Shown here in pieces: positions 1-64,000 of a DNA stretch of 64,000 bases. A model generated the notes under the pieces. It had not been told where the DNA came from. It saw nothing but the letters and a program-made list of their open reading frames with translations, and searched no databases. The DNA is taken from the IMG/VR virus record IMGVR_UViG_3300044634_002329, positions 32,001 through 96,000 of that record; one strand, written 5' to 3'. Source of the stretch: a virus. The translations under genes were made by a program, and so were the position numbers. The stretch's first letter is position 1, and every line of letters starts with the position of its first letter.

Positions 1-505
1 TGGTATCAAAGTTGCACCTAATCAAAAGTTAGATTCAGGAGTATACCCAGAACATATGGTATATCTTAAGTCTGCAGGTATATGTGGACAATCGGATTTA
101 GTTGAAGTAGTTAATGGTAAAATATATATTATTGATTATAAGACTAATAAAGAAATTAAGACAGAATCTTTTGTAAATTGGGAAGGTTTATCTGATAAAT
201 TATCTTTTCCATTATCACATTTAGATGATTGTAATTTTAATCACTATGCATTACAATTAAGTATATATATGTATATTATGTTAAAGCATAATCCTAAATT
301 AAAACCAGGAGCAATGTATATACATCATATAGTATTTGAAGAAGATGATAAAGATGAAAATGGTTATCCTGTAACTAAGTATTCTCTAGAAGGAGACCCT
401 ATTGTAAAAGAAGTTATACCTATGGAAATACCTTATTTAGCAGATGAAGTAAGATCAATTATTCTTTGGTTATCTGATAATAAACATAAACTAAAAAAAA
501 AATAA
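1..505 (+). CDS. PD-(D/E)XK (Cas4/exonuclease-like) nuclease, 5'-truncated by the window edge
   Basis: Frame is open from position 2 (GIKVAPNQKLDSGVYPEHM...). Motifs GQSDLV...IIDYKT and YALQLSIY are typical of PD-(D/E)XK nucleases. Confidence 0.8.
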   Translation, partial: GIKVAPNQKLDSGVYPEHMVYLKSAGICGQSDLVEVVNGKIYIIDYKTNKEIKTESFVNWEGLSDKLSFPLSHLDDCNFNHYALQLSIYMYIMLKHNPKLKPGAMYIHHIVFEEDDKDENGYPVTKYSLEGDPIVKEVIPMEIPYLADEVRSIILWLSDNKHKLKKK

Positions 506-506
506 T

Positions 507-809
507 ATGAAACTTTATGAAGTAAGACATTTTGATGCAAACTATCCAGGACGTACAAAAATATTAAAGTATAAATCATTTGTAATATTTAAATATAAAC
601 GTAAGATGTTGGTTTATTTAAAACCATTAGAAGAAGAATCATATTATTTTAAAAATCCTGATAATCCTGAAACATTTTTAAAGGGTTATGTTGTATGTAA
701 AAATGATCATATTTTAATGTATCCTTATCTTGCAACAGATTTTATAGATGGATTAAAAAAATTGTTTAGAATAAAAACAAAAATCAAACCTATAAATCCA
801 TTTGTATGA
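507..809 (+). CDS. hypothetical protein
   Basis: 100-aa ORF tightly packed between neighbours, ATGA overlap with next gene. Confidence 0.6.
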   Translation: MKLYEVRHFDANYPGRTKILKYKSFVIFKYKRKMLVYLKPLEEESYYFKNPDNPETFLKGYVVCKNDHILMYPYLATDFIDGLKKLFRIKTKIKPINPFV

Positions 810-1321
810 TAGTTAAATTATTTGATATACAAAACGGAGTTGTTATACCTACAGAACATTGTTATACTCTTAAGTCTTTAAAAGATATCATGGATATTTA
901 TCCAGAAGATTATTTAAAGATCTATCAGTATTTGTTTTATATGACATGTCCTAATCCAGATTTGAACCCATTTTTTCATACTCCAGAAACAGATAAAGAA
1001 GATCTTATACTTTCTGAAATACAGGCAGAATTCTCTACTGAAGATACAGAAATCTATAAGGCATTAATGTTTTGTGAAAAGTTATATGAAACACCCACTT
1101 CTAGAGCATATAAGGGTATTAAATCCATGCTTGATAGATTGGGTAAGTATATGGAAATAACGTCCATTACAGATGGTAAAGATGGTAATTTAACAGCATT
1201 GATTAATGCAGCTAAGAATTATGAATCAGTCAGAAACTCTTTTAAGGGGGTTTACAAAGACTTGCAAGATGAACAACAAAGTAGAGCTAGAGGTGGTCAA
1301 GGTTTAGCTTATGATAGTTAA
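806..1321 (+). CDS. conserved phage protein, possible terminase small subunit
   Basis: Directly upstream of TerL; helical C-terminal half ending in RARGG. TerS assignment is positional only. Confidence 0.45.
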   Translation: MIVKLFDIQNGVVIPTEHCYTLKSLKDIMDIYPEDYLKIYQYLFYMTCPNPDLNPFFHTPETDKEDLILSEIQAEFSTEDTEIYKALMFCEKLYETPTSRAYKGIKSMLDRLGKYMEITSITDGKDGNLTALINAAKNYESVRNSFKGVYKDLQDEQQSRARGGQGLAYDS

Positions 1322-1323
1322 TT

Positions 1324-3525
1324 ATGGAAAATATATACACTAACATACCTACATGGGATAATGGTACATGGACTACTACTTCTTTTGATTCAAGAGAAGA
1401 TTGGAGAACCTATGTATTTTCTTTGTTTAAAGAACCTGGTCAATATGAGTTTGATGAAATAAGCAATACAGTGTTTAACTCTGAGTCAACTAAATTTAGA
1501 AATTCTAAAGTATATTGTACTGCAGCATTTAAGTCAAAAGACTTTATTAACTACTGGGATGATCAAAAGAATAAATGTAGACTAGGAGTAATTGTTAAAT
1601 CAAATAATAAAACCTGGTACTTATCTAGAGATTATTATATGTGGTTAAACTTCTTACCTATCTTTGATAAAGAACAACAAAAGTTTGACTTTGCTCAAAT
1701 TAGAGATGCTCAGTATCATATGGCATTATATGAAATATTAGCTGAGTTATTCTATCAACATTCTGCTATTCTTAAAAAACGTCAGATAGCATCATCATAT
1801 TTTCATGCAGGTAAACTTATTAATCAGTTATGGTTTGAGGCCGGAGTCACACTTAAAATGGGAGCTAGTCTTAAAGATTACATAAATGAAAAAGGTACTT
1901 GGAAATTCTTAAATGAATATGCTGCATTTTTAAATGAACACACTGCTTGGTATAGACCTATGTCACCAGATAAAGTAATGATGTGGCAACAAAAAATTGA
2001 AGTAAGAATAGGAGATAGAAAAGCAGAGGTTGGATTAAAAGGTACCATGCAAGGTATGTCTTTTGATAAAGATCCGACAAATGGTGTAGGGGGTCCGGTT
2101 AAATACTTTTTTCATGAAGAAGCTGGTATTGCTCCTAAGATGAATACTACTTTTGGATATATTAAACCGGCCTTAAAATCAGGTATGATCACAACAGGTA
2201 TGTTTATAGCTGCAGGATCAGTGGGAGATTTAGATCAATGTGAACCACTTAAAAAAATGATTTTACAACCTGAAGCTAATGATATATATGCTGTAACTAC
2301 TAATTTAATTGATGAAGATTTTACTGTGGGTATGTCAGGTTTATTTATTCCTGAACAATGGTCTATGCCACCATATATTGATGATTATGGTAATTCACTT
2401 GTAGAAGAAGCATTAAAAGCTTTAGATGAGTATTTTGAAAAATGCAAAAAAACCATGGATCCTGAAGATTATCAATTGGAGATATCTCAGCATCCTAGAA
2501 ATATTGCAGAAGCATTTAAACATAGAAAAGTATCTAAGTTCCCATCTCACTTAGTTAATGCTCAATTAAAAAGAATTGAAGATAAAGAGTATGCATATGA
2601 GTACTTAGATATATCTAGAGATGCTGAAGGACGGGTGGTAACTAAAGCAAGTAATAGACAACCTATTAAAGAATTCCCTATTACAAAGAAAACAGAAGAT
2701 AAAACTGGAGTACTAGTAGTATGGGAAAGACCTATTCCTAATCCAGGATTTGGACAGTATTATGCTTCTATTGACCCCGTATCAGAGGGTAAAACAACAA
2801 CATCAGAATCATTGTGTTCTATATATATTATGAAAGCTCCTGTAGAAGTTACTAAGGTTACATCAGGAGAAACAGAAACTTATATAGAAGAAGATAAAAT
2901 AGTAGCAGCTTGGTGTGGCCGATTTGATGATATTAAGCAAACACATGAAAGATTAGAGATGATTATAGAATGGTATAATGCATGGACAGTAATTGAAAAT
3001 AACATTTCATTATTTATCCAGTACATGATCTCTAGAAAAAAACAAAGATACTTAGTACCAAAAAGTCAGATCATGTTCTTAAAAGATCTTGGTGCTAATG
3101 CTAACGTGTTCCAGGAGTATGGTTGGAAAAATACCGGTGTATTATTTAAACAACACCTTATTAGTTATGCTATTGAGTATACAAAAGAAGAACTAGATAC
3201 TGAAACTAAAGCGGATGGTACAATAGTTAGAACTAAATATGGTATTGAAAGAATACCAGATCCTATGTTATTAAAAGAAATGCAAGCTTATGTTGATGGA
3301 CTTAACGTGGATAGGATGGTAGCATTCTGTGCATTGGTTGCATTTATGAGAATACAACAAGCTAACCGTGGTTATACTAAAAGAGTTATCATGGATGAAG
3401 CATCCAAAAACTTGGAAAAGTCAAAAAATTTGTTTAAATTAAATAAGAGTCCTTTCCGTCATATGGGTGGATCAGGATTTGGGAATTCAGGGATTAAAAG
3501 ATCTGCATTCAGAAACTTAAAGTAA
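1324..3525 (+). CDS. terL: terminase large subunit
   Basis: Walker A-like ILKKRQIASSY, Walker B YFFHEEAG, RNase H-like nuclease motif YYASIDPV and C-terminal DRMVAF; upstream of portal. Confidence 0.93.
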   Translation: MENIYTNIPTWDNGTWTTTSFDSREDWRTYVFSLFKEPGQYEFDEISNTVFNSESTKFRNSKVYCTAAFKSKDFINYWDDQKNKCRLGVIVKSNNKTWYLSRDYYMWLNFLPIFDKEQQKFDFAQIRDAQYHMALYEILAELFYQHSAILKKRQIASSYFHAGKLINQLWFEAGVTLKMGASLKDYINEKGTWKFLNEYAAFLNEHTAWYRPMSPDKVMMWQQKIEVRIGDRKAEVGLKGTMQGMSFDKDPTNGVGGPVKYFFHEEAGIAPKMNTTFGYIKPALKSGMITTGMFIAAGSVGDLDQCEPLKKMILQPEANDIYAVTTNLIDEDFTVGMSGLFIPEQWSMPPYIDDYGNSLVEEALKALDEYFEKCKKTMDPEDYQLEISQHPRNIAEAFKHRKVSKFPSHLVNAQLKRIEDKEYAYEYLDISRDAEGRVVTKASNRQPIKEFPITKKTEDKTGVLVVWERPIPNPGFGQYYASIDPVSEGKTTTSESLCSIYIMKAPVEVTKVTSGETETYIEEDKIVAAWCGRFDDIKQTHERLEMIIEWYNAWTVIENNISLFIQYMISRKKQRYLVPKSQIMFLKDLGANANVFQEYGWKNTGVLFKQHLISYAIEYTKEELDTETKADGTIVRTKYGIERIPDPMLLKEMQAYVDGLNVDRMVAFCALVAFMRIQQANRGYTKRVIMDEASKNLEKSKNLFKLNKSPFRHMGGSGFGNSGIKRSAFRNLK

Positions 3526-3532
3526 AAAAATT

Positions 3533-6280
3533 ATGCAAATAATTAATGCTCTACAAGCTAAAAACGGAGCCAAAACTGAACATAATAGAATTGGTAGTAT
3601 TACACAACCATTACAATTTCTTACTAAAGCAGAAAAAGATGCTCAATGGGCTGCTTGGAATTTAGACTGGGTTGAATGGCAAGGTTTAAAACAGATCCGT
3701 AGAAATGCTAGAAGACTTATGAAAAACTATAAGTTGGCTAAAGGTATTATTGACAAGTCTGATTACATTGTAGAAGAAGATAATGATTATAGAGACATTG
3801 TTGAAATACTAACTAAAGAAGATCAATCTGCTTTAGAGTTAAAATTCTACCCAATTATTCCAAATGTAATCAATGTGTTAGTTGCAGAGTTTGCAAAAAG
3901 AACAACTAAACTTACATATAGAGCTGTAGATGAGTTTTCATATAATGAAATGATGGAGCAAAAAAGATCAATGGTAGAAGAAACATTGATGGGAAATGCT
4001 CAAATGAAACTTATGGCTGCTATGATTGAACAAGGATTAGATCCTAATTCACCTGAAGCACAAGAACAAGTTAATCCAGAAAAATTAAAATCATTACCAG
4101 AAATAGAAGCTTTCTTTAAAAAAGACTATAGATCCATGGTAGAACAATGGGCCGAGCATCAACACAAAGTAGATGTTGAAAGGTTTAAAATGGATGAGTT
4201 AGAAGAAAGAGGATTTAGAGATATGCTTATTACTGATAGAGAGTTCTGGCATATGAGAATGATGGAGGATGATTATGAGGTTGAACTTTGGAATCCGGCT
4301 ATTACCTTTTACCATAAATCTCCAGATGCTAGATATATTTCTCAATCTAACTGGGTTGGTAAAACTGATATGATGACAGCATCAGATGTAATTGATAAGT
4401 ATGGTTACATGATGACTGAAGAGCAACTAGCTGCACTAGAAGCTGTATACCCTATTAGATCTGCAGGTTACACTATAGGTGGTCAACAAAATGACGGATC
4501 ATACTATGATGGTACTAAATCTCATGAATGGAATACTAACATGCCTTCATTAGCATATAGACAATACACATCTGCAATGAATGGTACAGTACTAAATTCT
4601 GGAGATATTATTAATCAAATCCTATCAGAAGGGGAAGATTACTATGATCAAGGTACAGCATACTTATTAAGAGTATCTACTGTATATTGGAAATCACAAA
4701 GAAAAGTAGGACACTTAACTAAAGTTGCAGAAAATGGTGAAGTAGTTAATGAAGTAGTATCTGAAGAATATAAAATTACAGATAAGCCTATATATGATAT
4801 AAGAATGTTTAAGAATAAAACTAAAGACAATCTTATATATGGTGAACATATTGACTGGATATGGATTAATGAAGTATGGGGTGGTGTTAAAGTAGGCCCT
4901 AACATTCCTTCATTCTGGGGTATGAATAACCCTGGAGGATTCTCACCTATCTATATTGGTGTAGATAAAAACAAAATTAGCCCACTTAAATTTCAATTTA
5001 AAGGAGATAACACTCTTTATGGTTGTAAACTTCCTGTAGAAGGTTCAGTCTTTTCTGATAGAAATACTAAGTCTACTGCACTTATTGATTTAATGAAACC
5101 ATACCAGATTGGATACAACATTGTAAATAATCAAATAGCAGATATACTAGTAGATGAATTAGGTACTGTAATTATGTTTGATCAAAACACATTACCTAGA
5201 CACTCACTAGGAGAAGATTGGGGAAAAGGTAACTTAGCTAAAGCTTATGTTGCTATGAAGAATTTCCAGATGCTTCCACTTGATACATCTATTACTAATA
5301 CAGAGAATGCATTAAACTTTAATCATTTCCAAAAATTAGATCTAGAACAGACTAATAGATTAATGTCAAGGGTTAACTTGGCTAACTATTTTAAACAACA
5401 AGCCTATGAGGTCATTGGGGTGACTCCTCAACGTATGGGACAAGAAATAGCTAGAATGAGTGCCACAGGTGTAGAACAAGCAGCAAATGCTTCCTATGCA
5501 CAAACTGAGGTATTCTTTATACAACACTGTGACTACTTAATGCCAAGAGTGCATCAAATGAGAACAGACTTAGCTCAGTTTTATCATTCAACTAAACCAT
5601 CAGCTAGATTATCATATATGACATCTGCAGATGAAAAAGTCAATTTCCAAATTAATGGAACTGATTTGTTAATGAGAGATCTTAATATATTCTGTAGTAC
5701 TAATGCTAATAACAGAGCTATCTTAGAGCAATTAAAAAATCTTGCTGTAAATAATAATACTACTGGAGCATCTATTTATGATCTTGGTAAACTTGTACAA
5801 TCAGATTCTATTGCTGAACTTAATTCAGCTCTTAAAGCATCTGAAGCTAAGGTTAATCAACTTAAGCAACAAGAAATGCAACAAGCTCAACAAATGCAAC
5901 AAGAACAAATTGCTTCTCAAGAAAAACAAAAACAAATGCAAATCCAAGCTGAAGCAGAAAAACAAGATAAGATTCTTGAAAACAATATTGTTGTGGCTGA
6001 GATTAGAGCATCTGGTTTTGGAGCTACTATGGATATCAATGAAAATAAAATGTCAGACTTCCAGGATTCAATGAAAGATCTTAGACAAACTGAGCAATAC
6101 AGAGAACAAACTGATTTGCAAAGAGAAAAACAGTCTAATGAAAACTTAAGAAGTTCTCAAAAAATGGATATTGAAAGAGAAAAACTTCAAACCCAAAGAG
6201 AGATAGCTGATAAACAATTACAGGTAGCAAGAGAGAATAAAAACAAGTTTGATAATAAATCTAAAGAAAAGAAGAAGTAG
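3533..6280 (+). CDS. portal protein (crAss-like)
   Basis: 915 aa after TerL; KFYPIIPNVINVL, SxxDLMKPYQxxYN and GVTPQRMG motifs, Gln-rich coiled-coil C-terminus. Confidence 0.85.
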   Translation: MQIINALQAKNGAKTEHNRIGSITQPLQFLTKAEKDAQWAAWNLDWVEWQGLKQIRRNARRLMKNYKLAKGIIDKSDYIVEEDNDYRDIVEILTKEDQSALELKFYPIIPNVINVLVAEFAKRTTKLTYRAVDEFSYNEMMEQKRSMVEETLMGNAQMKLMAAMIEQGLDPNSPEAQEQVNPEKLKSLPEIEAFFKKDYRSMVEQWAEHQHKVDVERFKMDELEERGFRDMLITDREFWHMRMMEDDYEVELWNPAITFYHKSPDARYISQSNWVGKTDMMTASDVIDKYGYMMTEEQLAALEAVYPIRSAGYTIGGQQNDGSYYDGTKSHEWNTNMPSLAYRQYTSAMNGTVLNSGDIINQILSEGEDYYDQGTAYLLRVSTVYWKSQRKVGHLTKVAENGEVVNEVVSEEYKITDKPIYDIRMFKNKTKDNLIYGEHIDWIWINEVWGGVKVGPNIPSFWGMNNPGGFSPIYIGVDKNKISPLKFQFKGDNTLYGCKLPVEGSVFSDRNTKSTALIDLMKPYQIGYNIVNNQIADILVDELGTVIMFDQNTLPRHSLGEDWGKGNLAKAYVAMKNFQMLPLDTSITNTENALNFNHFQKLDLEQTNRLMSRVNLANYFKQQAYEVIGVTPQRMGQEIARMSATGVEQAANASYAQTEVFFIQHCDYLMPRVHQMRTDLAQFYHSTKPSARLSYMTSADEKVNFQINGTDLLMRDLNIFCSTNANNRAILEQLKNLAVNNNTTGASIYDLGKLVQSDSIAELNSALKASEAKVNQLKQQEMQQAQQMQQEQIASQEKQKQMQIQAEAEKQDKILENNIVVAEIRASGFGATMDINENKMSDFQDSMKDLRQTEQYREQTDLQREKQSNENLRSSQKMDIEREKLQTQREIADKQLQVARENKNKFDNKSKEKKK

Positions 6281-6333
6281 TATAGCCATATAGTAGAAAA
6301 AATTATAAAACAGTTTTAAATTTTTAAAATTTA

Positions 6334-6345
6334 TTTACTATATTA
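6334..6345 (+). promoter_or_regulatory. putative phage promoter motif (TTTACTATATTA)
   Basis: One of 7 intergenic copies of WTTWNTATATTW upstream of starts. Confidence 0.45.
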
Positions 6346-6357
6346 CATTATAAACAA

Positions 6358-6368
6358 AAACCAACAAA
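6358..6368 (+). promoter_or_regulatory. AAACCAACAAA translation-initiation-region motif
   Basis: Abuts ATG 6369; identical copies at 9348 and 18047; exact complement of hairpin loop 21974-21984. Confidence 0.6.
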
Positions 6369-7631
6369 ATGTTTGAAGAAGAAAAAAAATCTGATAACCA
6401 GATTCTAGATGCTACAACGGTAGCACAAGTAGATGTAAACATTGATGAAATTTTTGGTGTACCTGGAGCAGAAAGTGTAATGCTTCCTGAAGATGGTAAA
6501 GAACCTGAAAAGCCAAAGTCAGTATTTACAAAAGAAACAGTAGATGTATCGTTCCTTGACAAGACAGTTAATACTCCTGATGATGTAGTGAGTAACAAAG
6601 CTGAAGTAGCAGAAACAATTGCTGAATTAGATGGTCTTATATCTCAAGAAGAAGATTCAGGTAACAAAGGAAGACCAAAAGTAGATAAGTCTGGTCTTAT
6701 GGAGTTAGCTCAAAAAATGATTGAAGATGGTGTTCTAGTTCCTTTTGCAGATGAAGAAGGAAATGAAATTCCTTTGGATAAATATACTACTAAAGACTTC
6801 AGAGAACTTTTTGAAGAAAACTTTCAAGAAAGAGAAAAAAAGATTAAAGAAAATACTCCAAAGGAATTCTTTAACTCTCTTCCAGAAGAACTTCAGATTG
6901 CTGCTAAATATGTAGCTGATGGTGGACAAGACATGAAAGGTCTTTTTAGAACATTAGCACAGATGGAGGAAATGATTCAATTAGATCCATCTAATGAATA
7001 TGATCAAGCAGAAATTGCTAGACAATATTTAACAGCTACTAACTTTGGTACTCCAGAAGAAATTGATGAAGAAATCAATGACTGGAAAGACATGGATAGA
7101 TTAGAACAAAAAGCTAATCAATTCAAACCTAAGTTAGACAGAATGCAAGAAGAAATTGTTGCAAAACAATTAGCAGAACAAGAACAGAAAAAAGAACAAC
7201 AAGCTAAAGCTGCTAAAGTTTATACAGATAATGTATACAATACACTATTAACAGGAGAAATAGGTGGGATTAAACTTGATAAGAAAACACAAGGTATGTT
7301 ATACTCAGGATTAGTTCAACCAAATTATTCTTCTATCTCAGGTAAACCTACAAATATGTTAGGTCACTTACTTGAAAAGTATCAGTTTGTAGAACCAAGA
7401 CATGATTTAATTGCTGAAGCTCTTTGGTTATTGTCAGATCCAGAAGGATACAAAACAAAGATTAAAGACCAAGGTTCTAAAGCAGCTACTGAAAAAACAG
7501 TAAGAATGTTAAAGACTGAAGAGTCTAGAAAAATTGCTTCAACTATAAATGAAGAAGAAGAAAAAAGAACAAATAAACCAAATAGAACAATACCAAGGGC
7601 TCAGGCCGGAAGTATGTTTAGAAGATTTTAA
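6369..7631 (+). CDS. acidic capsid assembly/scaffold-like protein
   Basis: Acidic disordered N-terminus plus coiled coil; located between portal and MCP as in crAss-like phages. Confidence 0.6.
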   Translation: MFEEEKKSDNQILDATTVAQVDVNIDEIFGVPGAESVMLPEDGKEPEKPKSVFTKETVDVSFLDKTVNTPDDVVSNKAEVAETIAELDGLISQEEDSGNKGRPKVDKSGLMELAQKMIEDGVLVPFADEEGNEIPLDKYTTKDFRELFEENFQEREKKIKENTPKEFFNSLPEELQIAAKYVADGGQDMKGLFRTLAQMEEMIQLDPSNEYDQAEIARQYLTATNFGTPEEIDEEINDWKDMDRLEQKANQFKPKLDRMQEEIVAKQLAEQEQKKEQQAKAAKVYTDNVYNTLLTGEIGGIKLDKKTQGMLYSGLVQPNYSSISGKPTNMLGHLLEKYQFVEPRHDLIAEALWLLSDPEGYKTKIKDQGSKAATEKTVRMLKTEESRKIASTINEEEEKRTNKPNRTIPRAQAGSMFRRF

Positions 7632-7662
7632 ATAATAAACACTAATAAATAAACAAGTAAAA

Positions 7663-9279
7663 ATGGCAACTCCAGTTTTAAACAATGGTATATTCCTACG
7701 TGATACTGCTTATGCAGCTTCATCTCACGTAGATTCTTACCACTTAGTAAACATGCTTAAGGATGCTGAACCTATGGATTTAGGTCCGGTTGATCTTTGG
7801 GCTATGGCACAAAAGGTTGAAATGCCTCTTTACCAAATGTCTTCTTTCGGTGGAAAGAATGTCATTATGGTTGACAATGCTCGTGGAGAGTATAGATGGC
7901 AAACTCCAGTTTCAGTAGATCTACCTTACATTGTAGAGGACATTGAATCTGAAAATGATTTCAAAGGTATTGAAGGTACTACTTTCCGTATCAAGTTGAA
8001 CAAACGTGAGTTTGGACATGGTGATATTATCACTTATGACAAATACAACGGTGTTGAGATGTACATTACAGCTGAAGACATTCTTCCTATTGGAGATGGA
8101 TTTATCTATACTGTACAGTTGGTAAACAATGACAATTACAAATACTTGGATAACAAGTACTTGTCTAATGGTACAAAAGTTTTCCGTAAAGGTTCAGCTA
8201 GAGGTGAGTATGGTGAGAGATTCTCTGACATCATTACTAACACAGGTTTCCGTGAATTCTATAACTATGTAGGAGGTGCTGAAGCTCACGTACATTACTC
8301 TATCTCTTCTCGTGCAGATTTGATGATCAAAGGTGGAATGAATGCAGATGGTACAGTTCCTGTAACTGAAATCTGGAGAACATTTGACAAAAACATTGAT
8401 CCAGCAATTGCATCTTTGGATGATATGGTTAAGGTAATGGGTAAAGACAAAGTTAAAAAAGCATTTGACAATGGAGACTTGTCACGTACTTTCTTGACTA
8501 ACATGGAAGCTGCTCACTTAACAAAAATTGCAACGGATATTGAGACTTACCTTATGTGGGGACACGGAGGTAGAGTACGTCAAGATGGTCCAGATGATGT
8601 AAGATTGTCAGTGGGTCTTTGGAAACAATTGGATAACTCTTTCAAAAGAGTATACAATAAAAATAACTTTACATTGGATTTGTTCCGTGGAGAAATCTAC
8701 AACTTCTTCAATGGTAAAGTTGAGTTCCAAGGTCCAGATCCAAAAAGATCTTTGGTTGTACAAACTGGTATGGGTGGAATGAGAATGGTAAATGAAGCTA
8801 TCAAAAGAGAAGCAGTATCTTCTGGTCTTTTGATTCAAGCTGCTGATATCGGTGCAATCACTGGTAAAGGTATGGACTTGAACTTTGGATTTGCTTACAC
8901 TTCTTATGTTATTCCATTCTTGGCTAACGTGAAATTTGTATTGAATCCAGCATTTGACAATGTTCATACAAATGATATTGAGAACCCAATCATTGATGGT
9001 TTCCCATTATCTTCTTACTCATTCATTATCTTTGATATCACAGATAACACAAATGACAACATCTACATGTTGAAATTGTCTTGGGATAATCAATTGAAAT
9101 GGTGGTATCAAAATGGTACAATGGATTACATGGGTAGAACTCAAGGGTTCCAATCTTCTGGACAATTCAACGGATACCGTGTAATGATGTCTCAAACAAT
9201 GCCTGCTATTTGGGTTAAAGATCCAACTAAAGTATTAAAAATTGTTATGAGAAACCCAGTTACAGGTGGATCATTCTAA
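7663..9279 (+). CDS. major capsid protein (crAss-like)
   Basis: 538 aa; position after portal/scaffold; biased codon usage (ttc, aac, cgt) of a highly expressed gene; followed by terminator. Confidence 0.85.
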   Translation: MATPVLNNGIFLRDTAYAASSHVDSYHLVNMLKDAEPMDLGPVDLWAMAQKVEMPLYQMSSFGGKNVIMVDNARGEYRWQTPVSVDLPYIVEDIESENDFKGIEGTTFRIKLNKREFGHGDIITYDKYNGVEMYITAEDILPIGDGFIYTVQLVNNDNYKYLDNKYLSNGTKVFRKGSARGEYGERFSDIITNTGFREFYNYVGGAEAHVHYSISSRADLMIKGGMNADGTVPVTEIWRTFDKNIDPAIASLDDMVKVMGKDKVKKAFDNGDLSRTFLTNMEAAHLTKIATDIETYLMWGHGGRVRQDGPDDVRLSVGLWKQLDNSFKRVYNKNNFTLDLFRGEIYNFFNGKVEFQGPDPKRSLVVQTGMGGMRMVNEAIKREAVSSGLLIQAADIGAITGKGMDLNFGFAYTSYVIPFLANVKFVLNPAFDNVHTNDIENPIIDGFPLSSYSFIIFDITDNTNDNIYMLKLSWDNQLKWWYQNGTMDYMGRTQGFQSSGQFNGYRVMMSQTMPAIWVKDPTKVLKIVMRNPVTGGSF

Positions 9280-9295
9280 TAAGTCAAAGGATAAC

Positions 9296-9331
9296 GGGAG
9301 AGATATTATGTTTCTCCCTTTATTAATTTTT
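9296..9331 (+). terminator. Rho-independent terminator after MCP
   Basis: GGGAGAGAT-loop-GTTTCTCCC stem followed by T-rich tract. Confidence 0.7.
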
Positions 9332-9347
9332 AAAAACCAATAATTAA

Positions 9348-9358
9348 AAACCAACAAA
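9348..9358 (+). promoter_or_regulatory. AAACCAACAAA translation-initiation-region motif
   Basis: 3 nt upstream of ATG 9362; a partial copy AAAAACCAA also lies at 9332-9340. Confidence 0.6.
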
Positions 9359-9361
9359 AAC

Positions 9362-10378
9362 ATGAGTACATTCACAATGGTTGAAACCAATAAGGCAAGC
9401 AACCGTAAAACAGCAATAGCAATCCGTCCTTTCTTTGATAATGCAGCTTCAAACATGGGATTAGAACATTATGGTTTATCTTTATATGATGGAGTTAAAC
9501 ACCATGAACAACTAGCTTGTTTAGAAAATAATGGAGTAATCAGATATGTAACTGGTCTAAATGAATTTGCACCAGAAATTAAGTTGCTTAATAAAGAAGA
9601 CAGAGAAGCTAGAGTACATGAAATTAGAACAGCTATTATTGAATTAGAAAAAGAATTAGCTGCTAATGTAATTGATATTGATAGTCCAACATTTTGGAAT
9701 GAAGTAAAATTGTTAAAACCAGATAATGCAGAATTTTGGAATAGAATTAATATTGCATGTGGTAATGATCCAGTTTTCCTAGATCCAAAAGATCCTTATG
9801 ATAGAATTAAACTTTATGCTATTGAAGCAGGAGGTTTTGCTATTGTAGCAAAAAGTTTTGATGATGCTAGATCCAAAGCAGTTCCACCAAAGTTTTACTT
9901 AGACAAAGAAGAAGAAACTGTAATGGCTAGAACTGAATACAAAAAAATGAGAAATAAAGCATTGTCTGAGCTTCAAAAATTATTTGACAAAAACAGTACT
10001 AAGTTATTCTACATTGCAAAAGTTGTAGATATTAATAGTACACAATATAGAAAAGCTACACCATTAGATGTTATCTATGAAAATATGGATAGATATATTA
10101 ATGGTGATGGTGGAGAAAGCAATAAAGAAAGAGCAGCTAAATCTTTTATTGAAACATCCAATATGGATATGGAAACACTAAAAATTAAATCAATTGTACG
10201 TGATTCCGTTTTTTTTAAGTATATTATTAATAAGGCTGATGGATATATTTATCATGTAAAATCAAATGCATTACTTGGTAGAAATGTTTCAGATGTTGTT
10301 GAGTTTTTAAAGAATCCTTTAAATGAAGATGTTTTAAAAGACTTGAGCACAGCCACAGAAAAATATTGGAACTCTTAA
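9362..10378 (+). CDS. conserved crAss-like capsid-module protein
   Basis: 338-aa ORF directly after MCP, matching crAss-like synteny; function unknown. Confidence 0.6.
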   Translation: MSTFTMVETNKASNRKTAIAIRPFFDNAASNMGLEHYGLSLYDGVKHHEQLACLENNGVIRYVTGLNEFAPEIKLLNKEDREARVHEIRTAIIELEKELAANVIDIDSPTFWNEVKLLKPDNAEFWNRINIACGNDPVFLDPKDPYDRIKLYAIEAGGFAIVAKSFDDARSKAVPPKFYLDKEEETVMARTEYKKMRNKALSELQKLFDKNSTKLFYIAKVVDINSTQYRKATPLDVIYENMDRYINGDGGESNKERAAKSFIETSNMDMETLKIKSIVRDSVFFKYIINKADGYIYHVKSNALLGRNVSDVVEFLKNPLNEDVLKDLSTATEKYWNS

Positions 10379-10390
10379 AATTAAAATAAA

Positions 10391-11329
10391 ATGGCAACAA
10401 AAAAAACATCAGCTCAATTAAAAGCTGAAGGTAAATCAATGAAACAAAAAGGCCAAGCTATGAAAAAGACTGGTCAAGTAATGAAAGTAGTTGGTAAATA
10501 TGATCCTGTAAATGTAGCAGGTAGAGCAGTAAATAACCTTAATAAAGGGATTGCTACTGGTGCAAATATTGCATCTAAAGCAGGTTCATTAGGAATGAAA
10601 GCTGCTCAACAAGGAGCAGGTAAAGTTGTAAAAGGAGCAATGGCTGCTACTAATGTATTAGGTGCTGCATTAAATCCAATTGGTACAGCTGTAAAAATAA
10701 TGAATGCTTCTCAAAAAGCACAAGCAAAAGCTAAAGCATCATCTAATAAAAAATCTTATGCAGATAGTAAAGGTGGTAAAACAACTGTAAGTAAAAATGC
10801 AAATGGTTCTAAAACTGTTGTATATAAAAAAGGTGATGTTAAGACTACTAAAACTTCTACTACAAAACCTGGAAAAAGTACATACAAAACAGGATCTGGA
10901 ACTTCAACAAAGTTTACACCTAATGTAACTAAGTCTACAATAAAAGTTGAAGCACCAAAAGGTACAACAATTAAAAATACTGATGGAAGTAAAAAAGCTA
11001 CTACTCCAAAACCAGCACCTGTAAAAGTTAAACCAATTACAGGTACTCAAAAAGTAGCTCCTAAAAAATCATCTAGTACATCTAGTAAATCTGAAGAAGT
11101 AACTCCATTGGCACCACGTAAAGCAACAGAAATTAGTATTGCTAGACCTGAGATTGCTAAAACTCCAGTTAAACAAAAATTTGGGGCTAGAGTTAAAGCT
11201 AAAGTTGCAGAAGCAGTTACTAACCGTAGAGAGAAAAAACTAGCTAAACTTAAAAGTAAGTTAGGTAAAATGAAAACTGGAGGTATGGTTAATCCTAATG
11301 TAAATGTATCTGTTAAACCAAAAGCATAA
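10391..11329 (+). CDS. Lys/Thr/Ala-rich basic low-complexity protein (possible DNA-condensing core protein)
   Basis: Histone H1-like composition; MKTGG motif near C-terminus. Confidence 0.55.
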   Translation: MATKKTSAQLKAEGKSMKQKGQAMKKTGQVMKVVGKYDPVNVAGRAVNNLNKGIATGANIASKAGSLGMKAAQQGAGKVVKGAMAATNVLGAALNPIGTAVKIMNASQKAQAKAKASSNKKSYADSKGGKTTVSKNANGSKTVVYKKGDVKTTKTSTTKPGKSTYKTGSGTSTKFTPNVTKSTIKVEAPKGTTIKNTDGSKKATTPKPAPVKVKPITGTQKVAPKKSSSTSSKSEEVTPLAPRKATEISIARPEIAKTPVKQKFGARVKAKVAEAVTNRREKKLAKLKSKLGKMKTGGMVNPNVNVSVKPKA

Positions 11330-11335
11330 ATAGTT

Positions 11336-11515
11336 ATGGCACAATATACAACTGGGAAACTTTGTAACCCAAATCCAAGTTTACAAGTACAAAAAGTCCC
11401 TGGTAGCAAAGGTACATTTGTTGGTCTTAATACACCAATTACTGTACAAACAGTTGCTAAAGGACGTGTAGGTGGAACTAGTTCAGCTCCTAAAACAGCA
11501 GAACCAAGTAAATAA
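11336..11515 (+). CDS. small basic hypothetical protein (59 aa, not in ORF track)
   Basis: ATG 11336 to TAA 11515: MAQYTTGKLCNPNPSLQVQKVPGSKG...KGRVGGTSSAPKTAEPSK; fills the gap between two genes. Confidence 0.65.
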   Translation: MAQYTTGKLCNPNPSLQVQKVPGSKGTFVGLNTPITVQTVAKGRVGGTSSAPKTAEPSK

Positions 11516-11521
11516 TACTAT

Positions 11522-11533
11522 TTTAATATATTA
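11522..11533 (+). promoter_or_regulatory. putative phage promoter motif (TTTAATATATTA)
   Basis: Copy of the recurring intergenic motif, but only 5 nt from the ATG. Confidence 0.3.
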
Positions 11534-11538
11534 AAATA

Positions 11539-11877
11539 ATGCCTAAAGATGCATGTTATACTAAAGTAAAAGCACAGTATGCTGTGTTTCCTTCAGCTAG
11601 AGCTTCTCAAGCTATTGCCAAATGCCGTAAAGGTTCAGGCACAGTAAGAAAGACTAAAGCTGGTAGTGATCTTAAAAGATGGCAAGCAGAAAAATGGCAA
11701 GATACTAAATCAGGAAAAGCTTGTGGTGCCGGTGGTAAAAATGAATACTGCCGGCCAACAAGAAAAGTATCTAAAAATACACCAAAAACAAAGTATGAAT
11801 TATCCCCTTCTAAATTGGCTTCAAAGAAAACTGAGAAGTCTAAAGTAGGAATGGGAAGAAGAGTTAAAAATGTGTAA
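11539..11877 (+). CDS. small basic viral protein (DUF5872-like)
   Basis: KDACYxKVK...PSAxAS..AKCRK and LKRWxxEKWxD...CG...YCRP...TPKT motifs recalled from widespread viral hypothetical proteins. Confidence 0.55.
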   Translation: MPKDACYTKVKAQYAVFPSARASQAIAKCRKGSGTVRKTKAGSDLKRWQAEKWQDTKSGKACGAGGKNEYCRPTRKVSKNTPKTKYELSPSKLASKKTEKSKVGMGRRVKNV

Positions 11878-11895
11878 TGACTAAACTTATGTGTA

Positions 11896-12081
11896 ATGGA
11901 TAGAGTAAAAAGATTAACACAAAAAGAAAATAGACTTGTCAAGAAAGGTTACAAGGCTGTTGATGAAGGTAGAGAAAAAAAAGCTGATAGACTTTTAGGT
12001 AGAGCAGCTAAAACTCAAAACCGTATAATTAACATAACTGAAAGAAAAAAGGGAGGTAGTGTTAAAACTAAAAAGAAATAG
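11896..12081 (+). CDS. small basic hypothetical protein
   Basis: 61 aa, C-terminal RKKGGSVKTKKK. Confidence 0.6.
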   Translation: MDRVKRLTQKENRLVKKGYKAVDEGREKKADRLLGRAAKTQNRIINITERKKGGSVKTKKK

Positions 12082-12083
12082 TC

Positions 12084-12632
12084 ATGGCAACAAAAAAAAC
12101 AACAGTTCATCCTCTTACTGCATTTAGAAAAGCTAATGAAGCTAGACTAGCTCCAGTAAAAAGATCTATGCAAAAAGCTCAAGAGGGTATGTCTTTTAAA
12201 AATACTTATGCTGGTCCATTGACAGAATCAGATACTAAAAGACTTGACCAAGCTTTTCCATCTACAACTACACCTAATGTACCATTTGCACCAGCAAAAC
12301 CAAATATGGGTTATGGTACTGAAGATATGTACAGACAAAAAGAATCAAGTGATAGATCTGCTTTTGAAAATTATTTAAGATCTCCTGCTGTTGGTCGTAA
12401 TAATAAAAGACTAGGAAAAGGTTTTAATAATGAAGCTCTTATGAATCAAAAGGGTAACCGTCAGGCTACAATAGCTAGTATAAATGAAATGAATAATATA
12501 GATTGGAAATCAGAAGAAGGTAACCAAACAAAAAAAATGTTAGATAGAGATTACAAAGAATCTTATAAAAAAGGAGGCTTAATAAAAAATGTGATTGCTA
12601 AAAAAACAATGATAAAATCTAAAAGAAAATAG
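12084..12632 (+). CDS. hypothetical protein with xxGG motifs
   Basis: 182 aa; KAQEG and YKKGG motifs, basic termini. Confidence 0.6.
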   Translation: MATKKTTVHPLTAFRKANEARLAPVKRSMQKAQEGMSFKNTYAGPLTESDTKRLDQAFPSTTTPNVPFAPAKPNMGYGTEDMYRQKESSDRSAFENYLRSPAVGRNNKRLGKGFNNEALMNQKGNRQATIASINEMNNIDWKSEEGNQTKKMLDRDYKESYKKGGLIKNVIAKKTMIKSKRK

Positions 12633-12634
12633 TA

Positions 12635-12907
12635 ATGGCAAAGACAGCTGCATGGACCCGTAAGGAGGGAAAGAATCCTACAGGAGGATTAAATGCTAAA
12701 GGAGTAGCAAGTTATAGAGCTGCTAATCCTGGTAGTAAACTTAAGACAGCTGTTACTACCAAACCATCAAAACTTGATCCGGATAGTAAACCGGCCAAAA
12801 GAAGAAAGTCATTCTGTGCTAGGATGTCAGGTATGCCTGGACCTATGAAGGATGAAAAAGGAAGACCTACAAGAAAGGCTCTTTCATTAAGAAAGTGGAA
12901 TTGTTAA
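12635..12907 (+). CDS. small basic phage protein (DUF6321-like)
   Basis: AWTRKEGKNPxGGLNAKG...RRKSFCARMxG...SLRKWNC signature. Confidence 0.7.
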   Translation: MAKTAAWTRKEGKNPTGGLNAKGVASYRAANPGSKLKTAVTTKPSKLDPDSKPAKRRKSFCARMSGMPGPMKDEKGRPTRKALSLRKWNC

Positions 12908-12918
12908 AACATTATATA

Positions 12919-14199
12919 ATGAAAAAAGTAGTTAAGAAATATGACAAAGGAGGTGCTAAACCTAAAGGTGTATCTAAACAAGTTGCATCAGTTACTGGTC
13001 TTCCTGAAGGTAGTTATGTTGCTAAATCTAAAGCAGTTACTAAACCTGCAGTTAAAACTATAACTAAAGCTCCTGTTAAAAAAAATGCAGCAGTAGGTAA
13101 AGCAACAGCTTATAAAACTGAAAAAAGAACTTATGTAGATCCTTCATCTCCAGCTTATTCAAAATTATCTGCTAAAGAAAGAAATGAAAATACTGCTAAT
13201 CAAGTAAGAAAATCAACAGGTACTCCTTTATATTATTCAACAGGTACTAAAGTAGCTTATAATAAAAAAAATAATACTAAAACTATTGTTAATTATAAAG
13301 CTGATGGTACTAAACAAACTAAAGTAATTAATTATTCTAAACCTGCTACAGCTAAAAAAGCTCCTGTTAAAACACCAGTTAAGCAACCAGTTAAAACTGC
13401 TTATGATGTATTAAAAGATAAGCAAACAGCAGTAAAAAATCCTAGAGTTGGTACACCAGTTAAAGGTACAGTTACTACAAATCCTAAGAAAACAGTTACT
13501 GTAAAAAAATCTACTGTTAAACCTGCAGCAGTTAAAGCTGTAGAAGAACAAGTAACTCCATTAGCATTTAAAAAAGTTTCTGACTTTGCTCCTATTAAAT
13601 CTACAGCTAGTTCAACTACAAGTTCTGCACCTAAAAGTACAGTTAGTAAAACAACTCCAGATAGAGTTAAAGCTCCTGTAAACAAACCTACGGTTAGTAT
13701 GGGTGAAAGACTTACTGGTTATAAAGGTACAAGTAAACCTGTTGCTAGTACAACTACTAGTGCACCTACTAGTACAATACCTACACCTACAGAATCAACT
13801 CCGGGTAGAGTTAGTTTAATAGATAGAATTAAAGGTAACATAGCTAAAAGAAAAATGAAAAGAATGGCTAAGTTATCTGAACAAGTTGGTCAAAGTAGAG
13901 CAATGGGTACATATGCTCAACCTGCTATGAAAAAAGGAGGTACTAAAAAATATGCTAAAGGTGGTTTTCCAGATTTAAATAAAGATGGTGAAGTTACTAA
14001 AGCTGATATTCTTAAAGGACGTGGGGTTATTGCTAGAAAAGGTGGGACTGTTAAAAAATTAGTTAAAGCTCAATATGGTATTAGTACGACTAAAGGAAGT
14101 ACAACTAAAAAACCTTTATATAACCCAGCTAAAATTAAAGTAACATCTAGTAAAAAAAAACCTAGTTATAATGAAGTTTTTAAAACTAAAAAGAAATAA
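12919..14199 (+). CDS. Lys/Thr/Pro-rich basic protein with EF-hand-like DLNKDG motif
   Basis: ATG 12919 preferred over track GTG 12895; several xxGG motifs; FPDLNKDGEVTKADILKGRGV. Confidence 0.6.
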   Translation: MKKVVKKYDKGGAKPKGVSKQVASVTGLPEGSYVAKSKAVTKPAVKTITKAPVKKNAAVGKATAYKTEKRTYVDPSSPAYSKLSAKERNENTANQVRKSTGTPLYYSTGTKVAYNKKNNTKTIVNYKADGTKQTKVINYSKPATAKKAPVKTPVKQPVKTAYDVLKDKQTAVKNPRVGTPVKGTVTTNPKKTVTVKKSTVKPAAVKAVEEQVTPLAFKKVSDFAPIKSTASSTTSSAPKSTVSKTTPDRVKAPVNKPTVSMGERLTGYKGTSKPVASTTTSAPTSTIPTPTESTPGRVSLIDRIKGNIAKRKMKRMAKLSEQVGQSRAMGTYAQPAMKKGGTKKYAKGGFPDLNKDGEVTKADILKGRGVIARKGGTVKKLVKAQYGISTTKGSTTKKPLYNPAKIKVTSSKKKPSYNEVFKTKKK

Positions 14200-14201
14200 T
14201 T

Positions 14202-14357
14202 ATGGCTACAGCTAAAAAGAAAACAGATAAAAAATGGATTCAAAAAGCTGTGAATCCTGCACATAAAGGATATTGCACTCCAATGTCAAAACCAACATGT
14301 ACTCCTAAAAGAGCGGCATTAGCTAGAACATTTAAAAAAATGGCAAAAAATAAATAA
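14202..14357 (+). CDS. small basic hypothetical protein (51 aa, not in ORF track)
   Basis: MATAKKKTDKKWIQKAVNPAHKGYCTPMSKPTCTPKRAALARTFKKMAKNK; 2-nt spacing from both neighbours. Confidence 0.7.
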   Translation: MATAKKKTDKKWIQKAVNPAHKGYCTPMSKPTCTPKRAALARTFKKMAKNK

Positions 14358-14359
14358 TC

Positions 14360-14617
14360 ATGAAAAAATGTATGCAATGTGGTGGTGCCACAAAAATGAA
14401 AAAAATGGCAAAAGGAGGTTCAATGAAATCTAGAGTTGGTGGACCAGCTAAAAAACCTTTTGCGGCTGGTATTCCTTATTTTACTGGTGCCGGTATGACA
14501 GGACCTGAATCTATGAAAACAGGTGGATTTGTTTCTGCACCTGTACAAACAAGATGTCCTCCAGGATATGTAAGAAAAGCATCAGGTATTGGATGTACTC
14601 CAATGGGTAAAAGATAA
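14360..14617 (+). CDS. small basic protein with xxGG motifs and Cys pairs
   Basis: MQCGG, MAKGG, MKTGG; C-terminal CPPGY...GC. Confidence 0.6.
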   Translation: MKKCMQCGGATKMKKMAKGGSMKSRVGGPAKKPFAAGIPYFTGAGMTGPESMKTGGFVSAPVQTRCPPGYVRKASGIGCTPMGKR

Positions 14618-14627
14618 TATATAAGTT

Positions 14628-15326
14628 ATGTTAAATAGTGTATTGACAATTAAATTAAAACAAAGAATCAATAAATTAGATTCTCAAGACTATGACAACA
14701 TAGAATGTTGGCAAGTTGTTGAGTCATTTAATAAAGCTCAAGTTGAATGGACTAGAAGACAACTCCATGGAATTAATCTTGTCAAAGAAGGTGATGAACA
14801 ATCTACTAGAAGAAAAGATGATCTTCAAGTATTATTAAATACATTACCGGTTACTATGACAGATAAAGAATATTACTATAAAGGAGCATTACCGGAAGAC
14901 TATTTACAATGGAAAAGAGTAGATGCTTATGCACAAAAAGATTGTTGTGATAATAGAAGAATGAGTGTGTATTTTGTAGAAGAAGGAAATCTTAATATAC
15001 TACTTAGAGATAAAGGAACACAACCAAACTTTGAATGGGCAGAAACATTTGCTACTTTAAAAAATAATGAGGTTAATATTTATACTAATAATGAATTTAA
15101 TATTCAAACTGTAGAATTAACTTTTTATAGACAACCTAGAAAAATTCAAATTAATGGCTGTGTTGATCCATATACTGGAATACAATCAACAGCAGATGTT
15201 ACATCTGAGTTTAAAGATGACATAGTAGAATTAATAATAGATGAAGCTGCTAGTATTTTAGCCGGAGACATTGAATCAGGAAATCAATATTCTAGAGGAT
15301 CAGAAGGAGCAGAACGTAATAACTAA
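14628..15326 (+). CDS. head-tail adaptor/ring-type structural protein
   Basis: 232 aa; N-terminal LKQRINKLDS..FNKAQ, LPxDY, YRxP and C-terminal helix pattern of crAss-like ring proteins. Confidence 0.55.
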   Translation: MLNSVLTIKLKQRINKLDSQDYDNIECWQVVESFNKAQVEWTRRQLHGINLVKEGDEQSTRRKDDLQVLLNTLPVTMTDKEYYYKGALPEDYLQWKRVDAYAQKDCCDNRRMSVYFVEEGNLNILLRDKGTQPNFEWAETFATLKNNEVNIYTNNEFNIQTVELTFYRQPRKIQINGCVDPYTGIQSTADVTSEFKDDIVELIIDEAASILAGDIESGNQYSRGSEGAERNN

Positions 15327-15331
15327 TAACA

Positions 15332-15823
15332 ATGGAAAAAAGAATGTTAAAAAGACCAGCTAATCAAGAAGTAAAAACTACTGATTCTTCTGTCACACCA
15401 ATTAAAGTACAATCTACAATAGATAGTAATACAGGTGGTAGTTCACTAGATAATATGGTAGCATCTTGTGGAGTTGAACTTATGAATGCTAGAAATACAT
15501 TTCACAAGTTACATCTTAAAGTAACCGGGGAGGGTTCATATGCTGCTCATAAAGCTTTAAATAAGTTTTATGATGCAATTCCTGATTTTGTAGATACACT
15601 AATGGAAGGATATCAAGGAGCTGCTGAAAAAATATTAACATGTAAAGATGTTGCTCCTAGAACAGTAGATGATATAGCAGATGGAATAGCATACCTTAGA
15701 GAAATTTATGGTATGATTAATAAACTTCAAGGAAAATTACCTTATTCAGAAATAGTAAATAATCTTGACTTAGTTAAAGATGCCATCAATTCAACTAAAT
15801 ACAAATTATTATTCTTAAAATAA
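15332..15823 (+). CDS. ferritin/Dps-like four-helix protein (DUF5856-like)
   Basis: HxLH..V.G..SYAAHKALxxFYD...DxLxEGYQG and C-terminal INSTKYKLxFL. Confidence 0.75.
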   Translation: MEKRMLKRPANQEVKTTDSSVTPIKVQSTIDSNTGGSSLDNMVASCGVELMNARNTFHKLHLKVTGEGSYAAHKALNKFYDAIPDFVDTLMEGYQGAAEKILTCKDVAPRTVDDIADGIAYLREIYGMINKLQGKLPYSEIVNNLDLVKDAINSTKYKLLFLK

Positions 15824-15854
15824 TTTTGATTAATCAAAATAAATTAGTATATTA
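15823..15854 (+). promoter_or_regulatory. 18-bp palindrome plus putative promoter motif
   Basis: Perfect palindrome ATTTTGATTAATCAAAAT (15823-15840), then ATTAGTATATTA (15843-15854). Confidence 0.45.
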
Positions 15855-15886
15855 AATATATATTTATCAATTAAAAACAAAAAACA

Positions 15887-17425
15887 ATGAGTTATTTTAA
15901 TCATGCTTTCCAAAAGACCTTTGTAGGTACTAATGGATTCACAGGTTTAAATGAAGGTAAATTAGGTACACCAGGAAATATTCTTTCTGGTGGAGAATTT
16001 GCTTTTGTTGATGCTAAAACATGGACTGTTTTGGCTACAGATGCAGAACCAGGATGTTGCAATCTTGTATTAGCTGCAGGTTCTATTTATCAAAAAGATA
16101 AAATCGGTCCATTTCATGGTGGTTATTTAGAGTCTAATAAATCTAAAGAAATCAATCCTAAATATGTAAGCCGTTTTTACCGTGTTGATCCATGTACTCC
16201 TTCTGCTAATGTTATTCACGTAGGTAAAACTCCTTACACTGCAGATGGTGTATTATCTTTAGCAATTACTGATGATGGTGCTGACCTAGAAGATGGTGTT
16301 TATACTGACATTCCATTAGTTGATACAACTGCACCAACAGGTTCAGGATTACTTGTTAATATTACTGTAGTAGATAATGTAGTTGAGTTTGTAGAAATTG
16401 TTAATGGTGGTACAGGATGGGTTACTGCAGATGTAGTTACAACTACTGTTGGTGAACCAATTCCTGCTATTGCTGGTGAAACAGGTACACAACCTACATT
16501 TACAGTTACTGCTGGTGTTGGTGCAAATTGTTGCAAAGAGTTCTTATGTGGTGAGACTTATAATTTACGTTTAGATGTAAAAGGTTCTCCTGCTATGAGA
16601 TACTTAAATCACAATGCATACTTAACAGTTACTGCTTACACAGGATGTTGTCCAGTTGGTTCTATTGCACCTTCTGCAGTTGACTCTACTGAAGTAATGA
16701 TTAAATGGGCACAACAAATTATTGATTCTCCAATCATTAATCCATTTATTTTACCAGTAGTTATTGACGAAGCTCAAATTGCATGGTATGCTCCAGGAAC
16801 AGATGCTAACTTCTTAGCTGCTTATAATGTTGATACTTGGGATCATTATGTATCTCCAGGACATACTGAAGGTGCATGTGCAGGATTAGTTCTTAATGGA
16901 TCTTATGTTGATACTAAGTTTGGTGATTGTACATTCCAAATTTCTGACTTCTATGAAGTTGAGCCAGTTAGATTGTATGCATCTGAAACAGATTTAAATG
17001 GTGATCCTTGTACTTTTGAAGGTATCTGTGTAGTTACAGAATGTCAAGGTTCTCAAGCAATGGGTCTTGGTGAGTCAGTAGCACGTGAGGTTATCTTGTC
17101 TGAAGCATATAGACAAAATTTCTTCTCTAGTGACTTCAGGATTCGTGAGATTACTCAAGGTAATTCAGTATTTAATTACATTGACCGTAATTCTTTGTAT
17201 ACAAGATACTACTTACAACACAATGTTCCACGTTTCAATAACCCATCAAGCACATTTGATAATGATCAATACTTATTGGAAATCATTACAGATGGTGATA
17301 TAGTGGCTTTTGAAGAATTTGTAAGAGGATGGTTAGAAAATTGTTCTCAGTGTCCAGAACTTGAAATAGTAGAATGTAAAACATCTTGTATTTCTGTTGT
17401 TCCTAATGTTAATACTTGGGATTAA
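15887..17425 (+). CDS. abundant virion structural protein (auxiliary capsid/decoration-like)
   Basis: 512 aa, beta-rich, many Cys, bounded by promoter-like motif and terminator; internal Thr/Val/Gly-rich insert. Confidence 0.55.
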   Translation: MSYFNHAFQKTFVGTNGFTGLNEGKLGTPGNILSGGEFAFVDAKTWTVLATDAEPGCCNLVLAAGSIYQKDKIGPFHGGYLESNKSKEINPKYVSRFYRVDPCTPSANVIHVGKTPYTADGVLSLAITDDGADLEDGVYTDIPLVDTTAPTGSGLLVNITVVDNVVEFVEIVNGGTGWVTADVVTTTVGEPIPAIAGETGTQPTFTVTAGVGANCCKEFLCGETYNLRLDVKGSPAMRYLNHNAYLTVTAYTGCCPVGSIAPSAVDSTEVMIKWAQQIIDSPIINPFILPVVIDEAQIAWYAPGTDANFLAAYNVDTWDHYVSPGHTEGACAGLVLNGSYVDTKFGDCTFQISDFYEVEPVRLYASETDLNGDPCTFEGICVVTECQGSQAMGLGESVAREVILSEAYRQNFFSSDFRIREITQGNSVFNYIDRNSLYTRYYLQHNVPRFNNPSSTFDNDQYLLEIITDGDIVAFEEFVRGWLENCSQCPELEIVECKTSCISVVPNVNTWD

Positions 17426-17446
17426 TCAATTATAAATCTAGAAAGG

Positions 17447-17480
17447 AAGGGGAGAGAGTTATAAACTCCTCCCTTTTTTT
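17447..17480 (+). terminator. Rho-independent terminator
   Basis: AAGGGGAGAGAGTT-ATA-AACTCCTCCC followed by T7. Confidence 0.75.
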
Positions 17481-17495
17481 ATTAAAAAATATATT

Positions 17496-18038
17496 ATGGC
17501 CAATCATGTATTAAGTTTAGAAGTACCTACAGTAATGAATTCTTGTATCTTAAAGATATTTGATACAAGTGTTTATAGTGATTTACTTCCAATAACTTGT
17601 CCAACATTAAATATTACGGTACCTGGTTTTGATTTTGCAAACCAGATAGATGTAACAGAAAACTTTTTTGGAACATATACAGCTTGTGATTTACAATTAC
17701 AAACAACTGATTGTGGTACCAGATATGTAGAAATACCAGATGGTATATACATTATTAAATATAGTGTTTCTCCTAATGATCAAGTATATGTAGAATATAA
17801 TCATATGAGAATTACTAAAGCATTAATTAGATACAATAAAGCATTGTGTGATGTTGATCTGTCTAATTGTGCACCTCCGGCTAAGTCTCAACAAAGATTA
17901 ACTGAGTTAGCTTTAATTAAAAGTTATTTAGAAGCAGCTAAAGCAAAAGTTGAATTTTGTCATGAACCACAAAAAGGTATGACTTTATATAATTATGCTC
18001 TTAGACTTTTAGATAAATTAGATTGTAGAAATTGTTAA
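17496..18038 (+). CDS. putative structural protein
   Basis: 180 aa; IPDGIYxIKYSV motif with helical, Cys-containing C-terminus. Confidence 0.5.
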   Translation: MANHVLSLEVPTVMNSCILKIFDTSVYSDLLPITCPTLNITVPGFDFANQIDVTENFFGTYTACDLQLQTTDCGTRYVEIPDGIYIIKYSVSPNDQVYVEYNHMRITKALIRYNKALCDVDLSNCAPPAKSQQRLTELALIKSYLEAAKAKVEFCHEPQKGMTLYNYALRLLDKLDCRNC

Positions 18039-18046
18039 AATATTTA

Positions 18047-18057
18047 AAACCAACAAA
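18047..18057 (+). promoter_or_regulatory. AAACCAACAAA translation-initiation-region motif
   Basis: 2 nt upstream of ATG 18060. Confidence 0.6.
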
Positions 18058-18059
18058 TT

Positions 18060-18242
18060 ATGGCAACATGTTCAAATTGTAAAGCAAACTTATCTTGTGG
18101 CTGTCAAAAAAGAACAGCTTCAGATAAAACATCTGTATGTTCAAACTGTCTTTCAAAATATGAAGCAAGTTTAAAAACTAGTACAGTTAAACCTGCTCCA
18201 ATCAGTAATCATATATGGGGAGCTAATAGATATAAAAAATAA
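18060..18242 (+). CDS. small Cys-rich (putative Zn-binding) protein
   Basis: CxxC...CGC...CxxC in 60 aa. Confidence 0.65.
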   Translation: MATCSNCKANLSCGCQKRTASDKTSVCSNCLSKYEASLKTSTVKPAPISNHIWGANRYKK

Positions 18243-18247
18243 AAAAA

Positions 18248-19720
18248 ATGGCTAAAGATATTTGTTATACTCTGTATCCTTGTGGAGACAATTACCCAGT
18301 TATATTTACAACTGATGATATACCAGGGGGTTTACTAAATACTCAAGTAACTATTGGTAATCCTAATCAATGTTATTGGTTAAGTACTAGTCCTCTTGGG
18401 CAATGCATAAATCCTATTAGTGTAACAATAACACCAGCAACTGATTGTTGTCCTTCTACTTGTTATTATGTACCAACAGGAGAGGTATTTTATATTAATG
18501 AATTAGGAGAGCAACATATTCAATTTGGTCCAATTCAATTTTGTTCTATTATTCAACCATTGTATAATAAAGGTACAGTAGTTATTAAATTAGGAGAATG
18601 TACTGAAGATGGTTGCCCATCATATTGTTACAAATTAGTAAACTGTGACGGTGTAACTGATCCTTTATATACTACTTCAGAAACTATGTTACCTTATGCT
18701 GTTGCAGGAACTACAGTAACTTTAATAGGGCAAGACGGATGTTGGGTACCTGAAATATCTGAAGATAATTGTGAGTGTGCTATTAATTTAATAGTTAATG
18801 AGACATTTGCTGATTGTTCAGAATGTATAGGTTATATTACATACAAACTTACAAACTGTAATGATAATACAGTAATATATACTAGTGATGATTTATCTAC
18901 TTATACAAATCAAACTGTAGAAATAGATCCATGTGATGGATGTTGGTTTGTAGAACAACTAGATTATCAAGGACCTTCTGATCAAACTGTTACAGTTACT
19001 CGTGTATTTGGTTCATGTGAAGCATGTAATAAAACATATTATGAATTAATTGATTGTGCTGGAATAGAACCATTTATTACTACTACTACAGATTTATCTG
19101 CACAACTTGGTAAGTTTATTACTTTAAAATGGTGTCCAGATGTATGCTGGGAAGTAACTGAAACAAGAGATGATTCAAATTCTACAATAGTATTTCCAAC
19201 AGGAGAATATGATTCATGTCCGGAATGTGCAATTGCTGTATTACCATGTGAATGTCAAACAGTAATAAATACGGGACTAACAGACACTTTAACTTATATT
19301 GATTGTACTGGAAATACAGTTAATATTACAGTTCCTATTGGACAAAGAAGTACTAAAATATGTGCTAAATTAATAGAGTCAACTCATGCAAATGTAATTA
19401 AATATGGTGATTGCATTAATGGTGTATGTCCTCCATTAGTTTATCCTAAAGCTACAATTATTCCTGGATACAATACACCTACATGTACTCCTGATAAATA
19501 TGAAGAAATAACATGTAGAGCTTCTGAAATACTTTATAAACAAGTTCTTCAAAGAAAATATGGTATTAGTAATTGTTGTCCAGAGGAAGACAATAAATGG
19601 TTACTTAAAAAAGAACTAATTGATATGGCAGCACTAGTTGATCCTGATTATACATGTGCTCCAAGTACTACTTGTAATTGTCCTCCATCTAATTGTAGTT
19701 GTAAGACTTGTAATTCTTAA
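18248..19720 (+). CDS. Cys-rich repeat structural protein
   Basis: About four repeats of YxLxxC...T..D....V.....C[WY]; C-terminal YGIxxCC and Cys-rich tail. Confidence 0.6.
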   Translation: MAKDICYTLYPCGDNYPVIFTTDDIPGGLLNTQVTIGNPNQCYWLSTSPLGQCINPISVTITPATDCCPSTCYYVPTGEVFYINELGEQHIQFGPIQFCSIIQPLYNKGTVVIKLGECTEDGCPSYCYKLVNCDGVTDPLYTTSETMLPYAVAGTTVTLIGQDGCWVPEISEDNCECAINLIVNETFADCSECIGYITYKLTNCNDNTVIYTSDDLSTYTNQTVEIDPCDGCWFVEQLDYQGPSDQTVTVTRVFGSCEACNKTYYELIDCAGIEPFITTTTDLSAQLGKFITLKWCPDVCWEVTETRDDSNSTIVFPTGEYDSCPECAIAVLPCECQTVINTGLTDTLTYIDCTGNTVNITVPIGQRSTKICAKLIESTHANVIKYGDCINGVCPPLVYPKATIIPGYNTPTCTPDKYEEITCRASEILYKQVLQRKYGISNCCPEEDNKWLLKKELIDMAALVDPDYTCAPSTTCNCPPSNCSCKTCNS

Positions 19721-19725
19721 TAATA

Positions 19726-19737
19726 ATTTGTATATTA
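19726..19737 (+). promoter_or_regulatory. putative phage promoter motif (ATTTGTATATTA)
   Basis: Intergenic, 17 nt upstream of ATG 19755. Confidence 0.45.
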
Positions 19738-19754
19738 TATTAATAGATAAAGAT

Positions 19755-21398
19755 ATGAAACCATTAAATTTAGATAATAAACCATGTAGTCCCACATCAT
19801 CTAATTGTGTGATATGGTCTGGAAGAAATCTTCCATGTATTAATTTATGTACAGGTGATACTGTCACAGATGTAATAGAAAAATTAGCTACAGAACTATG
19901 TACTATTATGGATCAGTTAGATATCTCTAACTATGATTTATCTTGTTTTAATATTACAGCATGTCCTCCATCTAGTTTTACTGAATTGTTGCAATTTTTA
20001 ATTGAACAAATTTGTGATAGTCAAGGAGTATCTACTACTGGTAAAACTTTATCTTCTGGATGCCCTGATTGTGTAGTTACAATGGCACCATGTTTTATTA
20101 CAGGAACACAAACTACAATGCAATTAGTAGATTATGTTAATCTAATTGCATATAGAATTTGTAGCATTAGTGCTGCTATTACAGACATACAAGCTCAGAT
20201 TGTAGATTTAGATGTTAGAGTAACTATTCTTGAAGATGCACCAACTCCTACATTTACATTACCAACTATTACTGTAAATTGTACATTACAAGATTCCCCG
20301 TTTATTGGAAATGGTGGTCCGGCCACAGCAATTGATTTAGTGTTAGATGCATTAGTTAATGATAATAAATATGGGTATTGTGCATTAAAATTTAGAACAG
20401 GAGAACCATCAGATATCTACACTGCTATAACAACTCAATGTATTCAAGATGGTGATTTTACTTTATCAAATCCATTAGTAACATATGCTACTGCATATTT
20501 TGGTTCTTGGATAGATACGGCTGACATAGAAAATCTAGCAAATTCAATTACTAATATTTGGATTGTACTTTGTGACATATATAATGCATTTAATAACATT
20601 ACAATTAATGTTACAAATACAGATACAGTAGAACTTACTTACGTAGGTGGAATATTATCAGCTGATATAACAGATACTGGTTGGCAACCATTAAACGGTT
20701 TTGATCATTATACAGGAACAATGGCTACACAAAAACCTGAAGCTAGAAGAATTGGTAAAGTAATTCATTTTAGAGGTGATGTAATTATACCTTTAGATAA
20801 CCCTACTATACCAGGTGTAGTTGTACCTTTATCTTTACCAACTTCTTATTATAATGAACAAGGTTGTACTCCATTTACAGGAGTTGGCGGTGTTACAAGT
20901 AATGCTTTATTAGGAACTATATTTTTTAATAACGGAGGTTCTGTAATTCCTACAACTGTATTAGATTCATTAATATTTCCAGATGGAGTATATACAATGG
21001 GTTGGGTAACAGGAGTAAGACCTATTGAATTAACCGGAACATATGGTACAAGTTTAACCAGTTCTTTTATTGTTGGTATTAATGCTAGTAAACAACTATA
21101 CATTTCAACATTAAAAGATCTTGAAAATTTATCTACACTAGCTCCTAACAATGTTACAGGAGGATCTCCATTAAGATATATTACTAGTAATGTAAAAGCT
21201 GGGGATTATGTTCCTAATTTTATTAATGCAGCATCTTATGTTAATAGTGTTTCTGCAACAGGAGTTAATAATATTACTACTGAAACTGATTTTTCTGGAA
21301 CAGATTTACAATGGACTTTTGATTGTGAAGCCGGTAATTCAAATAATTTAGGAGGATTTAGTTTTAGAATAGATGGTTTAATATCTTATATATTATAA
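19755..21398 (+). CDS. tail fibre/spike-like protein
   Basis: ATG 19755 (MKPLNLDNKPC) preferred; Cys-rich N-terminus with short coiled coil; DTGWxxL...RRIGxVIxxRG motif typical of fibre C-terminal domains. Confidence 0.55.
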   Translation: MKPLNLDNKPCSPTSSNCVIWSGRNLPCINLCTGDTVTDVIEKLATELCTIMDQLDISNYDLSCFNITACPPSSFTELLQFLIEQICDSQGVSTTGKTLSSGCPDCVVTMAPCFITGTQTTMQLVDYVNLIAYRICSISAAITDIQAQIVDLDVRVTILEDAPTPTFTLPTITVNCTLQDSPFIGNGGPATAIDLVLDALVNDNKYGYCALKFRTGEPSDIYTAITTQCIQDGDFTLSNPLVTYATAYFGSWIDTADIENLANSITNIWIVLCDIYNAFNNITINVTNTDTVELTYVGGILSADITDTGWQPLNGFDHYTGTMATQKPEARRIGKVIHFRGDVIIPLDNPTIPGVVVPLSLPTSYYNEQGCTPFTGVGGVTSNALLGTIFFNNGGSVIPTTVLDSLIFPDGVYTMGWVTGVRPIELTGTYGTSLTSSFIVGINASKQLYISTLKDLENLSTLAPNNVTGGSPLRYITSNVKAGDYVPNFINAASYVNSVSATGVNNITTETDFSGTDLQWTFDCEAGNSNNLGGFSFRIDGLISYIL

Positions 21399-21402
21399 TA
21401 TT

Positions 21403-21957
21403 ATGTCAACAAATAATACATGTAAAAAATGTGGATGTCAAGACCAAGCTTTGACTACACCAATAGTATACCCTACTCCGGCACCATGTCTTAAGCCGGA
21501 ACCATGTTCTGAAGCTTTTGATTCTCAATGTGTATATTATACAGGAGATGATATTATGTGTGGTACTGATATTGTAGTACATCAAGATGATACTATAGAA
21601 ACTGCATTAAATGATATAGTAGATTATTTTTGTACTAATGTCCCTGTACCAACAGCAAATATATTAAAAGTTACTATTAATAAAAATCTTTTAGATCCTT
21701 TAAAGTTAGATTCTACAATTGTAGGAGGTACAGGACCCTTTATATACAATTGGTCTATTGCTCAAAATGTATTTATGGGTCATAACTTTAATGGTTCTAC
21801 TACTATAAATAGTGCACTTTTTACTATAACTACTGATGGTATTCGCACTGTAAATGGAGATAGTTTATTTCAATCATTAATAAAGTTAGAAGTTACTGAT
21901 GTTAATGGAGCTTATGGTTCTGCATATTATACATTTTCAACAGTAACTGCAGGTTAA
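21403..21957 (+). CDS. Cys-rich structural protein with C-terminal beta-sandwich (PKD/Ig-like)
   Basis: CVYYTGxxIxC..GD motif shared with N-terminus of 19755 gene; GGTGPFxYxW...VTDxNG. Confidence 0.55.
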   Translation: MSTNNTCKKCGCQDQALTTPIVYPTPAPCLKPEPCSEAFDSQCVYYTGDDIMCGTDIVVHQDDTIETALNDIVDYFCTNVPVPTANILKVTINKNLLDPLKLDSTIVGGTGPFIYNWSIAQNVFMGHNFNGSTTINSALFTITTDGIRTVNGDSLFQSLIKLEVTDVNGAYGSAYYTFSTVTAG

Positions 21958-21966
21958 AAATATTAA

Positions 21967-22031
21967 GTTACAGTTTGTTGGTTTCTGTGACAACAAAGCA
22001 AAGCCCCTGCACTTGTAGGGGTTTTGTTTTT
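21967..22031 (+). ncRNA. candidate small regulatory RNA (hairpin with anti-AAACCAACAAA loop plus terminator)
   Basis: Stem GUUACAG/CUGUGAC with loop UUUGUUGGUUU; G-U pairs favour the + strand; ends in terminator. Confidence 0.45.
21997..22031 (+). terminator. Rho-independent terminator
   Basis: CAAAGCCCCTGC-ACTT-GTAGGGGTTTTG stem followed by T tract. Confidence 0.8.
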
Positions 22032-22064
22032 ATACTATCTTTACATTTGTTAAATACAGTAATT

Positions 22065-22076
22065 TTTAGTATATTA
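22065..22076 (+). promoter_or_regulatory. putative phage promoter motif (TTTAGTATATTA)
   Basis: After a terminator, 11 nt upstream of ATG 22088. Confidence 0.5.
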
Positions 22077-22087
22077 ATAGTAATAGT

Positions 22088-22669
22088 ATGAAAGAATGTA
22101 AAGCACCAGATGTAAAAGGACCACGTTATAGACCTGAAGTATATAATGTTTTAAACAAAGAGTTTTGTAATAATTTTAGAAAAAAATACCCAAAGTATAA
22201 AAACTTAGATAACATTACTATAAGAGCTATAATAAAACAATTTAATGAAACAATATATAATACAGTTATTGAAACAAGAGATGGTGTGCAATTACCTGAA
22301 TCTATTGGTTGGATATTTATAGGTACTTGCCAACAAAGTAAAAAAAGAAATATTGACTTTGCTAAGTCACAAAAATATGGAGTAACAGTTATAAATCAAA
22401 ACTGGGATTCAGATGGTAAGTTAGCTAAAATATTTTTTACTAGTTATGCATTAAAACACAAAATGAAGAATAGAGAGTTTTGGAGTTTTGTAGCTTGTAG
22501 AAATTTTAAAAGAAAAGTAGCTAAGACTTATCCTGAAAACTGGAACATGTATGTAGCAGTAGATCCAACAAAAAAAATAAATATGAATTATAGTAAAGCT
22601 TACTATAAAGATATAAAAGCTAAGGAAACTACTAAAGCTTTAAAAAACTATAATGAATTTGACTTATGA
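22088..22669 (+). CDS. HU/IHF-like DNA-binding protein
   Basis: Basic; two helices then GVQLPESIGWIFI arm motif; position before tail ring genes as in crAss-like phages. Confidence 0.6.
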   Translation: MKECKAPDVKGPRYRPEVYNVLNKEFCNNFRKKYPKYKNLDNITIRAIIKQFNETIYNTVIETRDGVQLPESIGWIFIGTCQQSKKRNIDFAKSQKYGVTVINQNWDSDGKLAKIFFTSYALKHKMKNREFWSFVACRNFKRKVAKTYPENWNMYVAVDPTKKINMNYSKAYYKDIKAKETTKALKNYNEFDL

Positions 22670-23331
22670 CAACAATTGGAGAAGCAATATCAAGAGTAAG
22701 GCACACATTAAAAGCAGTTAATGAAGATGCTTTTTTAACTGATAGAACCATATATTTTTCATTACTAAAGTATGCTAAGTCTTTAATTAAAAGAGAAGAC
22801 AATCAATTTAGATTAATGAAGATGAGTTCTATCTTTTCTACTTTACCATACATTGAATTGATTGATGTAGATAGAATAGATGCTGGATGTCTTGGTGTAT
22901 ATTCCGGATGTTACTTTAAAAGATCCAAAGATAAATTACCTGAAATACTAAATGGTATGTTTGGCCCTATTATACGTACAGCATCTTCAATAGATGGTAG
23001 TATAGAAATGTTTAGAACAGAACCAGGTATATGGAGTTCAATGACAAAGTCAACTACTTTTAGATATAACAAAAATAAATACTTTTGGTTTTTAGATGGT
23101 TATTTATATTTTCCTAATTTAGAATGGGATGCTGTAAGAGTAGAAGCAGTATTTGAAGGTAGACTAGATACATGTGAAACTAAAGATGATTGCTCATTAA
23201 AACAAGATCAAGTATTCTTTTTACCTGAATACTTATTTAGTGAAGTTGAACAATATGTAGTTAAAGAATTAACCATGACTATATCAGTTCCTACAAATGG
23301 TCCGGATGATAGTCAAAATGCTCAAAGATAA
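22666..23331 (+). CDS. tail ring/tubular protein
   Basis: 221 aa; YFWFLDGYLY motif; synteny upstream of tail stabilisation gene. Confidence 0.55.
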   Translation: MTTIGEAISRVRHTLKAVNEDAFLTDRTIYFSLLKYAKSLIKREDNQFRLMKMSSIFSTLPYIELIDVDRIDAGCLGVYSGCYFKRSKDKLPEILNGMFGPIIRTASSIDGSIEMFRTEPGIWSSMTKSTTFRYNKNKYFWFLDGYLYFPNLEWDAVRVEAVFEGRLDTCETKDDCSLKQDQVFFLPEYLFSEVEQYVVKELTMTISVPTNGPDDSQNAQR

Positions 23332-24368
23332 TGGATAGTAATTACACACTCAAATACAGAACTTTTGATCAACTCTTAGAAGATGTATCAATTGACTTTA
23401 GTACTTTTTCATTAGAGAATATGATTGAACCACAAACTCTAATTAAGTTAGCTAAAAAACTTAACTATGATTTAGGTCTTAGAATCAATCAAACTAGAGA
23501 AGCTATACTAGAAGTATGCCATAGTAGAGTTAAGTTACCAGATGACTTCTATACCTTTAATTACGGTATGATCTGTGGTGAGTATACAGTATTAACCGGA
23601 TATGATAGAGGTGGGACTAATATTCAAGAAATTCCATATAAAGAATTTCCTAGTACATTTGACCAATGTGCTGTACCTACAGTAAATTGTAGAACATGTA
23701 ATTCTAACCCATGTAACCATACAGCAGCATGTTTAGATAATGTTCCTCCAACTAATGTTATACCTACAGAATATGACCCTAATAATCCTTATGGTGATAC
23801 TTGCATTAAACCAAGAGTCTTTATGAACTGTAAAGGTGAACAATATGAACTTGTACAAGTAGTAAGCACATCTAATATTAGAACATATAAAAACATGCTT
23901 CCTTTTAGAATGATATCTAGTCAAGAGATTGAATGTGATTGTCCAAATCTTTATTATAATACTAGTAATCAAGGATGGATAAAAAATGGATTTTTATTTA
24001 CTACTTTTGAAGAAGGAAAAGTTTATATAAATTATCAAGGTGGAATGGAAGACGAAGACGGTAACTTATTGGTACCGGATCATGACTTACTTAATGAATA
24101 TTATGAGTATGCTTTAAAACAAAGAATACTTGAAAATCTTTATATGAATGGTGAGGATGTATCACAAAGAATGCAACTAGTAGAACAAAGAGTTAAAGCT
24201 GCAAGAAACCAAGCATTAACTTTAGTTAATACTCCAAACTTCCAAGAAATGTATAAACTGTGGTGGACTAATAGAAGATCACAATACAGTAAATATTATG
24301 ACATGTTTAAATCACATGCACCAGATAATGATTTTTATAGACGTTTTGGAAATAAAAGAGTAATTTAA
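23331..24368 (+). CDS. tail ring/tubular protein
   Basis: KLPDDF and GKVYINY..MEDEDGNLLVPD motifs; Cys-rich central insertion; TAATG coupling. Confidence 0.55.
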   Translation: MDSNYTLKYRTFDQLLEDVSIDFSTFSLENMIEPQTLIKLAKKLNYDLGLRINQTREAILEVCHSRVKLPDDFYTFNYGMICGEYTVLTGYDRGGTNIQEIPYKEFPSTFDQCAVPTVNCRTCNSNPCNHTAACLDNVPPTNVIPTEYDPNNPYGDTCIKPRVFMNCKGEQYELVQVVSTSNIRTYKNMLPFRMISSQEIECDCPNLYYNTSNQGWIKNGFLFTTFEEGKVYINYQGGMEDEDGNLLVPDHDLLNEYYEYALKQRILENLYMNGEDVSQRMQLVEQRVKAARNQALTLVNTPNFQEMYKLWWTNRRSQYSKYYDMFKSHAPDNDFYRRFGNKRVI

Positions 24369-24369
24369 T

Positions 24370-27300
24370 ATGGCAAAGAATTTACAAAATACATCCCAGA
24401 ATGTAACTAATAATTTTAATAAAGGATTAAATAAAGATTATGATCCTTCACTAGTACAAGAAGGTATGTGGACTCATGCTAGAAATGCTAGTAATAATAC
24501 TATTGAAGGTGACGTAGGTTCATTGTCTAATGAATCAGCTAACTTTATATGTGGTATTACTGGAACAACCATGCCATTAACTGTTGTTAAAAAATATATT
24601 ATTGGTGCTATTCAAATATTTTCTGATAAATGGTTAATATTTACTGCTGGTCATAATCCATTAGGTCAATCTATTTCATCTGAAATTGGATTATTAGAAG
24701 AAGAGTCATGTTCTTATAGACCTATTGTACAAGATGCTTGTTTAAGTTTTGATAAAAGATTTTTAATTACCGGAGCTTCTAAAGAAAATGAAGATTGTAG
24801 TTGGTCAGTATTTTTTGCAGACGGTAATAATCCAGATAGATATATTAATATTGGAGATCCAAAAACTTGGCCATCATCTGATTATCAATGGGTAGGTACT
24901 ACTGCAGATATGAACTATTATTTTAATGGTACTGATAAATTACTTTGGCCAAATGTTCAATGGGACACATATTGCACAACTGTCAATAGTTGTATTATTT
25001 GTGAAAATTTACCATCTTTAAATTGTGATAAACTAAGACTTGCTAGATTAATGGAAACTCCATGTCTTAATGTTACATTAGGTACATCAGGTGGTACATT
25101 AAGAAATGGTTCTTATTTTGCAACTATAGCTTATAGTATTAAAGGTCAAAAAGTTACAGATTATTTTTCTCAAAGTAATGTCCAACAAATATGGACTCCT
25201 AATAATAATGAAGGTTCATTGTTAATTGAAGTAAATGCAGATAGTGTTAACTTTAGTGAATTTATATTAGTAGTAGTACAAAATATTAATCAAGGTACTG
25301 TAGCTAAACAAATTGGAATATATTCTACTAAGACTAGTAAAATTGAATTAGATCAAATTAAAGAAGATTTAATTACTGTACCATTAGAACAATTACCATT
25401 ACAAACTCCAATATTTGAAAAATCAGATCAAATTGCTGATGTAAATAATTACTTACTTAGAGTAGGGCCTACATCTAAATTTGATTTTAACTATCAACCA
25501 TTAGCTAATTTAATTAGAGCTAAATGGGCTTCTGTAGAATATCCTGCTGACTATTATATTAATGGAGGAAATAAAGGAAGTTATTTAAGAGATGAAGTTC
25601 AACCATTTTTTATTAGATGGGTGTATGATACAGGAGATAAATCTGCATCATATCATATTCCAGGAAGAGCACCAAGAACATTTTTAGTCCCAACTAATAA
25701 TACATTAACTCCAGAACAATCTGTTCTTGTAGATCAAAATAGTTTAACTGCAGATGATCAAGTATTTGAAGTTTATAATACTGCAAGTTCAGCACCTACT
25801 CCAGGTTTAGTTGGTACTATACTAGCCGATGGTGGTAAAGTTATTGATGCTGGAGATATGGGATATTGGGAATCAACTGAAATATATCCTGACAATCAAG
25901 CTGAAATTTGGAATGCTAGTGCTCATTGTTGGACAGGTGTAGGTAACGTACCAAACAATGCTTATGACTTATGTGGTCTCCCTATTAGACATCACAAATT
26001 CCCAGACAATTATTTAAATAATAATACTGTACATTTTTCAACTAATCCTTCAGCAGCAACCCAAGGTGACTCTTTAAAAATAAGAATCATGGGTGTGTAC
26101 TTTGAAAATATTATAATGCCTAAAGATAATGATGGTTATGATATTCCTGGTATAGTAGGGTATGAGATTCTTAAAGGTTCTCGTGAAGGGAACAAAAGTA
26201 TTATTGCCAAAGGTATGGTAAATAATATGAGAAGTTATGCAATAAAAGGAACAGTTGCTAGAGGTAGAGAAGGATTATATCCTAACTATCCTTTTAATAC
26301 TATTTTACCTTTAGGATATTCATCAACATCCGGAGACCATAATTATTTATTTAATGATCCTTATATTAAAATGCAGGATCCGGCTAATGAAGATGACGTA
26401 CTTAATCAACAAGTACCAAGTGATATTATTACTTTTCATTCACCGGATACTATGTTTAGAACTCCTTATCTATCAACTACAGAATTAAAACTCTATGGTT
26501 ATTTATCTGGATTTTCTACTCAACAGTTTATTGAACCAGACCAACATCCTAAGTTTAAATTATTAGCTGATGCTAGTGTAATAGTTATGTTTTTAGGTGG
26601 TATTACTGAAGCTATCATATCTTTTATTGGTAGGTATGATAAAAAAGGATCATCATTTACTTCTCCTGGATATGCAGCTGGAGATCCAACAGGACTTATT
26701 CCTTTTAGTGCTCAAGTTATAGGAGCTAGTGCTGGACAAGCTACAGCTACCGCATATGATTCGGCAATTGCAGCATATTACTCAGGTGGAGGTTCTATTG
26801 CAGATGCATTAACATATGCAGTTACAGGTCTTAGACCTATATTAGCAGGAATCAATACTGCTAAAGATACAGCACTAACACCATTGATTGCAACAGGTGG
26901 GGTTGCTGTAACAGGAGATGAATATACTTATACAGTTCCCAATTTAGATTATTTACCATTACCTCTTAGAGCACTTGGTGGGCTTAACCAAGCTTTATAT
27001 TATTTTTCTGAAGGTGCTGATGTTACTTTAAATATTATATATACTTTATTACCTTATAGACAATTTGCTTTACAATCTGTAGCTCATGGATTTTATAGTA
27101 ACATGACTAAAGAAAATATGGCTGTAGATATATTAAGATTTAAAACTGATGTAAATTTATATTTAAGAGATGCTATTCAAGAACTTCCTAGATTTCAAGA
27201 CACATCAGGTACATACCATTCTTATAGTATTAACAATCTTAAAAGATCTGATACAGTAGTAATAAGAACTACCACAGGAAATAATTTAAACCAAGGACCT

Positions 27301-29754
27301 AAATTATTAAATATAGACCAATCATTAGTTACACTAGGTACTTTAGTTCAACATGGTACAGGATCAAATTTACCAGATTTTGAAAATCAAGAAATTCCTT
27401 TTAGTTTACCTATAGCAAGTCATTATGCTGGAATAAAAGTAAGACTAAGAAATCAATATGGTCAACTGCAAGGTATTAAACAAATTGTAATATCACCTTG
27501 TGAACAAAAAATTAATTTAAATGGGTTTACATTTCAAACTGTACAAACTAATATTAATTGTCCTACATTAACATTAGGTAATCCTAATCTTGTATTTAAA
27601 AAATTAAGCATGTCTCCAATATTTTTTGGAGGAGATACTTATATAAATAGATACACTGAAAAAAATACAATGTTTTATTACTATGATTGGCTATATGGTC
27701 AACCAAATGGTTTTGAATATAATTACTATTTACATCAAATGATACCTTCTCCTAGATTTAATGTAAATAGTATTAAGTATGAAGTATCAGATATAGCACC
27801 TGGTAACTGGAATAGTCCATTACCTGGTACCGGAGCTGTACCTACTAGTTTTTATAATCTAGATTATTATAAAAATCCTAATAGAAAGTATGATTATGTT
27901 AATGATCAACCAACAGGTTTTCCAGATACATATCCAGGAATATTAGGAGTTAAAGATTCTAAATTTTATTTAGCTAATTCAGCTGTAAGAGATTTCTTTG
28001 TAGAGTCAGATGTATTAGTAGATTTTAGAGAACCTGGTTTAACAGTAGCTGAAAAAAATTATGATCCGTATAGATATACAGATTACATATCTATGTTTAA
28101 TATGAAACCTGAAATTATTACAGCAGGTAACTGGTACAGATATGATTATTCATTAAGTGCTGCAAAAGCTTATACTCAATATTTTTCAGCAGGTAATTTA
28201 CAAAGTAGATATTATAATCCTAATGTAGCTAGTTTATGTTATACATATTACCCAGATAGATTATATTATTCTTTACAACAACAGGAAGAATCATTTAAAG
28301 ATAGTTGGTTTGTATTTCTTCCTAATAATTATAAAGAGTTTAGATCTCAACTTAATGGAGTAAAATCAATTAATAAATCAGGTTTATTTATTACATTTAA
28401 AAATGATAGTCCTTTAATGTATCAAGGGGTAGATACTCTTCAAACAGATTTAGGAACTAAAATTACTATTGGTGATGGTGGGTTATTTAGTCAACCACAA
28501 CAATTAGTATCTAATGCAGATAAACCGTATGAATACGGATCATCTCAAAGTAGATTAAGTGTAGTATCTACACCAGCTGGATTATTTTATATATCTCAGA
28601 ATCAAGGTAAAGTTTTTAACTATGCTGATGGTTTAAAAGAAATATCTCAAACAGGATTAAAGTGGTGGTTTAATTTATTCTTACCATATCAATTAACAAA
28701 AGATTTTCCAAATTATCCATATAAAGATAATCCTGTAGCAGGTATTGGGTGTCAGGGTATGTATGATAATATAAACTCTGTTTTATATTTTTCTAAAAAA
28801 GACTTTAAATTAAAAGAAGAATATAAAGATCAAGTACAATATATACCAATGATAACTACTGGTAAATATAAAGGTAGAGGAGATTACTTTACTTTAAATG
28901 GTACCGGACGTTATGAATTAGGAGATGAATTTTTATTTGAAGATGCATCATGGACATTAAGTTATGACCCTAAAAGTCAATTTTGGATTAGTTTTCATGA
29001 TTGGCATCCTGATTTATCTTTACCTACTAAGACTACATTCTTAACAACTAAGAATAATACATTATGGAAACATAATGAAGCTTGTGATTATTTTTGCAAT
29101 TATTATGGAGTTGATTATCCATTTGAAGTAGAATTACCTGTTATCACAGGTAAAACTGTTACTACTACAAGATCTGTAGAATACATATTAGAATGTTATA
29201 GAAGATCATCTATTAACTGTATTGATCAATTTCAAGTGTTAGATTTTAACTTTAATAAAGCTGTAGTATTTAATTCTGAACAAGTATCTGGATATCTTAA
29301 TCTTAATATATTTCCAAAAAATAATATTACATTAAGTTTACAATATCCTATTCCTAATCCTGCAATTATTGTTGAACCAACAATTCAACCATTACCAGGA
29401 TTTGAAATATTATTTTCTAAAGAAGAAAACAAATATAGATTTAATCAGTTTTGGGATATAACTAAAGATAGAGGTGAATTTCCTATTGGTTCTACATATC
29501 CTCCAACAGGTCCTTTAGTACCAGGTACTACTGAGTTATTAGGAAATTATTCACAAGAATATATTTGGATAACTCAACCTAACGGATATGTTAAAACATT
29601 AAATCCAAATAACTTAGATATTAATAAAGCTCAATTACAAAGAAAAAAGTTTAGACATTACTTAAACTTTTTACATCTAAGAAGAGATGTATCTGGAAAT
29701 GTAAATATGATATTAAAATTAAGTGAAACAAAAAATCAACTATCTCTAAGATAA
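24370..29754 (+). CDS. tail stabilisation/muzzle protein (P22 gp10-like, crAss-like)
   Basis: 1794 aa; N-terminal F.KGLNKD, YLRDEV..F, IRHHKFP, FGGDTYI.RY, SWTLSY...WISFHDW.P motifs. Confidence 0.75.
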   Translation: MAKNLQNTSQNVTNNFNKGLNKDYDPSLVQEGMWTHARNASNNTIEGDVGSLSNESANFICGITGTTMPLTVVKKYIIGAIQIFSDKWLIFTAGHNPLGQSISSEIGLLEEESCSYRPIVQDACLSFDKRFLITGASKENEDCSWSVFFADGNNPDRYINIGDPKTWPSSDYQWVGTTADMNYYFNGTDKLLWPNVQWDTYCTTVNSCIICENLPSLNCDKLRLARLMETPCLNVTLGTSGGTLRNGSYFATIAYSIKGQKVTDYFSQSNVQQIWTPNNNEGSLLIEVNADSVNFSEFILVVVQNINQGTVAKQIGIYSTKTSKIELDQIKEDLITVPLEQLPLQTPIFEKSDQIADVNNYLLRVGPTSKFDFNYQPLANLIRAKWASVEYPADYYINGGNKGSYLRDEVQPFFIRWVYDTGDKSASYHIPGRAPRTFLVPTNNTLTPEQSVLVDQNSLTADDQVFEVYNTASSAPTPGLVGTILADGGKVIDAGDMGYWESTEIYPDNQAEIWNASAHCWTGVGNVPNNAYDLCGLPIRHHKFPDNYLNNNTVHFSTNPSAATQGDSLKIRIMGVYFENIIMPKDNDGYDIPGIVGYEILKGSREGNKSIIAKGMVNNMRSYAIKGTVARGREGLYPNYPFNTILPLGYSSTSGDHNYLFNDPYIKMQDPANEDDVLNQQVPSDIITFHSPDTMFRTPYLSTTELKLYGYLSGFSTQQFIEPDQHPKFKLLADASVIVMFLGGITEAIISFIGRYDKKGSSFTSPGYAAGDPTGLIPFSAQVIGASAGQATATAYDSAIAAYYSGGGSIADALTYAVTGLRPILAGINTAKDTALTPLIATGGVAVTGDEYTYTVPNLDYLPLPLRALGGLNQALYYFSEGADVTLNIIYTLLPYRQFALQSVAHGFYSNMTKENMAVDILRFKTDVNLYLRDAIQELPRFQDTSGTYHSYSINNLKRSDTVVIRTTTGNNLNQGPKLLNIDQSLVTLGTLVQHGTGSNLPDFENQEIPFSLPIASHYAGIKVRLRNQYGQLQGIKQIVISPCEQKINLNGFTFQTVQTNINCPTLTLGNPNLVFKKLSMSPIFFGGDTYINRYTEKNTMFYYYDWLYGQPNGFEYNYYLHQMIPSPRFNVNSIKYEVSDIAPGNWNSPLPGTGAVPTSFYNLDYYKNPNRKYDYVNDQPTGFPDTYPGILGVKDSKFYLANSAVRDFFVESDVLVDFREPGLTVAEKNYDPYRYTDYISMFNMKPEIITAGNWYRYDYSLSAAKAYTQYFSAGNLQSRYYNPNVASLCYTYYPDRLYYSLQQQEESFKDSWFVFLPNNYKEFRSQLNGVKSINKSGLFITFKNDSPLMYQGVDTLQTDLGTKITIGDGGLFSQPQQLVSNADKPYEYGSSQSRLSVVSTPAGLFYISQNQGKVFNYADGLKEISQTGLKWWFNLFLPYQLTKDFPNYPYKDNPVAGIGCQGMYDNINSVLYFSKKDFKLKEEYKDQVQYIPMITTGKYKGRGDYFTLNGTGRYELGDEFLFEDASWTLSYDPKSQFWISFHDWHPDLSLPTKTTFLTTKNNTLWKHNEACDYFCNYYGVDYPFEVELPVITGKTVTTTRSVEYILECYRRSSINCIDQFQVLDFNFNKAVVFNSEQVSGYLNLNIFPKNNITLSLQYPIPNPAIIVEPTIQPLPGFEILFSKEENKYRFNQFWDITKDRGEFPIGSTYPPTGPLVPGTTELLGNYSQEYIWITQPNGYVKTLNPNNLDINKAQLQRKKFRHYLNFLHLRRDVSGNVNMILKLSETKNQLSLR

Positions 29755-31925
29755 TGAATAAAAAAGTTTTATCCAAAGCTGTATCTGAATTAGATAAAGC
29801 AAAAGCTCCGGCAAAACCAAAAGATATAATTACTGATCCAATGGGTCAATGGAAATTTCTTGGACAAGATACTAGAATCCCTGGTAATGGTAAAGGTGAT
29901 ACTCTTAAGATTACTATGAAGGGAGTACCAGTTCCAGTATTTGCACAACCAAATGTAGGACCCGGTGTTATGATGGAATCAGGTAAAGATTATGAGTTTC
30001 CAGATGCAGACTATGTAGATGAAAGTCCACAGATGAAAAAAGGTGGTGTACTTAGATTACCTAAAATGCCTAAGCCATCTAAAAAAGGTGTATTAAGTAA
30101 AGCTTATAGTAGAAGTTTAGATGCTACAAATAAATTATTTACTGAACATATTTTATCTAAAAAAACTAAATCTAAAAAAGGTAAAGTATTTGACCCTAAT
30201 GCTAATTATCAAGATGGTGGTTTTTCAACAAGATTAAGTGCTTCACCTGACATGGGTGCTGTAGTTAATCCATCTGTAAATTATAATAAAGGTAATTTTA
30301 ATATTAATGCTTCATCAACAGTACCTGTAGAAAATTTAAAAAATTATTCTAAAAATTTAAATGTTAATGCTACTTATAAAAAAAATTTAAAAAAATATGG
30401 TAATTTAGAATTATTAGGCAGTGGATCTTTTTCTGAAGAAAATGACCCTAATTATAATGTTGGTGTTAATTATAATAAACAATTTAAAAATGGTTTAGGA
30501 ATTAATATTAATGCAAACTCTCCATTAAAAAATATTAAAAATAATGCAAATGCAAATGTTGGTTTAACTTATAATTTTAAAGACGGTGGTTATATAGAAA
30601 CAGATCTTGCAGATGATGAAATAGAAGAACTTAGAAAAGGTGGTTATATTGTACAGGATATATCCGTACCATCAGTAGGTGGTTATAAACAAGGTGGTGC
30701 TTTACTTACTAAAAAAGTAACATGTAAAAAATGTGGTTGGAAATGGGATGCTGCAGATGGTGGTGATGATATTACTACTTGTCATAAATGTGGTGGTCAA
30801 GGATTAGTACATGCACAATTAGGACAAAATACAAAATCATATACTAATAAAGAAGGTAGTACAACAACAAAATTTACTAAACCTGATGGTACGACATATA
30901 TAAAAGTTAAAGGTGCTGATGGTAAAGAGTATAATAAAACTGTTAAGCCAATAAAACCAATGTCTCGTAAAGAGTTTATGCAGACTGATTATTATAATCA
31001 AGGTATTCAAAATCCTCAATTTAATATAACTCCTGCTGATAATACAAATGTTGTAAAACCTTTAATGCAAACTCCTGTAGCAAAACCTGTATTAGCTAAC
31101 AGAAATGAACAAAAAGCTTTAGCACAACATTTAGTCAATACAGGTGCTGCTAGTAGATATTTAGGAGATAACTATGATGATAGTAAAACATTAAATGAAG
31201 CTATGTTAGAAAAAGTTCAACAGAACCCTAACATTATGAATTCTATTAATAAACAAGAATATCAATATCTTATAGACAAAGAACAAAAAGCTTATGATAA
31301 AGCTAGTCCTTTAGAAAAAACTGCAAGTTTTATACATTCAACTATTACTGATCCTGTATTAGTAGGCTCTAATCTTATTGAAGGTAAAGCTCCTATGTTA
31401 TGGCAAGGAATGAATAGAAGAGATAATACTAATCCTGAAACACAATCTTTTTATAATCAAGCATCAGGTGCAAATGATAATATGTTAAATAATGTTGTAA
31501 ATACAATTAATCCAGGTAATACAGGAGCTAGTGCATATCAGCATAATAAAGAAGGTAATTATTTAGGTATGGTAGCTGATGTTGCTGAATTAGCAGCTAT
31601 GGGTGCAGGAGCTCTTAAAAGTGCAAAAAGTTTATCAAATGTGGGTTCTAAAATGGGAAAATTAGAAAATATTGGTAATAGAGTAAATGATATTGTTGAT
31701 GTTTCTGAAAATGCTAGTAATGAACAATTAGGTGATGGTTTAATTGGATTAGTGCCAAAATTAAATAAAGTAACTACTCCTTTAAAAGGAGCTAATGCTG
31801 CATTTAATAAAGAACCTATTATGAAAAAAGGTGGGATGACTAATAATTATATAGAACTAGAATTAACTCCTAAAGAAATTAAATGGTATGAATCTCAAGG
31901 ATATATTGTAAAAGACATAGTCTAA
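29754..31925 (+). CDS. modular cargo-like protein (beta-barrel-like module, Zn finger, xxGG-delimited modules)
   Basis: Modules separated by MKKGG, YQDGG, FKDGG, YKQGG, HAQLG, MKKGG; CKKC...CHKC. Confidence 0.6.
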   Translation: MNKKVLSKAVSELDKAKAPAKPKDIITDPMGQWKFLGQDTRIPGNGKGDTLKITMKGVPVPVFAQPNVGPGVMMESGKDYEFPDADYVDESPQMKKGGVLRLPKMPKPSKKGVLSKAYSRSLDATNKLFTEHILSKKTKSKKGKVFDPNANYQDGGFSTRLSASPDMGAVVNPSVNYNKGNFNINASSTVPVENLKNYSKNLNVNATYKKNLKKYGNLELLGSGSFSEENDPNYNVGVNYNKQFKNGLGININANSPLKNIKNNANANVGLTYNFKDGGYIETDLADDEIEELRKGGYIVQDISVPSVGGYKQGGALLTKKVTCKKCGWKWDAADGGDDITTCHKCGGQGLVHAQLGQNTKSYTNKEGSTTTKFTKPDGTTYIKVKGADGKEYNKTVKPIKPMSRKEFMQTDYYNQGIQNPQFNITPADNTNVVKPLMQTPVAKPVLANRNEQKALAQHLVNTGAASRYLGDNYDDSKTLNEAMLEKVQQNPNIMNSINKQEYQYLIDKEQKAYDKASPLEKTASFIHSTITDPVLVGSNLIEGKAPMLWQGMNRRDNTNPETQSFYNQASGANDNMLNNVVNTINPGNTGASAYQHNKEGNYLGMVADVAELAAMGAGALKSAKSLSNVGSKMGKLENIGNRVNDIVDVSENASNEQLGDGLIGLVPKLNKVTTPLKGANAAFNKEPIMKKGGMTNNYIELELTPKEIKWYESQGYIVKDIV

Positions 31926-31966
31926 ACATTTAAAGTTTAATGAATAAACTAAAATTTATTATATTT
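31923..31966 (+). promoter_or_regulatory. TAAAC-N7-GTTTA palindrome plus putative promoter motif
   Basis: Same architecture as 36166-36209. Confidence 0.5.
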
Positions 31967-31984
31967 ATTATATAACAAGTAGTC

Positions 31985-33931
31985 ATGGAAAAAAGACGTG
32001 TAAGAATATATAAAGCTGGAGGAGAACAAGGAGCTTATGTAAATAGTATGGCTCAGTTTTTAAAAAGAGCACAAGAAGGAGGTATGCCAGATGTTAATGA
32101 AATGGGATATCAAGATAGTCAAGAACAAGCCGCAGTATCTGAACAAGACTTATCCAAACAAATTGCTATGGATATAAATAATGAAGTTCCAAAAGAAACT
32201 ATCATTATGAAACTTGTAAATATACAAGGTTTAGATCCTATGCAAGCTACTCAATATGTTGAACAAATGTATCAAAATATTGGAGAAGATAGTGAAGAAG
32301 AAATTGTAGATGAAGAACTTGTTGATGAGGAAGAAGTTAATCAAGAAGAAGAAGTTGTTGAAGAACCTCAAATGCAAGTACCAGAATTTGAACAAGAACC
32401 TGCTATGAGTTATAATGATTTATTAAGTCAAGAAATAGTAAATGAAGACAATCAGGAAGAAGATCTAGGTGGTTATGAAGAAGACTTATTAATGCAATAT
32501 GGTGGTTCAGCAATGTTGACTCAAGATTTTTCAGCTGAGCAAGCTTATAAAGAAGGAGGTGCTTATAAAAAAGATAAAAGATTATATATTAAAAGTGTAT
32601 TAGACTTAGTTAAAAAAGAACTTGGTGGTAATAATACTGTATCTGAAGAAAGCACTCCAGATCCTACAGGATCTAATGTAAGAAATAAAAACTTAAGTAC
32701 TTTTGTATCTACATTACAGAATAAAAGTACAATGGCTATTGCTAAAGAAAAAGCTGAACAAGAGTTTGAACAATTACAACAACAAATGTGGACTCCAGAA
32801 GCACAAGTTGGTGGATATGTTGATGCTGATAATCCTGGTTTATCTACATTTGTATATGGTGGTAATGATCAAATTACACAATCTGATATAGACTTTTCTA
32901 ATTCTAAAGATACTACTGATCCTAATTTTCCTAAAGCAGCCAAAGGAGGATGGCAAGATCTTATGAATAATTTATTTCCAGCAAGTATTCAAAGAAATAT
33001 GCAAAGTATTCAAAGTGGTTATGCATATGATCCTATGACAGGTCAACGTTATAAAAATTTTATACCTAATGCAAATACTCCAGTTACAAGTATGCGTGTA
33101 GATAAAAGTGGTATATTTGGTAAACCTAAAAAATATACAGTTACATATGGTAATACTAATAATCAAATGATTAATAGTACAGCTAAAGATCATATTGGAG
33201 CACCAACTCAAACTAATCAACCTACAGTAACTAATCCCATTGTTCCTAACACAACTAAAATGAGTGATAGTGAAAAAATGGCAATGATGAATAAAAAATC
33301 TAAAGGAGGAATTAATATACAAAAATATCAAACTAAAGGTGAAGTTAAAACTCCAGTGTCATATAATACAGATCCTGCTATGAAAGGTTTAGTTGATGTA
33401 GGGTTAGAAGACCAAGGTAAACCAATTGAAGGTTTAGATTCTAGTCCTTTTCAAATGGGTTGGGAATTTGGTCAACAAACTCCAACAGTACCGGTACAAG
33501 CACCTAAAGAAAATGAAATTGATGAAAAACAAACTGCTGGTTATATGGAAAAAACTCCTGGAGGAAGTATGTCAATTGATTTTGATAATAGAAATACTAG
33601 AGCAACTAACCAAGCATACTTAAATGTAGCTAATGCAGGTATAAGAGGTGTAATGGGGATGATTGACAGAAAAAGAAATAAAAAAGATGAAGCTAAAATG
33701 TATGATGAATTAAATTCAGATGGAATTTTTGCTTCTACAGAATCGATAAACAAAGGAAATGATGAAACAAACTCAGGAATTTTTAGACCTAATGAAGCAG
33801 GTAGTAAATGGACTAGTAGTTCTAAATCAAAATATGGAGGTTCTTCAAATGAATATAATGAAGGAGATGAAGTAGAAATGTCAGAAGAAGAATTAGCAGA
33901 CTTTATTGCTGCAGGAGGAGAAATATATTAA
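31985..33931 (+). CDS. acidic/disordered cargo (internal virion) protein
   Basis: 648 aa, no Cys seen, many xxGG motifs. Confidence 0.55.
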   Translation: MEKRRVRIYKAGGEQGAYVNSMAQFLKRAQEGGMPDVNEMGYQDSQEQAAVSEQDLSKQIAMDINNEVPKETIIMKLVNIQGLDPMQATQYVEQMYQNIGEDSEEEIVDEELVDEEEVNQEEEVVEEPQMQVPEFEQEPAMSYNDLLSQEIVNEDNQEEDLGGYEEDLLMQYGGSAMLTQDFSAEQAYKEGGAYKKDKRLYIKSVLDLVKKELGGNNTVSEESTPDPTGSNVRNKNLSTFVSTLQNKSTMAIAKEKAEQEFEQLQQQMWTPEAQVGGYVDADNPGLSTFVYGGNDQITQSDIDFSNSKDTTDPNFPKAAKGGWQDLMNNLFPASIQRNMQSIQSGYAYDPMTGQRYKNFIPNANTPVTSMRVDKSGIFGKPKKYTVTYGNTNNQMINSTAKDHIGAPTQTNQPTVTNPIVPNTTKMSDSEKMAMMNKKSKGGINIQKYQTKGEVKTPVSYNTDPAMKGLVDVGLEDQGKPIEGLDSSPFQMGWEFGQQTPTVPVQAPKENEIDEKQTAGYMEKTPGGSMSIDFDNRNTRATNQAYLNVANAGIRGVMGMIDRKRNKKDEAKMYDELNSDGIFASTESINKGNDETNSGIFRPNEAGSKWTSSSKSKYGGSSNEYNEGDEVEMSEEELADFIAAGGEIY

Positions 33932-33942
33932 TAACTTATATT

Positions 33943-36168
33943 ATGAAAGTTAGAATTAAAAAATTACCACAAGCAAGAACAGGATACCAAGTACGTGGAT
34001 CATTAGTAAATGATGTACCTGCATTTGGTGGAGCTGACTATAATGCATATATTGGACAACCAGATAGTAGAGTTAGTAAAACTATATCTAGAGTTAAAAG
34101 AGAAGATGCTAACTTAGAAGCTGAAGGTGGAGAAACTGTTGTAGGTAATTTAGATGGTAGTATGATGCCATCATTTAAAACTATTAAAGGTCCAAGACAT
34201 AGTGCAGGTGGTGTACCTTTAGATCTTCCTGATGATAGTTTTATTTTTAGTGATACAGCATCTATGAAGATTAATGATCCTCATTTACTTAAAATGTTTA
34301 ATAAGCCTACAAAAAAAGGTGGGTATACTCCTGCTGAATTATCTAAGCCTTATCAAATTAATGACTATAGAAAAATTCTTCAAGATCCAGAATCAGATTC
34401 AGTTTCTAAAAAAACTGCTGAGATGATGATTAAAAACTATACATTAAAGTTAGGAGCATTAGCATTAGCACAAGAAAGTCATAAAGGTTTTCCTCAAGGT
34501 ATCCCTCTTATTGCAAGACCGTATATGAAAGCAAATGGTATTGCAGAAGAAGTATTATTACCTAAACCACAAGAACAAGAAGCTATGGCTTCAATGCCAC
34601 AAGCTCCTCAACAAATGCCAGACCAAGAACAACCTATGGCTGCTTATGGTGGTAGTATGGGTGGATATGATATGCCATTTGCTAATGGTGGATCATTACA
34701 AGAATATCAAGATAAAGGTGAAGTAAAAGCTGAAACACCTAAGTTAACTCCTGAGCAAGAAAAAGAAGTTAAAGTAAAATGGAATGGTGATGTTGCTGGG
34801 TATTTAAAATATAAGCAAACAGAAAATGCTATTAAAAATAATCCTGAGTTTAGAAAAAAACTTTATGAACAATATAAAAAGACTATTGCTAATAAAGAAA
34901 ATTACACAGGTGGTAAAAAAGAAAACTGGGAAAGTGCATTAAAAGATAGAACAGAAGAAGAAGTAATTAATAATTTATTAGATCAAGAACAAAGAAACTT
35001 AAGACTTAAAGCTTTTGGTCTAGATGCTTCTAAAACTGAACAAGGTAAAGTTAAAGGTTCAAATACAAATGCATCAGCTAAAAAACTTATTGAAGAAAAT
35101 AAAGAAGGTTTAGGAGATCTTGATTTTACTAGAGGTTATATTGGACAAGCAGCATATATTGCATATGATGATTTGATTAATGGTGAAAAACCAAAAGGAT
35201 ATGATAGAACTCAAACTGGTAAAGATGATGAGTTAAAAGGTAGACCACGTATATCTGGTATTGATAATGATAATAATAATACTACATTAGGTGAATTTAT
35301 TAGTAGTGTTCCTAGTGTAGAATCTCCAGCTCCGTCAGTTCTTCCTGTTATTAAAAAACAAGAAGAAAAACAACCAGATCCTTATGTACAAGAAGATGTA
35401 AATTTAACACCAGATGTACCAAGAAATCCTCAATGGTGGTTACAAGATACTGTAAATACTATGGGAGCATTTGGTGATATGTATAGTAGAAAAAAAGCTA
35501 TGCCATTTGAACCAAGAGTAGATTTTGAAGAACCAAGACCAACATTTATTGATCCTACTAGAACTCTTGCTGCACAATCTGAACAAGCTAATATTGCTTC
35601 TCAAGCAGTAGGACAGTTTGCAGGAGCTCAAGGTGTCAATGCTAGACTAGCACAAATTCAAGGTCAAGGTGCTAAACAAGCAGCTGACACAATAAATAAC
35701 GTTAATCAACAAAATGTAGGTATTGCTAATCAATTTGAACAAGCTCAGTCTAATATAAGAAATCAGGAGAATCAAGCTAATGCTCAAATGGCTACAAGAG
35801 TTTTTGATAAAAATGTTATTGCTAATCAACAGTTTGATAATACTAGATTAGCTGATAGAGAAAAGTTAAGACAGTCATATAATAATGCATTAACTAATAG
35901 AGCTAAAACAGATGCTTTAAATCAAATGTACCCTAACTATCAAGTTGATCCTACAACTGGAGGATTGGTTAATTACACACCAACAGATAAAGAATTAAGT
36001 ACTACAGAAGATAAAGATATTATTGCTTTTGCAAATGAGATAACAGGATTCTCACCTGAAGTACAAAAAATATTGTTGAAGAATAAATTTGGTAAAAAAG
36101 GTGGTGAATTTGCAAAAGGTGGTGCATATGTAATGGGTAGTAATGTTTTCCCTTTTATGTTTACTTAA
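33943..36168 (+). CDS. cargo/ejection protein
   Basis: ANLEAEGGETV...GPRHSAGGV...FIFSD domain; Gln/Asn/Ala-rich coiled-coil C-terminus typical of ejection proteins. Confidence 0.6.
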   Translation: MKVRIKKLPQARTGYQVRGSLVNDVPAFGGADYNAYIGQPDSRVSKTISRVKREDANLEAEGGETVVGNLDGSMMPSFKTIKGPRHSAGGVPLDLPDDSFIFSDTASMKINDPHLLKMFNKPTKKGGYTPAELSKPYQINDYRKILQDPESDSVSKKTAEMMIKNYTLKLGALALAQESHKGFPQGIPLIARPYMKANGIAEEVLLPKPQEQEAMASMPQAPQQMPDQEQPMAAYGGSMGGYDMPFANGGSLQEYQDKGEVKAETPKLTPEQEKEVKVKWNGDVAGYLKYKQTENAIKNNPEFRKKLYEQYKKTIANKENYTGGKKENWESALKDRTEEEVINNLLDQEQRNLRLKAFGLDASKTEQGKVKGSNTNASAKKLIEENKEGLGDLDFTRGYIGQAAYIAYDDLINGEKPKGYDRTQTGKDDELKGRPRISGIDNDNNNTTLGEFISSVPSVESPAPSVLPVIKKQEEKQPDPYVQEDVNLTPDVPRNPQWWLQDTVNTMGAFGDMYSRKKAMPFEPRVDFEEPRPTFIDPTRTLAAQSEQANIASQAVGQFAGAQGVNARLAQIQGQGAKQAADTINNVNQQNVGIANQFEQAQSNIRNQENQANAQMATRVFDKNVIANQQFDNTRLADREKLRQSYNNALTNRAKTDALNQMYPNYQVDPTTGGLVNYTPTDKELSTTEDKDIIAFANEITGFSPEVQKILLKNKFGKKGGEFAKGGAYVMGSNVFPFMFT

Positions 36169-36209
36169 ACTTATGAAGTTTAGTAAACTTATAAAATTTT
36201 AATATATTT
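36166..36209 (+). promoter_or_regulatory. TAAAC-N7-GTTTA palindrome plus putative promoter motif
   Basis: TAAACTTATGAAGTTTA, then TAAACT, then TTTAATATATTT. Confidence 0.5.
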
Positions 36210-36231
36210 ACAGTATAGATAACAATAAATT

Positions 36232-39084
36232 ATGGCAACGTATTTACAAGGTGTCACAGACTACATTCCTCAGTATCAGCCTTTTCAGCCTGATTTAAAT
36301 TTCTATGGAAATGTATTGCAGACAAAGCAAACACAATATGATACCAATTGGAAATCTCTAAATAAAATGTATAGTCAGTATTATAATGCTGATTTAACAA
36401 GAGATGTCAATGTAGAAAAAAAAAATAATTACTTAAAACAAATTGAGTTTAATTTACAACGTGTATCACAATTAGATTTATCATTAGAACAAAATGTAGA
36501 TCAAGCAACTCAAGTTTTTAAACCATTTTATGAAGATAAAGGTTTAGTTAAAGATATGGCATGGACTAAAAACTTTAACAATAACTATAGCAAAGCTATG
36601 TCTTTTAAAGGAGCCTATGATGAAAAACTTAGAAATCAATATTGGGATACCGGAGTAAAAGAAATGGAGTATCTTAAAGATGAGTTTAAAAATGCATCTG
36701 ATGCTAAAGCTATGACATTTGGTAATGTAGAATATACACCTTATGTTAATGTAGTAGAAAAAGCACAAAAAATTGCTAAAGATGCAAACTTGTCTATTGA
36801 GTCTGTAGATTTTTCAAAAGATGGTAGATGGATTGTTAAGACTAAAAATGGAGAACAACTTACTGAACCATTAAGTAAACTATTTGAAGCTGAGTTAGGA
36901 AATGACCCAGCTGTACAATCTATATACAAAACTCAAGCATATGTAAACCGTAAGGATTATGCTTACTCTAATGCTGCACAATTTGGTGGAGATAAGGATG
37001 CTGCAGAAATGAAGTATCTTGAAAATAGTTTTAATTTACTTAAAGCTCAAACTCAACAAAGATATGTAGGTATTAAACAAAGATCTATTGCATACCAAGC
37101 ACAAATTGAAGATTTAGAAAATCAAATTAAAAATGGCAATGCATCACCACAAGTTAAAACTATGCTTGCTCAATATCAAATGAATAAAGATATTAATGAT
37201 AAAGCATTAGAAAGAGTTGAAACAGAACAAAAACAAATTAATGGTGGTCAATCTAGTACTGTTACAACAACTACTGGTTTTCAAAATCCTTATGGGGATA
37301 TTGAATCATTAAGATGGAAAGTAGATAATGGTATGGCTTCTAACTTAATGCAAAAAGATTTAGATGAAGCAGCTAATATCTTTGCTTATTCTAATTCTAA
37401 AGTTGATATTGATGCTAACCCTTATGCATTAAATGATCAAAAACATGCTCAAAATATGCAAGCTGTTGCTGCTAGAAATGCAGGTTTAGCTAGAGCTGCA
37501 CAAATCCGTAATCAAGGAGAAATGCAGAAAACAATTATGAAAGCTAGATTAGATGCAGGTACACATTATATAGATGAGCAAACAGGAGAGTTAAAACCAT
37601 TTGAAGCATTTGAAACAACATTTGTAGATCCTAATGATAAAGGTACAGCAACAGATAAAATGAACCTTAAGAACACTAGTACAATGATTGCTAAAATGCA
37701 AACAGATAATGTTGCTAAACCTTACTTACAAAATACTTTATCTTTAATTGAAAGACTAGTAGATCAAAAAGTAATGACTAAAGCAGATGCTGCAAACATT
37801 TTAGGACATAGTAAAAATCCTAAAATGGATTATAAAACTTTTTCAGAAAGATTAAATAGTAATCCTTATACATTTATACGTAGTACTATTGGAGCTCAAG
37901 ACTTAGCTAAGATTAGATATAAAATGGGTACATGGTTAGGTGCCAATGGTCAACTTTCTGGTTTAACTGGTGAAGAATTTGCTAATTATAAAAAATCAGC
38001 AGTAGCATTTGGTGATTATACTAAGTATCTTGAGGCAGATCAATCTTGGAGAAAATCTACTTCTAAAGAAGTTACTGCAGAATTAAAACATCAAGGTTTT
38101 AAAGCAGCATCACAATTGTATAATGAAAAAGGTGAATTAAGAAGTAAAAAAGAATTTAATAATGCAATTAGTCATTTAGGGTTAAGTGGTGATTATGATG
38201 AAATGGTATCTGCAGCAGGTGCAGTATATACATCTGGTAGAGTTAAAAAAGCTCCTCCAGGAATTGCTTCATTAGGAACAATGGAAGGAACCGGTAAATT
38301 TACTCCAGGTACAACAAGTATATATGTAAATCCTAAAGCTCATGGTACTAAAAGTTCTGCAATATTTGGTGAGGTAGTAAATGACTTAAACAAATTTGAT
38401 TGGGGAGCTACAGATAAAAACCGTGTTACATTTGATGGAATTAGTAAAACATCTTTTGATAAAAGAGCTGAAGAAGGATTTAGAAATGAAGAAGGTAAAG
38501 CTTTATTAAATGCAATCAGAGGTGAAATGAATAACCCTAAAACAAAAATGGGTAATTTTAAAATTGGGGTATCTCCAGTTGCTGCCGGTACATTAAATAA
38601 AGCTGCTATTATTATTCATCCAGATGCTGAATGGTTAAAAAGTAAAGTATTTACAACAAATTCTAAAGGTGAAAAAACCGGTACCGGAATGATTAGTGCT
38701 GCACAATATGATCTTATCATGAAAAATGGTATATCATATATTACAGATTCTAAAAGTATCAATGGTAATAGTTTATACAAAAGTGCATATCAATCACCAT
38801 TACAATCTTACGTAGATTATAAAGGTAGTTATACGTATGAAGACCCTGCAGATAATAGATATAAATACACTATTTCTAAAAGTACAGTAGGTTCAGGTGA
38901 TTATAAAACCACTATACAATATCCTTTATGGAATGCTGAACTAGGTAAAGAAACTATACATGTTATGTCTGAAAATGTTTCTACTCAAGGTAATAATTTA
39001 GAAATGAATAGGGATGATTATGCATTTTCTACTATTCCAGAAATAATGACATCAAATAAAGAAAGATATAATGGCAACTACTAA
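36232..39084 (+). CDS. ejection/internal virion protein
   Basis: 950 aa, no Cys seen, helical; first gene of the giant-protein block. Confidence 0.55.
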   Translation: MATYLQGVTDYIPQYQPFQPDLNFYGNVLQTKQTQYDTNWKSLNKMYSQYYNADLTRDVNVEKKNNYLKQIEFNLQRVSQLDLSLEQNVDQATQVFKPFYEDKGLVKDMAWTKNFNNNYSKAMSFKGAYDEKLRNQYWDTGVKEMEYLKDEFKNASDAKAMTFGNVEYTPYVNVVEKAQKIAKDANLSIESVDFSKDGRWIVKTKNGEQLTEPLSKLFEAELGNDPAVQSIYKTQAYVNRKDYAYSNAAQFGGDKDAAEMKYLENSFNLLKAQTQQRYVGIKQRSIAYQAQIEDLENQIKNGNASPQVKTMLAQYQMNKDINDKALERVETEQKQINGGQSSTVTTTTGFQNPYGDIESLRWKVDNGMASNLMQKDLDEAANIFAYSNSKVDIDANPYALNDQKHAQNMQAVAARNAGLARAAQIRNQGEMQKTIMKARLDAGTHYIDEQTGELKPFEAFETTFVDPNDKGTATDKMNLKNTSTMIAKMQTDNVAKPYLQNTLSLIERLVDQKVMTKADAANILGHSKNPKMDYKTFSERLNSNPYTFIRSTIGAQDLAKIRYKMGTWLGANGQLSGLTGEEFANYKKSAVAFGDYTKYLEADQSWRKSTSKEVTAELKHQGFKAASQLYNEKGELRSKKEFNNAISHLGLSGDYDEMVSAAGAVYTSGRVKKAPPGIASLGTMEGTGKFTPGTTSIYVNPKAHGTKSSAIFGEVVNDLNKFDWGATDKNRVTFDGISKTSFDKRAEEGFRNEEGKALLNAIRGEMNNPKTKMGNFKIGVSPVAAGTLNKAAIIIHPDAEWLKSKVFTTNSKGEKTGTGMISAAQYDLIMKNGISYITDSKSINGNSLYKSAYQSPLQSYVDYKGSYTYEDPADNRYKYTISKSTVGSGDYKTTIQYPLWNAELGKETIHVMSENVSTQGNNLEMNRDDYAFSTIPEIMTSNKERYNGNY

Positions 39085-42000
39085 TGAAGAAACATTTAGT
39101 TCTTTGGATCCACTTGGTCCTGAGTATGGAAACATTAATCAACCAACTTTAGATAATCAAGGTTTATCGGCATTTGAAGGAGAAAGAATAAGAGATAAAC
39201 AAATTAATTTTCCAACACCTCAAAGATTTACTCCTATAGCACCAGGATTAAATAATCTTGAATCACCTAATCAAAATGTTAGGAGAAATGTTGTAAACTC
39301 TGCACCAAATAAACCAGGTATAAATAAAAATAGTTCTCATCAAGATCTTGTTAATGGTATCAATGCTAAATTAAGAGCTAAGATTCAAACTAATCAAGAT
39401 AAGAATTCTTATGCTAAAATCTATTCATATGATGCCGGCCCAGATGCTAATGCATTCTATAAAAGATATCAAGCATATGGACAAGAAACATTTGATAAGA
39501 TTGGATTTTCTCCTTTAAGAGATAATGAAGCTTTATTTAATTCTCGTACAACAATGTGGGATGATCATGTTAGAATGATGAAACATTCATTCTGGCCTTT
39601 ATTTTCACAAGGTTTTACTGCAGGTCCAAAGAGTTTAATGAAAATGTTTAGTGGGGATTTTACTAGTTCAGATCTAGAAGAATCAAAAGCTTATGAAGAA
39701 GCAGCTGCTATAGGACAATCTAATAAAGGTGGTATAGGAGGGTTTACAAATAACCTTTTAATGAACTTTGCATACAGTGCAGGTATCATGACTGAAGCTG
39801 TAGTAGAAGAAGTAGCTGGTATATTATTGGCTCCAGAAACATTAGGTGCCAGTTTATTTTTAACAACAGCTAACAATTTAAGAAAAGTTGGTAAAATTGC
39901 TAAAGGTGTTGATAGAGCTATTGATGGTATGAAAGCTGTTAATACTACTTTAAAATCTGTAGATAATTTTTCTAGTGCTAAAAAGTTTTGGGAAAGTACA
40001 AAAGCATTATCATCATCTTCATTTAATCCATTAAAAAATACTTTGCAAGGATTTAAAGATGCTCAAGGTACATTAAAAATTGGTAGTGAAATAAACAACT
40101 TTACTAATCTAGGTAAAGCATATAAAACTGCAGGTGGGTTTTATAAAGATGTCCGTAATATAAATATGGCTTTATCTGAAGCTAGATTAGAAGCCGGGAC
40201 AGTTGAAAATAAAATTTATGATAATTTATATAATGAATATTATAAAGAACATGGTACTTCTCCTGATGATGCACAACAATATGAAATGATTAAACAAGCT
40301 AAGAAAGGAGCTGTTAATACTTTATATTGGAATACTGCATTAATCTATGGATCTAATACTATTACTTTTCCAAACATTGTAGGACCAAAAGGAGGTCTTA
40401 ACAACTTTATGAAAAATACAGTTAAAGAATTACAAACTGTAGAGGGTGGTAAGTTTGGCAAATTAGGTAGCATTGTATATGATAAAGCTAAAAAACAATT
40501 TGAATTTCAAGCTAATGACTTTAAAACCTATGTAAAAAACTGGGCTAAACAACCAGTATATAAATCTTTAAAAAGTACATTAGGATATACTAAAGCTAAT
40601 TTTACTGAGGGGGTACAAGAAAGCTTACAAGAGATTATCTCTGGAGCAAATGAAAGATACTATACAGATTCATTTAAAAGTCCTGTAATACAGTCTCACA
40701 CATATGCTAAAGGTATATCTCAATATAACTCTATGACACAAGGAGATTATATGATGGCTGAAGCTAAAAAACAAATGTCTTCACAAGGTCTTGAAACATT
40801 TGCATCAGGATTTTTTATGGGTACATTAGCTTCACCAATTAATAAATCATTTGACTTTTTATCAGTAGGTTATAACAGAATGTTTAAACCTGAAGTATTT
40901 CAACAATACAAAGCAGAAAAAGAAAAAATTGCTACAGATACTGTAAAAAAATTAAATGAAATTGATATGAAAGATTTCTTTGATACAAGGATGTTTAATT
41001 ATGGTGTACAAGATGCAGTTAGTTCTATTAAAAAAACTGGTACAACTAAAGAAGCACATGATGCTGATCATGATGGTTTTATGTCTCAAATGGACATGTT
41101 AATGAGAACTGGTACATTAGATGTATTTAAAGATAAACTAAAAGAAATGCAACAAATGTCTCCAGAAGAAGTTGAAGAAAATATTCCAACTATACCAAAA
41201 GAAGAAGCAAAGAAATACCAAGCTAGAATTGATGACACATTAACTAAAATTGATAGAATAGAAAAAAGAAGAGATTATTATAATCAAAAGTTTCCTAATC
41301 CTGTTGATATTGAAAATGTTGATGCTAGTAATGTTATGCAGTATGAAGATGATGTAGCATTACACTATGCATGGAATGATGCAATTAAACATGCTGTATA
41401 TTTCAATGAAACATTTGAAGATACTATGCAAAGAAAAAAAGATATTGTATCTAGGTATTTATCTAAAACCCCATTAAAAGGAATGAGTCAAATTGACTCA
41501 GAAGTTTTATTTGATGGTAATAAATTAAATAATGAAATAATGATGCTTACTGATGAAGTTGCAGCATTAAAAGATTTAGATGATCCTCAAAGTAAAAAAC
41601 AATTAAAAGAAAAATCTAAAAAACTTGAAGCATATGAAATTTTAAGTGATGCTAGTAATAACTTTAAAAATTTCTTTAATAGATATGATAATACTGAAAA
41701 ACTTAAAGCAAAGTTACAAAAAGAAAAAGGTGAAAAACCTGTAACAGATGAAGAATTAGAAAAAGCTCTTGATGAACAATATGGAGAATTTTCTGAAGAA
41801 AACATAGGATTATATTATGCTAACTATGCTAATGGATATAAGAAGTATTTAAAGATGATTTCTAATGATGATGATATGTTGTTTGATCAAGACATACAAG
41901 AATCATTTATATTATTAGCAGATCATCACAAACTAGATAAAGAATCTAGAAAATTAATGAGTTATGTAAATTTACTACATGACCCAAATGGTTTTATTCA

Positions 42001-45000
42001 ACAAGTTGAAAGAACTAAAGAATGGATGAAAGATCTTTATAGAAGAAGAGAAAGTTACTATAAAGAAATGGTTGACAGAGAACTTGATAATGTAGAGGAT
42101 AATACATTAATGAATGCTTTAGCTGATGTTGGTATTTATATGAGTGCAGAAGACTATGCTAATTATAGTGATAATGGAATACCACCAAAAGAATTTGTTG
42201 ACAATGTAAACAAGATGGTTTACAAAAGAGGTACTCAAAAGTATAATGAAATATACAATGAATACTTAGAAAAAAAAGATAGTTTAAAAGCAAGTAAAGT
42301 AAAAAAGAAAACCGGAACTAGTACATTAAAAGATACATTTAATAAAAAACTTGAAGAGATAAATAAAAAGGAACAAGAAGAATTAAATGCATTAGCTAAA
42401 TCTAAAACAAGAGCTGATGTAAAAACTTTTGAAACTAATAGTATTAATATTACAGATACTGAATTTATTAAATCTCAACTAGAACCAGAACAATATGTAG
42501 AATTAAAATACCCAGAGAATCCAAAACTTAATAAAATTTTCTTTTTGGATAAAGATGGTGTATTAAAATATGATGATGTTAATGGTGTACCAGTTGATGA
42601 ATTAGATGCAGATTTTACACAATCTGGTGCATATGAAGCTACGGTATTCAAATATACAGAAGCTGTAGATCCTGAACTTAAAAAAGAAATTCAAGATAAA
42701 TATCAAAAACAAAGAGATGAAATTCTTAAAGAGTATAATAAAGATATTACATATGAAGGAGAAGAAGGAGAATTTACACCTATTCCTGAAAATGTAACAG
42801 GAGATCAAATAAAAAAAGAGCATGCTAATTTTTATCAAAAAGAAATATTACCTCTGTTTAATGCTTATCTTGAAAAAACATATCCTGATATAAATGATAG
42901 ATTAAATATATTTGAAGAAGAAGAAAATGAAATATTAACTGAGTTTATTAAAACTCCTGATATTCAAGCTATTATTAAAGCTTACAATGTTAAAAATTCT
43001 CCAGTTGAAGATAAAGCAGATTATATTTTAGAATTTAAAGGAGTTAAAACTGATACTAGTAAAGCAAGTATTGATGATCTTAAAGCTTTAATTATTAAAA
43101 TTGAAAATGAAATAGAGAGTTTAAAAAATAATACTACTACAAATTTTTCTAAAAATATAATTGAACTAGAAACTGAGTTAACTAATTTAAGAGGAGTAAT
43201 AAAAGGTAGAGCACAAAAAAAATATACACCAGAACAAAAAGCAGCTATTGAAAATGTTAAAAGATTACAGGCATTAAATAAAAAATCTGTTGAGGCCGGT
43301 GTAGTATTAGAACAAGATGACACTGTTACTGGTTTAAAGAAAGGTGCTATAGCTTACAGAATCAATGGTAAGTTTCATAGACGTGTAAGTAATGTTGTAG
43401 ATAAACTTAAAAAAGAAGGTTATAATTATACATCTGAAAAAGATGTAAGAGATGCTTATGCTGAAACTATAGAAGTTGAAGGTTTAACTAATGATTCAGT
43501 TGATAAATTTATTGATGAATTAATTAAAAGAAATATTGCTGGTAGTGATGGTATATTTTTTGAAAAATTAAGATCAAGATTAAAATCAATGGTTGTTGAA
43601 CCTGTTGATGTACAAATTAAAAATTTACAAAAACAAATTGCAGAATTAAATACTAAAATAGCTGATGCAAAACTTAAAGATGAAACAGTTAAAGAACAAC
43701 AATATATAACAGCTAAAGAAAAAATTGCTGAAGAGATTATTGCACTTGAAATGAGTCAACCTAGTAATGATCAATCTGACATAGAAGCTAAAAAAGCTGA
43801 ATTAAAAAAACAAATTGAAGCTTTACCTGATGATATGATTTACGGTGCTCATGTCACTCAAGATCAAGTTGCTCAAGATATATTTAATAGTCAATTTGAA
43901 TATAGTTTAGGTACAGGTTTACAAGGAACAATAGGTTTAACTAGTAAAAAAGGTCTTTTAACTTTAATGAATAATTTATTAGATGGAAATTCACCACATA
44001 GAAATCAATTTGGAGTATTTATTACAGCTTGGCCTAAATCTGAGTTTGGAGAAACAACAATAAATAATAAAGTTGATTTGGATAAAATTGAATCTGACAT
44101 GTTAGATAATTATCCAGAAATGAGTGAAGGTAAAATCCCAACTAAATTTAATTTCGGCTATTTTAAAAATGGTAAATTATTTACTAATAATGATAAAACA
44201 GTCACAGAAGAACCAGTAACACCAGGTCAAAATAAAACTAATCATGATGATATAGTTAAAATGCTAGATTCTAACTTAAAAGTAAAAGGTGTTATTAATC
44301 AAGTAGAGGGTAGTACTGGAGTATCAATGTCATTAGACTATTGGGATAAAAATAAAAAAGTAATTTTTTATAATCATGACCGTACTGTCACACCAGAAGA
44401 TTATGGTAAAGAAGTTGAATTAAGACTAATTCCTGTTTATCAAACAGAAGATGGTAAAGTTTTTAATAATGCAATTGAAGTATGGCAAGGTGATAGATTT
44501 TTAGGATTAGTTGCAGAAACTGATTATGTCACACCTAAAGAAGAAAAAAATCTTGTTGAAGATGTATTAGAATTGATTTCTGAAAATACTTATGCAGATA
44601 GTAGAACTGCAGGTAACTATATAGACAAAGCTGTAAAAGATTTATTTAGTAAAGGTATCCAACCAAAATTTGTTGAAGGAGCTATTACAAGAGAAGCTTA
44701 TGACTCTTTGTTTGGACCTGATGGATATCTTACAGAATTAAAAAATCAAGCTGATAACGGTGATATATTTATTGCTAGTGACAATTTAGTAGTATGGGAT
44801 TCTGATATTATTTTACCAAATAAGGCTAAAGATAGAATAGCCGGAGAAATAGATTTACTTATTGTAGATAAAGATGGTACTACTAGAATTGTAGATATTA
44901 AAACAGGTGAACAAAGAACTTGGAACATATTTAATTCTACTCAAACAAAAGAAAATACACCAGTATTTGCTAAAAGAGAATCTTTTACATTACAACAAGC

Positions 45001-45766
45001 AGCATATAGTAGATTATATGAAAACATGTTTGGAGTAACTCCAACTATACATATTTTCCCAATTGAAAGAGAATCTAATAAAGATACTGAACAAGTTTTA
45101 ACAGCAGGTAAACCAAGCAACCCTACTTTGTTTAATAATATTCAATATGAAATAGATCCAGAAACCGGAAATTTTGTACTAGATGCTTTTGGTAATCCTA
45201 AATTTACTATATTAGATAAAGGAGTAAATTCAAATAAATTTATACCTTTGTATATAGAGACAGTTCAAGATAGAATTAACTCTGTAATACCATTAAAAGC
45301 AGTGGCAACGGCTACTGAAAATGTAGTTGAGACTCCTGAAACTAATGAAGAAGAAGAAACACCTACAAAAAAGAAGAAGTCTAATTTTGTTAATGATAAT
45401 CAAAATGATCCATATACTGTAGGAACTATGGTATATGATGCAGATGGTAATTCATATCAAATAACAAGAAGATTTAAAAATGGTAATGTGACTATTATAG
45501 GTTCAGATAAAACAAAGATTAAAATGACTATGAAAGAACTTGAAGAAAACTATAAACTTGAAAATGAAGTTTATAATCCAACATCACCTACAGGAGAATA
45601 CAATCTTACTCCTGAAGAAGATGAAACTCTTAAAAAATCACAAAACACTGTTAATGAATTTATTGATAGTGACACATTAGAAAATAAAGCATTTGAAGAA
45701 GCTTTAACAGCTAATGAATCTGACATTAAAAATAGTCTATTTAATAAAATTATAAATTGTCAATAA
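39071..45766 (+). CDS. giant ejection protein with membrane-like segments and a C-terminal PD-(D/E)XK nuclease domain
   Basis: Gly/Ala-rich hydrophobic segments, EGVQESLQE motif; IAGEIDLL...IVDIKTG...QQAAY nuclease motif (about 44840-45010). Confidence 0.7.
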   Translation: MATTNEETFSSLDPLGPEYGNINQPTLDNQGLSAFEGERIRDKQINFPTPQRFTPIAPGLNNLESPNQNVRRNVVNSAPNKPGINKNSSHQDLVNGINAKLRAKIQTNQDKNSYAKIYSYDAGPDANAFYKRYQAYGQETFDKIGFSPLRDNEALFNSRTTMWDDHVRMMKHSFWPLFSQGFTAGPKSLMKMFSGDFTSSDLEESKAYEEAAAIGQSNKGGIGGFTNNLLMNFAYSAGIMTEAVVEEVAGILLAPETLGASLFLTTANNLRKVGKIAKGVDRAIDGMKAVNTTLKSVDNFSSAKKFWESTKALSSSSFNPLKNTLQGFKDAQGTLKIGSEINNFTNLGKAYKTAGGFYKDVRNINMALSEARLEAGTVENKIYDNLYNEYYKEHGTSPDDAQQYEMIKQAKKGAVNTLYWNTALIYGSNTITFPNIVGPKGGLNNFMKNTVKELQTVEGGKFGKLGSIVYDKAKKQFEFQANDFKTYVKNWAKQPVYKSLKSTLGYTKANFTEGVQESLQEIISGANERYYTDSFKSPVIQSHTYAKGISQYNSMTQGDYMMAEAKKQMSSQGLETFASGFFMGTLASPINKSFDFLSVGYNRMFKPEVFQQYKAEKEKIATDTVKKLNEIDMKDFFDTRMFNYGVQDAVSSIKKTGTTKEAHDADHDGFMSQMDMLMRTGTLDVFKDKLKEMQQMSPEEVEENIPTIPKEEAKKYQARIDDTLTKIDRIEKRRDYYNQKFPNPVDIENVDASNVMQYEDDVALHYAWNDAIKHAVYFNETFEDTMQRKKDIVSRYLSKTPLKGMSQIDSEVLFDGNKLNNEIMMLTDEVAALKDLDDPQSKKQLKEKSKKLEAYEILSDASNNFKNFFNRYDNTEKLKAKLQKEKGEKPVTDEELEKALDEQYGEFSEENIGLYYANYANGYKKYLKMISNDDDMLFDQDIQESFILLADHHKLDKESRKLMSYVNLLHDPNGFIQQVERTKEWMKDLYRRRESYYKEMVDRELDNVEDNTLMNALADVGIYMSAEDYANYSDNGIPPKEFVDNVNKMVYKRGTQKYNEIYNEYLEKKDSLKASKVKKKTGTSTLKDTFNKKLEEINKKEQEELNALAKSKTRADVKTFETNSINITDTEFIKSQLEPEQYVELKYPENPKLNKIFFLDKDGVLKYDDVNGVPVDELDADFTQSGAYEATVFKYTEAVDPELKKEIQDKYQKQRDEILKEYNKDITYEGEEGEFTPIPENVTGDQIKKEHANFYQKEILPLFNAYLEKTYPDINDRLNIFEEEENEILTEFIKTPDIQAIIKAYNVKNSPVEDKADYILEFKGVKTDTSKASIDDLKALIIKIENEIESLKNNTTTNFSKNIIELETELTNLRGVIKGRAQKKYTPEQKAAIENVKRLQALNKKSVEAGVVLEQDDTVTGLKKGAIAYRINGKFHRRVSNVVDKLKKEGYNYTSEKDVRDAYAETIEVEGLTNDSVDKFIDELIKRNIAGSDGIFFEKLRSRLKSMVVEPVDVQIKNLQKQIAELNTKIADAKLKDETVKEQQYITAKEKIAEEIIALEMSQPSNDQSDIEAKKAELKKQIEALPDDMIYGAHVTQDQVAQDIFNSQFEYSLGTGLQGTIGLTSKKGLLTLMNNLLDGNSPHRNQFGVFITAWPKSEFGETTINNKVDLDKIESDMLDNYPEMSEGKIPTKFNFGYFKNGKLFTNNDKTVTEEPVTPGQNKTNHDDIVKMLDSNLKVKGVINQVEGSTGVSMSLDYWDKNKKVIFYNHDRTVTPEDYGKEVELRLIPVYQTEDGKVFNNAIEVWQGDRFLGLVAETDYVTPKEEKNLVEDVLELISENTYADSRTAGNYIDKAVKDLFSKGIQPKFVEGAITREAYDSLFGPDGYLTELKNQADNGDIFIASDNLVVWDSDIILPNKAKDRIAGEIDLLIVDKDGTTRIVDIKTGEQRTWNIFNSTQTKENTPVFAKRESFTLQQAAYSRLYENMFGVTPTIHIFPIERESNKDTEQVLTAGKPSNPTLFNNIQYEIDPETGNFVLDAFGNPKFTILDKGVNSNKFIPLYIETVQDRINSVIPLKAVATATENVVETPETNEEEETPTKKKKSNFVNDNQNDPYTVGTMVYDADGNSYQITRRFKNGNVTIIGSDKTKIKMTMKELEENYKLENEVYNPTSPTGEYNLTPEEDETLKKSQNTVNEFIDSDTLENKAFEEALTANESDIKNSLFNKIINCQ

Positions 45767-48700
45767 TGATAACTTGTCCTATTAATGATCCAGAAATTGT
45801 AAGTTTATTATATAAACTTATTGTAATTAAATTAAATAATTTTTCAAGTAATGAAACATTTGATCATGAAGCTTTTTTAAAAGAATTATATGATGAAATA
45901 GCTGATAAAACTTCACCAGAAGTAGCAGCTAAATATTTACAGTCTGTACCAAGGTTACTTAGTTTAGCTGCTATTAAAAGGTTTGAAAATATTGATATTG
46001 ATACAACTGCATTAAATAAATTAAGTAGAAAATTTAAATCAGAAACTGGTATTGCTGAGATCATTCAAACATATTCTACTGATTCTGATGAAGAGTTACG
46101 TAGAAAAATTAAGGAAAAAGAAGATGCAGAAAATAAAATACCTGTTGAATCAACTAGTGATCAACCTGTAATATTATTACCAACTAGATTTAAAGCAGCT
46201 TCTGCAGCTTCTGGAACTTTACAACAATTTGTAAAAGTTGACCCTAAGAAAAAAGGTCAGCATGATGAAGTAATTATTGAGACTATTGATCCTGAATTAG
46301 AAACAACAATAAATGTTACTAATAAAATAAATGACTTACAAAATACTACACTACCAGGTGAAGAACTTAAATATCAAGGTAAAACATTAAGATTAAAAGT
46401 ACAAGATGTTGTTGGTTTTAGAAAAGAATATTCTGATAAATTAAGAAAAAATGATGAAGAAAGTTTAAAAAGAAGTTCTGCTATTCTTGCACAAGGTAGT
46501 AAACTAGGAGATGTTATACCTATAAATGCACAAAGTTTATTAGTAATTACTGATGATAATGGTAATTTCTTATACTTTGATAAAGACGGTAACATTACTG
46601 ATGAAGCTAATGGTAATATTGTATATCAATTTTTAAGACCTGTAAGAAAAGACGGTAAAGAATATACTGTTACTAATGTATATACAACTGAAAGTAGTGT
46701 TGCAACTCCAGAACAAATTGCTCAACAAACATATGATCAAAATTCAGATATTGATTATGATGCATATGTAAAAGCAATAAAACAACAACAACAAGAAGAA
46801 TTTAAAGCTCTTTATGGCATACAAGAACAAATTAAGTCAGGAGATAAAACAAGTATATTACTCCCTATTACTGGAGTATCATCTGGTGTACCAAGTAATT
46901 TATCAAGTACTATCATTTATTTAAATGAATTATCAAAATTTCCAGGACTTGATATAGCATCAATATTAACTAGTATTAATGTTATAACATCTGATACAGC
47001 TAGTTTTAAAAAAGGTCAAACAACTGTACGTATTAATGGTGGTGAATTTAAGATTAATAATCCTAGAATGAATGAGGAATTAATGTCTGAAATTGCCGCT
47101 ATGCTAATGGATCCAAACCCTCCTGCATCATTAAAACAAATATATCTTAATCAATTTATTGATACAACAAAAGATACAACACGTAGAATTCAATTTAATT
47201 CTATTGACAATACAATTGAATTATATAAAAAAACATCTACTAAAAATTCTTCAGGAACTTATACATTTGGTAAAGTAATTAACCGTACTATTGATTTAGA
47301 AAAACTTAAAAATAATGGATATACTGAACAAGAACGTCAAGATCTTGAAAAAGATATATTACAATATTTAAGAGAAGGTTTTAAAAATGGACCTACATTA
47401 ATTAATATCAACAGTAGTTTAATTAAAAATCAAAAAGAATTTATTAGATATAATAGAGATACTAAAGAACCATACTCAGGTGACTATTTAGAATTTATAT
47501 CTTCTTTTCCTGCAGAAATTAATTTGATTAATGCAGATCCAGGTATTTATAATAGATCAATAGAGTTTGCATTTCCAGGAAGTTTTATTGATGACTTACA
47601 AAAAGCTGATAAAAATTTAAATAATACAGAAGGAGAAAACTTAAGCTTTGAAGAAATTCTTAAAAGAAAAGAAGAAGAGGACAATAGAAATCCTGTTAAA
47701 GTAGAAGCACGTGATATTATTGCTAATTCAAAATCTGAAGAATTTTTAAATAAAGTTAAAAACTATCCAGGTAATACTAATATTAATCCAACAGATAATT
47801 TTCTACTTGTTGCATACTTTAAAGCAGCTATTAAAGAAAAAAACTATACAAAAGAATTTGCTAATAGTATTAAGAATGAAATTCAAAGTCTTTTACCATT
47901 AAATCCTTTAAGTGTAGAACAAGTTAAAATGATTGAAGATGAGATTGATGCTATTAAAGAAGTACCAAGTCCTTCTCAAACTCAAGCAGAAATCAAAGAT
48001 CAGGTAGAAGTACCGGGTGCTCCTGATCCGATAAATAATGCTACTACTAATGGGATGTTTACTGATAATGATATAGATGATGATATCTTTAAAGGTTTAT
48101 TCAGAAGAGGTTCTAAAGATGAAAAGATAGCTAGAGAAAAAGTTATTGCAGCTAGAACATGGTGGAATAGTCCTGAGTTAGCTCCTTTAAGAAAAGTTAT
48201 TAGTCTTGAACATGTAGCTAACTTAGTTAACTCTGATGTATATGCTTCTTTTATTACTAATGCTAGTAAAATAGCAAACCCTGATGGGACACTTGGTAAG
48301 ATTACTGCTAATACAGCAAAAGGATCTGTATTTCAAAACTTAACTATTTACCATGAAGCATGGCACGGATTCTCTCAATTGTTTTTAAGTAAACAAGATA
48401 AAATTGATTTGTATGAAGAGTTAAGAAATTATACCACACCTAAAGGTGCAACTCCTTATGCTACTAAATCTTATTTGGAACTAGAGGAAATGTTAGCAGA
48501 AGACTTTAGAAACTATGTTAAAACCGGTAAAGCTAAAGCATCTTCTCCTAAAAGAAATACTTTGTTTAGAAGAATGGTGGAGTTCTTAAAACAATTATTT
48601 GGTAAAGGATTAAAAAAATTCAATAACAAAGATGTTCTTATTAATAGCCTTAATTCACCAATGGCTAAAGAATTATTTGACAAACTTTATATTGGAGATA

Positions 48701-51700
48701 TTAATAAATATACACCTTTAATTGATAACTCTATGTTCTACTCATTAGATAGAGGAGTACCTAGTGTCAATAATAAAAGAAATGTTGTATTAAGTAAACA
48801 AGATTCAACACTTGCTGTATCTTCTATAGATGGTATTTTTAGTCAAATTTTAAATACTATTAATGAAAAAGCTAGAGTTGCAGGTAAGTCAGGAGCTAAA
48901 GGAGCTAATATTGCTGTATTTTTAGAACCATCAAGAAGAGCTGCATTATATGTTCAAGCTAAAAAAGAATTAGAATCTAAATTAAAAATAGAAAAAGATA
49001 AATTAGCTAAAGTAGAAGGTATTGTAAACTTTAGTACATTAACAACACTACAAGAAATTAAAGATAATGCAGCTGGTGTATTTGTAAACTCAGAAGGTAA
49101 GAACAAATTTATATTTTTAAAATCTCAAATTGATGATTTTACAATATTAGAACCTTCATTAAAAGCTAATGGTGATAGAGTTAAAGGAGAAAAATACCAC
49201 GGGATTAAAATTGTATCAGACTTTTACAAACATAAAACCATTTTAAATGGTAAAGTTCCTGCTGATATTATGGTTGTAACTTCAATGGCACAAGCTGAAG
49301 AACAATTAAAAAATTATATTGATGGTAACTCAAAAGCTTATACTAAAGTAATTGATAATAAATTAGAAAATCCAGTATTATTAACAGAAGATCAAGAATT
49401 TATTCAAGACAATATTAGAATTCTACAAACTATGCTTGACAATTACGGAGATGAAAACTCTGGATTGGTTAAGTATCATATGGAGAATAGTGACTTTGAA
49501 ATATCTAAAACTAAATATGAGTTAGATGTTATTGATGAAAACAATGATGAAGCTATTAGTGAAAATGATTTAGAAAATTCAGGAAGAGATATAGAAACAT
49601 TTAATGATGTAAAAAAACATAAACAGTCTTTACTTCAAACGATGAGTAAAGAAACTACTATGTTACTTAAAAGTCTTATTAAAACAGATGGTAATAATGT
49701 TGTTAAAAACAGATTAGGATTTCCTGAAAGAGTTGATTTTATTAAAGTATTTAATATTGTAGCTAAAACTATTGGTGGAGTAAGAGATAGAGAACTGGCT
49801 TATAATTTATTAAAAGCTGAAGCTTCAAAGTTTCCTGAAATTCAACAGTTAATTGATTTTAAATATCCAGATCCTAATACTAAAAATTCATATGAATTTG
49901 ATATTAGTAGACAATTTTTACAAGATTTTGGAAAACCAAAAGTTACTTATAAAATTGTATTAGCTGTACCAGATGAAGAATCAGGTACAATTGATTTTAA
50001 ATTAGCAGAAGCATCTTTAGCAATTAGTAATATTACAGGTAGATGGCAAACAGAATTTGTTAGTGCATCACCTAGTAGATATATTAAGAAAACTCCAGAT
50101 AATGAATCTGAACTTAATTTACAAAATATACTTACTGACTTTAGTAAAAAAGATGAATTAGTTATAAGTAAAGCATTTGACTTTGCTAAAGCTATAGGTA
50201 TTAATCTAACTGTAAATGATAATATCAAATCTGATTTTGATTCTAAATTAGAATACTATGGTATTCCGTTTATGTTTAATATAGTTAAAGACTTTGCTCA
50301 AATAGAACAAGATTTAAACAATCCGGCTACTGCTGCATCTGTGTCATCTGCACAAAAAACATTTCTTAATAAATTTAAAGCTAACCCTATTGAAGTTTTA
50401 AGAACAGCAGTTCCTATAAATATTTTAACTACCTTTCCTAAAGGTATTAATGAGAATACTCAAATCACTAGATTAGCTGAATTACAAGCTAAATACGGAT
50501 ATGACTCAGCAACAACAGGTGTAATTACTGCAGATGGTAATACAGCTTATGAAGATGTTAATTACAGTTTTATGACAGGATTTGTAGATGCTGTTAACTC
50601 TGTATCTAACATAAGAGATTTATGGACTAAGAATGAATATAGCCACATGGCTTATTTAAATCCTAATACTAATACATTTACTAAGAACTTAAGAATATTA
50701 AATGAAATATTTGATATGCATACTGGTGCAAAAAAACCAGGTAAGTCTCTTCAGTTAATGAATGTAAATGGTACTAGTCAAATTACAGAAGATGAAAATG
50801 GTAACTCAAATACTGAAGGTACTGTTACAGCTGACTTAGATCCAATAGGAAAAGGATTACAAGAATTACATTCTATGTTAGGAGGAGGTGTCTCTGAGTT
50901 TAATAGAATGTCTGAAAAGAAAAATGCATATGGTCTTAAAGTAGTAGGAGGTATTGTTGGTAAAACAGATCCTATTAGTTATGCTACCAAAGGAGCAGAT
51001 ACAGACTTATATGTAGATGTAATCCAATTTGCTAATAATGGTAATGGAGAAATCTATGCTATTAATAATCATTTCCTTGGTTATATCCAATCTGAATTTG
51101 ACAGAATAGTTAAATTCAAAGGTAACAGACGTGAAGAGTATTTAAACTTTACAGGATTTAATAACAAAGTAAATGATGTAAACGGTGTTGAAAAATATGC
51201 AGGTGAAGTATTTAATGACTTTGATGATATCCTATCAAAAGATACACAAAATCAATTATATGCTCTTGCTGATCAATATGCAAATAGTAATGAAGTTAAT
51301 ATACCTTTAGTACAATATTTAAAAACTAATTCTAAGTTATTAAAAGATATTCAAACAGATATTACTAATTACTTTGATACTGTTACAGAAAAATATAAAA
51401 CACTTTACTTTGATAAATTACCTTATATATCTAAGTCAATACTAGTAAAAGCAGGAGTACCTAAAGAAAAACTACTAACTAGAAAACAAGTTGAAGAAGC
51501 TCAAGAAGATCCTAAAAATATTCAGACAGTTCTTAAAGCATTTATGTATAATGACTGGATTCATAGATTTGAGGTCTCCTCTTTAATGTTTGGAGATAGA
51601 GCACAATGGAATCATGGTAAAGAAGAACAACCTAAACGTATTCCAGGAGCACAATCTGATGGTATAGGATTTCTATATGATCAATCTTCAAGAGATTTTA

Positions 51701-54700
51701 TTAATGATGTATTTAATAAAACTACTGAAACATATGGTGCCAAATTAACTAGAGAGTCTGAAGATAATACTAAGTATGATTCATTTAAATATTCAGATGT
51801 ACTTAATACTGCAGTTATTAAAGATGCTCAACGTGAATCTATTTATTTAGCAGAATATCAAGCTGCATGGAAAAAAAATTATATAGAAGTAAACAATTAT
51901 TCTGAAGAAGAAGCAGATAGATTAGTAGAATTAGATTCAAAACCTTTTAGAAAAGATAAAATGGATGAATCTGATGGTATTGCTTATATGACTCTTGATG
52001 CATATAGAACATTACATAAAACAGGTAGAGGTTGGTCAGTAGCTCAAGAAGCATTGTATCAAAAAGTTGTAGCTGGTGAAACAATTTCAACACAAGATGC
52101 TAAAGAATTTTTTCCAATTTACAAATTACATTATTATGGTTCATTAAAAAATGATTTGTTACCAGCTATGGCTATGCATAAGTTTTCTGTAGCTCCTTTA
52201 ATTCCAGGTGTGTATCCTGAAACTAGTGAATTAGGAAAACTACATAAAAAAATGTTAAAAGATAATGTTCAATATGTAACATTTAAATCTGGTTCAAAAG
52301 CAGTTACATTAACTAATGGAGGGAATGTAGATAACTTATTTGCTAACAGTAATGAAAACAGTATTAATGAAGATTTTACTTTTACTGTTAACCCAATATT
52401 CATGGCTAACTTAAAAGAAGTAACAGTTATCAATGAATACTACAAAAAAACATTACCTATTGCTACTCAAACAAGAGTAATCATATTAGATAACTTATAT
52501 AATGATGGTAAATTAACTAATTCAGATAATGCACCGTTAGTTAATGATTATAAAAATGTAGTTAGGGATTATTCAATTGTTTTAAAAGATGAATTATTAA
52601 ATAAAATTGGATACTCTCTTAATGAGGATGGAAATTATGAAGGTGACATTACTACTTTTGTACAGGTATTAAGAGAAGAGTTAGGTAATAGAGATATCCC
52701 AGAACAGTTATTAAAATTACTTAACACTACTAAAGAAGGTAAATTATCTATAGATCTATCTTTACATCCTCAAGCAGAAACTATTGAAAAGTTATTATTA
52801 AGTATTATCCAAACTACATTAATTAAACAACAGACTAATGGGGAACCATTAACTCAAATGCCGTCTACATTTACAAATGGTATCTGGGATGATCAATATA
52901 AAACATTAACAAATCCTGCTGATATTGAAAGATTATTAGGAACTAATACTCTTCCTTTTTATAACATTAATAAAACTACAGGTAAAACCAACTTAATGAA
53001 AGTTGCTATTGCTTTACAAGGGGAGTATAAAAATTTATTGAAAGCAAAAGACTTAGATGGTAATGTAATTGGTACTATTGACAGATTAAATGAATTAATT
53101 AAAGATGATAAATGGTTAGAACAAAACCGTGATGCTATTTCATTGTTTGGACCACGTATTCCTAATGATGCTACAAATACAATTGAAGGAGCTGAAGTAT
53201 GGCATTTCTTTAATGAAAGTTTTGGTAATGCTATTATATTGCCTACTGAAATTGTAGCTAAAGCTGGGTCAGATTATGATGGAGATAAGTTATTTATGTC
53301 AATGCCAAACGTTGATAAAGATGGTAACTATATTAATAAAGGAATTGATAATTATGATGCTTTATTAAAAGAAACTATTGCATTAGAAAAAGATGGTAAA
53401 CTAGGTAAAGACAGATTAAAATCAGGTCAATTAATTGAACTTCAAAAAAAATATTTACAAAACTTATATCTTAAAAAATCAATTGATCTTTTAACTCTTC
53501 CTGATAACTTTGGATATTTAACTAAACCAAATCAAACATACTTAGTTGAAAAGTATGCAGAAGATTTACAAAAATTAGGCACAGGATATAATAGATATGA
53601 AAGTGCTACTCATGGTAGTCCAAAAAAATCTGTGGGTCCTAAAGATAAACAAAAAGATGTAGTTAGTCCTACAAGACAAAATGAAATTAGCCATCAGTTA
53701 TATTTACATGATGCTAACTTATCTTTAGAGCCTTCATTAGGTGTACAAGCCAACTTTACTAAAAGTCATGTATTATATAAAACTGTTGGTGTAAATATGC
53801 CGGCTACTTATACTACTTCATATACTAACTTTTCAGTTAATAGAGTAATTAAAAGTTTAATTGAGTTGCCTATGGTGATGAGACTAAAACATAATACTGC
53901 AATTAATGAAGCTGGTAAAGAAGTAATATCATTATCTGGAGAAAAAACTCAATTAGGTACTAGAATTACTGATATTAATTCACATGCATTAAATGGTATT
54001 TTAGATAGAGCTAAGAACTCTTTCCCATTTGATTTAAAACTTGTACCAGAAGCTATTAATACGTTAAACTACATGCTTCAAGCAGGTGTTAGTGAAGAAG
54101 AAATTTTTTACTTTTTAACTCAACCATTAATAGTTGAATACATTAAAGATCAAAAGTTAAGAAAAAGTCCTTACTATAGTATTGTATATGGTGAATCTAA
54201 AGGTAGTAAAACTACAGCATCTGCAAATGCTATAATTCAAAATATGATTAATGTAAAAGGAGTAGATTTTACTTCATATTTAGCTGATATTAACTTACTA
54301 AAATTAAAAGCTACATTAGAATCTTATGCTGCTTCTGCTAAAAAAAGTAAAGAAGCTTATAATGTAAAATTAAAAGATGAGTCAATTTTATACACTCTTA
54401 CACCAGAAGAAATAATTAATAAAATTAATAACGGTGATATTGATCCAACAACAATAAAAAAAATATTTAATAGTAATGCAAAAGATGCATTTGAAGAAGT
54501 AACTGAATCAAAAGAATTGTTTACAGATAAAAATTATGCATTTACTACTCAAGCATTCTCAAATGCTTTTTTACCAGAAGGGATAATTAATATTGACTTT
54601 TTAAAAAAACATATTAAAGATTCTAGTAGTCCTGCTGCCTTAACATTGTTTTTTAATTATTTAGAATTAGAACAACAATATGAGGGTATGAGTGAATTAG

Positions 54701-57700
54701 AAAAAGTATTTAGTCCAGATAAAATTAAATTAACTACAGCTCAACAAGTGATTAAAAGAGAAGAAGCATATAAAAATTTATATGAAAATAGTAAAGTTGA
54801 TAAAGCTTCTCTTGAGAGATTAACAAAACAATCTGTTTTATCTTCTTTTAATCAAGATAAACTAATATTAGATTTAGTTACTCCATTGTTCCCATTAAGA
54901 TTAAGTAATGAAATTTCTAGTTACATTACTAAATTATTTAATGATCCAACTGAAAGTCGAAAAATTAGAAATAAGTTTGGGACAGGTATTGATGGTCAAG
55001 AATTCTTTACTAAAAAATATCAAAATGCAATTGTAGCATACATTTATCAAAACTACATGTCTAGATTTGTTAATGCTGATGGTACTTTGACTAATATTCC
55101 GGAATCTTATAATGGTAAACCAGTACTAGTTAATAATGATATCAATACTAATGTTATTATAGATAAAGATAGTATCATAATTAATAGTGATAGAGTTAGA
55201 ACTGAGTACCAAAGAAAAGTATATTTAAGTGCAAATAAAAATGTAGGATACACAGGTGATAAATTTGCAAAAGATCCTTTTAATACTTTAAATAGTTACT
55301 ATAGATATACAATTGAAAAAGAATTATTAAGAACAAGTATTCCTATTGAAAGTTTAGAACAAAATAAAGATTTTCTTAATTTATTAAATACTTATAATAC
55401 TGCAGACGAAGCATATGAATCATATATTTCTGAAAAAGCTTTAGCTAATACTTATAATAGAAGCTACATTGTTGGTACAGCTAAATATAGTTATACTGAA
55501 AAAGTATTAAATATTATTAAAGAGTTTGAGAATACAAACTTAAAAGATAAATATCCTATACTAGCTCAACTAGCTCCTGTTAAAACTAAAAAAGCTGTAA
55601 AATTAATTCAGTTAAATGATAAACAAATAGCTAAAGGAGTATTAGGTGAAATATACATTAACAACTTAATTAATTTAGCTAACCCTATTATTAAAAAAGT
55701 TGATGATCCTATTGATAATCAAAGAATTAGTGACGTATTTAAAGATTTTTCTTTAATGATGTTTTATCAACATGGAGTTGGTAATAGTAAATTAGGTTTT
55801 GTAAATGCTATAGACCCTGAAGTTTATACAGAAAGTATGACTAAGTTTTCTCAACAGTTTTTAAATAACTATTTATCAGATGATTCATTGACTGATGTTT
55901 ATAATATGCTAATGGCTCCTGGTAATCTATTTGGTAACTTTGAAATTAAAGATGTAGAAAATGAAAAACCATACTCTAAAGCAGATCAGTTAACACCTTT
56001 TGAATTACCAGGATCTACTTCTCCTGTGGCTAATATACCACAAAATAAAATATCTGGAGTAGCTTCTTTTGGATCTACAGTTACTGCAAATGATGAAGTA
56101 ATTAAAGTACTTGGAGCAAATGCACATTCTATAGATATGATAGAATCTGGTTTAAGAACTAGGACTACAAGAAGTGAATCTGAAATGGCAAAATATGCTG
56201 TTAAGGTGGGAGATATCATTAAGCATTTTGGTAAGTCTGCTGATGGTTCAACTAAAACTATTTTAGCTAAAGTAACAGCAATACATCCTAAAGGAACACC
56301 TGGATTTAAAGGTACTTGGAATAAAGAAGGTTGGAGATCTGAAGATGTAAATGTTATAGACAGATTTAAAGATGGTGCTGCAGCTATTGAGTTTGAAATA
56401 ATTAATAATAATCAAACACCAGGATCTACTTCTGTTAATAAAAAAGTTATTAAAAATGAAAAAGGTTTAATTATTATTAATAATGCAATTCCTACAGAAA
56501 AAACTATTGATATTGTAAAAAATAATAAAGATTTTATTCAAGAAACATCTTTTAAACAAACAAATGGTTCAGTATCTTGGGGTTATGGTATGCAATGGAT
56601 TAGAAGTTCTGCATTAACAGATAAACAAAAACAAGGTGTTCAAATAGGAAAACAAATTGGTGGACAAGAAGTAACAGAAGAAATGGTAAATCAACTTCTT
56701 GCTGGAACTGAAGCAAAGAAAATTAAAGGAATGCCTTTATATGTATATACTAATATTGATATAAATGGAAATAGATTACCTAATATACCTAATGAGATAA
56801 TAGAAATACTGTTAGAACAAGGTATTGATGTATCTCAATATGATGCAAGTTATAATTCTGTATATGATAAAAATGACAAAGGAAGTCTTATTGTTCATCA
56901 GGATAATACAGAATTTAACACATCTCCTATTATTACTGTGTCTTTAGGTAGACCAATGAAATTTATTACATATCAATTAAAAGATTCTAGTAATTATTCA
57001 TTTGGTACAAATGCTAAAAATAGATATGAATTAACATTAAATACAATATCTAATAAACTTGTAGCTGGTAAATTAGCTCCTGAGTTAAAAAGACAAAAGA
57101 ATTTTAAAGGTGATGAAGTTATAGGTTATGGTGAACTTACTCCAGGTAATTTAGCTAAATATGCTAAAATGGTTGGAGAAGAATCTGCAGCATTAGATGC
57201 ATTAGCTAATTCAATAGAAAAAATTGAAGAACATACTTTAACTAATGGAGCTGTTTTAGTATTCTCTAAAGAAAATAGAAATGTATTTCATGAAATTATA
57301 TTTGATGAAGAAACAGATGCATTACCTATGCCTAAAGGTTTTCCTGAATTAACTATTAATAAAGCTTATAAAGGTTTAGGTAAACCAGATCAAATGGTTA
57401 AAACTAAAGACTATAGAGTTGTATTAACACTTAGAAAAGTTAACGGCACTAAAGAATTAGATGTAGTTGATACAAATAAACTTACAGCATCTCAACCTAC
57501 ACAAGTTCCTACACCTATTCAACCTATAAGTGATATTGATAATAGTAATAAACCTGTATTAAATAGTCTTCCTAATAAGTCATCTATCCCAACTATGACT
57601 TATGCGGGTATTGGATCTAGACAAACCCCACAAGAAGTTCTTAATAAAATGACTGAAGTAGCTAAGTATTTAGATGGCTTAGGTTATACATTACAAACTG

Positions 57701-60700
57701 GTTTTACATTTAAAGATAAAAATACAGGTTTAGATGAAGAAGGTGCAGATAAAGCATTTTCAGATGGAGCTCAAAATAAAATATTGTTTGGACCTTCAGG
57801 TATTAGAAAAACAATAAATGGAGAAACATCAGTAGATACATATAATCCAAATGTAACTACTAAATCTACTGATGTGGTTAAAGAAGTACATCCAGCACCT
57901 GAAAAATTAAGCCCAGGAGCTTTAAAGTTAATGGCAAGAAATACTAATCAAATCTTTGGTAAAAATCTTGATAGTACAGTAGATTTTGTAATATTCTATG
58001 CTCCTGAAACAAACAATCCTTTAAGACCTAAAGGTGGTACAGGACAAGCTGTAGAAATGGCTAGAAGAAAAGGTATCCCAACTATTAATTTAGCTAATAG
58101 TAATTGGAGAGAAGAGTTAAAAACTGCACTTGCTAATAGATCTACTCAATCACCTACTAAAGTTGAAGTAAAAGCTTTTAGAACATCAGGTACTTTTTCA
58201 TCTACAGTAGACTATGCACAAAGAGGTTCCGGAACATATTATGCATTAGATAAACCATTTCAAGAACTAGGAAGAACAGATAAAGTTGAAGAAGTAAATG
58301 TATCTTATAACCCATCTAAAACTTTAGATGCAACAACTGAAGAAGGTCAATCTAAATTTATGGAGATTAAAAGAAAAGCTGTTGAAGGTAAAACTTTTGA
58401 TGAAATAAAAGATTTAAATGATGCAGTTTCTCAAGAAATGATGAATAATGGATATGAGTCATTAATTGGTTGGATTGATGAAGATGTACCTAATGTAGGT
58501 AGAGAACTTGTTATATATCCTACTCAATCATCTACTGATACAAACTATCAATTACCACAAAATAGAGAATTAGAAGAATACGTAGCATCTGAAAAAACTA
58601 TTAGAGATTTAGCTGCTAGAATGTCTGATAGAATAGGTATACCTTTTATATTTGAATCTGATAGAACTAAAGAATATAAAGGTAAATTAGAAAGTGATAG
58701 ACAAGTATTAGATGCAGATCCTGAAGATGGAGTTACTTATGGAAATGTAAAAAATACTGCTTTTATTAATTTAGCTTATGCTACATTAGATACTCCTATA
58801 CATGAAATATTAGGCCACCCTATTATCAGAGCTATTAAAAATAATACAAAAGGGACTTTTTATGAACCTAAATATGACAATTCTTTAAATCAATGGGTTA
58901 TTGAAGAACATAAAATTGATGATTATGATGTTCATTTTTTTAATACAAAAAAAGAAGCTGATGCTTTTTATAAAAGTAAACAAAGTCAACTTTATCAAAA
59001 CTTACTTAAAGAACTTGAAACAGGTAAAGGTAAAGAAGTATTAGATAGAATTAAAAGAGATTATAATAAAAAATTTGAAAGAGGTAAATCATTTACATTT
59101 GAAGGTAAAGATTACATTGCAGATAATGCAAGTAAAACAGGTTATAGAGATAAATATGGAAATGATGTAGAGTCTAATGAGTTAGAAATTAGTTTATTTG
59201 CTTATGAATTAAAACATAAAGATAAAATTTATTATACTTTAGAAGAGCAACAAGAAGAAGCTCTTGTAGAACTTTTAGGTATGATGACAGCTGGAAAACT
59301 TGATGCAGTTAAAGATGGTAATTTAATTTCTCTTTTAAAAAGACTTCTTAAAGAAATAAAAACTTTTGTAAAAGATCTTTTAAAACAAAAAGAAATAGAA
59401 ATAAATAAGTTACCTGATAATATGACATTAGGGGATATATCTGATATATTAGCTTATAGTAATTCTAAACTTATACTCCCTGGTAATGAAGTAGAATATA
59501 CTACTCCTGATAATCAAAAATTTAAAACTTATCAAGAAGCAAGTAATCATATTAGTCAATTAGTTAAAAATATTAAAGATGTTGATTTAGATAATATTAA
59601 GATTGAAAATAAAGGTATTCCTAATCATTTTCAAAAAGATACGTATCAAGGAGACAGAGACTATACTGATTGGTATTCATTTAATGATGGAAAATATTAT
59701 GTAGAACGAGATGGACAAAATTATGAAGATGGTTTTAGTAGAACAAAAGAAATAACTAAACAAGAATTTGAACAAGCTTATATAGATTCTCAAAACTATG
59801 GAGGAATGATTGGTAAAGGTACTATTGATTCTGATATTACTTCTTTTATAGCAAAAAATAAAGAATATGAACAATCTAAAGAAATTATAGATGAATGGAA
59901 AAAAATAAATAATATTCAATATAAACCAGAAGAAATATATAGTAGAGGTCAAGAATTTACTTCAGTTGTTGGAGCTTATTCTGATTTTGATGTAAATCTT
60001 ATGATGCAAAATTTATTATCTCATATTGAAGATAATGAAAAAGCTGGAGGTAAATTTGCAATATCAGCATTTACTAAACCTATTGATAAAAAAATATCAC
60101 ATCTAGAAGGGGGAGGAGGTAAAATTAAATTTAAAATTTATCCACAATCTCAAGATATTTTATGGGCTGCTAATATTGATGTATATTCTGGTAGTGTTTG
60201 GGATGCTGCAGACAAAGTAAATAAAGATAAAAAATCTGAATTACTTGGAGTAAGTTATACTAAATATCCTTCATTAGACAATGTAAATGCTGTACAACCT
60301 AATTTAGCTTCTATTGTAGATGATTTAGCTCATCATCATAATGAATTAGGTATTTCTTTAACTGGTAATAACTTTAGATTAGAATATGATGATAATATTC
60401 CTAACACAACTAAAAAAATTATTGATAGTATTAATTCTATATTAGATCAAAAATATGGTAAAATAATTAAACCTGAAATTAAAAAACAAGAACAACAAAT
60501 AATAAAATATGGGTTATTTAGTAAAGGTGCTAATGATATTTTAGATGAGTTTAATACAAAAGAAGAAGCTCAAACTGCTGTAGATTTTAATAATAAATTA
60601 TTAATTGATGGAGGAGAGTCAGCAGACTATTCTGTAGTTCCAATTAAAAATATAGGTATTCAACCAACTCAAACTAAAAATAATATAAAAGAAGATATTA

Positions 60701-61536
60701 AAGATGTTAGAGAAAAAATAAGAAAACAATATGATGAAACTATATTTCATAAATATAGTAAAGATGAATTAGAAATTGTTCCTTTTGAAGATCAAAAAGG
60801 TTATTTTATAATTCAAACTAAACAAAAAAATGCTAATGGTTATCCATTAGATGATACTATTAATATTTTTAAATCAGAAGATTTAGCTAAAGCACATATT
60901 GAAAAAAATTATAATGAATTAAAAACAATAAAACCTAAACCAGATTATACTACACAAGCTTTAATTAATACTAAAATAGCTGCACTTAAAGAAATAGCTA
61001 AAAAATATCCAAGAACTTTAATTAGAAATGAAGTTAAACCTATAAATGAATTAAAATCATTTAATCAATTTGAAATAGATGAATTACCATTTCAAAAATT
61101 AAAGTCTAAATCTTTTATTAATAATAATAATATATCACCTATAGAAAATGATCAAGAAATGTTTAACCAAATGGTTAAACAAAACAATGGTCAATACCCT
61201 AAAAGATTTGAAAATCAAGGTAGAGTTTGGTTATTAAATGCAAATAACTTATATGATTCTATTGATGATGTATCTAAAAGTATCATTATTAAAAACATGA
61301 ATATGGTTACTGGACAAATTGAACCAGAAATAAAAACAGAAACACCAGTTAATCAAGAAGAATTATTTAATTTTATACAATCAATTAATAATTCAATTTT
61401 AAATGAAGGGTTAGATGTAATATTAGCTAATAATGGAATAAATGTACAAGATATTCTTGATGAAGCTAGTAAAGTTACAACTCAAGAAGAATTAACTGAT
61501 TTAGAAAATAATTTAAAGAAATACATATGTCGTTAG
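45766..61536 (+). CDS. virion-packaged DNA-dependent RNA polymerase (phi14:2 gp66-like), polyvalent protein
   Basis: ATG 45766 overlaps upstream TAA; RIP (53155) and GSDYDGDK catalytic motif (53272-53286); zincin HEAWH (48352) with EEMLAEDF; C-terminal accessory domains. Confidence 0.85.
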   Translation: MITCPINDPEIVSLLYKLIVIKLNNFSSNETFDHEAFLKELYDEIADKTSPEVAAKYLQSVPRLLSLAAIKRFENIDIDTTALNKLSRKFKSETGIAEIIQTYSTDSDEELRRKIKEKEDAENKIPVESTSDQPVILLPTRFKAASAASGTLQQFVKVDPKKKGQHDEVIIETIDPELETTINVTNKINDLQNTTLPGEELKYQGKTLRLKVQDVVGFRKEYSDKLRKNDEESLKRSSAILAQGSKLGDVIPINAQSLLVITDDNGNFLYFDKDGNITDEANGNIVYQFLRPVRKDGKEYTVTNVYTTESSVATPEQIAQQTYDQNSDIDYDAYVKAIKQQQQEEFKALYGIQEQIKSGDKTSILLPITGVSSGVPSNLSSTIIYLNELSKFPGLDIASILTSINVITSDTASFKKGQTTVRINGGEFKINNPRMNEELMSEIAAMLMDPNPPASLKQIYLNQFIDTTKDTTRRIQFNSIDNTIELYKKTSTKNSSGTYTFGKVINRTIDLEKLKNNGYTEQERQDLEKDILQYLREGFKNGPTLININSSLIKNQKEFIRYNRDTKEPYSGDYLEFISSFPAEINLINADPGIYNRSIEFAFPGSFIDDLQKADKNLNNTEGENLSFEEILKRKEEEDNRNPVKVEARDIIANSKSEEFLNKVKNYPGNTNINPTDNFLLVAYFKAAIKEKNYTKEFANSIKNEIQSLLPLNPLSVEQVKMIEDEIDAIKEVPSPSQTQAEIKDQVEVPGAPDPINNATTNGMFTDNDIDDDIFKGLFRRGSKDEKIAREKVIAARTWWNSPELAPLRKVISLEHVANLVNSDVYASFITNASKIANPDGTLGKITANTAKGSVFQNLTIYHEAWHGFSQLFLSKQDKIDLYEELRNYTTPKGATPYATKSYLELEEMLAEDFRNYVKTGKAKASSPKRNTLFRRMVEFLKQLFGKGLKKFNNKDVLINSLNSPMAKELFDKLYIGDINKYTPLIDNSMFYSLDRGVPSVNNKRNVVLSKQDSTLAVSSIDGIFSQILNTINEKARVAGKSGAKGANIAVFLEPSRRAALYVQAKKELESKLKIEKDKLAKVEGIVNFSTLTTLQEIKDNAAGVFVNSEGKNKFIFLKSQIDDFTILEPSLKANGDRVKGEKYHGIKIVSDFYKHKTILNGKVPADIMVVTSMAQAEEQLKNYIDGNSKAYTKVIDNKLENPVLLTEDQEFIQDNIRILQTMLDNYGDENSGLVKYHMENSDFEISKTKYELDVIDENNDEAISENDLENSGRDIETFNDVKKHKQSLLQTMSKETTMLLKSLIKTDGNNVVKNRLGFPERVDFIKVFNIVAKTIGGVRDRELAYNLLKAEASKFPEIQQLIDFKYPDPNTKNSYEFDISRQFLQDFGKPKVTYKIVLAVPDEESGTIDFKLAEASLAISNITGRWQTEFVSASPSRYIKKTPDNESELNLQNILTDFSKKDELVISKAFDFAKAIGINLTVNDNIKSDFDSKLEYYGIPFMFNIVKDFAQIEQDLNNPATAASVSSAQKTFLNKFKANPIEVLRTAVPINILTTFPKGINENTQITRLAELQAKYGYDSATTGVITADGNTAYEDVNYSFMTGFVDAVNSVSNIRDLWTKNEYSHMAYLNPNTNTFTKNLRILNEIFDMHTGAKKPGKSLQLMNVNGTSQITEDENGNSNTEGTVTADLDPIGKGLQELHSMLGGGVSEFNRMSEKKNAYGLKVVGGIVGKTDPISYATKGADTDLYVDVIQFANNGNGEIYAINNHFLGYIQSEFDRIVKFKGNRREEYLNFTGFNNKVNDVNGVEKYAGEVFNDFDDILSKDTQNQLYALADQYANSNEVNIPLVQYLKTNSKLLKDIQTDITNYFDTVTEKYKTLYFDKLPYISKSILVKAGVPKEKLLTRKQVEEAQEDPKNIQTVLKAFMYNDWIHRFEVSSLMFGDRAQWNHGKEEQPKRIPGAQSDGIGFLYDQSSRDFINDVFNKTTETYGAKLTRESEDNTKYDSFKYSDVLNTAVIKDAQRESIYLAEYQAAWKKNYIEVNNYSEEEADRLVELDSKPFRKDKMDESDGIAYMTLDAYRTLHKTGRGWSVAQEALYQKVVAGETISTQDAKEFFPIYKLHYYGSLKNDLLPAMAMHKFSVAPLIPGVYPETSELGKLHKKMLKDNVQYVTFKSGSKAVTLTNGGNVDNLFANSNENSINEDFTFTVNPIFMANLKEVTVINEYYKKTLPIATQTRVIILDNLYNDGKLTNSDNAPLVNDYKNVVRDYSIVLKDELLNKIGYSLNEDGNYEGDITTFVQVLREELGNRDIPEQLLKLLNTTKEGKLSIDLSLHPQAETIEKLLLSIIQTTLIKQQTNGEPLTQMPSTFTNGIWDDQYKTLTNPADIERLLGTNTLPFYNINKTTGKTNLMKVAIALQGEYKNLLKAKDLDGNVIGTIDRLNELIKDDKWLEQNRDAISLFGPRIPNDATNTIEGAEVWHFFNESFGNAIILPTEIVAKAGSDYDGDKLFMSMPNVDKDGNYINKGIDNYDALLKETIALEKDGKLGKDRLKSGQLIELQKKYLQNLYLKKSIDLLTLPDNFGYLTKPNQTYLVEKYAEDLQKLGTGYNRYESATHGSPKKSVGPKDKQKDVVSPTRQNEISHQLYLHDANLSLEPSLGVQANFTKSHVLYKTVGVNMPATYTTSYTNFSVNRVIKSLIELPMVMRLKHNTAINEAGKEVISLSGEKTQLGTRITDINSHALNGILDRAKNSFPFDLKLVPEAINTLNYMLQAGVSEEEIFYFLTQPLIVEYIKDQKLRKSPYYSIVYGESKGSKTTASANAIIQNMINVKGVDFTSYLADINLLKLKATLESYAASAKKSKEAYNVKLKDESILYTLTPEEIINKINNGDIDPTTIKKIFNSNAKDAFEEVTESKELFTDKNYAFTTQAFSNAFLPEGIINIDFLKKHIKDSSSPAALTLFFNYLELEQQYEGMSELEKVFSPDKIKLTTAQQVIKREEAYKNLYENSKVDKASLERLTKQSVLSSFNQDKLILDLVTPLFPLRLSNEISSYITKLFNDPTESRKIRNKFGTGIDGQEFFTKKYQNAIVAYIYQNYMSRFVNADGTLTNIPESYNGKPVLVNNDINTNVIIDKDSIIINSDRVRTEYQRKVYLSANKNVGYTGDKFAKDPFNTLNSYYRYTIEKELLRTSIPIESLEQNKDFLNLLNTYNTADEAYESYISEKALANTYNRSYIVGTAKYSYTEKVLNIIKEFENTNLKDKYPILAQLAPVKTKKAVKLIQLNDKQIAKGVLGEIYINNLINLANPIIKKVDDPIDNQRISDVFKDFSLMMFYQHGVGNSKLGFVNAIDPEVYTESMTKFSQQFLNNYLSDDSLTDVYNMLMAPGNLFGNFEIKDVENEKPYSKADQLTPFELPGSTSPVANIPQNKISGVASFGSTVTANDEVIKVLGANAHSIDMIESGLRTRTTRSESEMAKYAVKVGDIIKHFGKSADGSTKTILAKVTAIHPKGTPGFKGTWNKEGWRSEDVNVIDRFKDGAAAIEFEIINNNQTPGSTSVNKKVIKNEKGLIIINNAIPTEKTIDIVKNNKDFIQETSFKQTNGSVSWGYGMQWIRSSALTDKQKQGVQIGKQIGGQEVTEEMVNQLLAGTEAKKIKGMPLYVYTNIDINGNRLPNIPNEIIEILLEQGIDVSQYDASYNSVYDKNDKGSLIVHQDNTEFNTSPIITVSLGRPMKFITYQLKDSSNYSFGTNAKNRYELTLNTISNKLVAGKLAPELKRQKNFKGDEVIGYGELTPGNLAKYAKMVGEESAALDALANSIEKIEEHTLTNGAVLVFSKENRNVFHEIIFDEETDALPMPKGFPELTINKAYKGLGKPDQMVKTKDYRVVLTLRKVNGTKELDVVDTNKLTASQPTQVPTPIQPISDIDNSNKPVLNSLPNKSSIPTMTYAGIGSRQTPQEVLNKMTEVAKYLDGLGYTLQTGFTFKDKNTGLDEEGADKAFSDGAQNKILFGPSGIRKTINGETSVDTYNPNVTTKSTDVVKEVHPAPEKLSPGALKLMARNTNQIFGKNLDSTVDFVIFYAPETNNPLRPKGGTGQAVEMARRKGIPTINLANSNWREELKTALANRSTQSPTKVEVKAFRTSGTFSSTVDYAQRGSGTYYALDKPFQELGRTDKVEEVNVSYNPSKTLDATTEEGQSKFMEIKRKAVEGKTFDEIKDLNDAVSQEMMNNGYESLIGWIDEDVPNVGRELVIYPTQSSTDTNYQLPQNRELEEYVASEKTIRDLAARMSDRIGIPFIFESDRTKEYKGKLESDRQVLDADPEDGVTYGNVKNTAFINLAYATLDTPIHEILGHPIIRAIKNNTKGTFYEPKYDNSLNQWVIEEHKIDDYDVHFFNTKKEADAFYKSKQSQLYQNLLKELETGKGKEVLDRIKRDYNKKFERGKSFTFEGKDYIADNASKTGYRDKYGNDVESNELEISLFAYELKHKDKIYYTLEEQQEEALVELLGMMTAGKLDAVKDGNLISLLKRLLKEIKTFVKDLLKQKEIEINKLPDNMTLGDISDILAYSNSKLILPGNEVEYTTPDNQKFKTYQEASNHISQLVKNIKDVDLDNIKIENKGIPNHFQKDTYQGDRDYTDWYSFNDGKYYVERDGQNYEDGFSRTKEITKQEFEQAYIDSQNYGGMIGKGTIDSDITSFIAKNKEYEQSKEIIDEWKKINNIQYKPEEIYSRGQEFTSVVGAYSDFDVNLMMQNLLSHIEDNEKAGGKFAISAFTKPIDKKISHLEGGGGKIKFKIYPQSQDILWAANIDVYSGSVWDAADKVNKDKKSELLGVSYTKYPSLDNVNAVQPNLASIVDDLAHHHNELGISLTGNNFRLEYDDNIPNTTKKIIDSINSILDQKYGKIIKPEIKKQEQQIIKYGLFSKGANDILDEFNTKEEAQTAVDFNNKLLIDGGESADYSVVPIKNIGIQPTQTKNNIKEDIKDVREKIRKQYDETIFHKYSKDELEIVPFEDQKGYFIIQTKQKNANGYPLDDTINIFKSEDLAKAHIEKNYNELKTIKPKPDYTTQALINTKIAALKEIAKKYPRTLIRNEVKPINELKSFNQFEIDELPFQKLKSKSFINNNNISPIENDQEMFNQMVKQNNGQYPKRFENQGRVWLLNANNLYDSIDDVSKSIIIKNMNMVTGQIEPEIKTETPVNQEELFNFIQSINNSILNEGLDVILANNGINVQDILDEASKVTTQEELTDLENNLKKYICR
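56007..56433 (+). repeat. 16-nt direct repeat ACCAGGATCTACTTCT flanking ASCH-like domain
   Basis: Identical copies at 56007-56022 and 56418-56433, both encoding PGSTS. Confidence 0.8.
58142..58536 (+). repeat. 17-nt direct repeat CTACTCAATCAYCTACT flanking ART-like domain
   Basis: Copies at 58142-58158 and 58520-58536 with one mismatch, encoding TQS[PS]T. Confidence 0.75.
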
Positions 61537-64000
61537 TATCATGCCCTATTAAGTCAAGTAAAGAATATCAAGACATCTTGGCTCAAGCTAATAATAATGA
61601 AGAGGAGGCTCTAAGACTTTGGAATGAAAATGAAAAGTTAAGAGACAATCCAGATCTTAATGAGACTACAGAAGAAACTACTGTAGAGGAAGAAGAAGAT
61701 TCTCCATTTAAAGAGTTAATAGACAAAGTAATTTTATTTTTAAAGAAACAGTTAAATGATTTAAAAAAGAAAAAACTTGTTGATCAGACAGCTAAAGAAA
61801 AAAGTTTAGCTGAATTGATTGCAAATATTGAAGCTGCAGAAGGAGTTCAAAGTATAAATATTTTTATTGATGATGCTATTAAATTATCTAGACAAGCAGA
61901 AGCTAGATTAAAAACAATATTAGCTAATAAAGAAAATCTTACACCACATCAAATGATAGAGCAATTGACTAGTGTAAATGACTTTATTAAAGGTTATGCA
62001 ATCATTGATGAAATAGATAAGGTTGATATTGAAGAATTCATGAATGATGAAACTTTAATTACTGGTATAGAATTAAGTAAAATGAATCCTAAATCAAAAA
62101 TTAAAGAAATCAAGTTAATCAAAGATGAAATCAATAAACAATATATTGAAAAAGGTATTCCCTTATTAGCAGAATTTCTTAGTGATTTTTCTCCAGAAAC
62201 TTTAAAAGAACAAGGAAGTAAACTAATAGAAACAGCTGAGAAAAAAATTCAAGAAATTGAAGCTTCTAGTAAAACACCTGAGCAAAAAGCAAAAGAAATA
62301 GCACCTCTTCAAGATAGAATAGATAATATTTTAAGATCAGGTGGTGATAAAGATTCTTTAATTAAATCTCTTAAAGAAGCTACTAAAGACCAAGGAGTAT
62401 TAGATTTTTTATTGGCACCACTTATTAGTTCTCCAGATAGTGTATTAGCATTATTTGCTAAGAGTATTAAAAGAGCTTTGCAAATGGCTGCATTAAAAGA
62501 TATTGAATTTGAAAAAAAAATAACTCCGGAATTTCAAAAATATGCTAAAGCTAGAGGTTCACAACAAAATGTAAAAGAATTTAATAAACCTCTATTTGAA
62601 GAAGTTGATTATGTTTATAAAGACAAAAATGGTAAAGAAGTTACTATTAAAAGAGCTGCATTTGTTCAAAAGTTTGATATGAATAAATATAATAAAGCTC
62701 AGTCTGAATTATACAAATCATTAGGAGAAAAACCTACAGATGCTAAATCATTAGGTGCATGGAAAAAAAGAAGAAATAATTGGTATAGACTTAATACACA
62801 ATCTGTTAGTAAAGAAAAAATTGCAGAAATTGATCAAGCTAAGAAAAAAGAATTAACTGATAAAATCATTACTGCAGAAGAATATCAAACATGGTTAGAT
62901 GAAGACAGAGTAAAAGAAATTACAGAACCATCTGATCAATATCTTAATGATAAATGGCTGGCTTTATATAATATAGATGGTACCCCTAAAAATAAACTAG
63001 GAGATCATCATAAATTTTTATTAGATCAATATTTATCAGATCAAAAAAAACTACCTGTATCACAAAGACCAAACTTTTTTGTACCATCAATTGAAAAAAC
63101 AGATGCAGATAGATTAACTAGTAATTCTACAAAAGAATTTTTAAAAGATAAAATAACAGATCAATTTAAACTTAAATCATATGATGCAGCATCTGGTATT
63201 ACATCTTTATCAAATGAAGATGCTAGATTTATACCTGTATACTATAATCAAGTAATGGATATTAATGATGTAAGTTTAGACTTAACTAGATCTATCATGA
63301 TGTTTCATTCAATGACAAATAAATATGAAGCATTAAATAACTATCATGGTGAGATATCATTAATGAAAGCTGTTATTGGAAATAGAGAAGTAGCTAAAAC
63401 AAATAGTAAAGGTAAAGCAATCATAGATGCATTTGCAGAAAAAAATGGACTTACAGATTTTATTAAAAAAAATGGAGAAAGTTATTCTGAAAAACACTTA
63501 AATGCATTTATAGATATGGTTGTATATGGTGAGATGCAGAAAGCTGAAGATATTTTTGGTATCTCAGCAACTAAGCTGACTAACTCAATTATGGGATTTT
63601 CTGCTATAACTACTATATCAATGGATGTTTTAAAAGGTACAGCTAATTCTATACAAGCAAACATTCAAGTATTAATTGAAGCAAACTCTGGTGAGTTCTT
63701 TGGTAAGAAAAATTTAGCAAAAGGTAAAGCAAAGTTTTGGAGTAAAGCTGCTCCTGCAATGGTATCTGATTGGGGAAAACCAACTCCTACTAGTTTGTAT
63801 GGTCAACTACATCAATTGTATGACCCAATGCAAGGAAGATATAAAGATCAATATGGTAAAAATGTAACAGCTACAACGGCTAATAAATTGATTAGAACAG
63901 ATACTTTATTTTTCAATCAGCATTTTGGAGAACTTGAAATAGCAACTACTACATTATATGCATTAATGGATAATACCATGGTAAAAACAAATGATGGTAG
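61527..64000 (+). CDS. third giant ejection protein, 3'-truncated (absent from ORF track)
   Basis: ATG 61527 overlaps RNAP end: MSLVSCPIKSSKEYQDILAQA...; spot-checked frame is open (e.g. APLISSPDSVLALFAK; ends LMDNTMVKTNDG). Confidence 0.8.
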   Translation, partial: MSLVSCPIKSSKEYQDILAQANNNEEEALRLWNENEKLRDNPDLNETTEETTVEEEEDSPFKELIDKVILFLKKQLNDLKKKKLVDQTAKEKSLAELIANIEAAEGVQSINIFIDDAIKLSRQAEARLKTILANKENLTPHQMIEQLTSVNDFIKGYAIIDEIDKVDIEEFMNDETLITGIELSKMNPKSKIKEIKLIKDEINKQYIEKGIPLLAEFLSDFSPETLKEQGSKLIETAEKKIQEIEASSKTPEQKAKEIAPLQDRIDNILRSGGDKDSLIKSLKEATKDQGVLDFLLAPLISSPDSVLALFAKSIKRALQMAALKDIEFEKKITPEFQKYAKARGSQQNVKEFNKPLFEEVDYVYKDKNGKEVTIKRAAFVQKFDMNKYNKAQSELYKSLGEKPTDAKSLGAWKKRRNNWYRLNTQSVSKEKIAEIDQAKKKELTDKIITAEEYQTWLDEDRVKEITEPSDQYLNDKWLALYNIDGTPKNKLGDHHKFLLDQYLSDQKKLPVSQRPNFFVPSIEKTDADRLTSNSTKEFLKDKITDQFKLKSYDAASGITSLSNEDARFIPVYYNQVMDINDVSLDLTRSIMMFHSMTNKYEALNNYHGEISLMKAVIGNREVAKTNSKGKAIIDAFAEKNGLTDFIKKNGESYSEKHLNAFIDMVVYGEMQKAEDIFGISATKLTNSIMGFSAITTISMDVLKGTANSIQANIQVLIEANSGEFFGKKNLAKGKAKFWSKAAPAMVSDWGKPTPTSLYGQLHQLYDPMQGRYKDQYGKNVTATTANKLIRTDTLFFNQHFGELEIATTTLYALMDNTMVKTNDG

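Follow-up and report, generated by a model that had tools for sequence, protein, structure and literature searches.

The DNA analysed here, called the window, is a stretch of 64,000 nucleotides, bases 32001-96000 of an IMG/VR virus record that is 119,985 bp long and has direct terminal repeats. The genome is that of a crAss-like phage, with a gene at 7663-9279 for a Crassvirus major capsid protein (E 3.9e-31); crAss-like phages form an abundant, poorly understood phage order. Positions are those of the window unless the genome is named. Tail ring protein 2 is encoded at 22666-23331 and tail ring protein 1 at 23331-24368, followed downstream by giant ORFs of 2231 and 5256 aa. The genome has a G+C content of 30%, its leaders consist of 50% A, and Shine-Dalgarno (SD)-like tetramers occur in only 3 of 146 leaders. 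Judged by ring protein 2, the nearest cultured relatives are phages of Flavobacterium and Cellulophaga, for which reason the host probably belongs to the Bacteroidota; one relative is recorded on the cyanobacterium Leptolyngbya. Bacteroidota are reported to have mRNAs without SD sequences (PMC6847099). The locus of interest lies at the junction between the tail-fibre block and the ring protein genes and contains the following features.

21403-21957, plus strand: upstream late gene of 184 aa with a Cys-rich N-terminus and no family match; the hairpin lies in its 3'UTR
21967-21973, plus strand: 5' arm of the hairpin, GTTACAG, read directly from the sequence
21974-21984, plus strand: 11-nt loop TTTGTTGGTTT, composed of G and U only, the exact reverse complement of the leader box AAACCAACAAA; its core TTGTTGGT is nearly invariant in relatives
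21985-21991, plus strand: 3' arm of the hairpin, CTGTGAC; a single U-G wobble makes the stem strand-specific
21992-21997, plus strand: A/C-rich linker AACAAA, which together with C21991 reads CAACAAA and is able to pair with the 5' half of the loop
21995-22031, plus strand: intrinsic terminator with a 16-bp stem (21995-22010/22015-22030, pairs between A-tract and U-tract included), the loop ACTT and a T-run; the stem covaries in relatives
22042-22076, plus strand: conserved promoter-like block of the next operon, TACATTTG followed by ATTTTTAGTATATTA at 22062-22076, the latter the same in all relatives printed
22088-22669, plus strand: downstream gene of 193 aa, of no known family, used as the query for fetching relatives; the crAss tail ring proteins 2 and 1 follow

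A preliminary description made from the letters of the window had proposed that the hairpin is a small RNA of the phage. The 7-bp stem GTTACAG/CTGTGAC with its 11-nt loop was found exactly where that description had placed it, and the strong terminator starts 3 nt further on. The terminator is of the intrinsic type, with a U-tract behind its stem-loop on the transcribed strand, and 13 of its 13 pairs covary in relatives. The stop codon of the upstream gene occupies 21955-21957, the hairpin begins 10 nt later, at 21967, and the last base of the terminator is near 22031, the arrangement of an sRNA derived from a 3'UTR. In keeping with the proposed 3'UTR origin, the 3' end of the 184-aa gene is not conserved and varies among relatives, and upstream of the element there is no conserved sequence fit to serve as a promoter for it. 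The reported lack of a minus-strand ORF holds for both strands: no ORF of at least 40 aa covers 21958-22087. Folded alone, the hairpin reaches -7.4 kcal/mol (z -1.6), a value equalled in 16 of 200 shuffles, and together with the terminator -30.8 kcal/mol (z -5.6). Since the stability of the hairpin by itself is ordinary in this single sequence, its significance comes from conservation rather than from energy. An alternative fold, in which the 5' half of the loop pairs with the linker CAACAAA, was rejected: the main hairpin makes up 0.60-0.84 of the ensemble, and relatives retain only AACA-like remnants of the linker.

The element does not correspond to an annotated RNA. A search of the whole window against Rfam release 15 at gathering thresholds gave no matches, and a permissive scan of 21900-22100 gave at best 26.1 bits against a threshold of 55, all hits being generic terminator-bearing leaders or sRNAs. 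ARAGORN predicted no tRNA genes in 21500-22500; the word GUUGGU resembles tRNA D-loops. A distant-mode blastn search with window positions 21000-23000 found no match in the phage collection.

Relatives were collected in two sets. The close set consists of 80 IMG/VR loci retrieved with the 193-aa downstream protein (62-73% identity), the distant set of 80 diverse loci retrieved with a profile of distant homologues of the same protein (an alignment of 12 sequences). The best 120 of 881 protein homologues are 67-94% identical and belong to the close clade only. A search of viral contigs for related loci with the proteins P0121 and P0133 returned nothing. The hairpin occupies the same place in 79 of the 80 close loci; the 80th ends at its contig edge. 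With a covariance model derived from the close clade, the element was recognized on the plus strand of the window and of 73 of the 80 distant loci, to which inspection by eye added two, so that more than 150 loci carry it overall. An inserted extra gene often puts the element some 1.4-1.5 kb upstream in the distant loci. This gene, between the hairpin-terminator and the 193-aa gene in many distant clades (L267-L338), encodes a protein with the conserved C-terminus ...YWHYHNKF.G.KRQA...GK.SEF.... Viral contigs were also scanned for ATTTTTAGTATATTA; most of the matches listed are unrelated, and among these listed matches 17 of the 19 that bear a terminator belong to the same clade and have the same loop.

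Among the 52 distinct sequences of the close clade the loop core TTGTTGGTT(T) is invariant, and every variation of the stems preserves pairing on the plus strand. The preliminary description had noted that the G-U pairs work on this strand only, and indeed 52 of 52 sequences fold better as the plus strand than as its complement (means of -7.8 and -1.3 kcal/mol). In the distant loci the stems are wholly different and the loop is the same. Over all relatives, it is presented by stems as unlike as GTTACAG/CTGTGAC, GTCACGG/CGTGAC, AGGAGG/CCTCC and GCTGTGA/CGCAGC. Over 58 distinct sequences, in an alignment that was fitted to the model and that holds one spurious minus-strand row, 93.7% of the cells are paired compared with 72.7% in shuffles, and double changes occur at 20 of 20 pairs. 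The covariation score of these 58 sequences is 0.588 against 0.218 for shuffled alignments (none of 500 shuffles scored as high), and controls with slid positions scored at most 0.12. In the MFE folds of 44 of 57 distinct sequences no base of the loop core is paired, and the unpaired probability of the core averages 0.81. The alignment of relatives that the preliminary description had proposed as a check thus bears out a conserved loop on a covarying stem, and the hairpin is a deeply conserved RNA element without an Rfam family. As a separate observation, none of the 52 close-clade stems is fully Watson-Crick. Each has at least one G-U wobble at a shifting position (U3-G, G4-U or G6-U), and a perfect stem is one transition away, yet the wobble is kept.

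The sequence to which the loop is antisense lies in front of virion genes. As the preliminary description had stated, the exact reverse complement of the loop precedes the start codons at 6369, 9362 and 18060, with gaps of 0, 3 and 2 nt. The copies in the window are arranged as follows.

6358-6368, plus strand: box AAACCAACAAA, abutting ATG 6369 (gap 0) of an acidic 420-aa gene directly 5' of the capsid gene
9334-9344, plus strand: degenerate second box AAACCAATAAT in the leader of the post-capsid gene, in tandem with AAACCAACAAA
9348-9358, plus strand: box AAACCAACAAA, 3 nt before ATG 9362 of a 338-aa gene directly 3' of the capsid gene
18047-18057, plus strand: box AAACCAACAAA, 2 nt before ATG 18060 of a Cys-rich gene of 60 aa, the first of the tail-fibre block; the block ends at the hairpin

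The exact 11-mer AAACCAACAAA thus occurs on the plus strand at 6358, 9348 and 18047 and, as the loop itself, on the minus strand at 21974. Four matches in the window compare with 0.10 expected, and none of 100 shuffles reached four. The whole genome contains one further plus-strand copy, at genome position 29284, 11 nt before ATG 29306 of a 154-aa gene, and no copy of the reversed pattern that served as a control. All four sense copies lie 0-11 nt before start codons, and a copy with one mismatch, AAACCAACACA, adjoins the ATG of a minus-strand gene. Degenerate versions of the box are not enriched (65 matches at up to two mismatches versus 63.3 expected). The 14-of-16-nt complementarity that had been reported for 6369 is present; it uses bases of the stem, however, and because the stems vary this extension is not conserved.

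The box is conserved before the same genes. Among the homologues in ten genomes, AACCAAC stands before the pre-capsid gene and the post-capsid gene in all ten and before the Cys-rich gene in 7 of 8. AACCAAC also precedes a minus-strand gene in 5 of the 10 genomes, and the capsid gene itself never bears a box in any of the ten. In five more distant genomes, whose capsid protein is 83-85% and whose 193-aa protein is 37-46% identical, ACCAAC precedes all three genes, save that the Cys-rich gene of G022 is identified solely by its position. The proteins encoded by the box-bearing genes gave no PHROG or Pfam matches and no significant PDB sequence matches; the 420-aa pre-capsid product is scaffold-like by its position and acidic composition only.

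Leaders rich in A and C might be expected to contain such a word, and the preliminary description had proposed comparing its frequency near starts with this background. AAACCAACAA occurs in 2-9 copies in 20 of 20 related records, compared with 0-3 copies of the reversed word. No other 10-mer is as common in the -30 to -1 leaders of ten full genomes; 27 of the 59 occurrences of AAACCAACAA lie there and ten more are the hairpins. When the 35 permutations of A4C3 were counted in the -25 to -1 leaders of the ten genomes, AACCAAC was found 45 times, two words overlapping it 42 and 35 times, and each of the remaining permutations at most ten times. The box is therefore a specific word and not a reflection of the A/C-rich bias of the leaders. 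In G002, G005, G006 and G007, AAACCAACAA has a second conserved site on the strand of the early genes; it falls within an ORF of 134-136 aa and was set aside as coding.

Some further observations concern the leaders of these genes. In several relatives, the post-capsid leader contains two perfect AACCAAC copies, and a C-to-U variant in the tandem box could still pair with the loop by G-U wobble. Directly 3' of the capsid gene, at 9296-9318, the hairpin GGGAGAGATATTATGTTTCTCCC is followed by a T-run. It is a likely terminator, which places the box-bearing post-capsid gene behind a terminator. Behind the terminator at 21995-22031, within 22042-22076, is a promoter-like word, TTT(A/T)GTATATTA, identical in all relatives printed. 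The second commonest 10-mer in the leaders of the ten genomes is TTAGTATATT, with 22 leader occurrences. A similar word, TTTTGTATATTA, lies about 13 nt upstream of the pre-capsid box in relatives, which probably places this box near the 5' end of a primary transcript.

Whether the box serves as a translation signal of the host at large was examined in bacterial genomes. A scan of bacterial genome contigs for the box followed by ATG gave at least 120 matches; among the 80 titled ones of the matches listed, the position resembled a gene start in 5 of 25 Bacteroidota and in 0 of 56 others. An even sample of 100 Bacteroidota genomes contained 160 matches to box plus ATG compared with 115 to the reversed word; of 29 matches that were retrieved, 4 looked like gene starts. 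With an enrichment this weak and so few start-like positions, a role of the box as a general translation signal of Bacteroidota was rejected. One bacterial gene start, in Maribellus mangrovi (locus L355), has the tandem box AAAACCAACTAAAACCAACAAAATG, like the post-capsid leader of the phage.

The predicted duplexes of the loop with six leaders of G000 range from -12.4 to -10.5 kcal/mol; the next leader reaches -8.6 and the median is -4.0, and only 0.03% of random windows attain -12 kcal/mol with the loop. Within the IMG/VR relatives no covariation between loop and box can be seen because both cores are invariant there. The flanks of the loop do vary in G021 (TTTAGTTGG) and G022 (TTAAGTTGG), and the matching U is present in 1 of 9 and 1 of 5 boxes, respectively, so that the boxes do not follow. 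More divergent phages give divided answers. Cellulophaga phage phi4:1 has an 11-bp hairpin with the loop UUUUUUGGUUUUU and a terminator at the syntenic junction between tail fibre and ring protein 2; its covariance-model score is marginal (E 0.3) and its placement syntenic. Leaders of phi4:1 contain AACCAAA (4) more often than AACCAAC (1), the boxes being A-rich and of a kind that arises easily. The best of 195 loop-leader duplexes in this phage is that of the post-capsid gene (AAAACCAAAAA), the pre-capsid gene is tied at ranks 6-7 and a tail-fibre gene is also among the top seven. Phage phi4:1 hence displays the matching G-to-U/C-to-A change expected of pairing, in a single lineage and with genes equated by position only.

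In Leptolyngbya phage Lbo-JY46 (PP438436.1), whose capsid protein is 28-29% identical, a syntenic hairpin with the loop UUUGUUGGUUG was recognized with 31.3 bits (E 3.4e-5). The pre- and post-capsid genes of this phage have no ACCAAC box, and their duplexes with the loop reach -6.0 and -7.2 kcal/mol; a single AAACCAATAAAA box precedes a 73-aa gene. Since Lbo-JY46 keeps the loop without the boxes that flank the capsid gene, these boxes alone do not explain the conservation of the loop. The evidence that loop and boxes change together is accordingly mixed, as the expectation holds for phi4:1 and fails for the flank variants and for Lbo-JY46. A search of 40.6 kb of Flavobacterium phage FpV4 gave no hairpin. 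Many intergenic regions of Lbo-JY46 (L526-L528) contain the TA..TTTG-like words TATCTTTG, TATATTTG and TACCTTTG about 15-25 nt before start codons. Such words correspond to the -7 promoter type of Bacteroidota, yet a cyanobacterium is given as the host in the record.

A conserved single-stranded seed thus faces conserved complementary sites: the loop consists entirely of G and U and the boxes entirely of A and C, and the boxes lie 0-12 nt from ATG. We suggest a model, to which we give about an even chance, in which a base-pairing RNA derived from a 3'UTR masks a translation-enhancing leader of virion genes. Hairpin and terminator would be produced, as a non-coding RNA, from the 3' end of the late transcript that covers the tail-fibre genes, and this 3' fragment would accumulate. 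Its single-stranded G/U loop UUUGUUGGUUU would pair in vivo with the box AAACCAACAAA in short leaders that lack SD sequences. Predicted targets are the scaffold-like pre-capsid gene, the post-capsid gene, the small Cys-rich gene and two or three others. As the pairing would cover the region where ribosomes land, its most likely effect is a damping of target translation as late transcripts build up. A closed 11-nt loop cannot make all 11 pairs without strain or opening of the stem. The box itself may enhance translation, as suggested by the scarcity of SD sequences (3 of 146 leaders) and by analogy with what PMC3879156 and PMC6847099 describe. The preliminary description, which had postulated a trans-acting translation regulator of assembly genes, is partly supported: conservation, specificity and complementarity agree with it, and the regulatory function stays a prediction from sequence. 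Those of its refuting conditions that can be checked by computation, on loop conservation and on motif frequency near starts, were decided in its favour, whereas nothing speaks specifically for its variant of a guide for translation in an SD-free host. The candidate regulon of the element is well defined.

Another reading is that the loop is recognized by a conserved protein or by an RNA of the host, such as the ribosome, a tRNA-related molecule or an RNA-binding factor, and that its complementarity to the boxes is secondary; the loop could, for example, mimic a cellular RNA normally contacted by the boxes. It would account for a loop core that has stayed fixed as far as Lbo-JY46, where the stems have been rewritten and the boxes flanking the capsid gene are gone, for loop flanks and box flanks that do not covary, and for the G-U pair, at least one of which is found in every stem variant and which could be a recognition feature. 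It is difficult to see, however, why without pairing the two most conserved non-coding words of the genome should be exact complements over 10-11 nt, or why loop and box should show a matching change in phi4:1. The weak enrichment of the box in 100 Bacteroidota genomes (160 versus 115), with 4 of 29 at gene starts, means that the box is not a general host signal for which a mimic would compete, and the partner of the loop would itself be only putative. We consider this reading rather unlikely.

The constant position of the hairpin, always a few bases before a terminator at the junction of tail-fibre and ring protein genes, including those of Lbo-JY46 and phi4:1, and with a promoter-like block next to it, would also suit an element that acts in cis at the 3' end of the mRNA. 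Such an element might determine the efficiency of termination, read-through into the operon of ring, cargo and virion RNA polymerase genes, or protection of the mRNA 3' end. Arguing against this possibility is the invariant 10-nt loop, as a helper of termination or stability needs a stem and not a particular loop. Nor does it give a reason for complementary boxes at start codons kilobases away, one of them before genes on the opposite strand. A cis-acting role thus appears unlikely.

The hairpin RNA might instead promote translation, as an adaptor supplied by the phage that sits on the host 30S subunit, or as a mimic of rRNA, with the loop recruiting box-bearing phage mRNAs. The RNA would then be a trans-acting stand-in for the contact between SD and anti-SD that Bacteroidia ribosomes cannot use, and such a role would account for a loop that stays unchanged between lineages, also in those that lack the boxes flanking the capsid gene. 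We regard this reading as very unlikely.

The 11-mer could also be bound as double-stranded DNA by a protein of the phage or of the host, for example a regulator of late genes, in view of its presence in both orientations and of the flanking inverted repeat, which is readable as an operator. The arms, however, never form a perfect DNA palindrome and pair only as plus-strand RNA through G-U (52 of 52), the rewriting of stems with pairing kept is the behaviour of an RNA, and the boxes are always in sense orientation, 0-12 nt from ATG, also before minus-strand genes, which is too close for a promoter or activator site; a DNA site is highly improbable. A chance or compositional coincidence between an A/C-rich leader word and a U/G-rich loop, for which the modest stability of the hairpin alone (z -1.6) and the 50% A of the leaders might speak, is refuted by four observed matches versus 0.10 expected, by more than 150 loci, by the A4C3 permutation control and by covariation, and has a negligible probability.

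The proposed masking of virion gene leaders by a base-pairing RNA has counterparts in known systems. Closest is GcvB, whose G/U-rich single-stranded seed is directed against A/C-rich elements just 5' of the starts of many mRNAs; PMC3879156 describes A/C-rich (ACA) elements of this kind in leaders as enhancers of translation initiation, which the GcvB seed silences by pairing. The phage element has no homology to GcvB in sequence or structure and, unlike GcvB, presents its seed in a hairpin loop. It is encoded by a phage, its putative targets are phage virion genes with leaders lacking SD sequences, and no chaperone is known. CpxQ, SroC, DapZ and MicL represent a type of base-pairing sRNA derived from the 3'UTRs of enterobacterial mRNAs. 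With them the element shares its position at the 3' end of an mRNA, the use of the intrinsic terminator of that mRNA, a short conserved seed and several, here predicted, targets; it differs in being viral, known here from sequence, and in probably belonging to a Bacteroidota host. To our knowledge, Bacteroidota lack Hfq. RNAIII and the Rsa RNAs of S. aureus use C-rich UCCC hairpin loops to mask SD sequences. They, too, have a conserved hairpin-loop motif antisense to the ribosome-loading signal of several mRNAs, whereas the signal here is an A/C-rich box and not an SD sequence, the loop is G/U-rich and there is a single hairpin. In the temperate phages P1 and P7, the c4 antisense RNA governs a single immunity operon. 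It resembles the proposed RNA in being cut from an operon transcript of a phage and in directing short exposed segments against phage ribosome-binding regions; the predicted targets here are, by contrast, virion genes of crAss-like phages of the lytic type, spread over about 25 kb. No account of an element of this kind in crAss-like phages, or in Lbo-JY46, was found in the literature searched, in agreement with the earlier statement that no such system has been described in these phages.

If the pairing is real, the element would be the first defined riboregulator of crAss-like phages and its targets their first defined translational regulon. It would also represent a natural form of post-transcriptional control where ribosomes ignore the SD sequence, the masked site being an A/C-rich enhancer instead. 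The element is short and sharply defined and occurs, without an Rfam family, in more than 150 environmental phage loci. Its presence in at least two cultured phages, phi4:1 and Lbo-JY46, makes it directly testable, and in genome annotation it is useful as a landmark of operon boundaries. A different repeated sequence marks another part of the genome. On the minus strand of genome positions 17784-20903, about ten short ORFs (51-143 aa) each lie behind a near-identical TTATAACTTT(T/A)TAAGTA, and these repeats look like an array of early promoters.

Follow-up and report, generated by a model that had tools for sequence, protein, structure and literature searches.

Organization of the Giant ORF

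The window analyzed is a stretch of 64,000 nt (positions 32,001 to 96,000) from IMG/VR record IMGVR_UViG_3300044634_002329, a complete virus record of 119,985 bp. Its plus strand carries a giant ORF, here named Q (45757..61536), which encodes 5259 aa when read from TTG 45757. Since the collection record P0002 is 100% identical to Q and has a length of 5256 aa, the start is probably ATG 45766. The ORF downstream (61527..) encodes another giant protein.

Q is predicted to be the crAss-like virion RNA polymerase (RNAP) and polyvalent protein of a complete lake phage. Its core (aa 1-3397) aligned with the IMG/VR relatives L001-L007 at 31-48% and contains SDYDGDK (53269..53289, plus strand; aa 2505-2511), the DxDxD catalytic motif known from papers on crAss-like RNAP and named for these enzymes in the available text of 10.1101/2020.03.07.982082 and PMC7886860. 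As in crAss-like virion RNAP, the protein that carries this motif is very large and belongs to the transcription block. The N-terminal part harbors a zincin-type HExxH motif, HEAWH (48352..48366, plus strand; aa 866-870), which was kept among the relatives listed and marks a candidate processing peptidase; Pfam and PHROG profiles gave no match covering this part of Q. A metallopeptidase has been proposed to process polyvalent proteins into functional units (Iyer 2017, PMC5512222).

Alignments of the relatives delimited a variable cassette array (55948..61143, plus strand; aa 3398-5129) that separates the conserved core from a C-terminal domain (61144..61530, plus strand; aa 5130-5258), which is likewise conserved and ends in ...KKYICR. 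A Cys residue was found within the last 8 residues in 112 of 120 relatives. Polyvalent proteins combine 2-15 unrelated domains in one phage or plasmid polypeptide (Iyer et al. 2017), and the single ORF Q combines the RNAP core, an ASCH domain, an AlkB-like domain, a SLOG/DprA-like domain, an ART-fold domain and further blocks. By homology to crAss-like virion RNAP, Q would be a packaged component of the virion that enters the host; the array cassettes are presumably co-injected with the DNA and target nucleic acids and defences of the host.

Domain Cassettes of the Array

The leftmost cassette (56026..56406, plus strand; aa 3424-3550) gave a structure model with pLDDT 94. Foldseek matched the model to YqfB (E 5e-4) and to other ASCH entries; 9kyf_A was found at E 5.2e-4 (prob 1.00), along with 2z0t, 3s9x and 5guq, and the modelled fold is that of an ASCH/PUA-like beta-barrel. 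A Pfam search returned nothing for this cassette. An 85% match to it occurs in P0008 and P0014, there at different array positions. The adjacent cassette (56446..57489, plus strand) scored as an AlkB-like 2OG-Fe(II) dioxygenase (Pfam PF13532, 41.9 bits with a gathering cut-off of 31.2, E 1.6e-10); since the NCBIfam AlkB equivalogs were far below their cut-offs, it belongs to the family without being an AlkB orthologue. It is followed by a SLOG/DprA-like cassette (57529..58141, plus strand; PHROG 768, E 5e-45), which in tblastn matched stand-alone phage DprA-like genes.

The next cassette, of 120 aa (58159..58518, plus strand), probably has an ADP-ribosyltransferase (ART) fold according to its structure model (pLDDT 88). 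In VIA-align, the best match was 9k3a_B (Z 6.1, rmsd 4.0, 103 aligned), followed by MbcT (Z 6.0), NatT (5.4), ParT (4.5), diphtheria toxin (4.2) and PARPs (~3-4), all of them below the caution line of the tool at Z 8. Foldseek gave no match at E <= 0.001 for this model. In relatives, five further positions or contexts of this cassette were found. Of the four domains named in the preliminary description, ASCH (by fold), AlkB-like (PF13532) and SLOG (PHROG 768) stood, and ART-like is retained as a probable label at the level of the fold (Z 6.1-4.2).

One or more further cassettes (58585..61143, plus strand) start near ASEKTIRDL and show a 46% match to P0005. They include the sequence HEILGH (58801-58818, plus strand) and an IQPTQT linker (60658-60675, plus strand); a family profile search gave no match for this part. 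Contigs of the lake runs X4 and X6 had a loose end before 58591.

Direct Repeats at the Cassette Borders

Two pairs of direct repeats are located at cassette borders. The 16-nt sequence ACCAGGATCTACTTCT encodes a PGSTS linker at the left edge of the ASCH cassette (repeat 1a; 56007..56022, plus strand; aa 3418-3422) and again at the ASCH/AlkB junction (repeat 1b; 56418..56433, plus strand; aa 3555-3559). The copies are 411 nt, i.e., 137 codons, apart and encode (L/T)PGSTS. The 17-nt sequence CTACTCAATCA[C/T]CTACT encodes an STQSPT linker (repeat 2a; 58142..58158, plus strand; aa 4129-4134) and a PTQSST linker (repeat 2b; 58520..58536, plus strand; aa 4255-4260) on the two sides of the ART-fold domain, in frame and 378 nt, i.e., 126 codons, apart. 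Between the AlkB and SLOG cassettes lies a linker of the TQP family, SQPTQVPTPIQP (57490..57525, plus strand). In both repeat pairs, identical residues always use identical codons. Thus, the two in-frame repeat pairs, their identity at synonymous positions and the degenerate AlkB/SLOG linker near 57490-57530 were all recovered as first described.

The length of the repeats is within chance. An exact repeat of at least 16 nt occurred in 241 of 300 codon shuffles of Q, and one repeated 16-mer was observed as compared with a mean of 2.3 in the shuffles. No exact repeat in Q is longer than this 16-mer, and two repeated 15-mers and six repeated 14-mers are also present. With up to one mismatch allowed, 17-nt pairs numbered 18 (mean of 20.8 in 60 shuffles), and repeated protein 5-mers numbered 13 (16.1 ± 4.5 in 200 shuffles). 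Pattern counts gave two matches per repeat as compared with 0.06 and 0.03 expected; this null assumes that the pattern was named beforehand and therefore does not answer the question of chance. Likewise, the codon-match probabilities of 0.012 and 0.074 are post hoc, since the repeats had been picked by nucleotide identity.

The placement of the repeats, unlike their length, is not due to chance. All four copies lie inside clusters of breakpoints; these clusters had been derived independently, from the relatives, and in sum cover about 188 of the 5259 aa of Q (~3.6%). Repeat 1a, for example, falls within a cluster of HSP starts at aa 3410-3425 (36 HSPs).

Turnover of Cassettes among Relatives

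The comparison set comprised 120 related giant proteins and 19 relative loci. The order seen in Q, ASCH>AlkB>SLOG>ART, was found in 1 of the 120 proteins, and 13 different signature orders were observed. Domain content was thus not fixed among the relatives; it varied widely. The backbones of L007 and L002 are 96.6-97.6% identical at the nucleotide level, yet three cassette indels or replacements separate them. The AlkB cassette of Q is 93.3% nt-identical to L015 over 1047 nt, while the rest of the L015 ORF gave no blastp match to Q, and it is 83% identical to L018, which has a backbone of 41% aa identity. In L002, the ART-fold domain is located near the N-terminus and is 71% aa-identical, as compared with 31-48% for the backbone. 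The closest relative, P0003 (82% backbone identity), is devoid of the ASCH cassette and has a single PGS..TSV linker at that site.

Mapping of the Breakpoints

Nucleotide homology to the AlkB cassette started at 56430 (L016), 56439 (L018) and 56446 (L015) and ended, for the same three loci, at 57492-57500 within the SQPTQVPTPIQP linker. Homology to the ART-fold cassette extended from 58140-58163 to 58512-58518, with the end at 58518 for L002, L006 and L008. A lake-metagenome contig (X5 record 20) fitted the window exactly at 58142-58536, from the first base of repeat 2a to the last base of repeat 2b, and was unlike the window in both flanks (155 and 85 nt). X5 record 19 ceased to fit at 57522, within the SQPTQVPTPIQP linker, and in run X3 a loose end was observed before 56439, near repeat 1b. 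In L007, a tract homologous to L002 (nt 12837-13455) overlaps a tract homologous to L016 (13443-13876) by 13 nt, and these 13 nt are a TTQP linker.

The junctions of Q are real, being spanned by contigs from other lake runs: 56007-22 by X3 record 3 and X5 record 18, 56418-33 by X6 record 28 and 58520-36 by X6 record 29. Among the matches listed, which were lake-metagenome contigs only, neither contigs precisely joined across a cassette nor the circular cassette junctions suggested as a check were found.

A Family of Junction Linkers

Across the relatives, the junction linkers form one sequence family, T-Q-P-S/T..., with the common form ACT CAA CC(T/A) (T/A)CT ACT; some copies are extended by AGT GTT AAA. 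The two repeats of Q are classed as copies of this linker-coding sequence of cassette junctions. Of 620 distinct breakpoint contexts, 71 contained TQP, with 2.55 expected (28-fold), while P, T and Q singly were enriched 1.5-2-fold. A TQ[PS] motif was present within 12 aa of 108 of 661 breakpoint clusters (about 16%; background of 1.0%), and two control motifs showed no enrichment near these 661 clusters. Since related proteins have breakpoints in common, the p-values of the enrichment are inflated. The last fifth of the proteins contained 119 of 203 TQ[PS] motifs, with a much flatter distribution for permuted motifs.

Codon usage was also biased. ACT encoded the T of TQ[PS] in 24 of 27 cases; its share was 51% among T codons overall and 58% where TQ stood in other contexts (Fisher p = 0.0015). 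When linkers of the same ORF were compared in pairs, the codon was shared at 150 of 227 identical residues, with 123.7 expected (z = 3.7); Q's own Q[PS][ST] linker pairs showed no codon excess (9 of 14, with 9.9 expected). Between genomes, codon identity may merely reflect common descent of linker and cassette.

The search for repeats around other domains, which had been proposed as a check, revealed three other cassettes in relatives flanked by linker repeats of 11-21 nt. In L015, CAA (T/C)CA TCT ACT AGT GTT GAA (20 of 21 nt identical) stands on both sides of the AlkB cassette. Domain X of L007 is flanked by CT ACT CAA CC, with one copy at the empty sites of L002 and L005, and a 530-aa insert in L002 by CAA CCT ACT GTA..CCA GTA. 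Together with Q, direct linker repeats around cassettes were thus found in four genomes (Q, L015, L007 and L002), and their sequences differ from junction to junction and from genome to genome. The ART-fold domain inserted in L002 as compared with L007 has neither a flanking repeat nor a TQP linker, and the linker upstream of the left edge of the AlkB cassette differs in each context. Therefore, illegitimate joins plus selection also occur.

Mechanism of Cassette Exchange

Recombination between short shared linkers of the polyvalent RNAP is regarded as the probable cause of in-frame insertion, deletion and replacement of cassettes. The conserved core (aa 1-3397) and the C-terminal domain (aa 5130-5258) would enclose independently exchangeable enzyme cassettes, and recombination between linker stretches of 11-21 nt would allow these to be gained, lost or replaced in frame. 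Gain and swap would take place between co-infecting phages, and loss within one genome would leave one linker copy. The preliminary description had proposed that linker-encoding repeats serve as recombination sites: the gain and loss of domains in frame and the location of breakpoints, including all four repeat copies within breakpoint clusters, bear this out, while we infer that linker identity promotes crossover rather than only surviving selection. Neither of the two outcomes that it had named as refuting, fixed domain content and breakpoints unrelated to the repeats, was obtained. The recombining enzyme is possibly an AAA_24/Sak4-like protein of the phage, or host functions may be used. 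Profile searches of the genome for RecT, ERF, RecA and YqaJ gave no match. Stretches of 11-21 nt are short for RecA-type recombination.

The repeats may instead be passive, if random illegitimate joins were filtered by selection for in-frame survivors between domains and the linkers resembled each other through peptide needs (flexibility, composition) and codon bias. This account is possible, if doubtful. Consistent with it are the chance-level length and number of the repeats in Q, the absence of a codon excess in Q's own linker pairs, the repeat-free N-terminal insertion in L002, the heterogeneous left AlkB junctions and the 84% of breakpoint clusters without TQ[PS]. However, filtering would not be expected to yield an enrichment specific to the TQP motif rather than to its single residues, the concentration of TQ[PS] but not of permuted motifs in the cassette array, the ACT bias, the 13-nt overlap of homology tracts in L007, direct repeats flanking cassettes in four genomes together with single-copy empty sites, or a match (X5 record 20) that stops exactly at the outer repeat edges. 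Two of these observations, the recurrence of the pattern in L015, L007 and L002 and the ends of X5 record 20, also make it very improbable that two chance repeats simply fell close to domain borders; an A+T-rich ORF of 15.8 kb is expected to contain repeats of this length, but not to have all four copies in junction zones covering so little of the protein.

It is rather unlikely that TQP[ST] is mainly a peptide signal, cleaved by the protein's own zincin-type or another protease to free the domains after packaging or injection, with the DNA repeats being secondary. The HExxH motif at aa 866-870, the metallopeptidase processing proposed for polyvalent proteins (Iyer 2017, PMC5512222), the fused polyproteins described as 'likely cleaved' in the available text of 10.1101/2020.03.07.982082 and the conservation of the motif between backbones that are 25-40% identical, together with its restriction to the effector array, are in line with such cleavage. 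By contrast, a linker copy in L015 lies 14-26 residues before the stop codon with no domain beyond it, the synonymous-site signals (ACT bias, codon sharing) go beyond a peptide signal alone, and the literature searched holds no cleavage data for this family. A peptide signal can coexist with short-homology recombination. Also very improbable is site-specific recombination as in integrons, with the repeats as sites of a dedicated recombinase, to which the array, being bounded by short repeats, bears a formal likeness. The complete genome of 119,985 bp gave 0 matches to PF00589 (tyrosine integrase), which matched 14 of 14 control genomes, and also 0 matches to PF00239 (serine recombinase), again unlike the control genomes. 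The four 80-nt repeat regions gave ssDNA folding z values of -0.61, -0.90, +1.40 and +0.27 (200 shuffles each), repeat sequences vary by junction and genome, and no circular junction occurred among the contig matches listed. The 'integron-style' array that had been suggested therefore fails, as the complete genome has no integrase match and the repeats form no hairpins.

The TQP[ST] word may, as a speculative extension that we hold to be unlikely as a whole, be a selected portable signal, serving both short-homology exchange of DNA from a pool of injected effector domains common to unrelated lake phages and, after injection, release of each effector by the protein's own peptidase. It would then be a serial phage counterpart of the border motifs of Rhs and CdiA.

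Significance and Comparison with Known Systems

Polyvalent proteins are considered the earliest weapons that a phage or plasmid brings into the cell, and how their domain sets are rapidly rebuilt was not worked out in the literature searched. In the array of Q, cassettes move between backbones of little or no similarity, and the joins were mapped to the base in a recurrent linker word of 11-21 nt, which makes the question of rebuilding testable. As a practical rule, the linker word also serves to delimit effector domains in the thousands of giant phage proteins that lack annotation, and the linkers suggest natural in-frame 'splice points' for the study of single domains.

With 5259 aa, Q is far larger than phi14:2 gp66, a crAss-like virion RNAP of about 2180 aa. 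The two have the DxDxD motif in common, and fused polyproteins are known (10.1101/2020.03.07.982082); very large ORFs in the gene order found here are described as 'giant proteins of the transcription block' of crAss-like phages (PMC7886860). The available text of these two sources does not treat an effector array at the C-terminus or the turnover of such an array. Q resembles the polyvalent proteins of Iyer, Burroughs, Anand, de Souza and Aravind (2017, PMC5512222) in being giant, multi-domain and co-delivered with DNA, in the existence of virion-RNAP versions, in its candidate zincin-type motif and in the highly variable architectures. Their 'recombinational variability' was raised there by analogy with polymorphic toxins; the main text of PMC5512222 contains 'linker' 0 times and 'shuffling' 0 times, and its available parts describe neither a conserved linker at the junctions nor DNA repeats on the flanks nor mapped breakpoints.

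Integrons likewise carry serial units bounded by short repeats, but Q has neither an integrase nor an attC-like folded site, and its units are in-frame parts of an ORF, not promoterless genes. In polymorphic toxins, the conserved motif of Rhs is also a self-cleavage site. Variable C-terminal domains of Rhs and CdiA are joined to the constant part at a conserved sequence and replaced by homologous recombination (PMC3967940, PMC3150448, PMC4436062), and the Q family likewise shows conserved sequence bordering variable domains, with breakpoints located there. Unlike these toxins, Q has several serial cassettes, has no evident immunity genes and belongs to a phage instead of a bacterial chromosome; the shared stretch is 11-21 nt in the Q family as compared with 522 bp in the Salmonella rhs case. 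In T-even tail-fibre adhesins, shuffling at conserved motifs, i.e., the glycine-rich motifs of gp38 (Tetart 1996/1998, cited in PMC3157838), can be likened to that in Q, but there the motifs build the structural core within one domain and loops are the units, whereas in Q whole enzyme domains are the units and an unstructured linker serves as the motif. By analogy with polymorphic toxins and T-even adhesins, the pattern in Q looks like recombination at short homologies.

A Giant ORF with Variable Domains at Its C-Terminus

The complete virus record, of which the window is a part, comprises 119,985 bp with direct terminal repeats. The window has a G+C content of 30%, and nearly all of its genes, several of them very large, lie on the same strand. 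ORF 45757..61536 (+) encodes 5259 aa; since the collection's record of the same protein (P0002) has 5256 aa, ATG 45766 is the likely start. Giant ORFs from seven IMG/VR viral loci share 31–48% identity with residues 1–3397. Based on this alignment and on the motifs SDYDGDK (DxDxD; residues 2505–2511) and HExxH (HEAWH; residues 866–870), the protein is predicted to belong to those crAss-like virion RNA polymerases that are also "polyvalent proteins". The search of PHROGs and Pfam with the 3081-aa N-terminal part yielded nothing except one sub-threshold match. Among GenBank phages, megablast of 54000–61536 gave no match and no close relative, and the 1049 records returned by tblastn were all stand-alone DprA-like genes, none covering at least 80% of the query.

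Each end of the giant ORF 45757..61536 shares about 10 nt with its giant neighbor (45757–45766 with 39071..45766, and 61527–61536 with the ORF beginning at 61527), so that the three very large proteins are tightly coupled. The central protein contains just two cysteine residues, which lie close to its two termini (Cys 7, 45775–45777; Cys 5258, 61528–61530). A cysteine within the last 8 residues is present in 112 of the 120 related giant proteins listed, although cysteine accounts for only 0.05% of their residues.

Four domains were characterized in the C-terminal part. The AlkB-like domain exceeded the Pfam cut-off (41.9 vs. 31.2 bits), and the SLOG/DprA-like part matched PHROG 768 (E 5e-45) as well as stand-alone phage DprA-like genes. 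The ASCH part was modeled with a pLDDT of 94 and matched the ac4C amidohydrolase YqfB and several ASCH entries. For the 120-aa ART-like part (pLDDT 88), the best structural neighbors were nearly all of the ART fold, with scores all under the caution line of the tool (a cyanophage pre-ejectosome chain, Z 6.1; MbcT, 6.0; NatT, 5.4; ParT, 4.5; diphtheria toxin, 4.2; and PARPs); Foldseek against the PDB gave no match at E <= 0.001. Judged by the model, this cassette probably has an ART fold with a putative activity. The ASCH, SLOG and ART-fold segments and the last 870 aa had zero Pfam or NCBIfam matches. The block after the ART-fold cassette carries HEILGH (58801–58818), with the spacing HExxxH rather than HExxH; the related giant protein P0005 shares this block at 46%, and no family matched it.

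Two In-Frame Direct Repeats Flank the ASCH and ART-Fold Cassettes

The two direct repeats of the preliminary description were found exactly where it had placed them: 56007–56022 and 56418–56433 around the ASCH cassette, and 58142–58158 and 58520–58536 around the ART-fold cassette. The spacings of 411 and 378 nt are indeed multiples of 3, and the claimed identity at synonymous positions holds, since the encoded peptides (PGSTS twice; STQSPT and PTQSST) use the same codon at every identical residue. The SQPTQ linker, SQPTQVPTPIQP, is likewise present at 57490–57525.

By length, the repeats are unremarkable. In codon shuffles of the giant ORF, the longest exact repeat reached at least 16 nt in 241 of 300 trials; one repeated 16-mer was seen where 2.3 were expected, and 17-nt pairs with at most one mismatch numbered 18 (20.8 expected). 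Repeated peptide 5-mers were also as frequent as expected (13 vs. 16.1 ± 4.5). With the peptides taken as fixed, codons would be identical by chance with a probability of 0.012 for PGSTS and 0.074 for the residues T, Q, S and T, figures that are post hoc because the repeats were picked for nucleotide identity. A further exact in-frame repeat of 15 nt at 48385 and 48790 (LSKQD twice, 405 nt apart), in the region directly after the HEAWH motif, coincides with no mapped breakpoint and is probably due to chance.

Domain Content Varies among Relatives

A protein search with residues 3380–4300 returned 188 giant proteins, 120 of which were used for comparisons. The core up to residue 3390–3397 was common to all seven IMG/VR relatives, and the last ~130 residues were common to the five same-clade relatives that reach their own stop codon; the stretch in between differed among the seven. 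Simple signatures for the four domains revealed 13 different orders among the 120 proteins, with the order of the giant protein itself occurring once. Thus, domain content varies, and the fixed content that the preliminary description had named as refuting its proposal was not seen.

The ART-fold domain lies in the C-terminal array of the giant protein, of L008, P0003, P0010 and P0014, near the N-terminus (residues 608–726) in loci L002, L003, L004 and L006, and also in L013 and L014, two giant proteins that show no similarity to RNAP. The loci L007 and L002, whose backbone DNA is 96.6–97.6% identical, differ by an ART-fold insertion, an AlkB-for-other-domain replacement and a 141-aa vs. 532-aa replacement. 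Their SLOG-type segment (L007 nt 12837–13455) is just 90.5% identical and, from this lower identity, was probably exchanged as well. The AlkB cassette of the giant protein is 93.3% nucleotide-identical to that of L015, the rest of whose ORF is without similarity, and 77–83% identical to those of L016 and L018, whose backbones are 27–41% identical at the amino acid level. Thus, cassettes are much more similar than backbones.

Breakpoints Map to the Repeats and to a TQP-Type Linker

The preliminary description had predicted that breakpoints in orthologous genes would map to the repeats. Nucleotide homology of the AlkB cassette begins at 56430, 56439 or 56446, right after the second copy of the first repeat, and stops at 57492–57500, inside the SQPTQ linker; that of the ART-fold cassette extends from 58140–58163 to 58512–58518, between the copies of the second repeat. 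The ends of blast alignment segments with 119 listed relatives cluster at residues 3410–3425, 3547–3571, 3881–3944, 4121–4149 and 4254–4264, and all four repeat copies (residues 3418–22, 3555–59, 4129–34 and 4255–60) lie inside these clusters, so that the prediction was borne out. The closest relative among the matches listed, P0003 (82% identity over residues 1506–3919), is without the ASCH domain; a lone '...MPGSKPTSVTPTNKKVIKNEKGL' stands where the giant protein has '...LPGSTS[ASCH]...TPGSTSVNKKVIKNEKGL'. Within the final part of the conserved core, P0003 also carries an insert of ~120 residues, between matches to residues ~3366 and ~3376, in place of 'SDDS' and with a TQP linker on neither side; this insert looks like a second, different ASCH-type domain.

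Contigs from independent public lake-water runs (among X3–X6) confirmed the junctions of the giant protein (X3 record 3, X5 record 18, X6 records 28 and 29). X5 record 20 is 635 nt long and, with 11 differences, matches the window exactly from 58142 to 58536, with unlike flanks of 155 and 85 nt. The fit of X5 record 19 ends at 57522, that of one X3 contig begins only at 56439, and that of X4 and X6 contigs only at 58591. The X5 joints listed, such as 56405 to 58031 (side 31), were given no weight, their sides being short and of 88% likeness.

The junction words of relatives include ATTQPSTSVKP, KPTQPTVEPVGEVK, STQSTV, GTQPSTQPTT and NQSSTSVE/AQPSTSVE, among others. With no prior motif, TQP was the most enriched frequent tripeptide near 620 distinct homology breakpoints (71 vs. 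2.55 expected), followed by QPS, TTQ, QPT and PST; the single residues P, T and Q were enriched just 1.5–2-fold. TQ[PS] occurred within 12 residues of 108 of 661 breakpoint clusters, vs. 1.0% of all positions, and two control motifs were not enriched at these clusters; related proteins have breakpoints in common, noise accounts for many of the segment ends, and TQ[PS] is missing from 84% of the clusters. The last fifth of the proteins, i.e., the array region, held 119 of 203 TQ[PS] motifs, and permuted motifs were distributed much more flatly. Since the exact 26-nt linker word was present in just 5 IMG/VR stretches, 3 of them from contigs already in the comparison set, what is conserved in the linker is a short, degenerate word rather than any long exact site. 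In L015 (nt ~2716–2793), the giant ORF reaches its stop 14–26 residues past a linker copy (AQPSTSVENK...) that no domain follows, a "dangling" linker at the C-terminus.

The search for linker repeats around other domains, proposed in the preliminary description, yielded three further cassettes with flanking direct repeats, in L015, L002 and L007, found as junctions and not by sequence identity. The repeats flanking AlkB in L015 are identical at 20 of 21 nt, with the same codon at 6/6 identical residues (p = 0.022); the flanks of the large insert in L002 share 6/6 codons (p about 0.03). Domain X of L007 has 'CT ACT CAA CC' on either side; in L002 and L005 the site is empty and a single copy is present. 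In L007, tracts homologous to L002 and to L016 overlap by 13 nt, the overlap being the TTQP word, as would be left by a crossover within a short stretch common to both.

Proposed Exchange at Linkers and Alternative Explanations

The C-terminal region is thus, with high confidence, an array of exchangeable cassettes bordered by linkers. That the short identical linker stretches (11–21 nt) are themselves the substrates of exchange is the favored reading, held with less assurance. Cassettes would be gained and replaced by exchange between co-infecting phages at shared linkers, and lost by exchange between the two flanking linker copies. In 13 ORFs, linker pairs within an ORF agreed in codon at 150 of 227 identical residues (123.7 expected; z = 3.7); the giant protein alone showed no such excess (9/14 vs. 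9.9 expected). The Thr of TQ[PS] was encoded by ACT in 24 of 27 cases vs. 51% overall. These codon signs are partly explained by shared ancestry of the linker together with its cassette. Not every cassette move used a linker: the ART-fold insertion near the N-terminus of L002 lacks both a flanking repeat and a TQP linker, and the left-hand AlkB junctions vary with the context. The linker may additionally be a protease site, in line with the peptidase hypothesis for polyvalent proteins.

Of the cassette shuffling at linker repeats first proposed, the in-frame array with breakpoints at linkers stands, and the integron-style mechanism does not: the complete genome is without a tyrosine or serine recombinase, and the repeats have no hairpin potential. 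The repeat sequence also varies between junctions. Cassette-less joins (56022 to 56434 or 58158 to 58537) and circular joints, which had been suggested as a check, were absent from the pieces listed for X3–X6, which are Logan contigs with rare variants dropped and in which stretches without cover prove nothing. Of seven recombination-related profiles tried on the complete genome, only AAA_24 matched (E 1.3e-23; G000:C1:112725-113294 (-), locus L020, outside the window), and RecT, ERF, RecA and YqaJ had 0 matches; the AAA_24 family includes the Sak4 single-strand-annealing proteins.

Comparison with Known Systems

Polyvalent proteins, their variable architectures and versions with virion RNAP are already known (PMC5512222). 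The words "linker" and "shuffling" are absent from the main text of that paper, and no published account of a conserved junction linker, flanking linker repeats or mapped cassette breakpoints was found for polyvalent proteins or crAss-like polymerases in the literature searched. These three features may be new for such proteins, although tables of domains in the supplements of the papers could be relevant to whether they have been described before. Both Rhs/CdiA toxins (PMC3967940) and T-even adhesins (PMC3157838) are known to recombine at conserved motifs that mark borders, and it is in this respect that the array described here resembles them.
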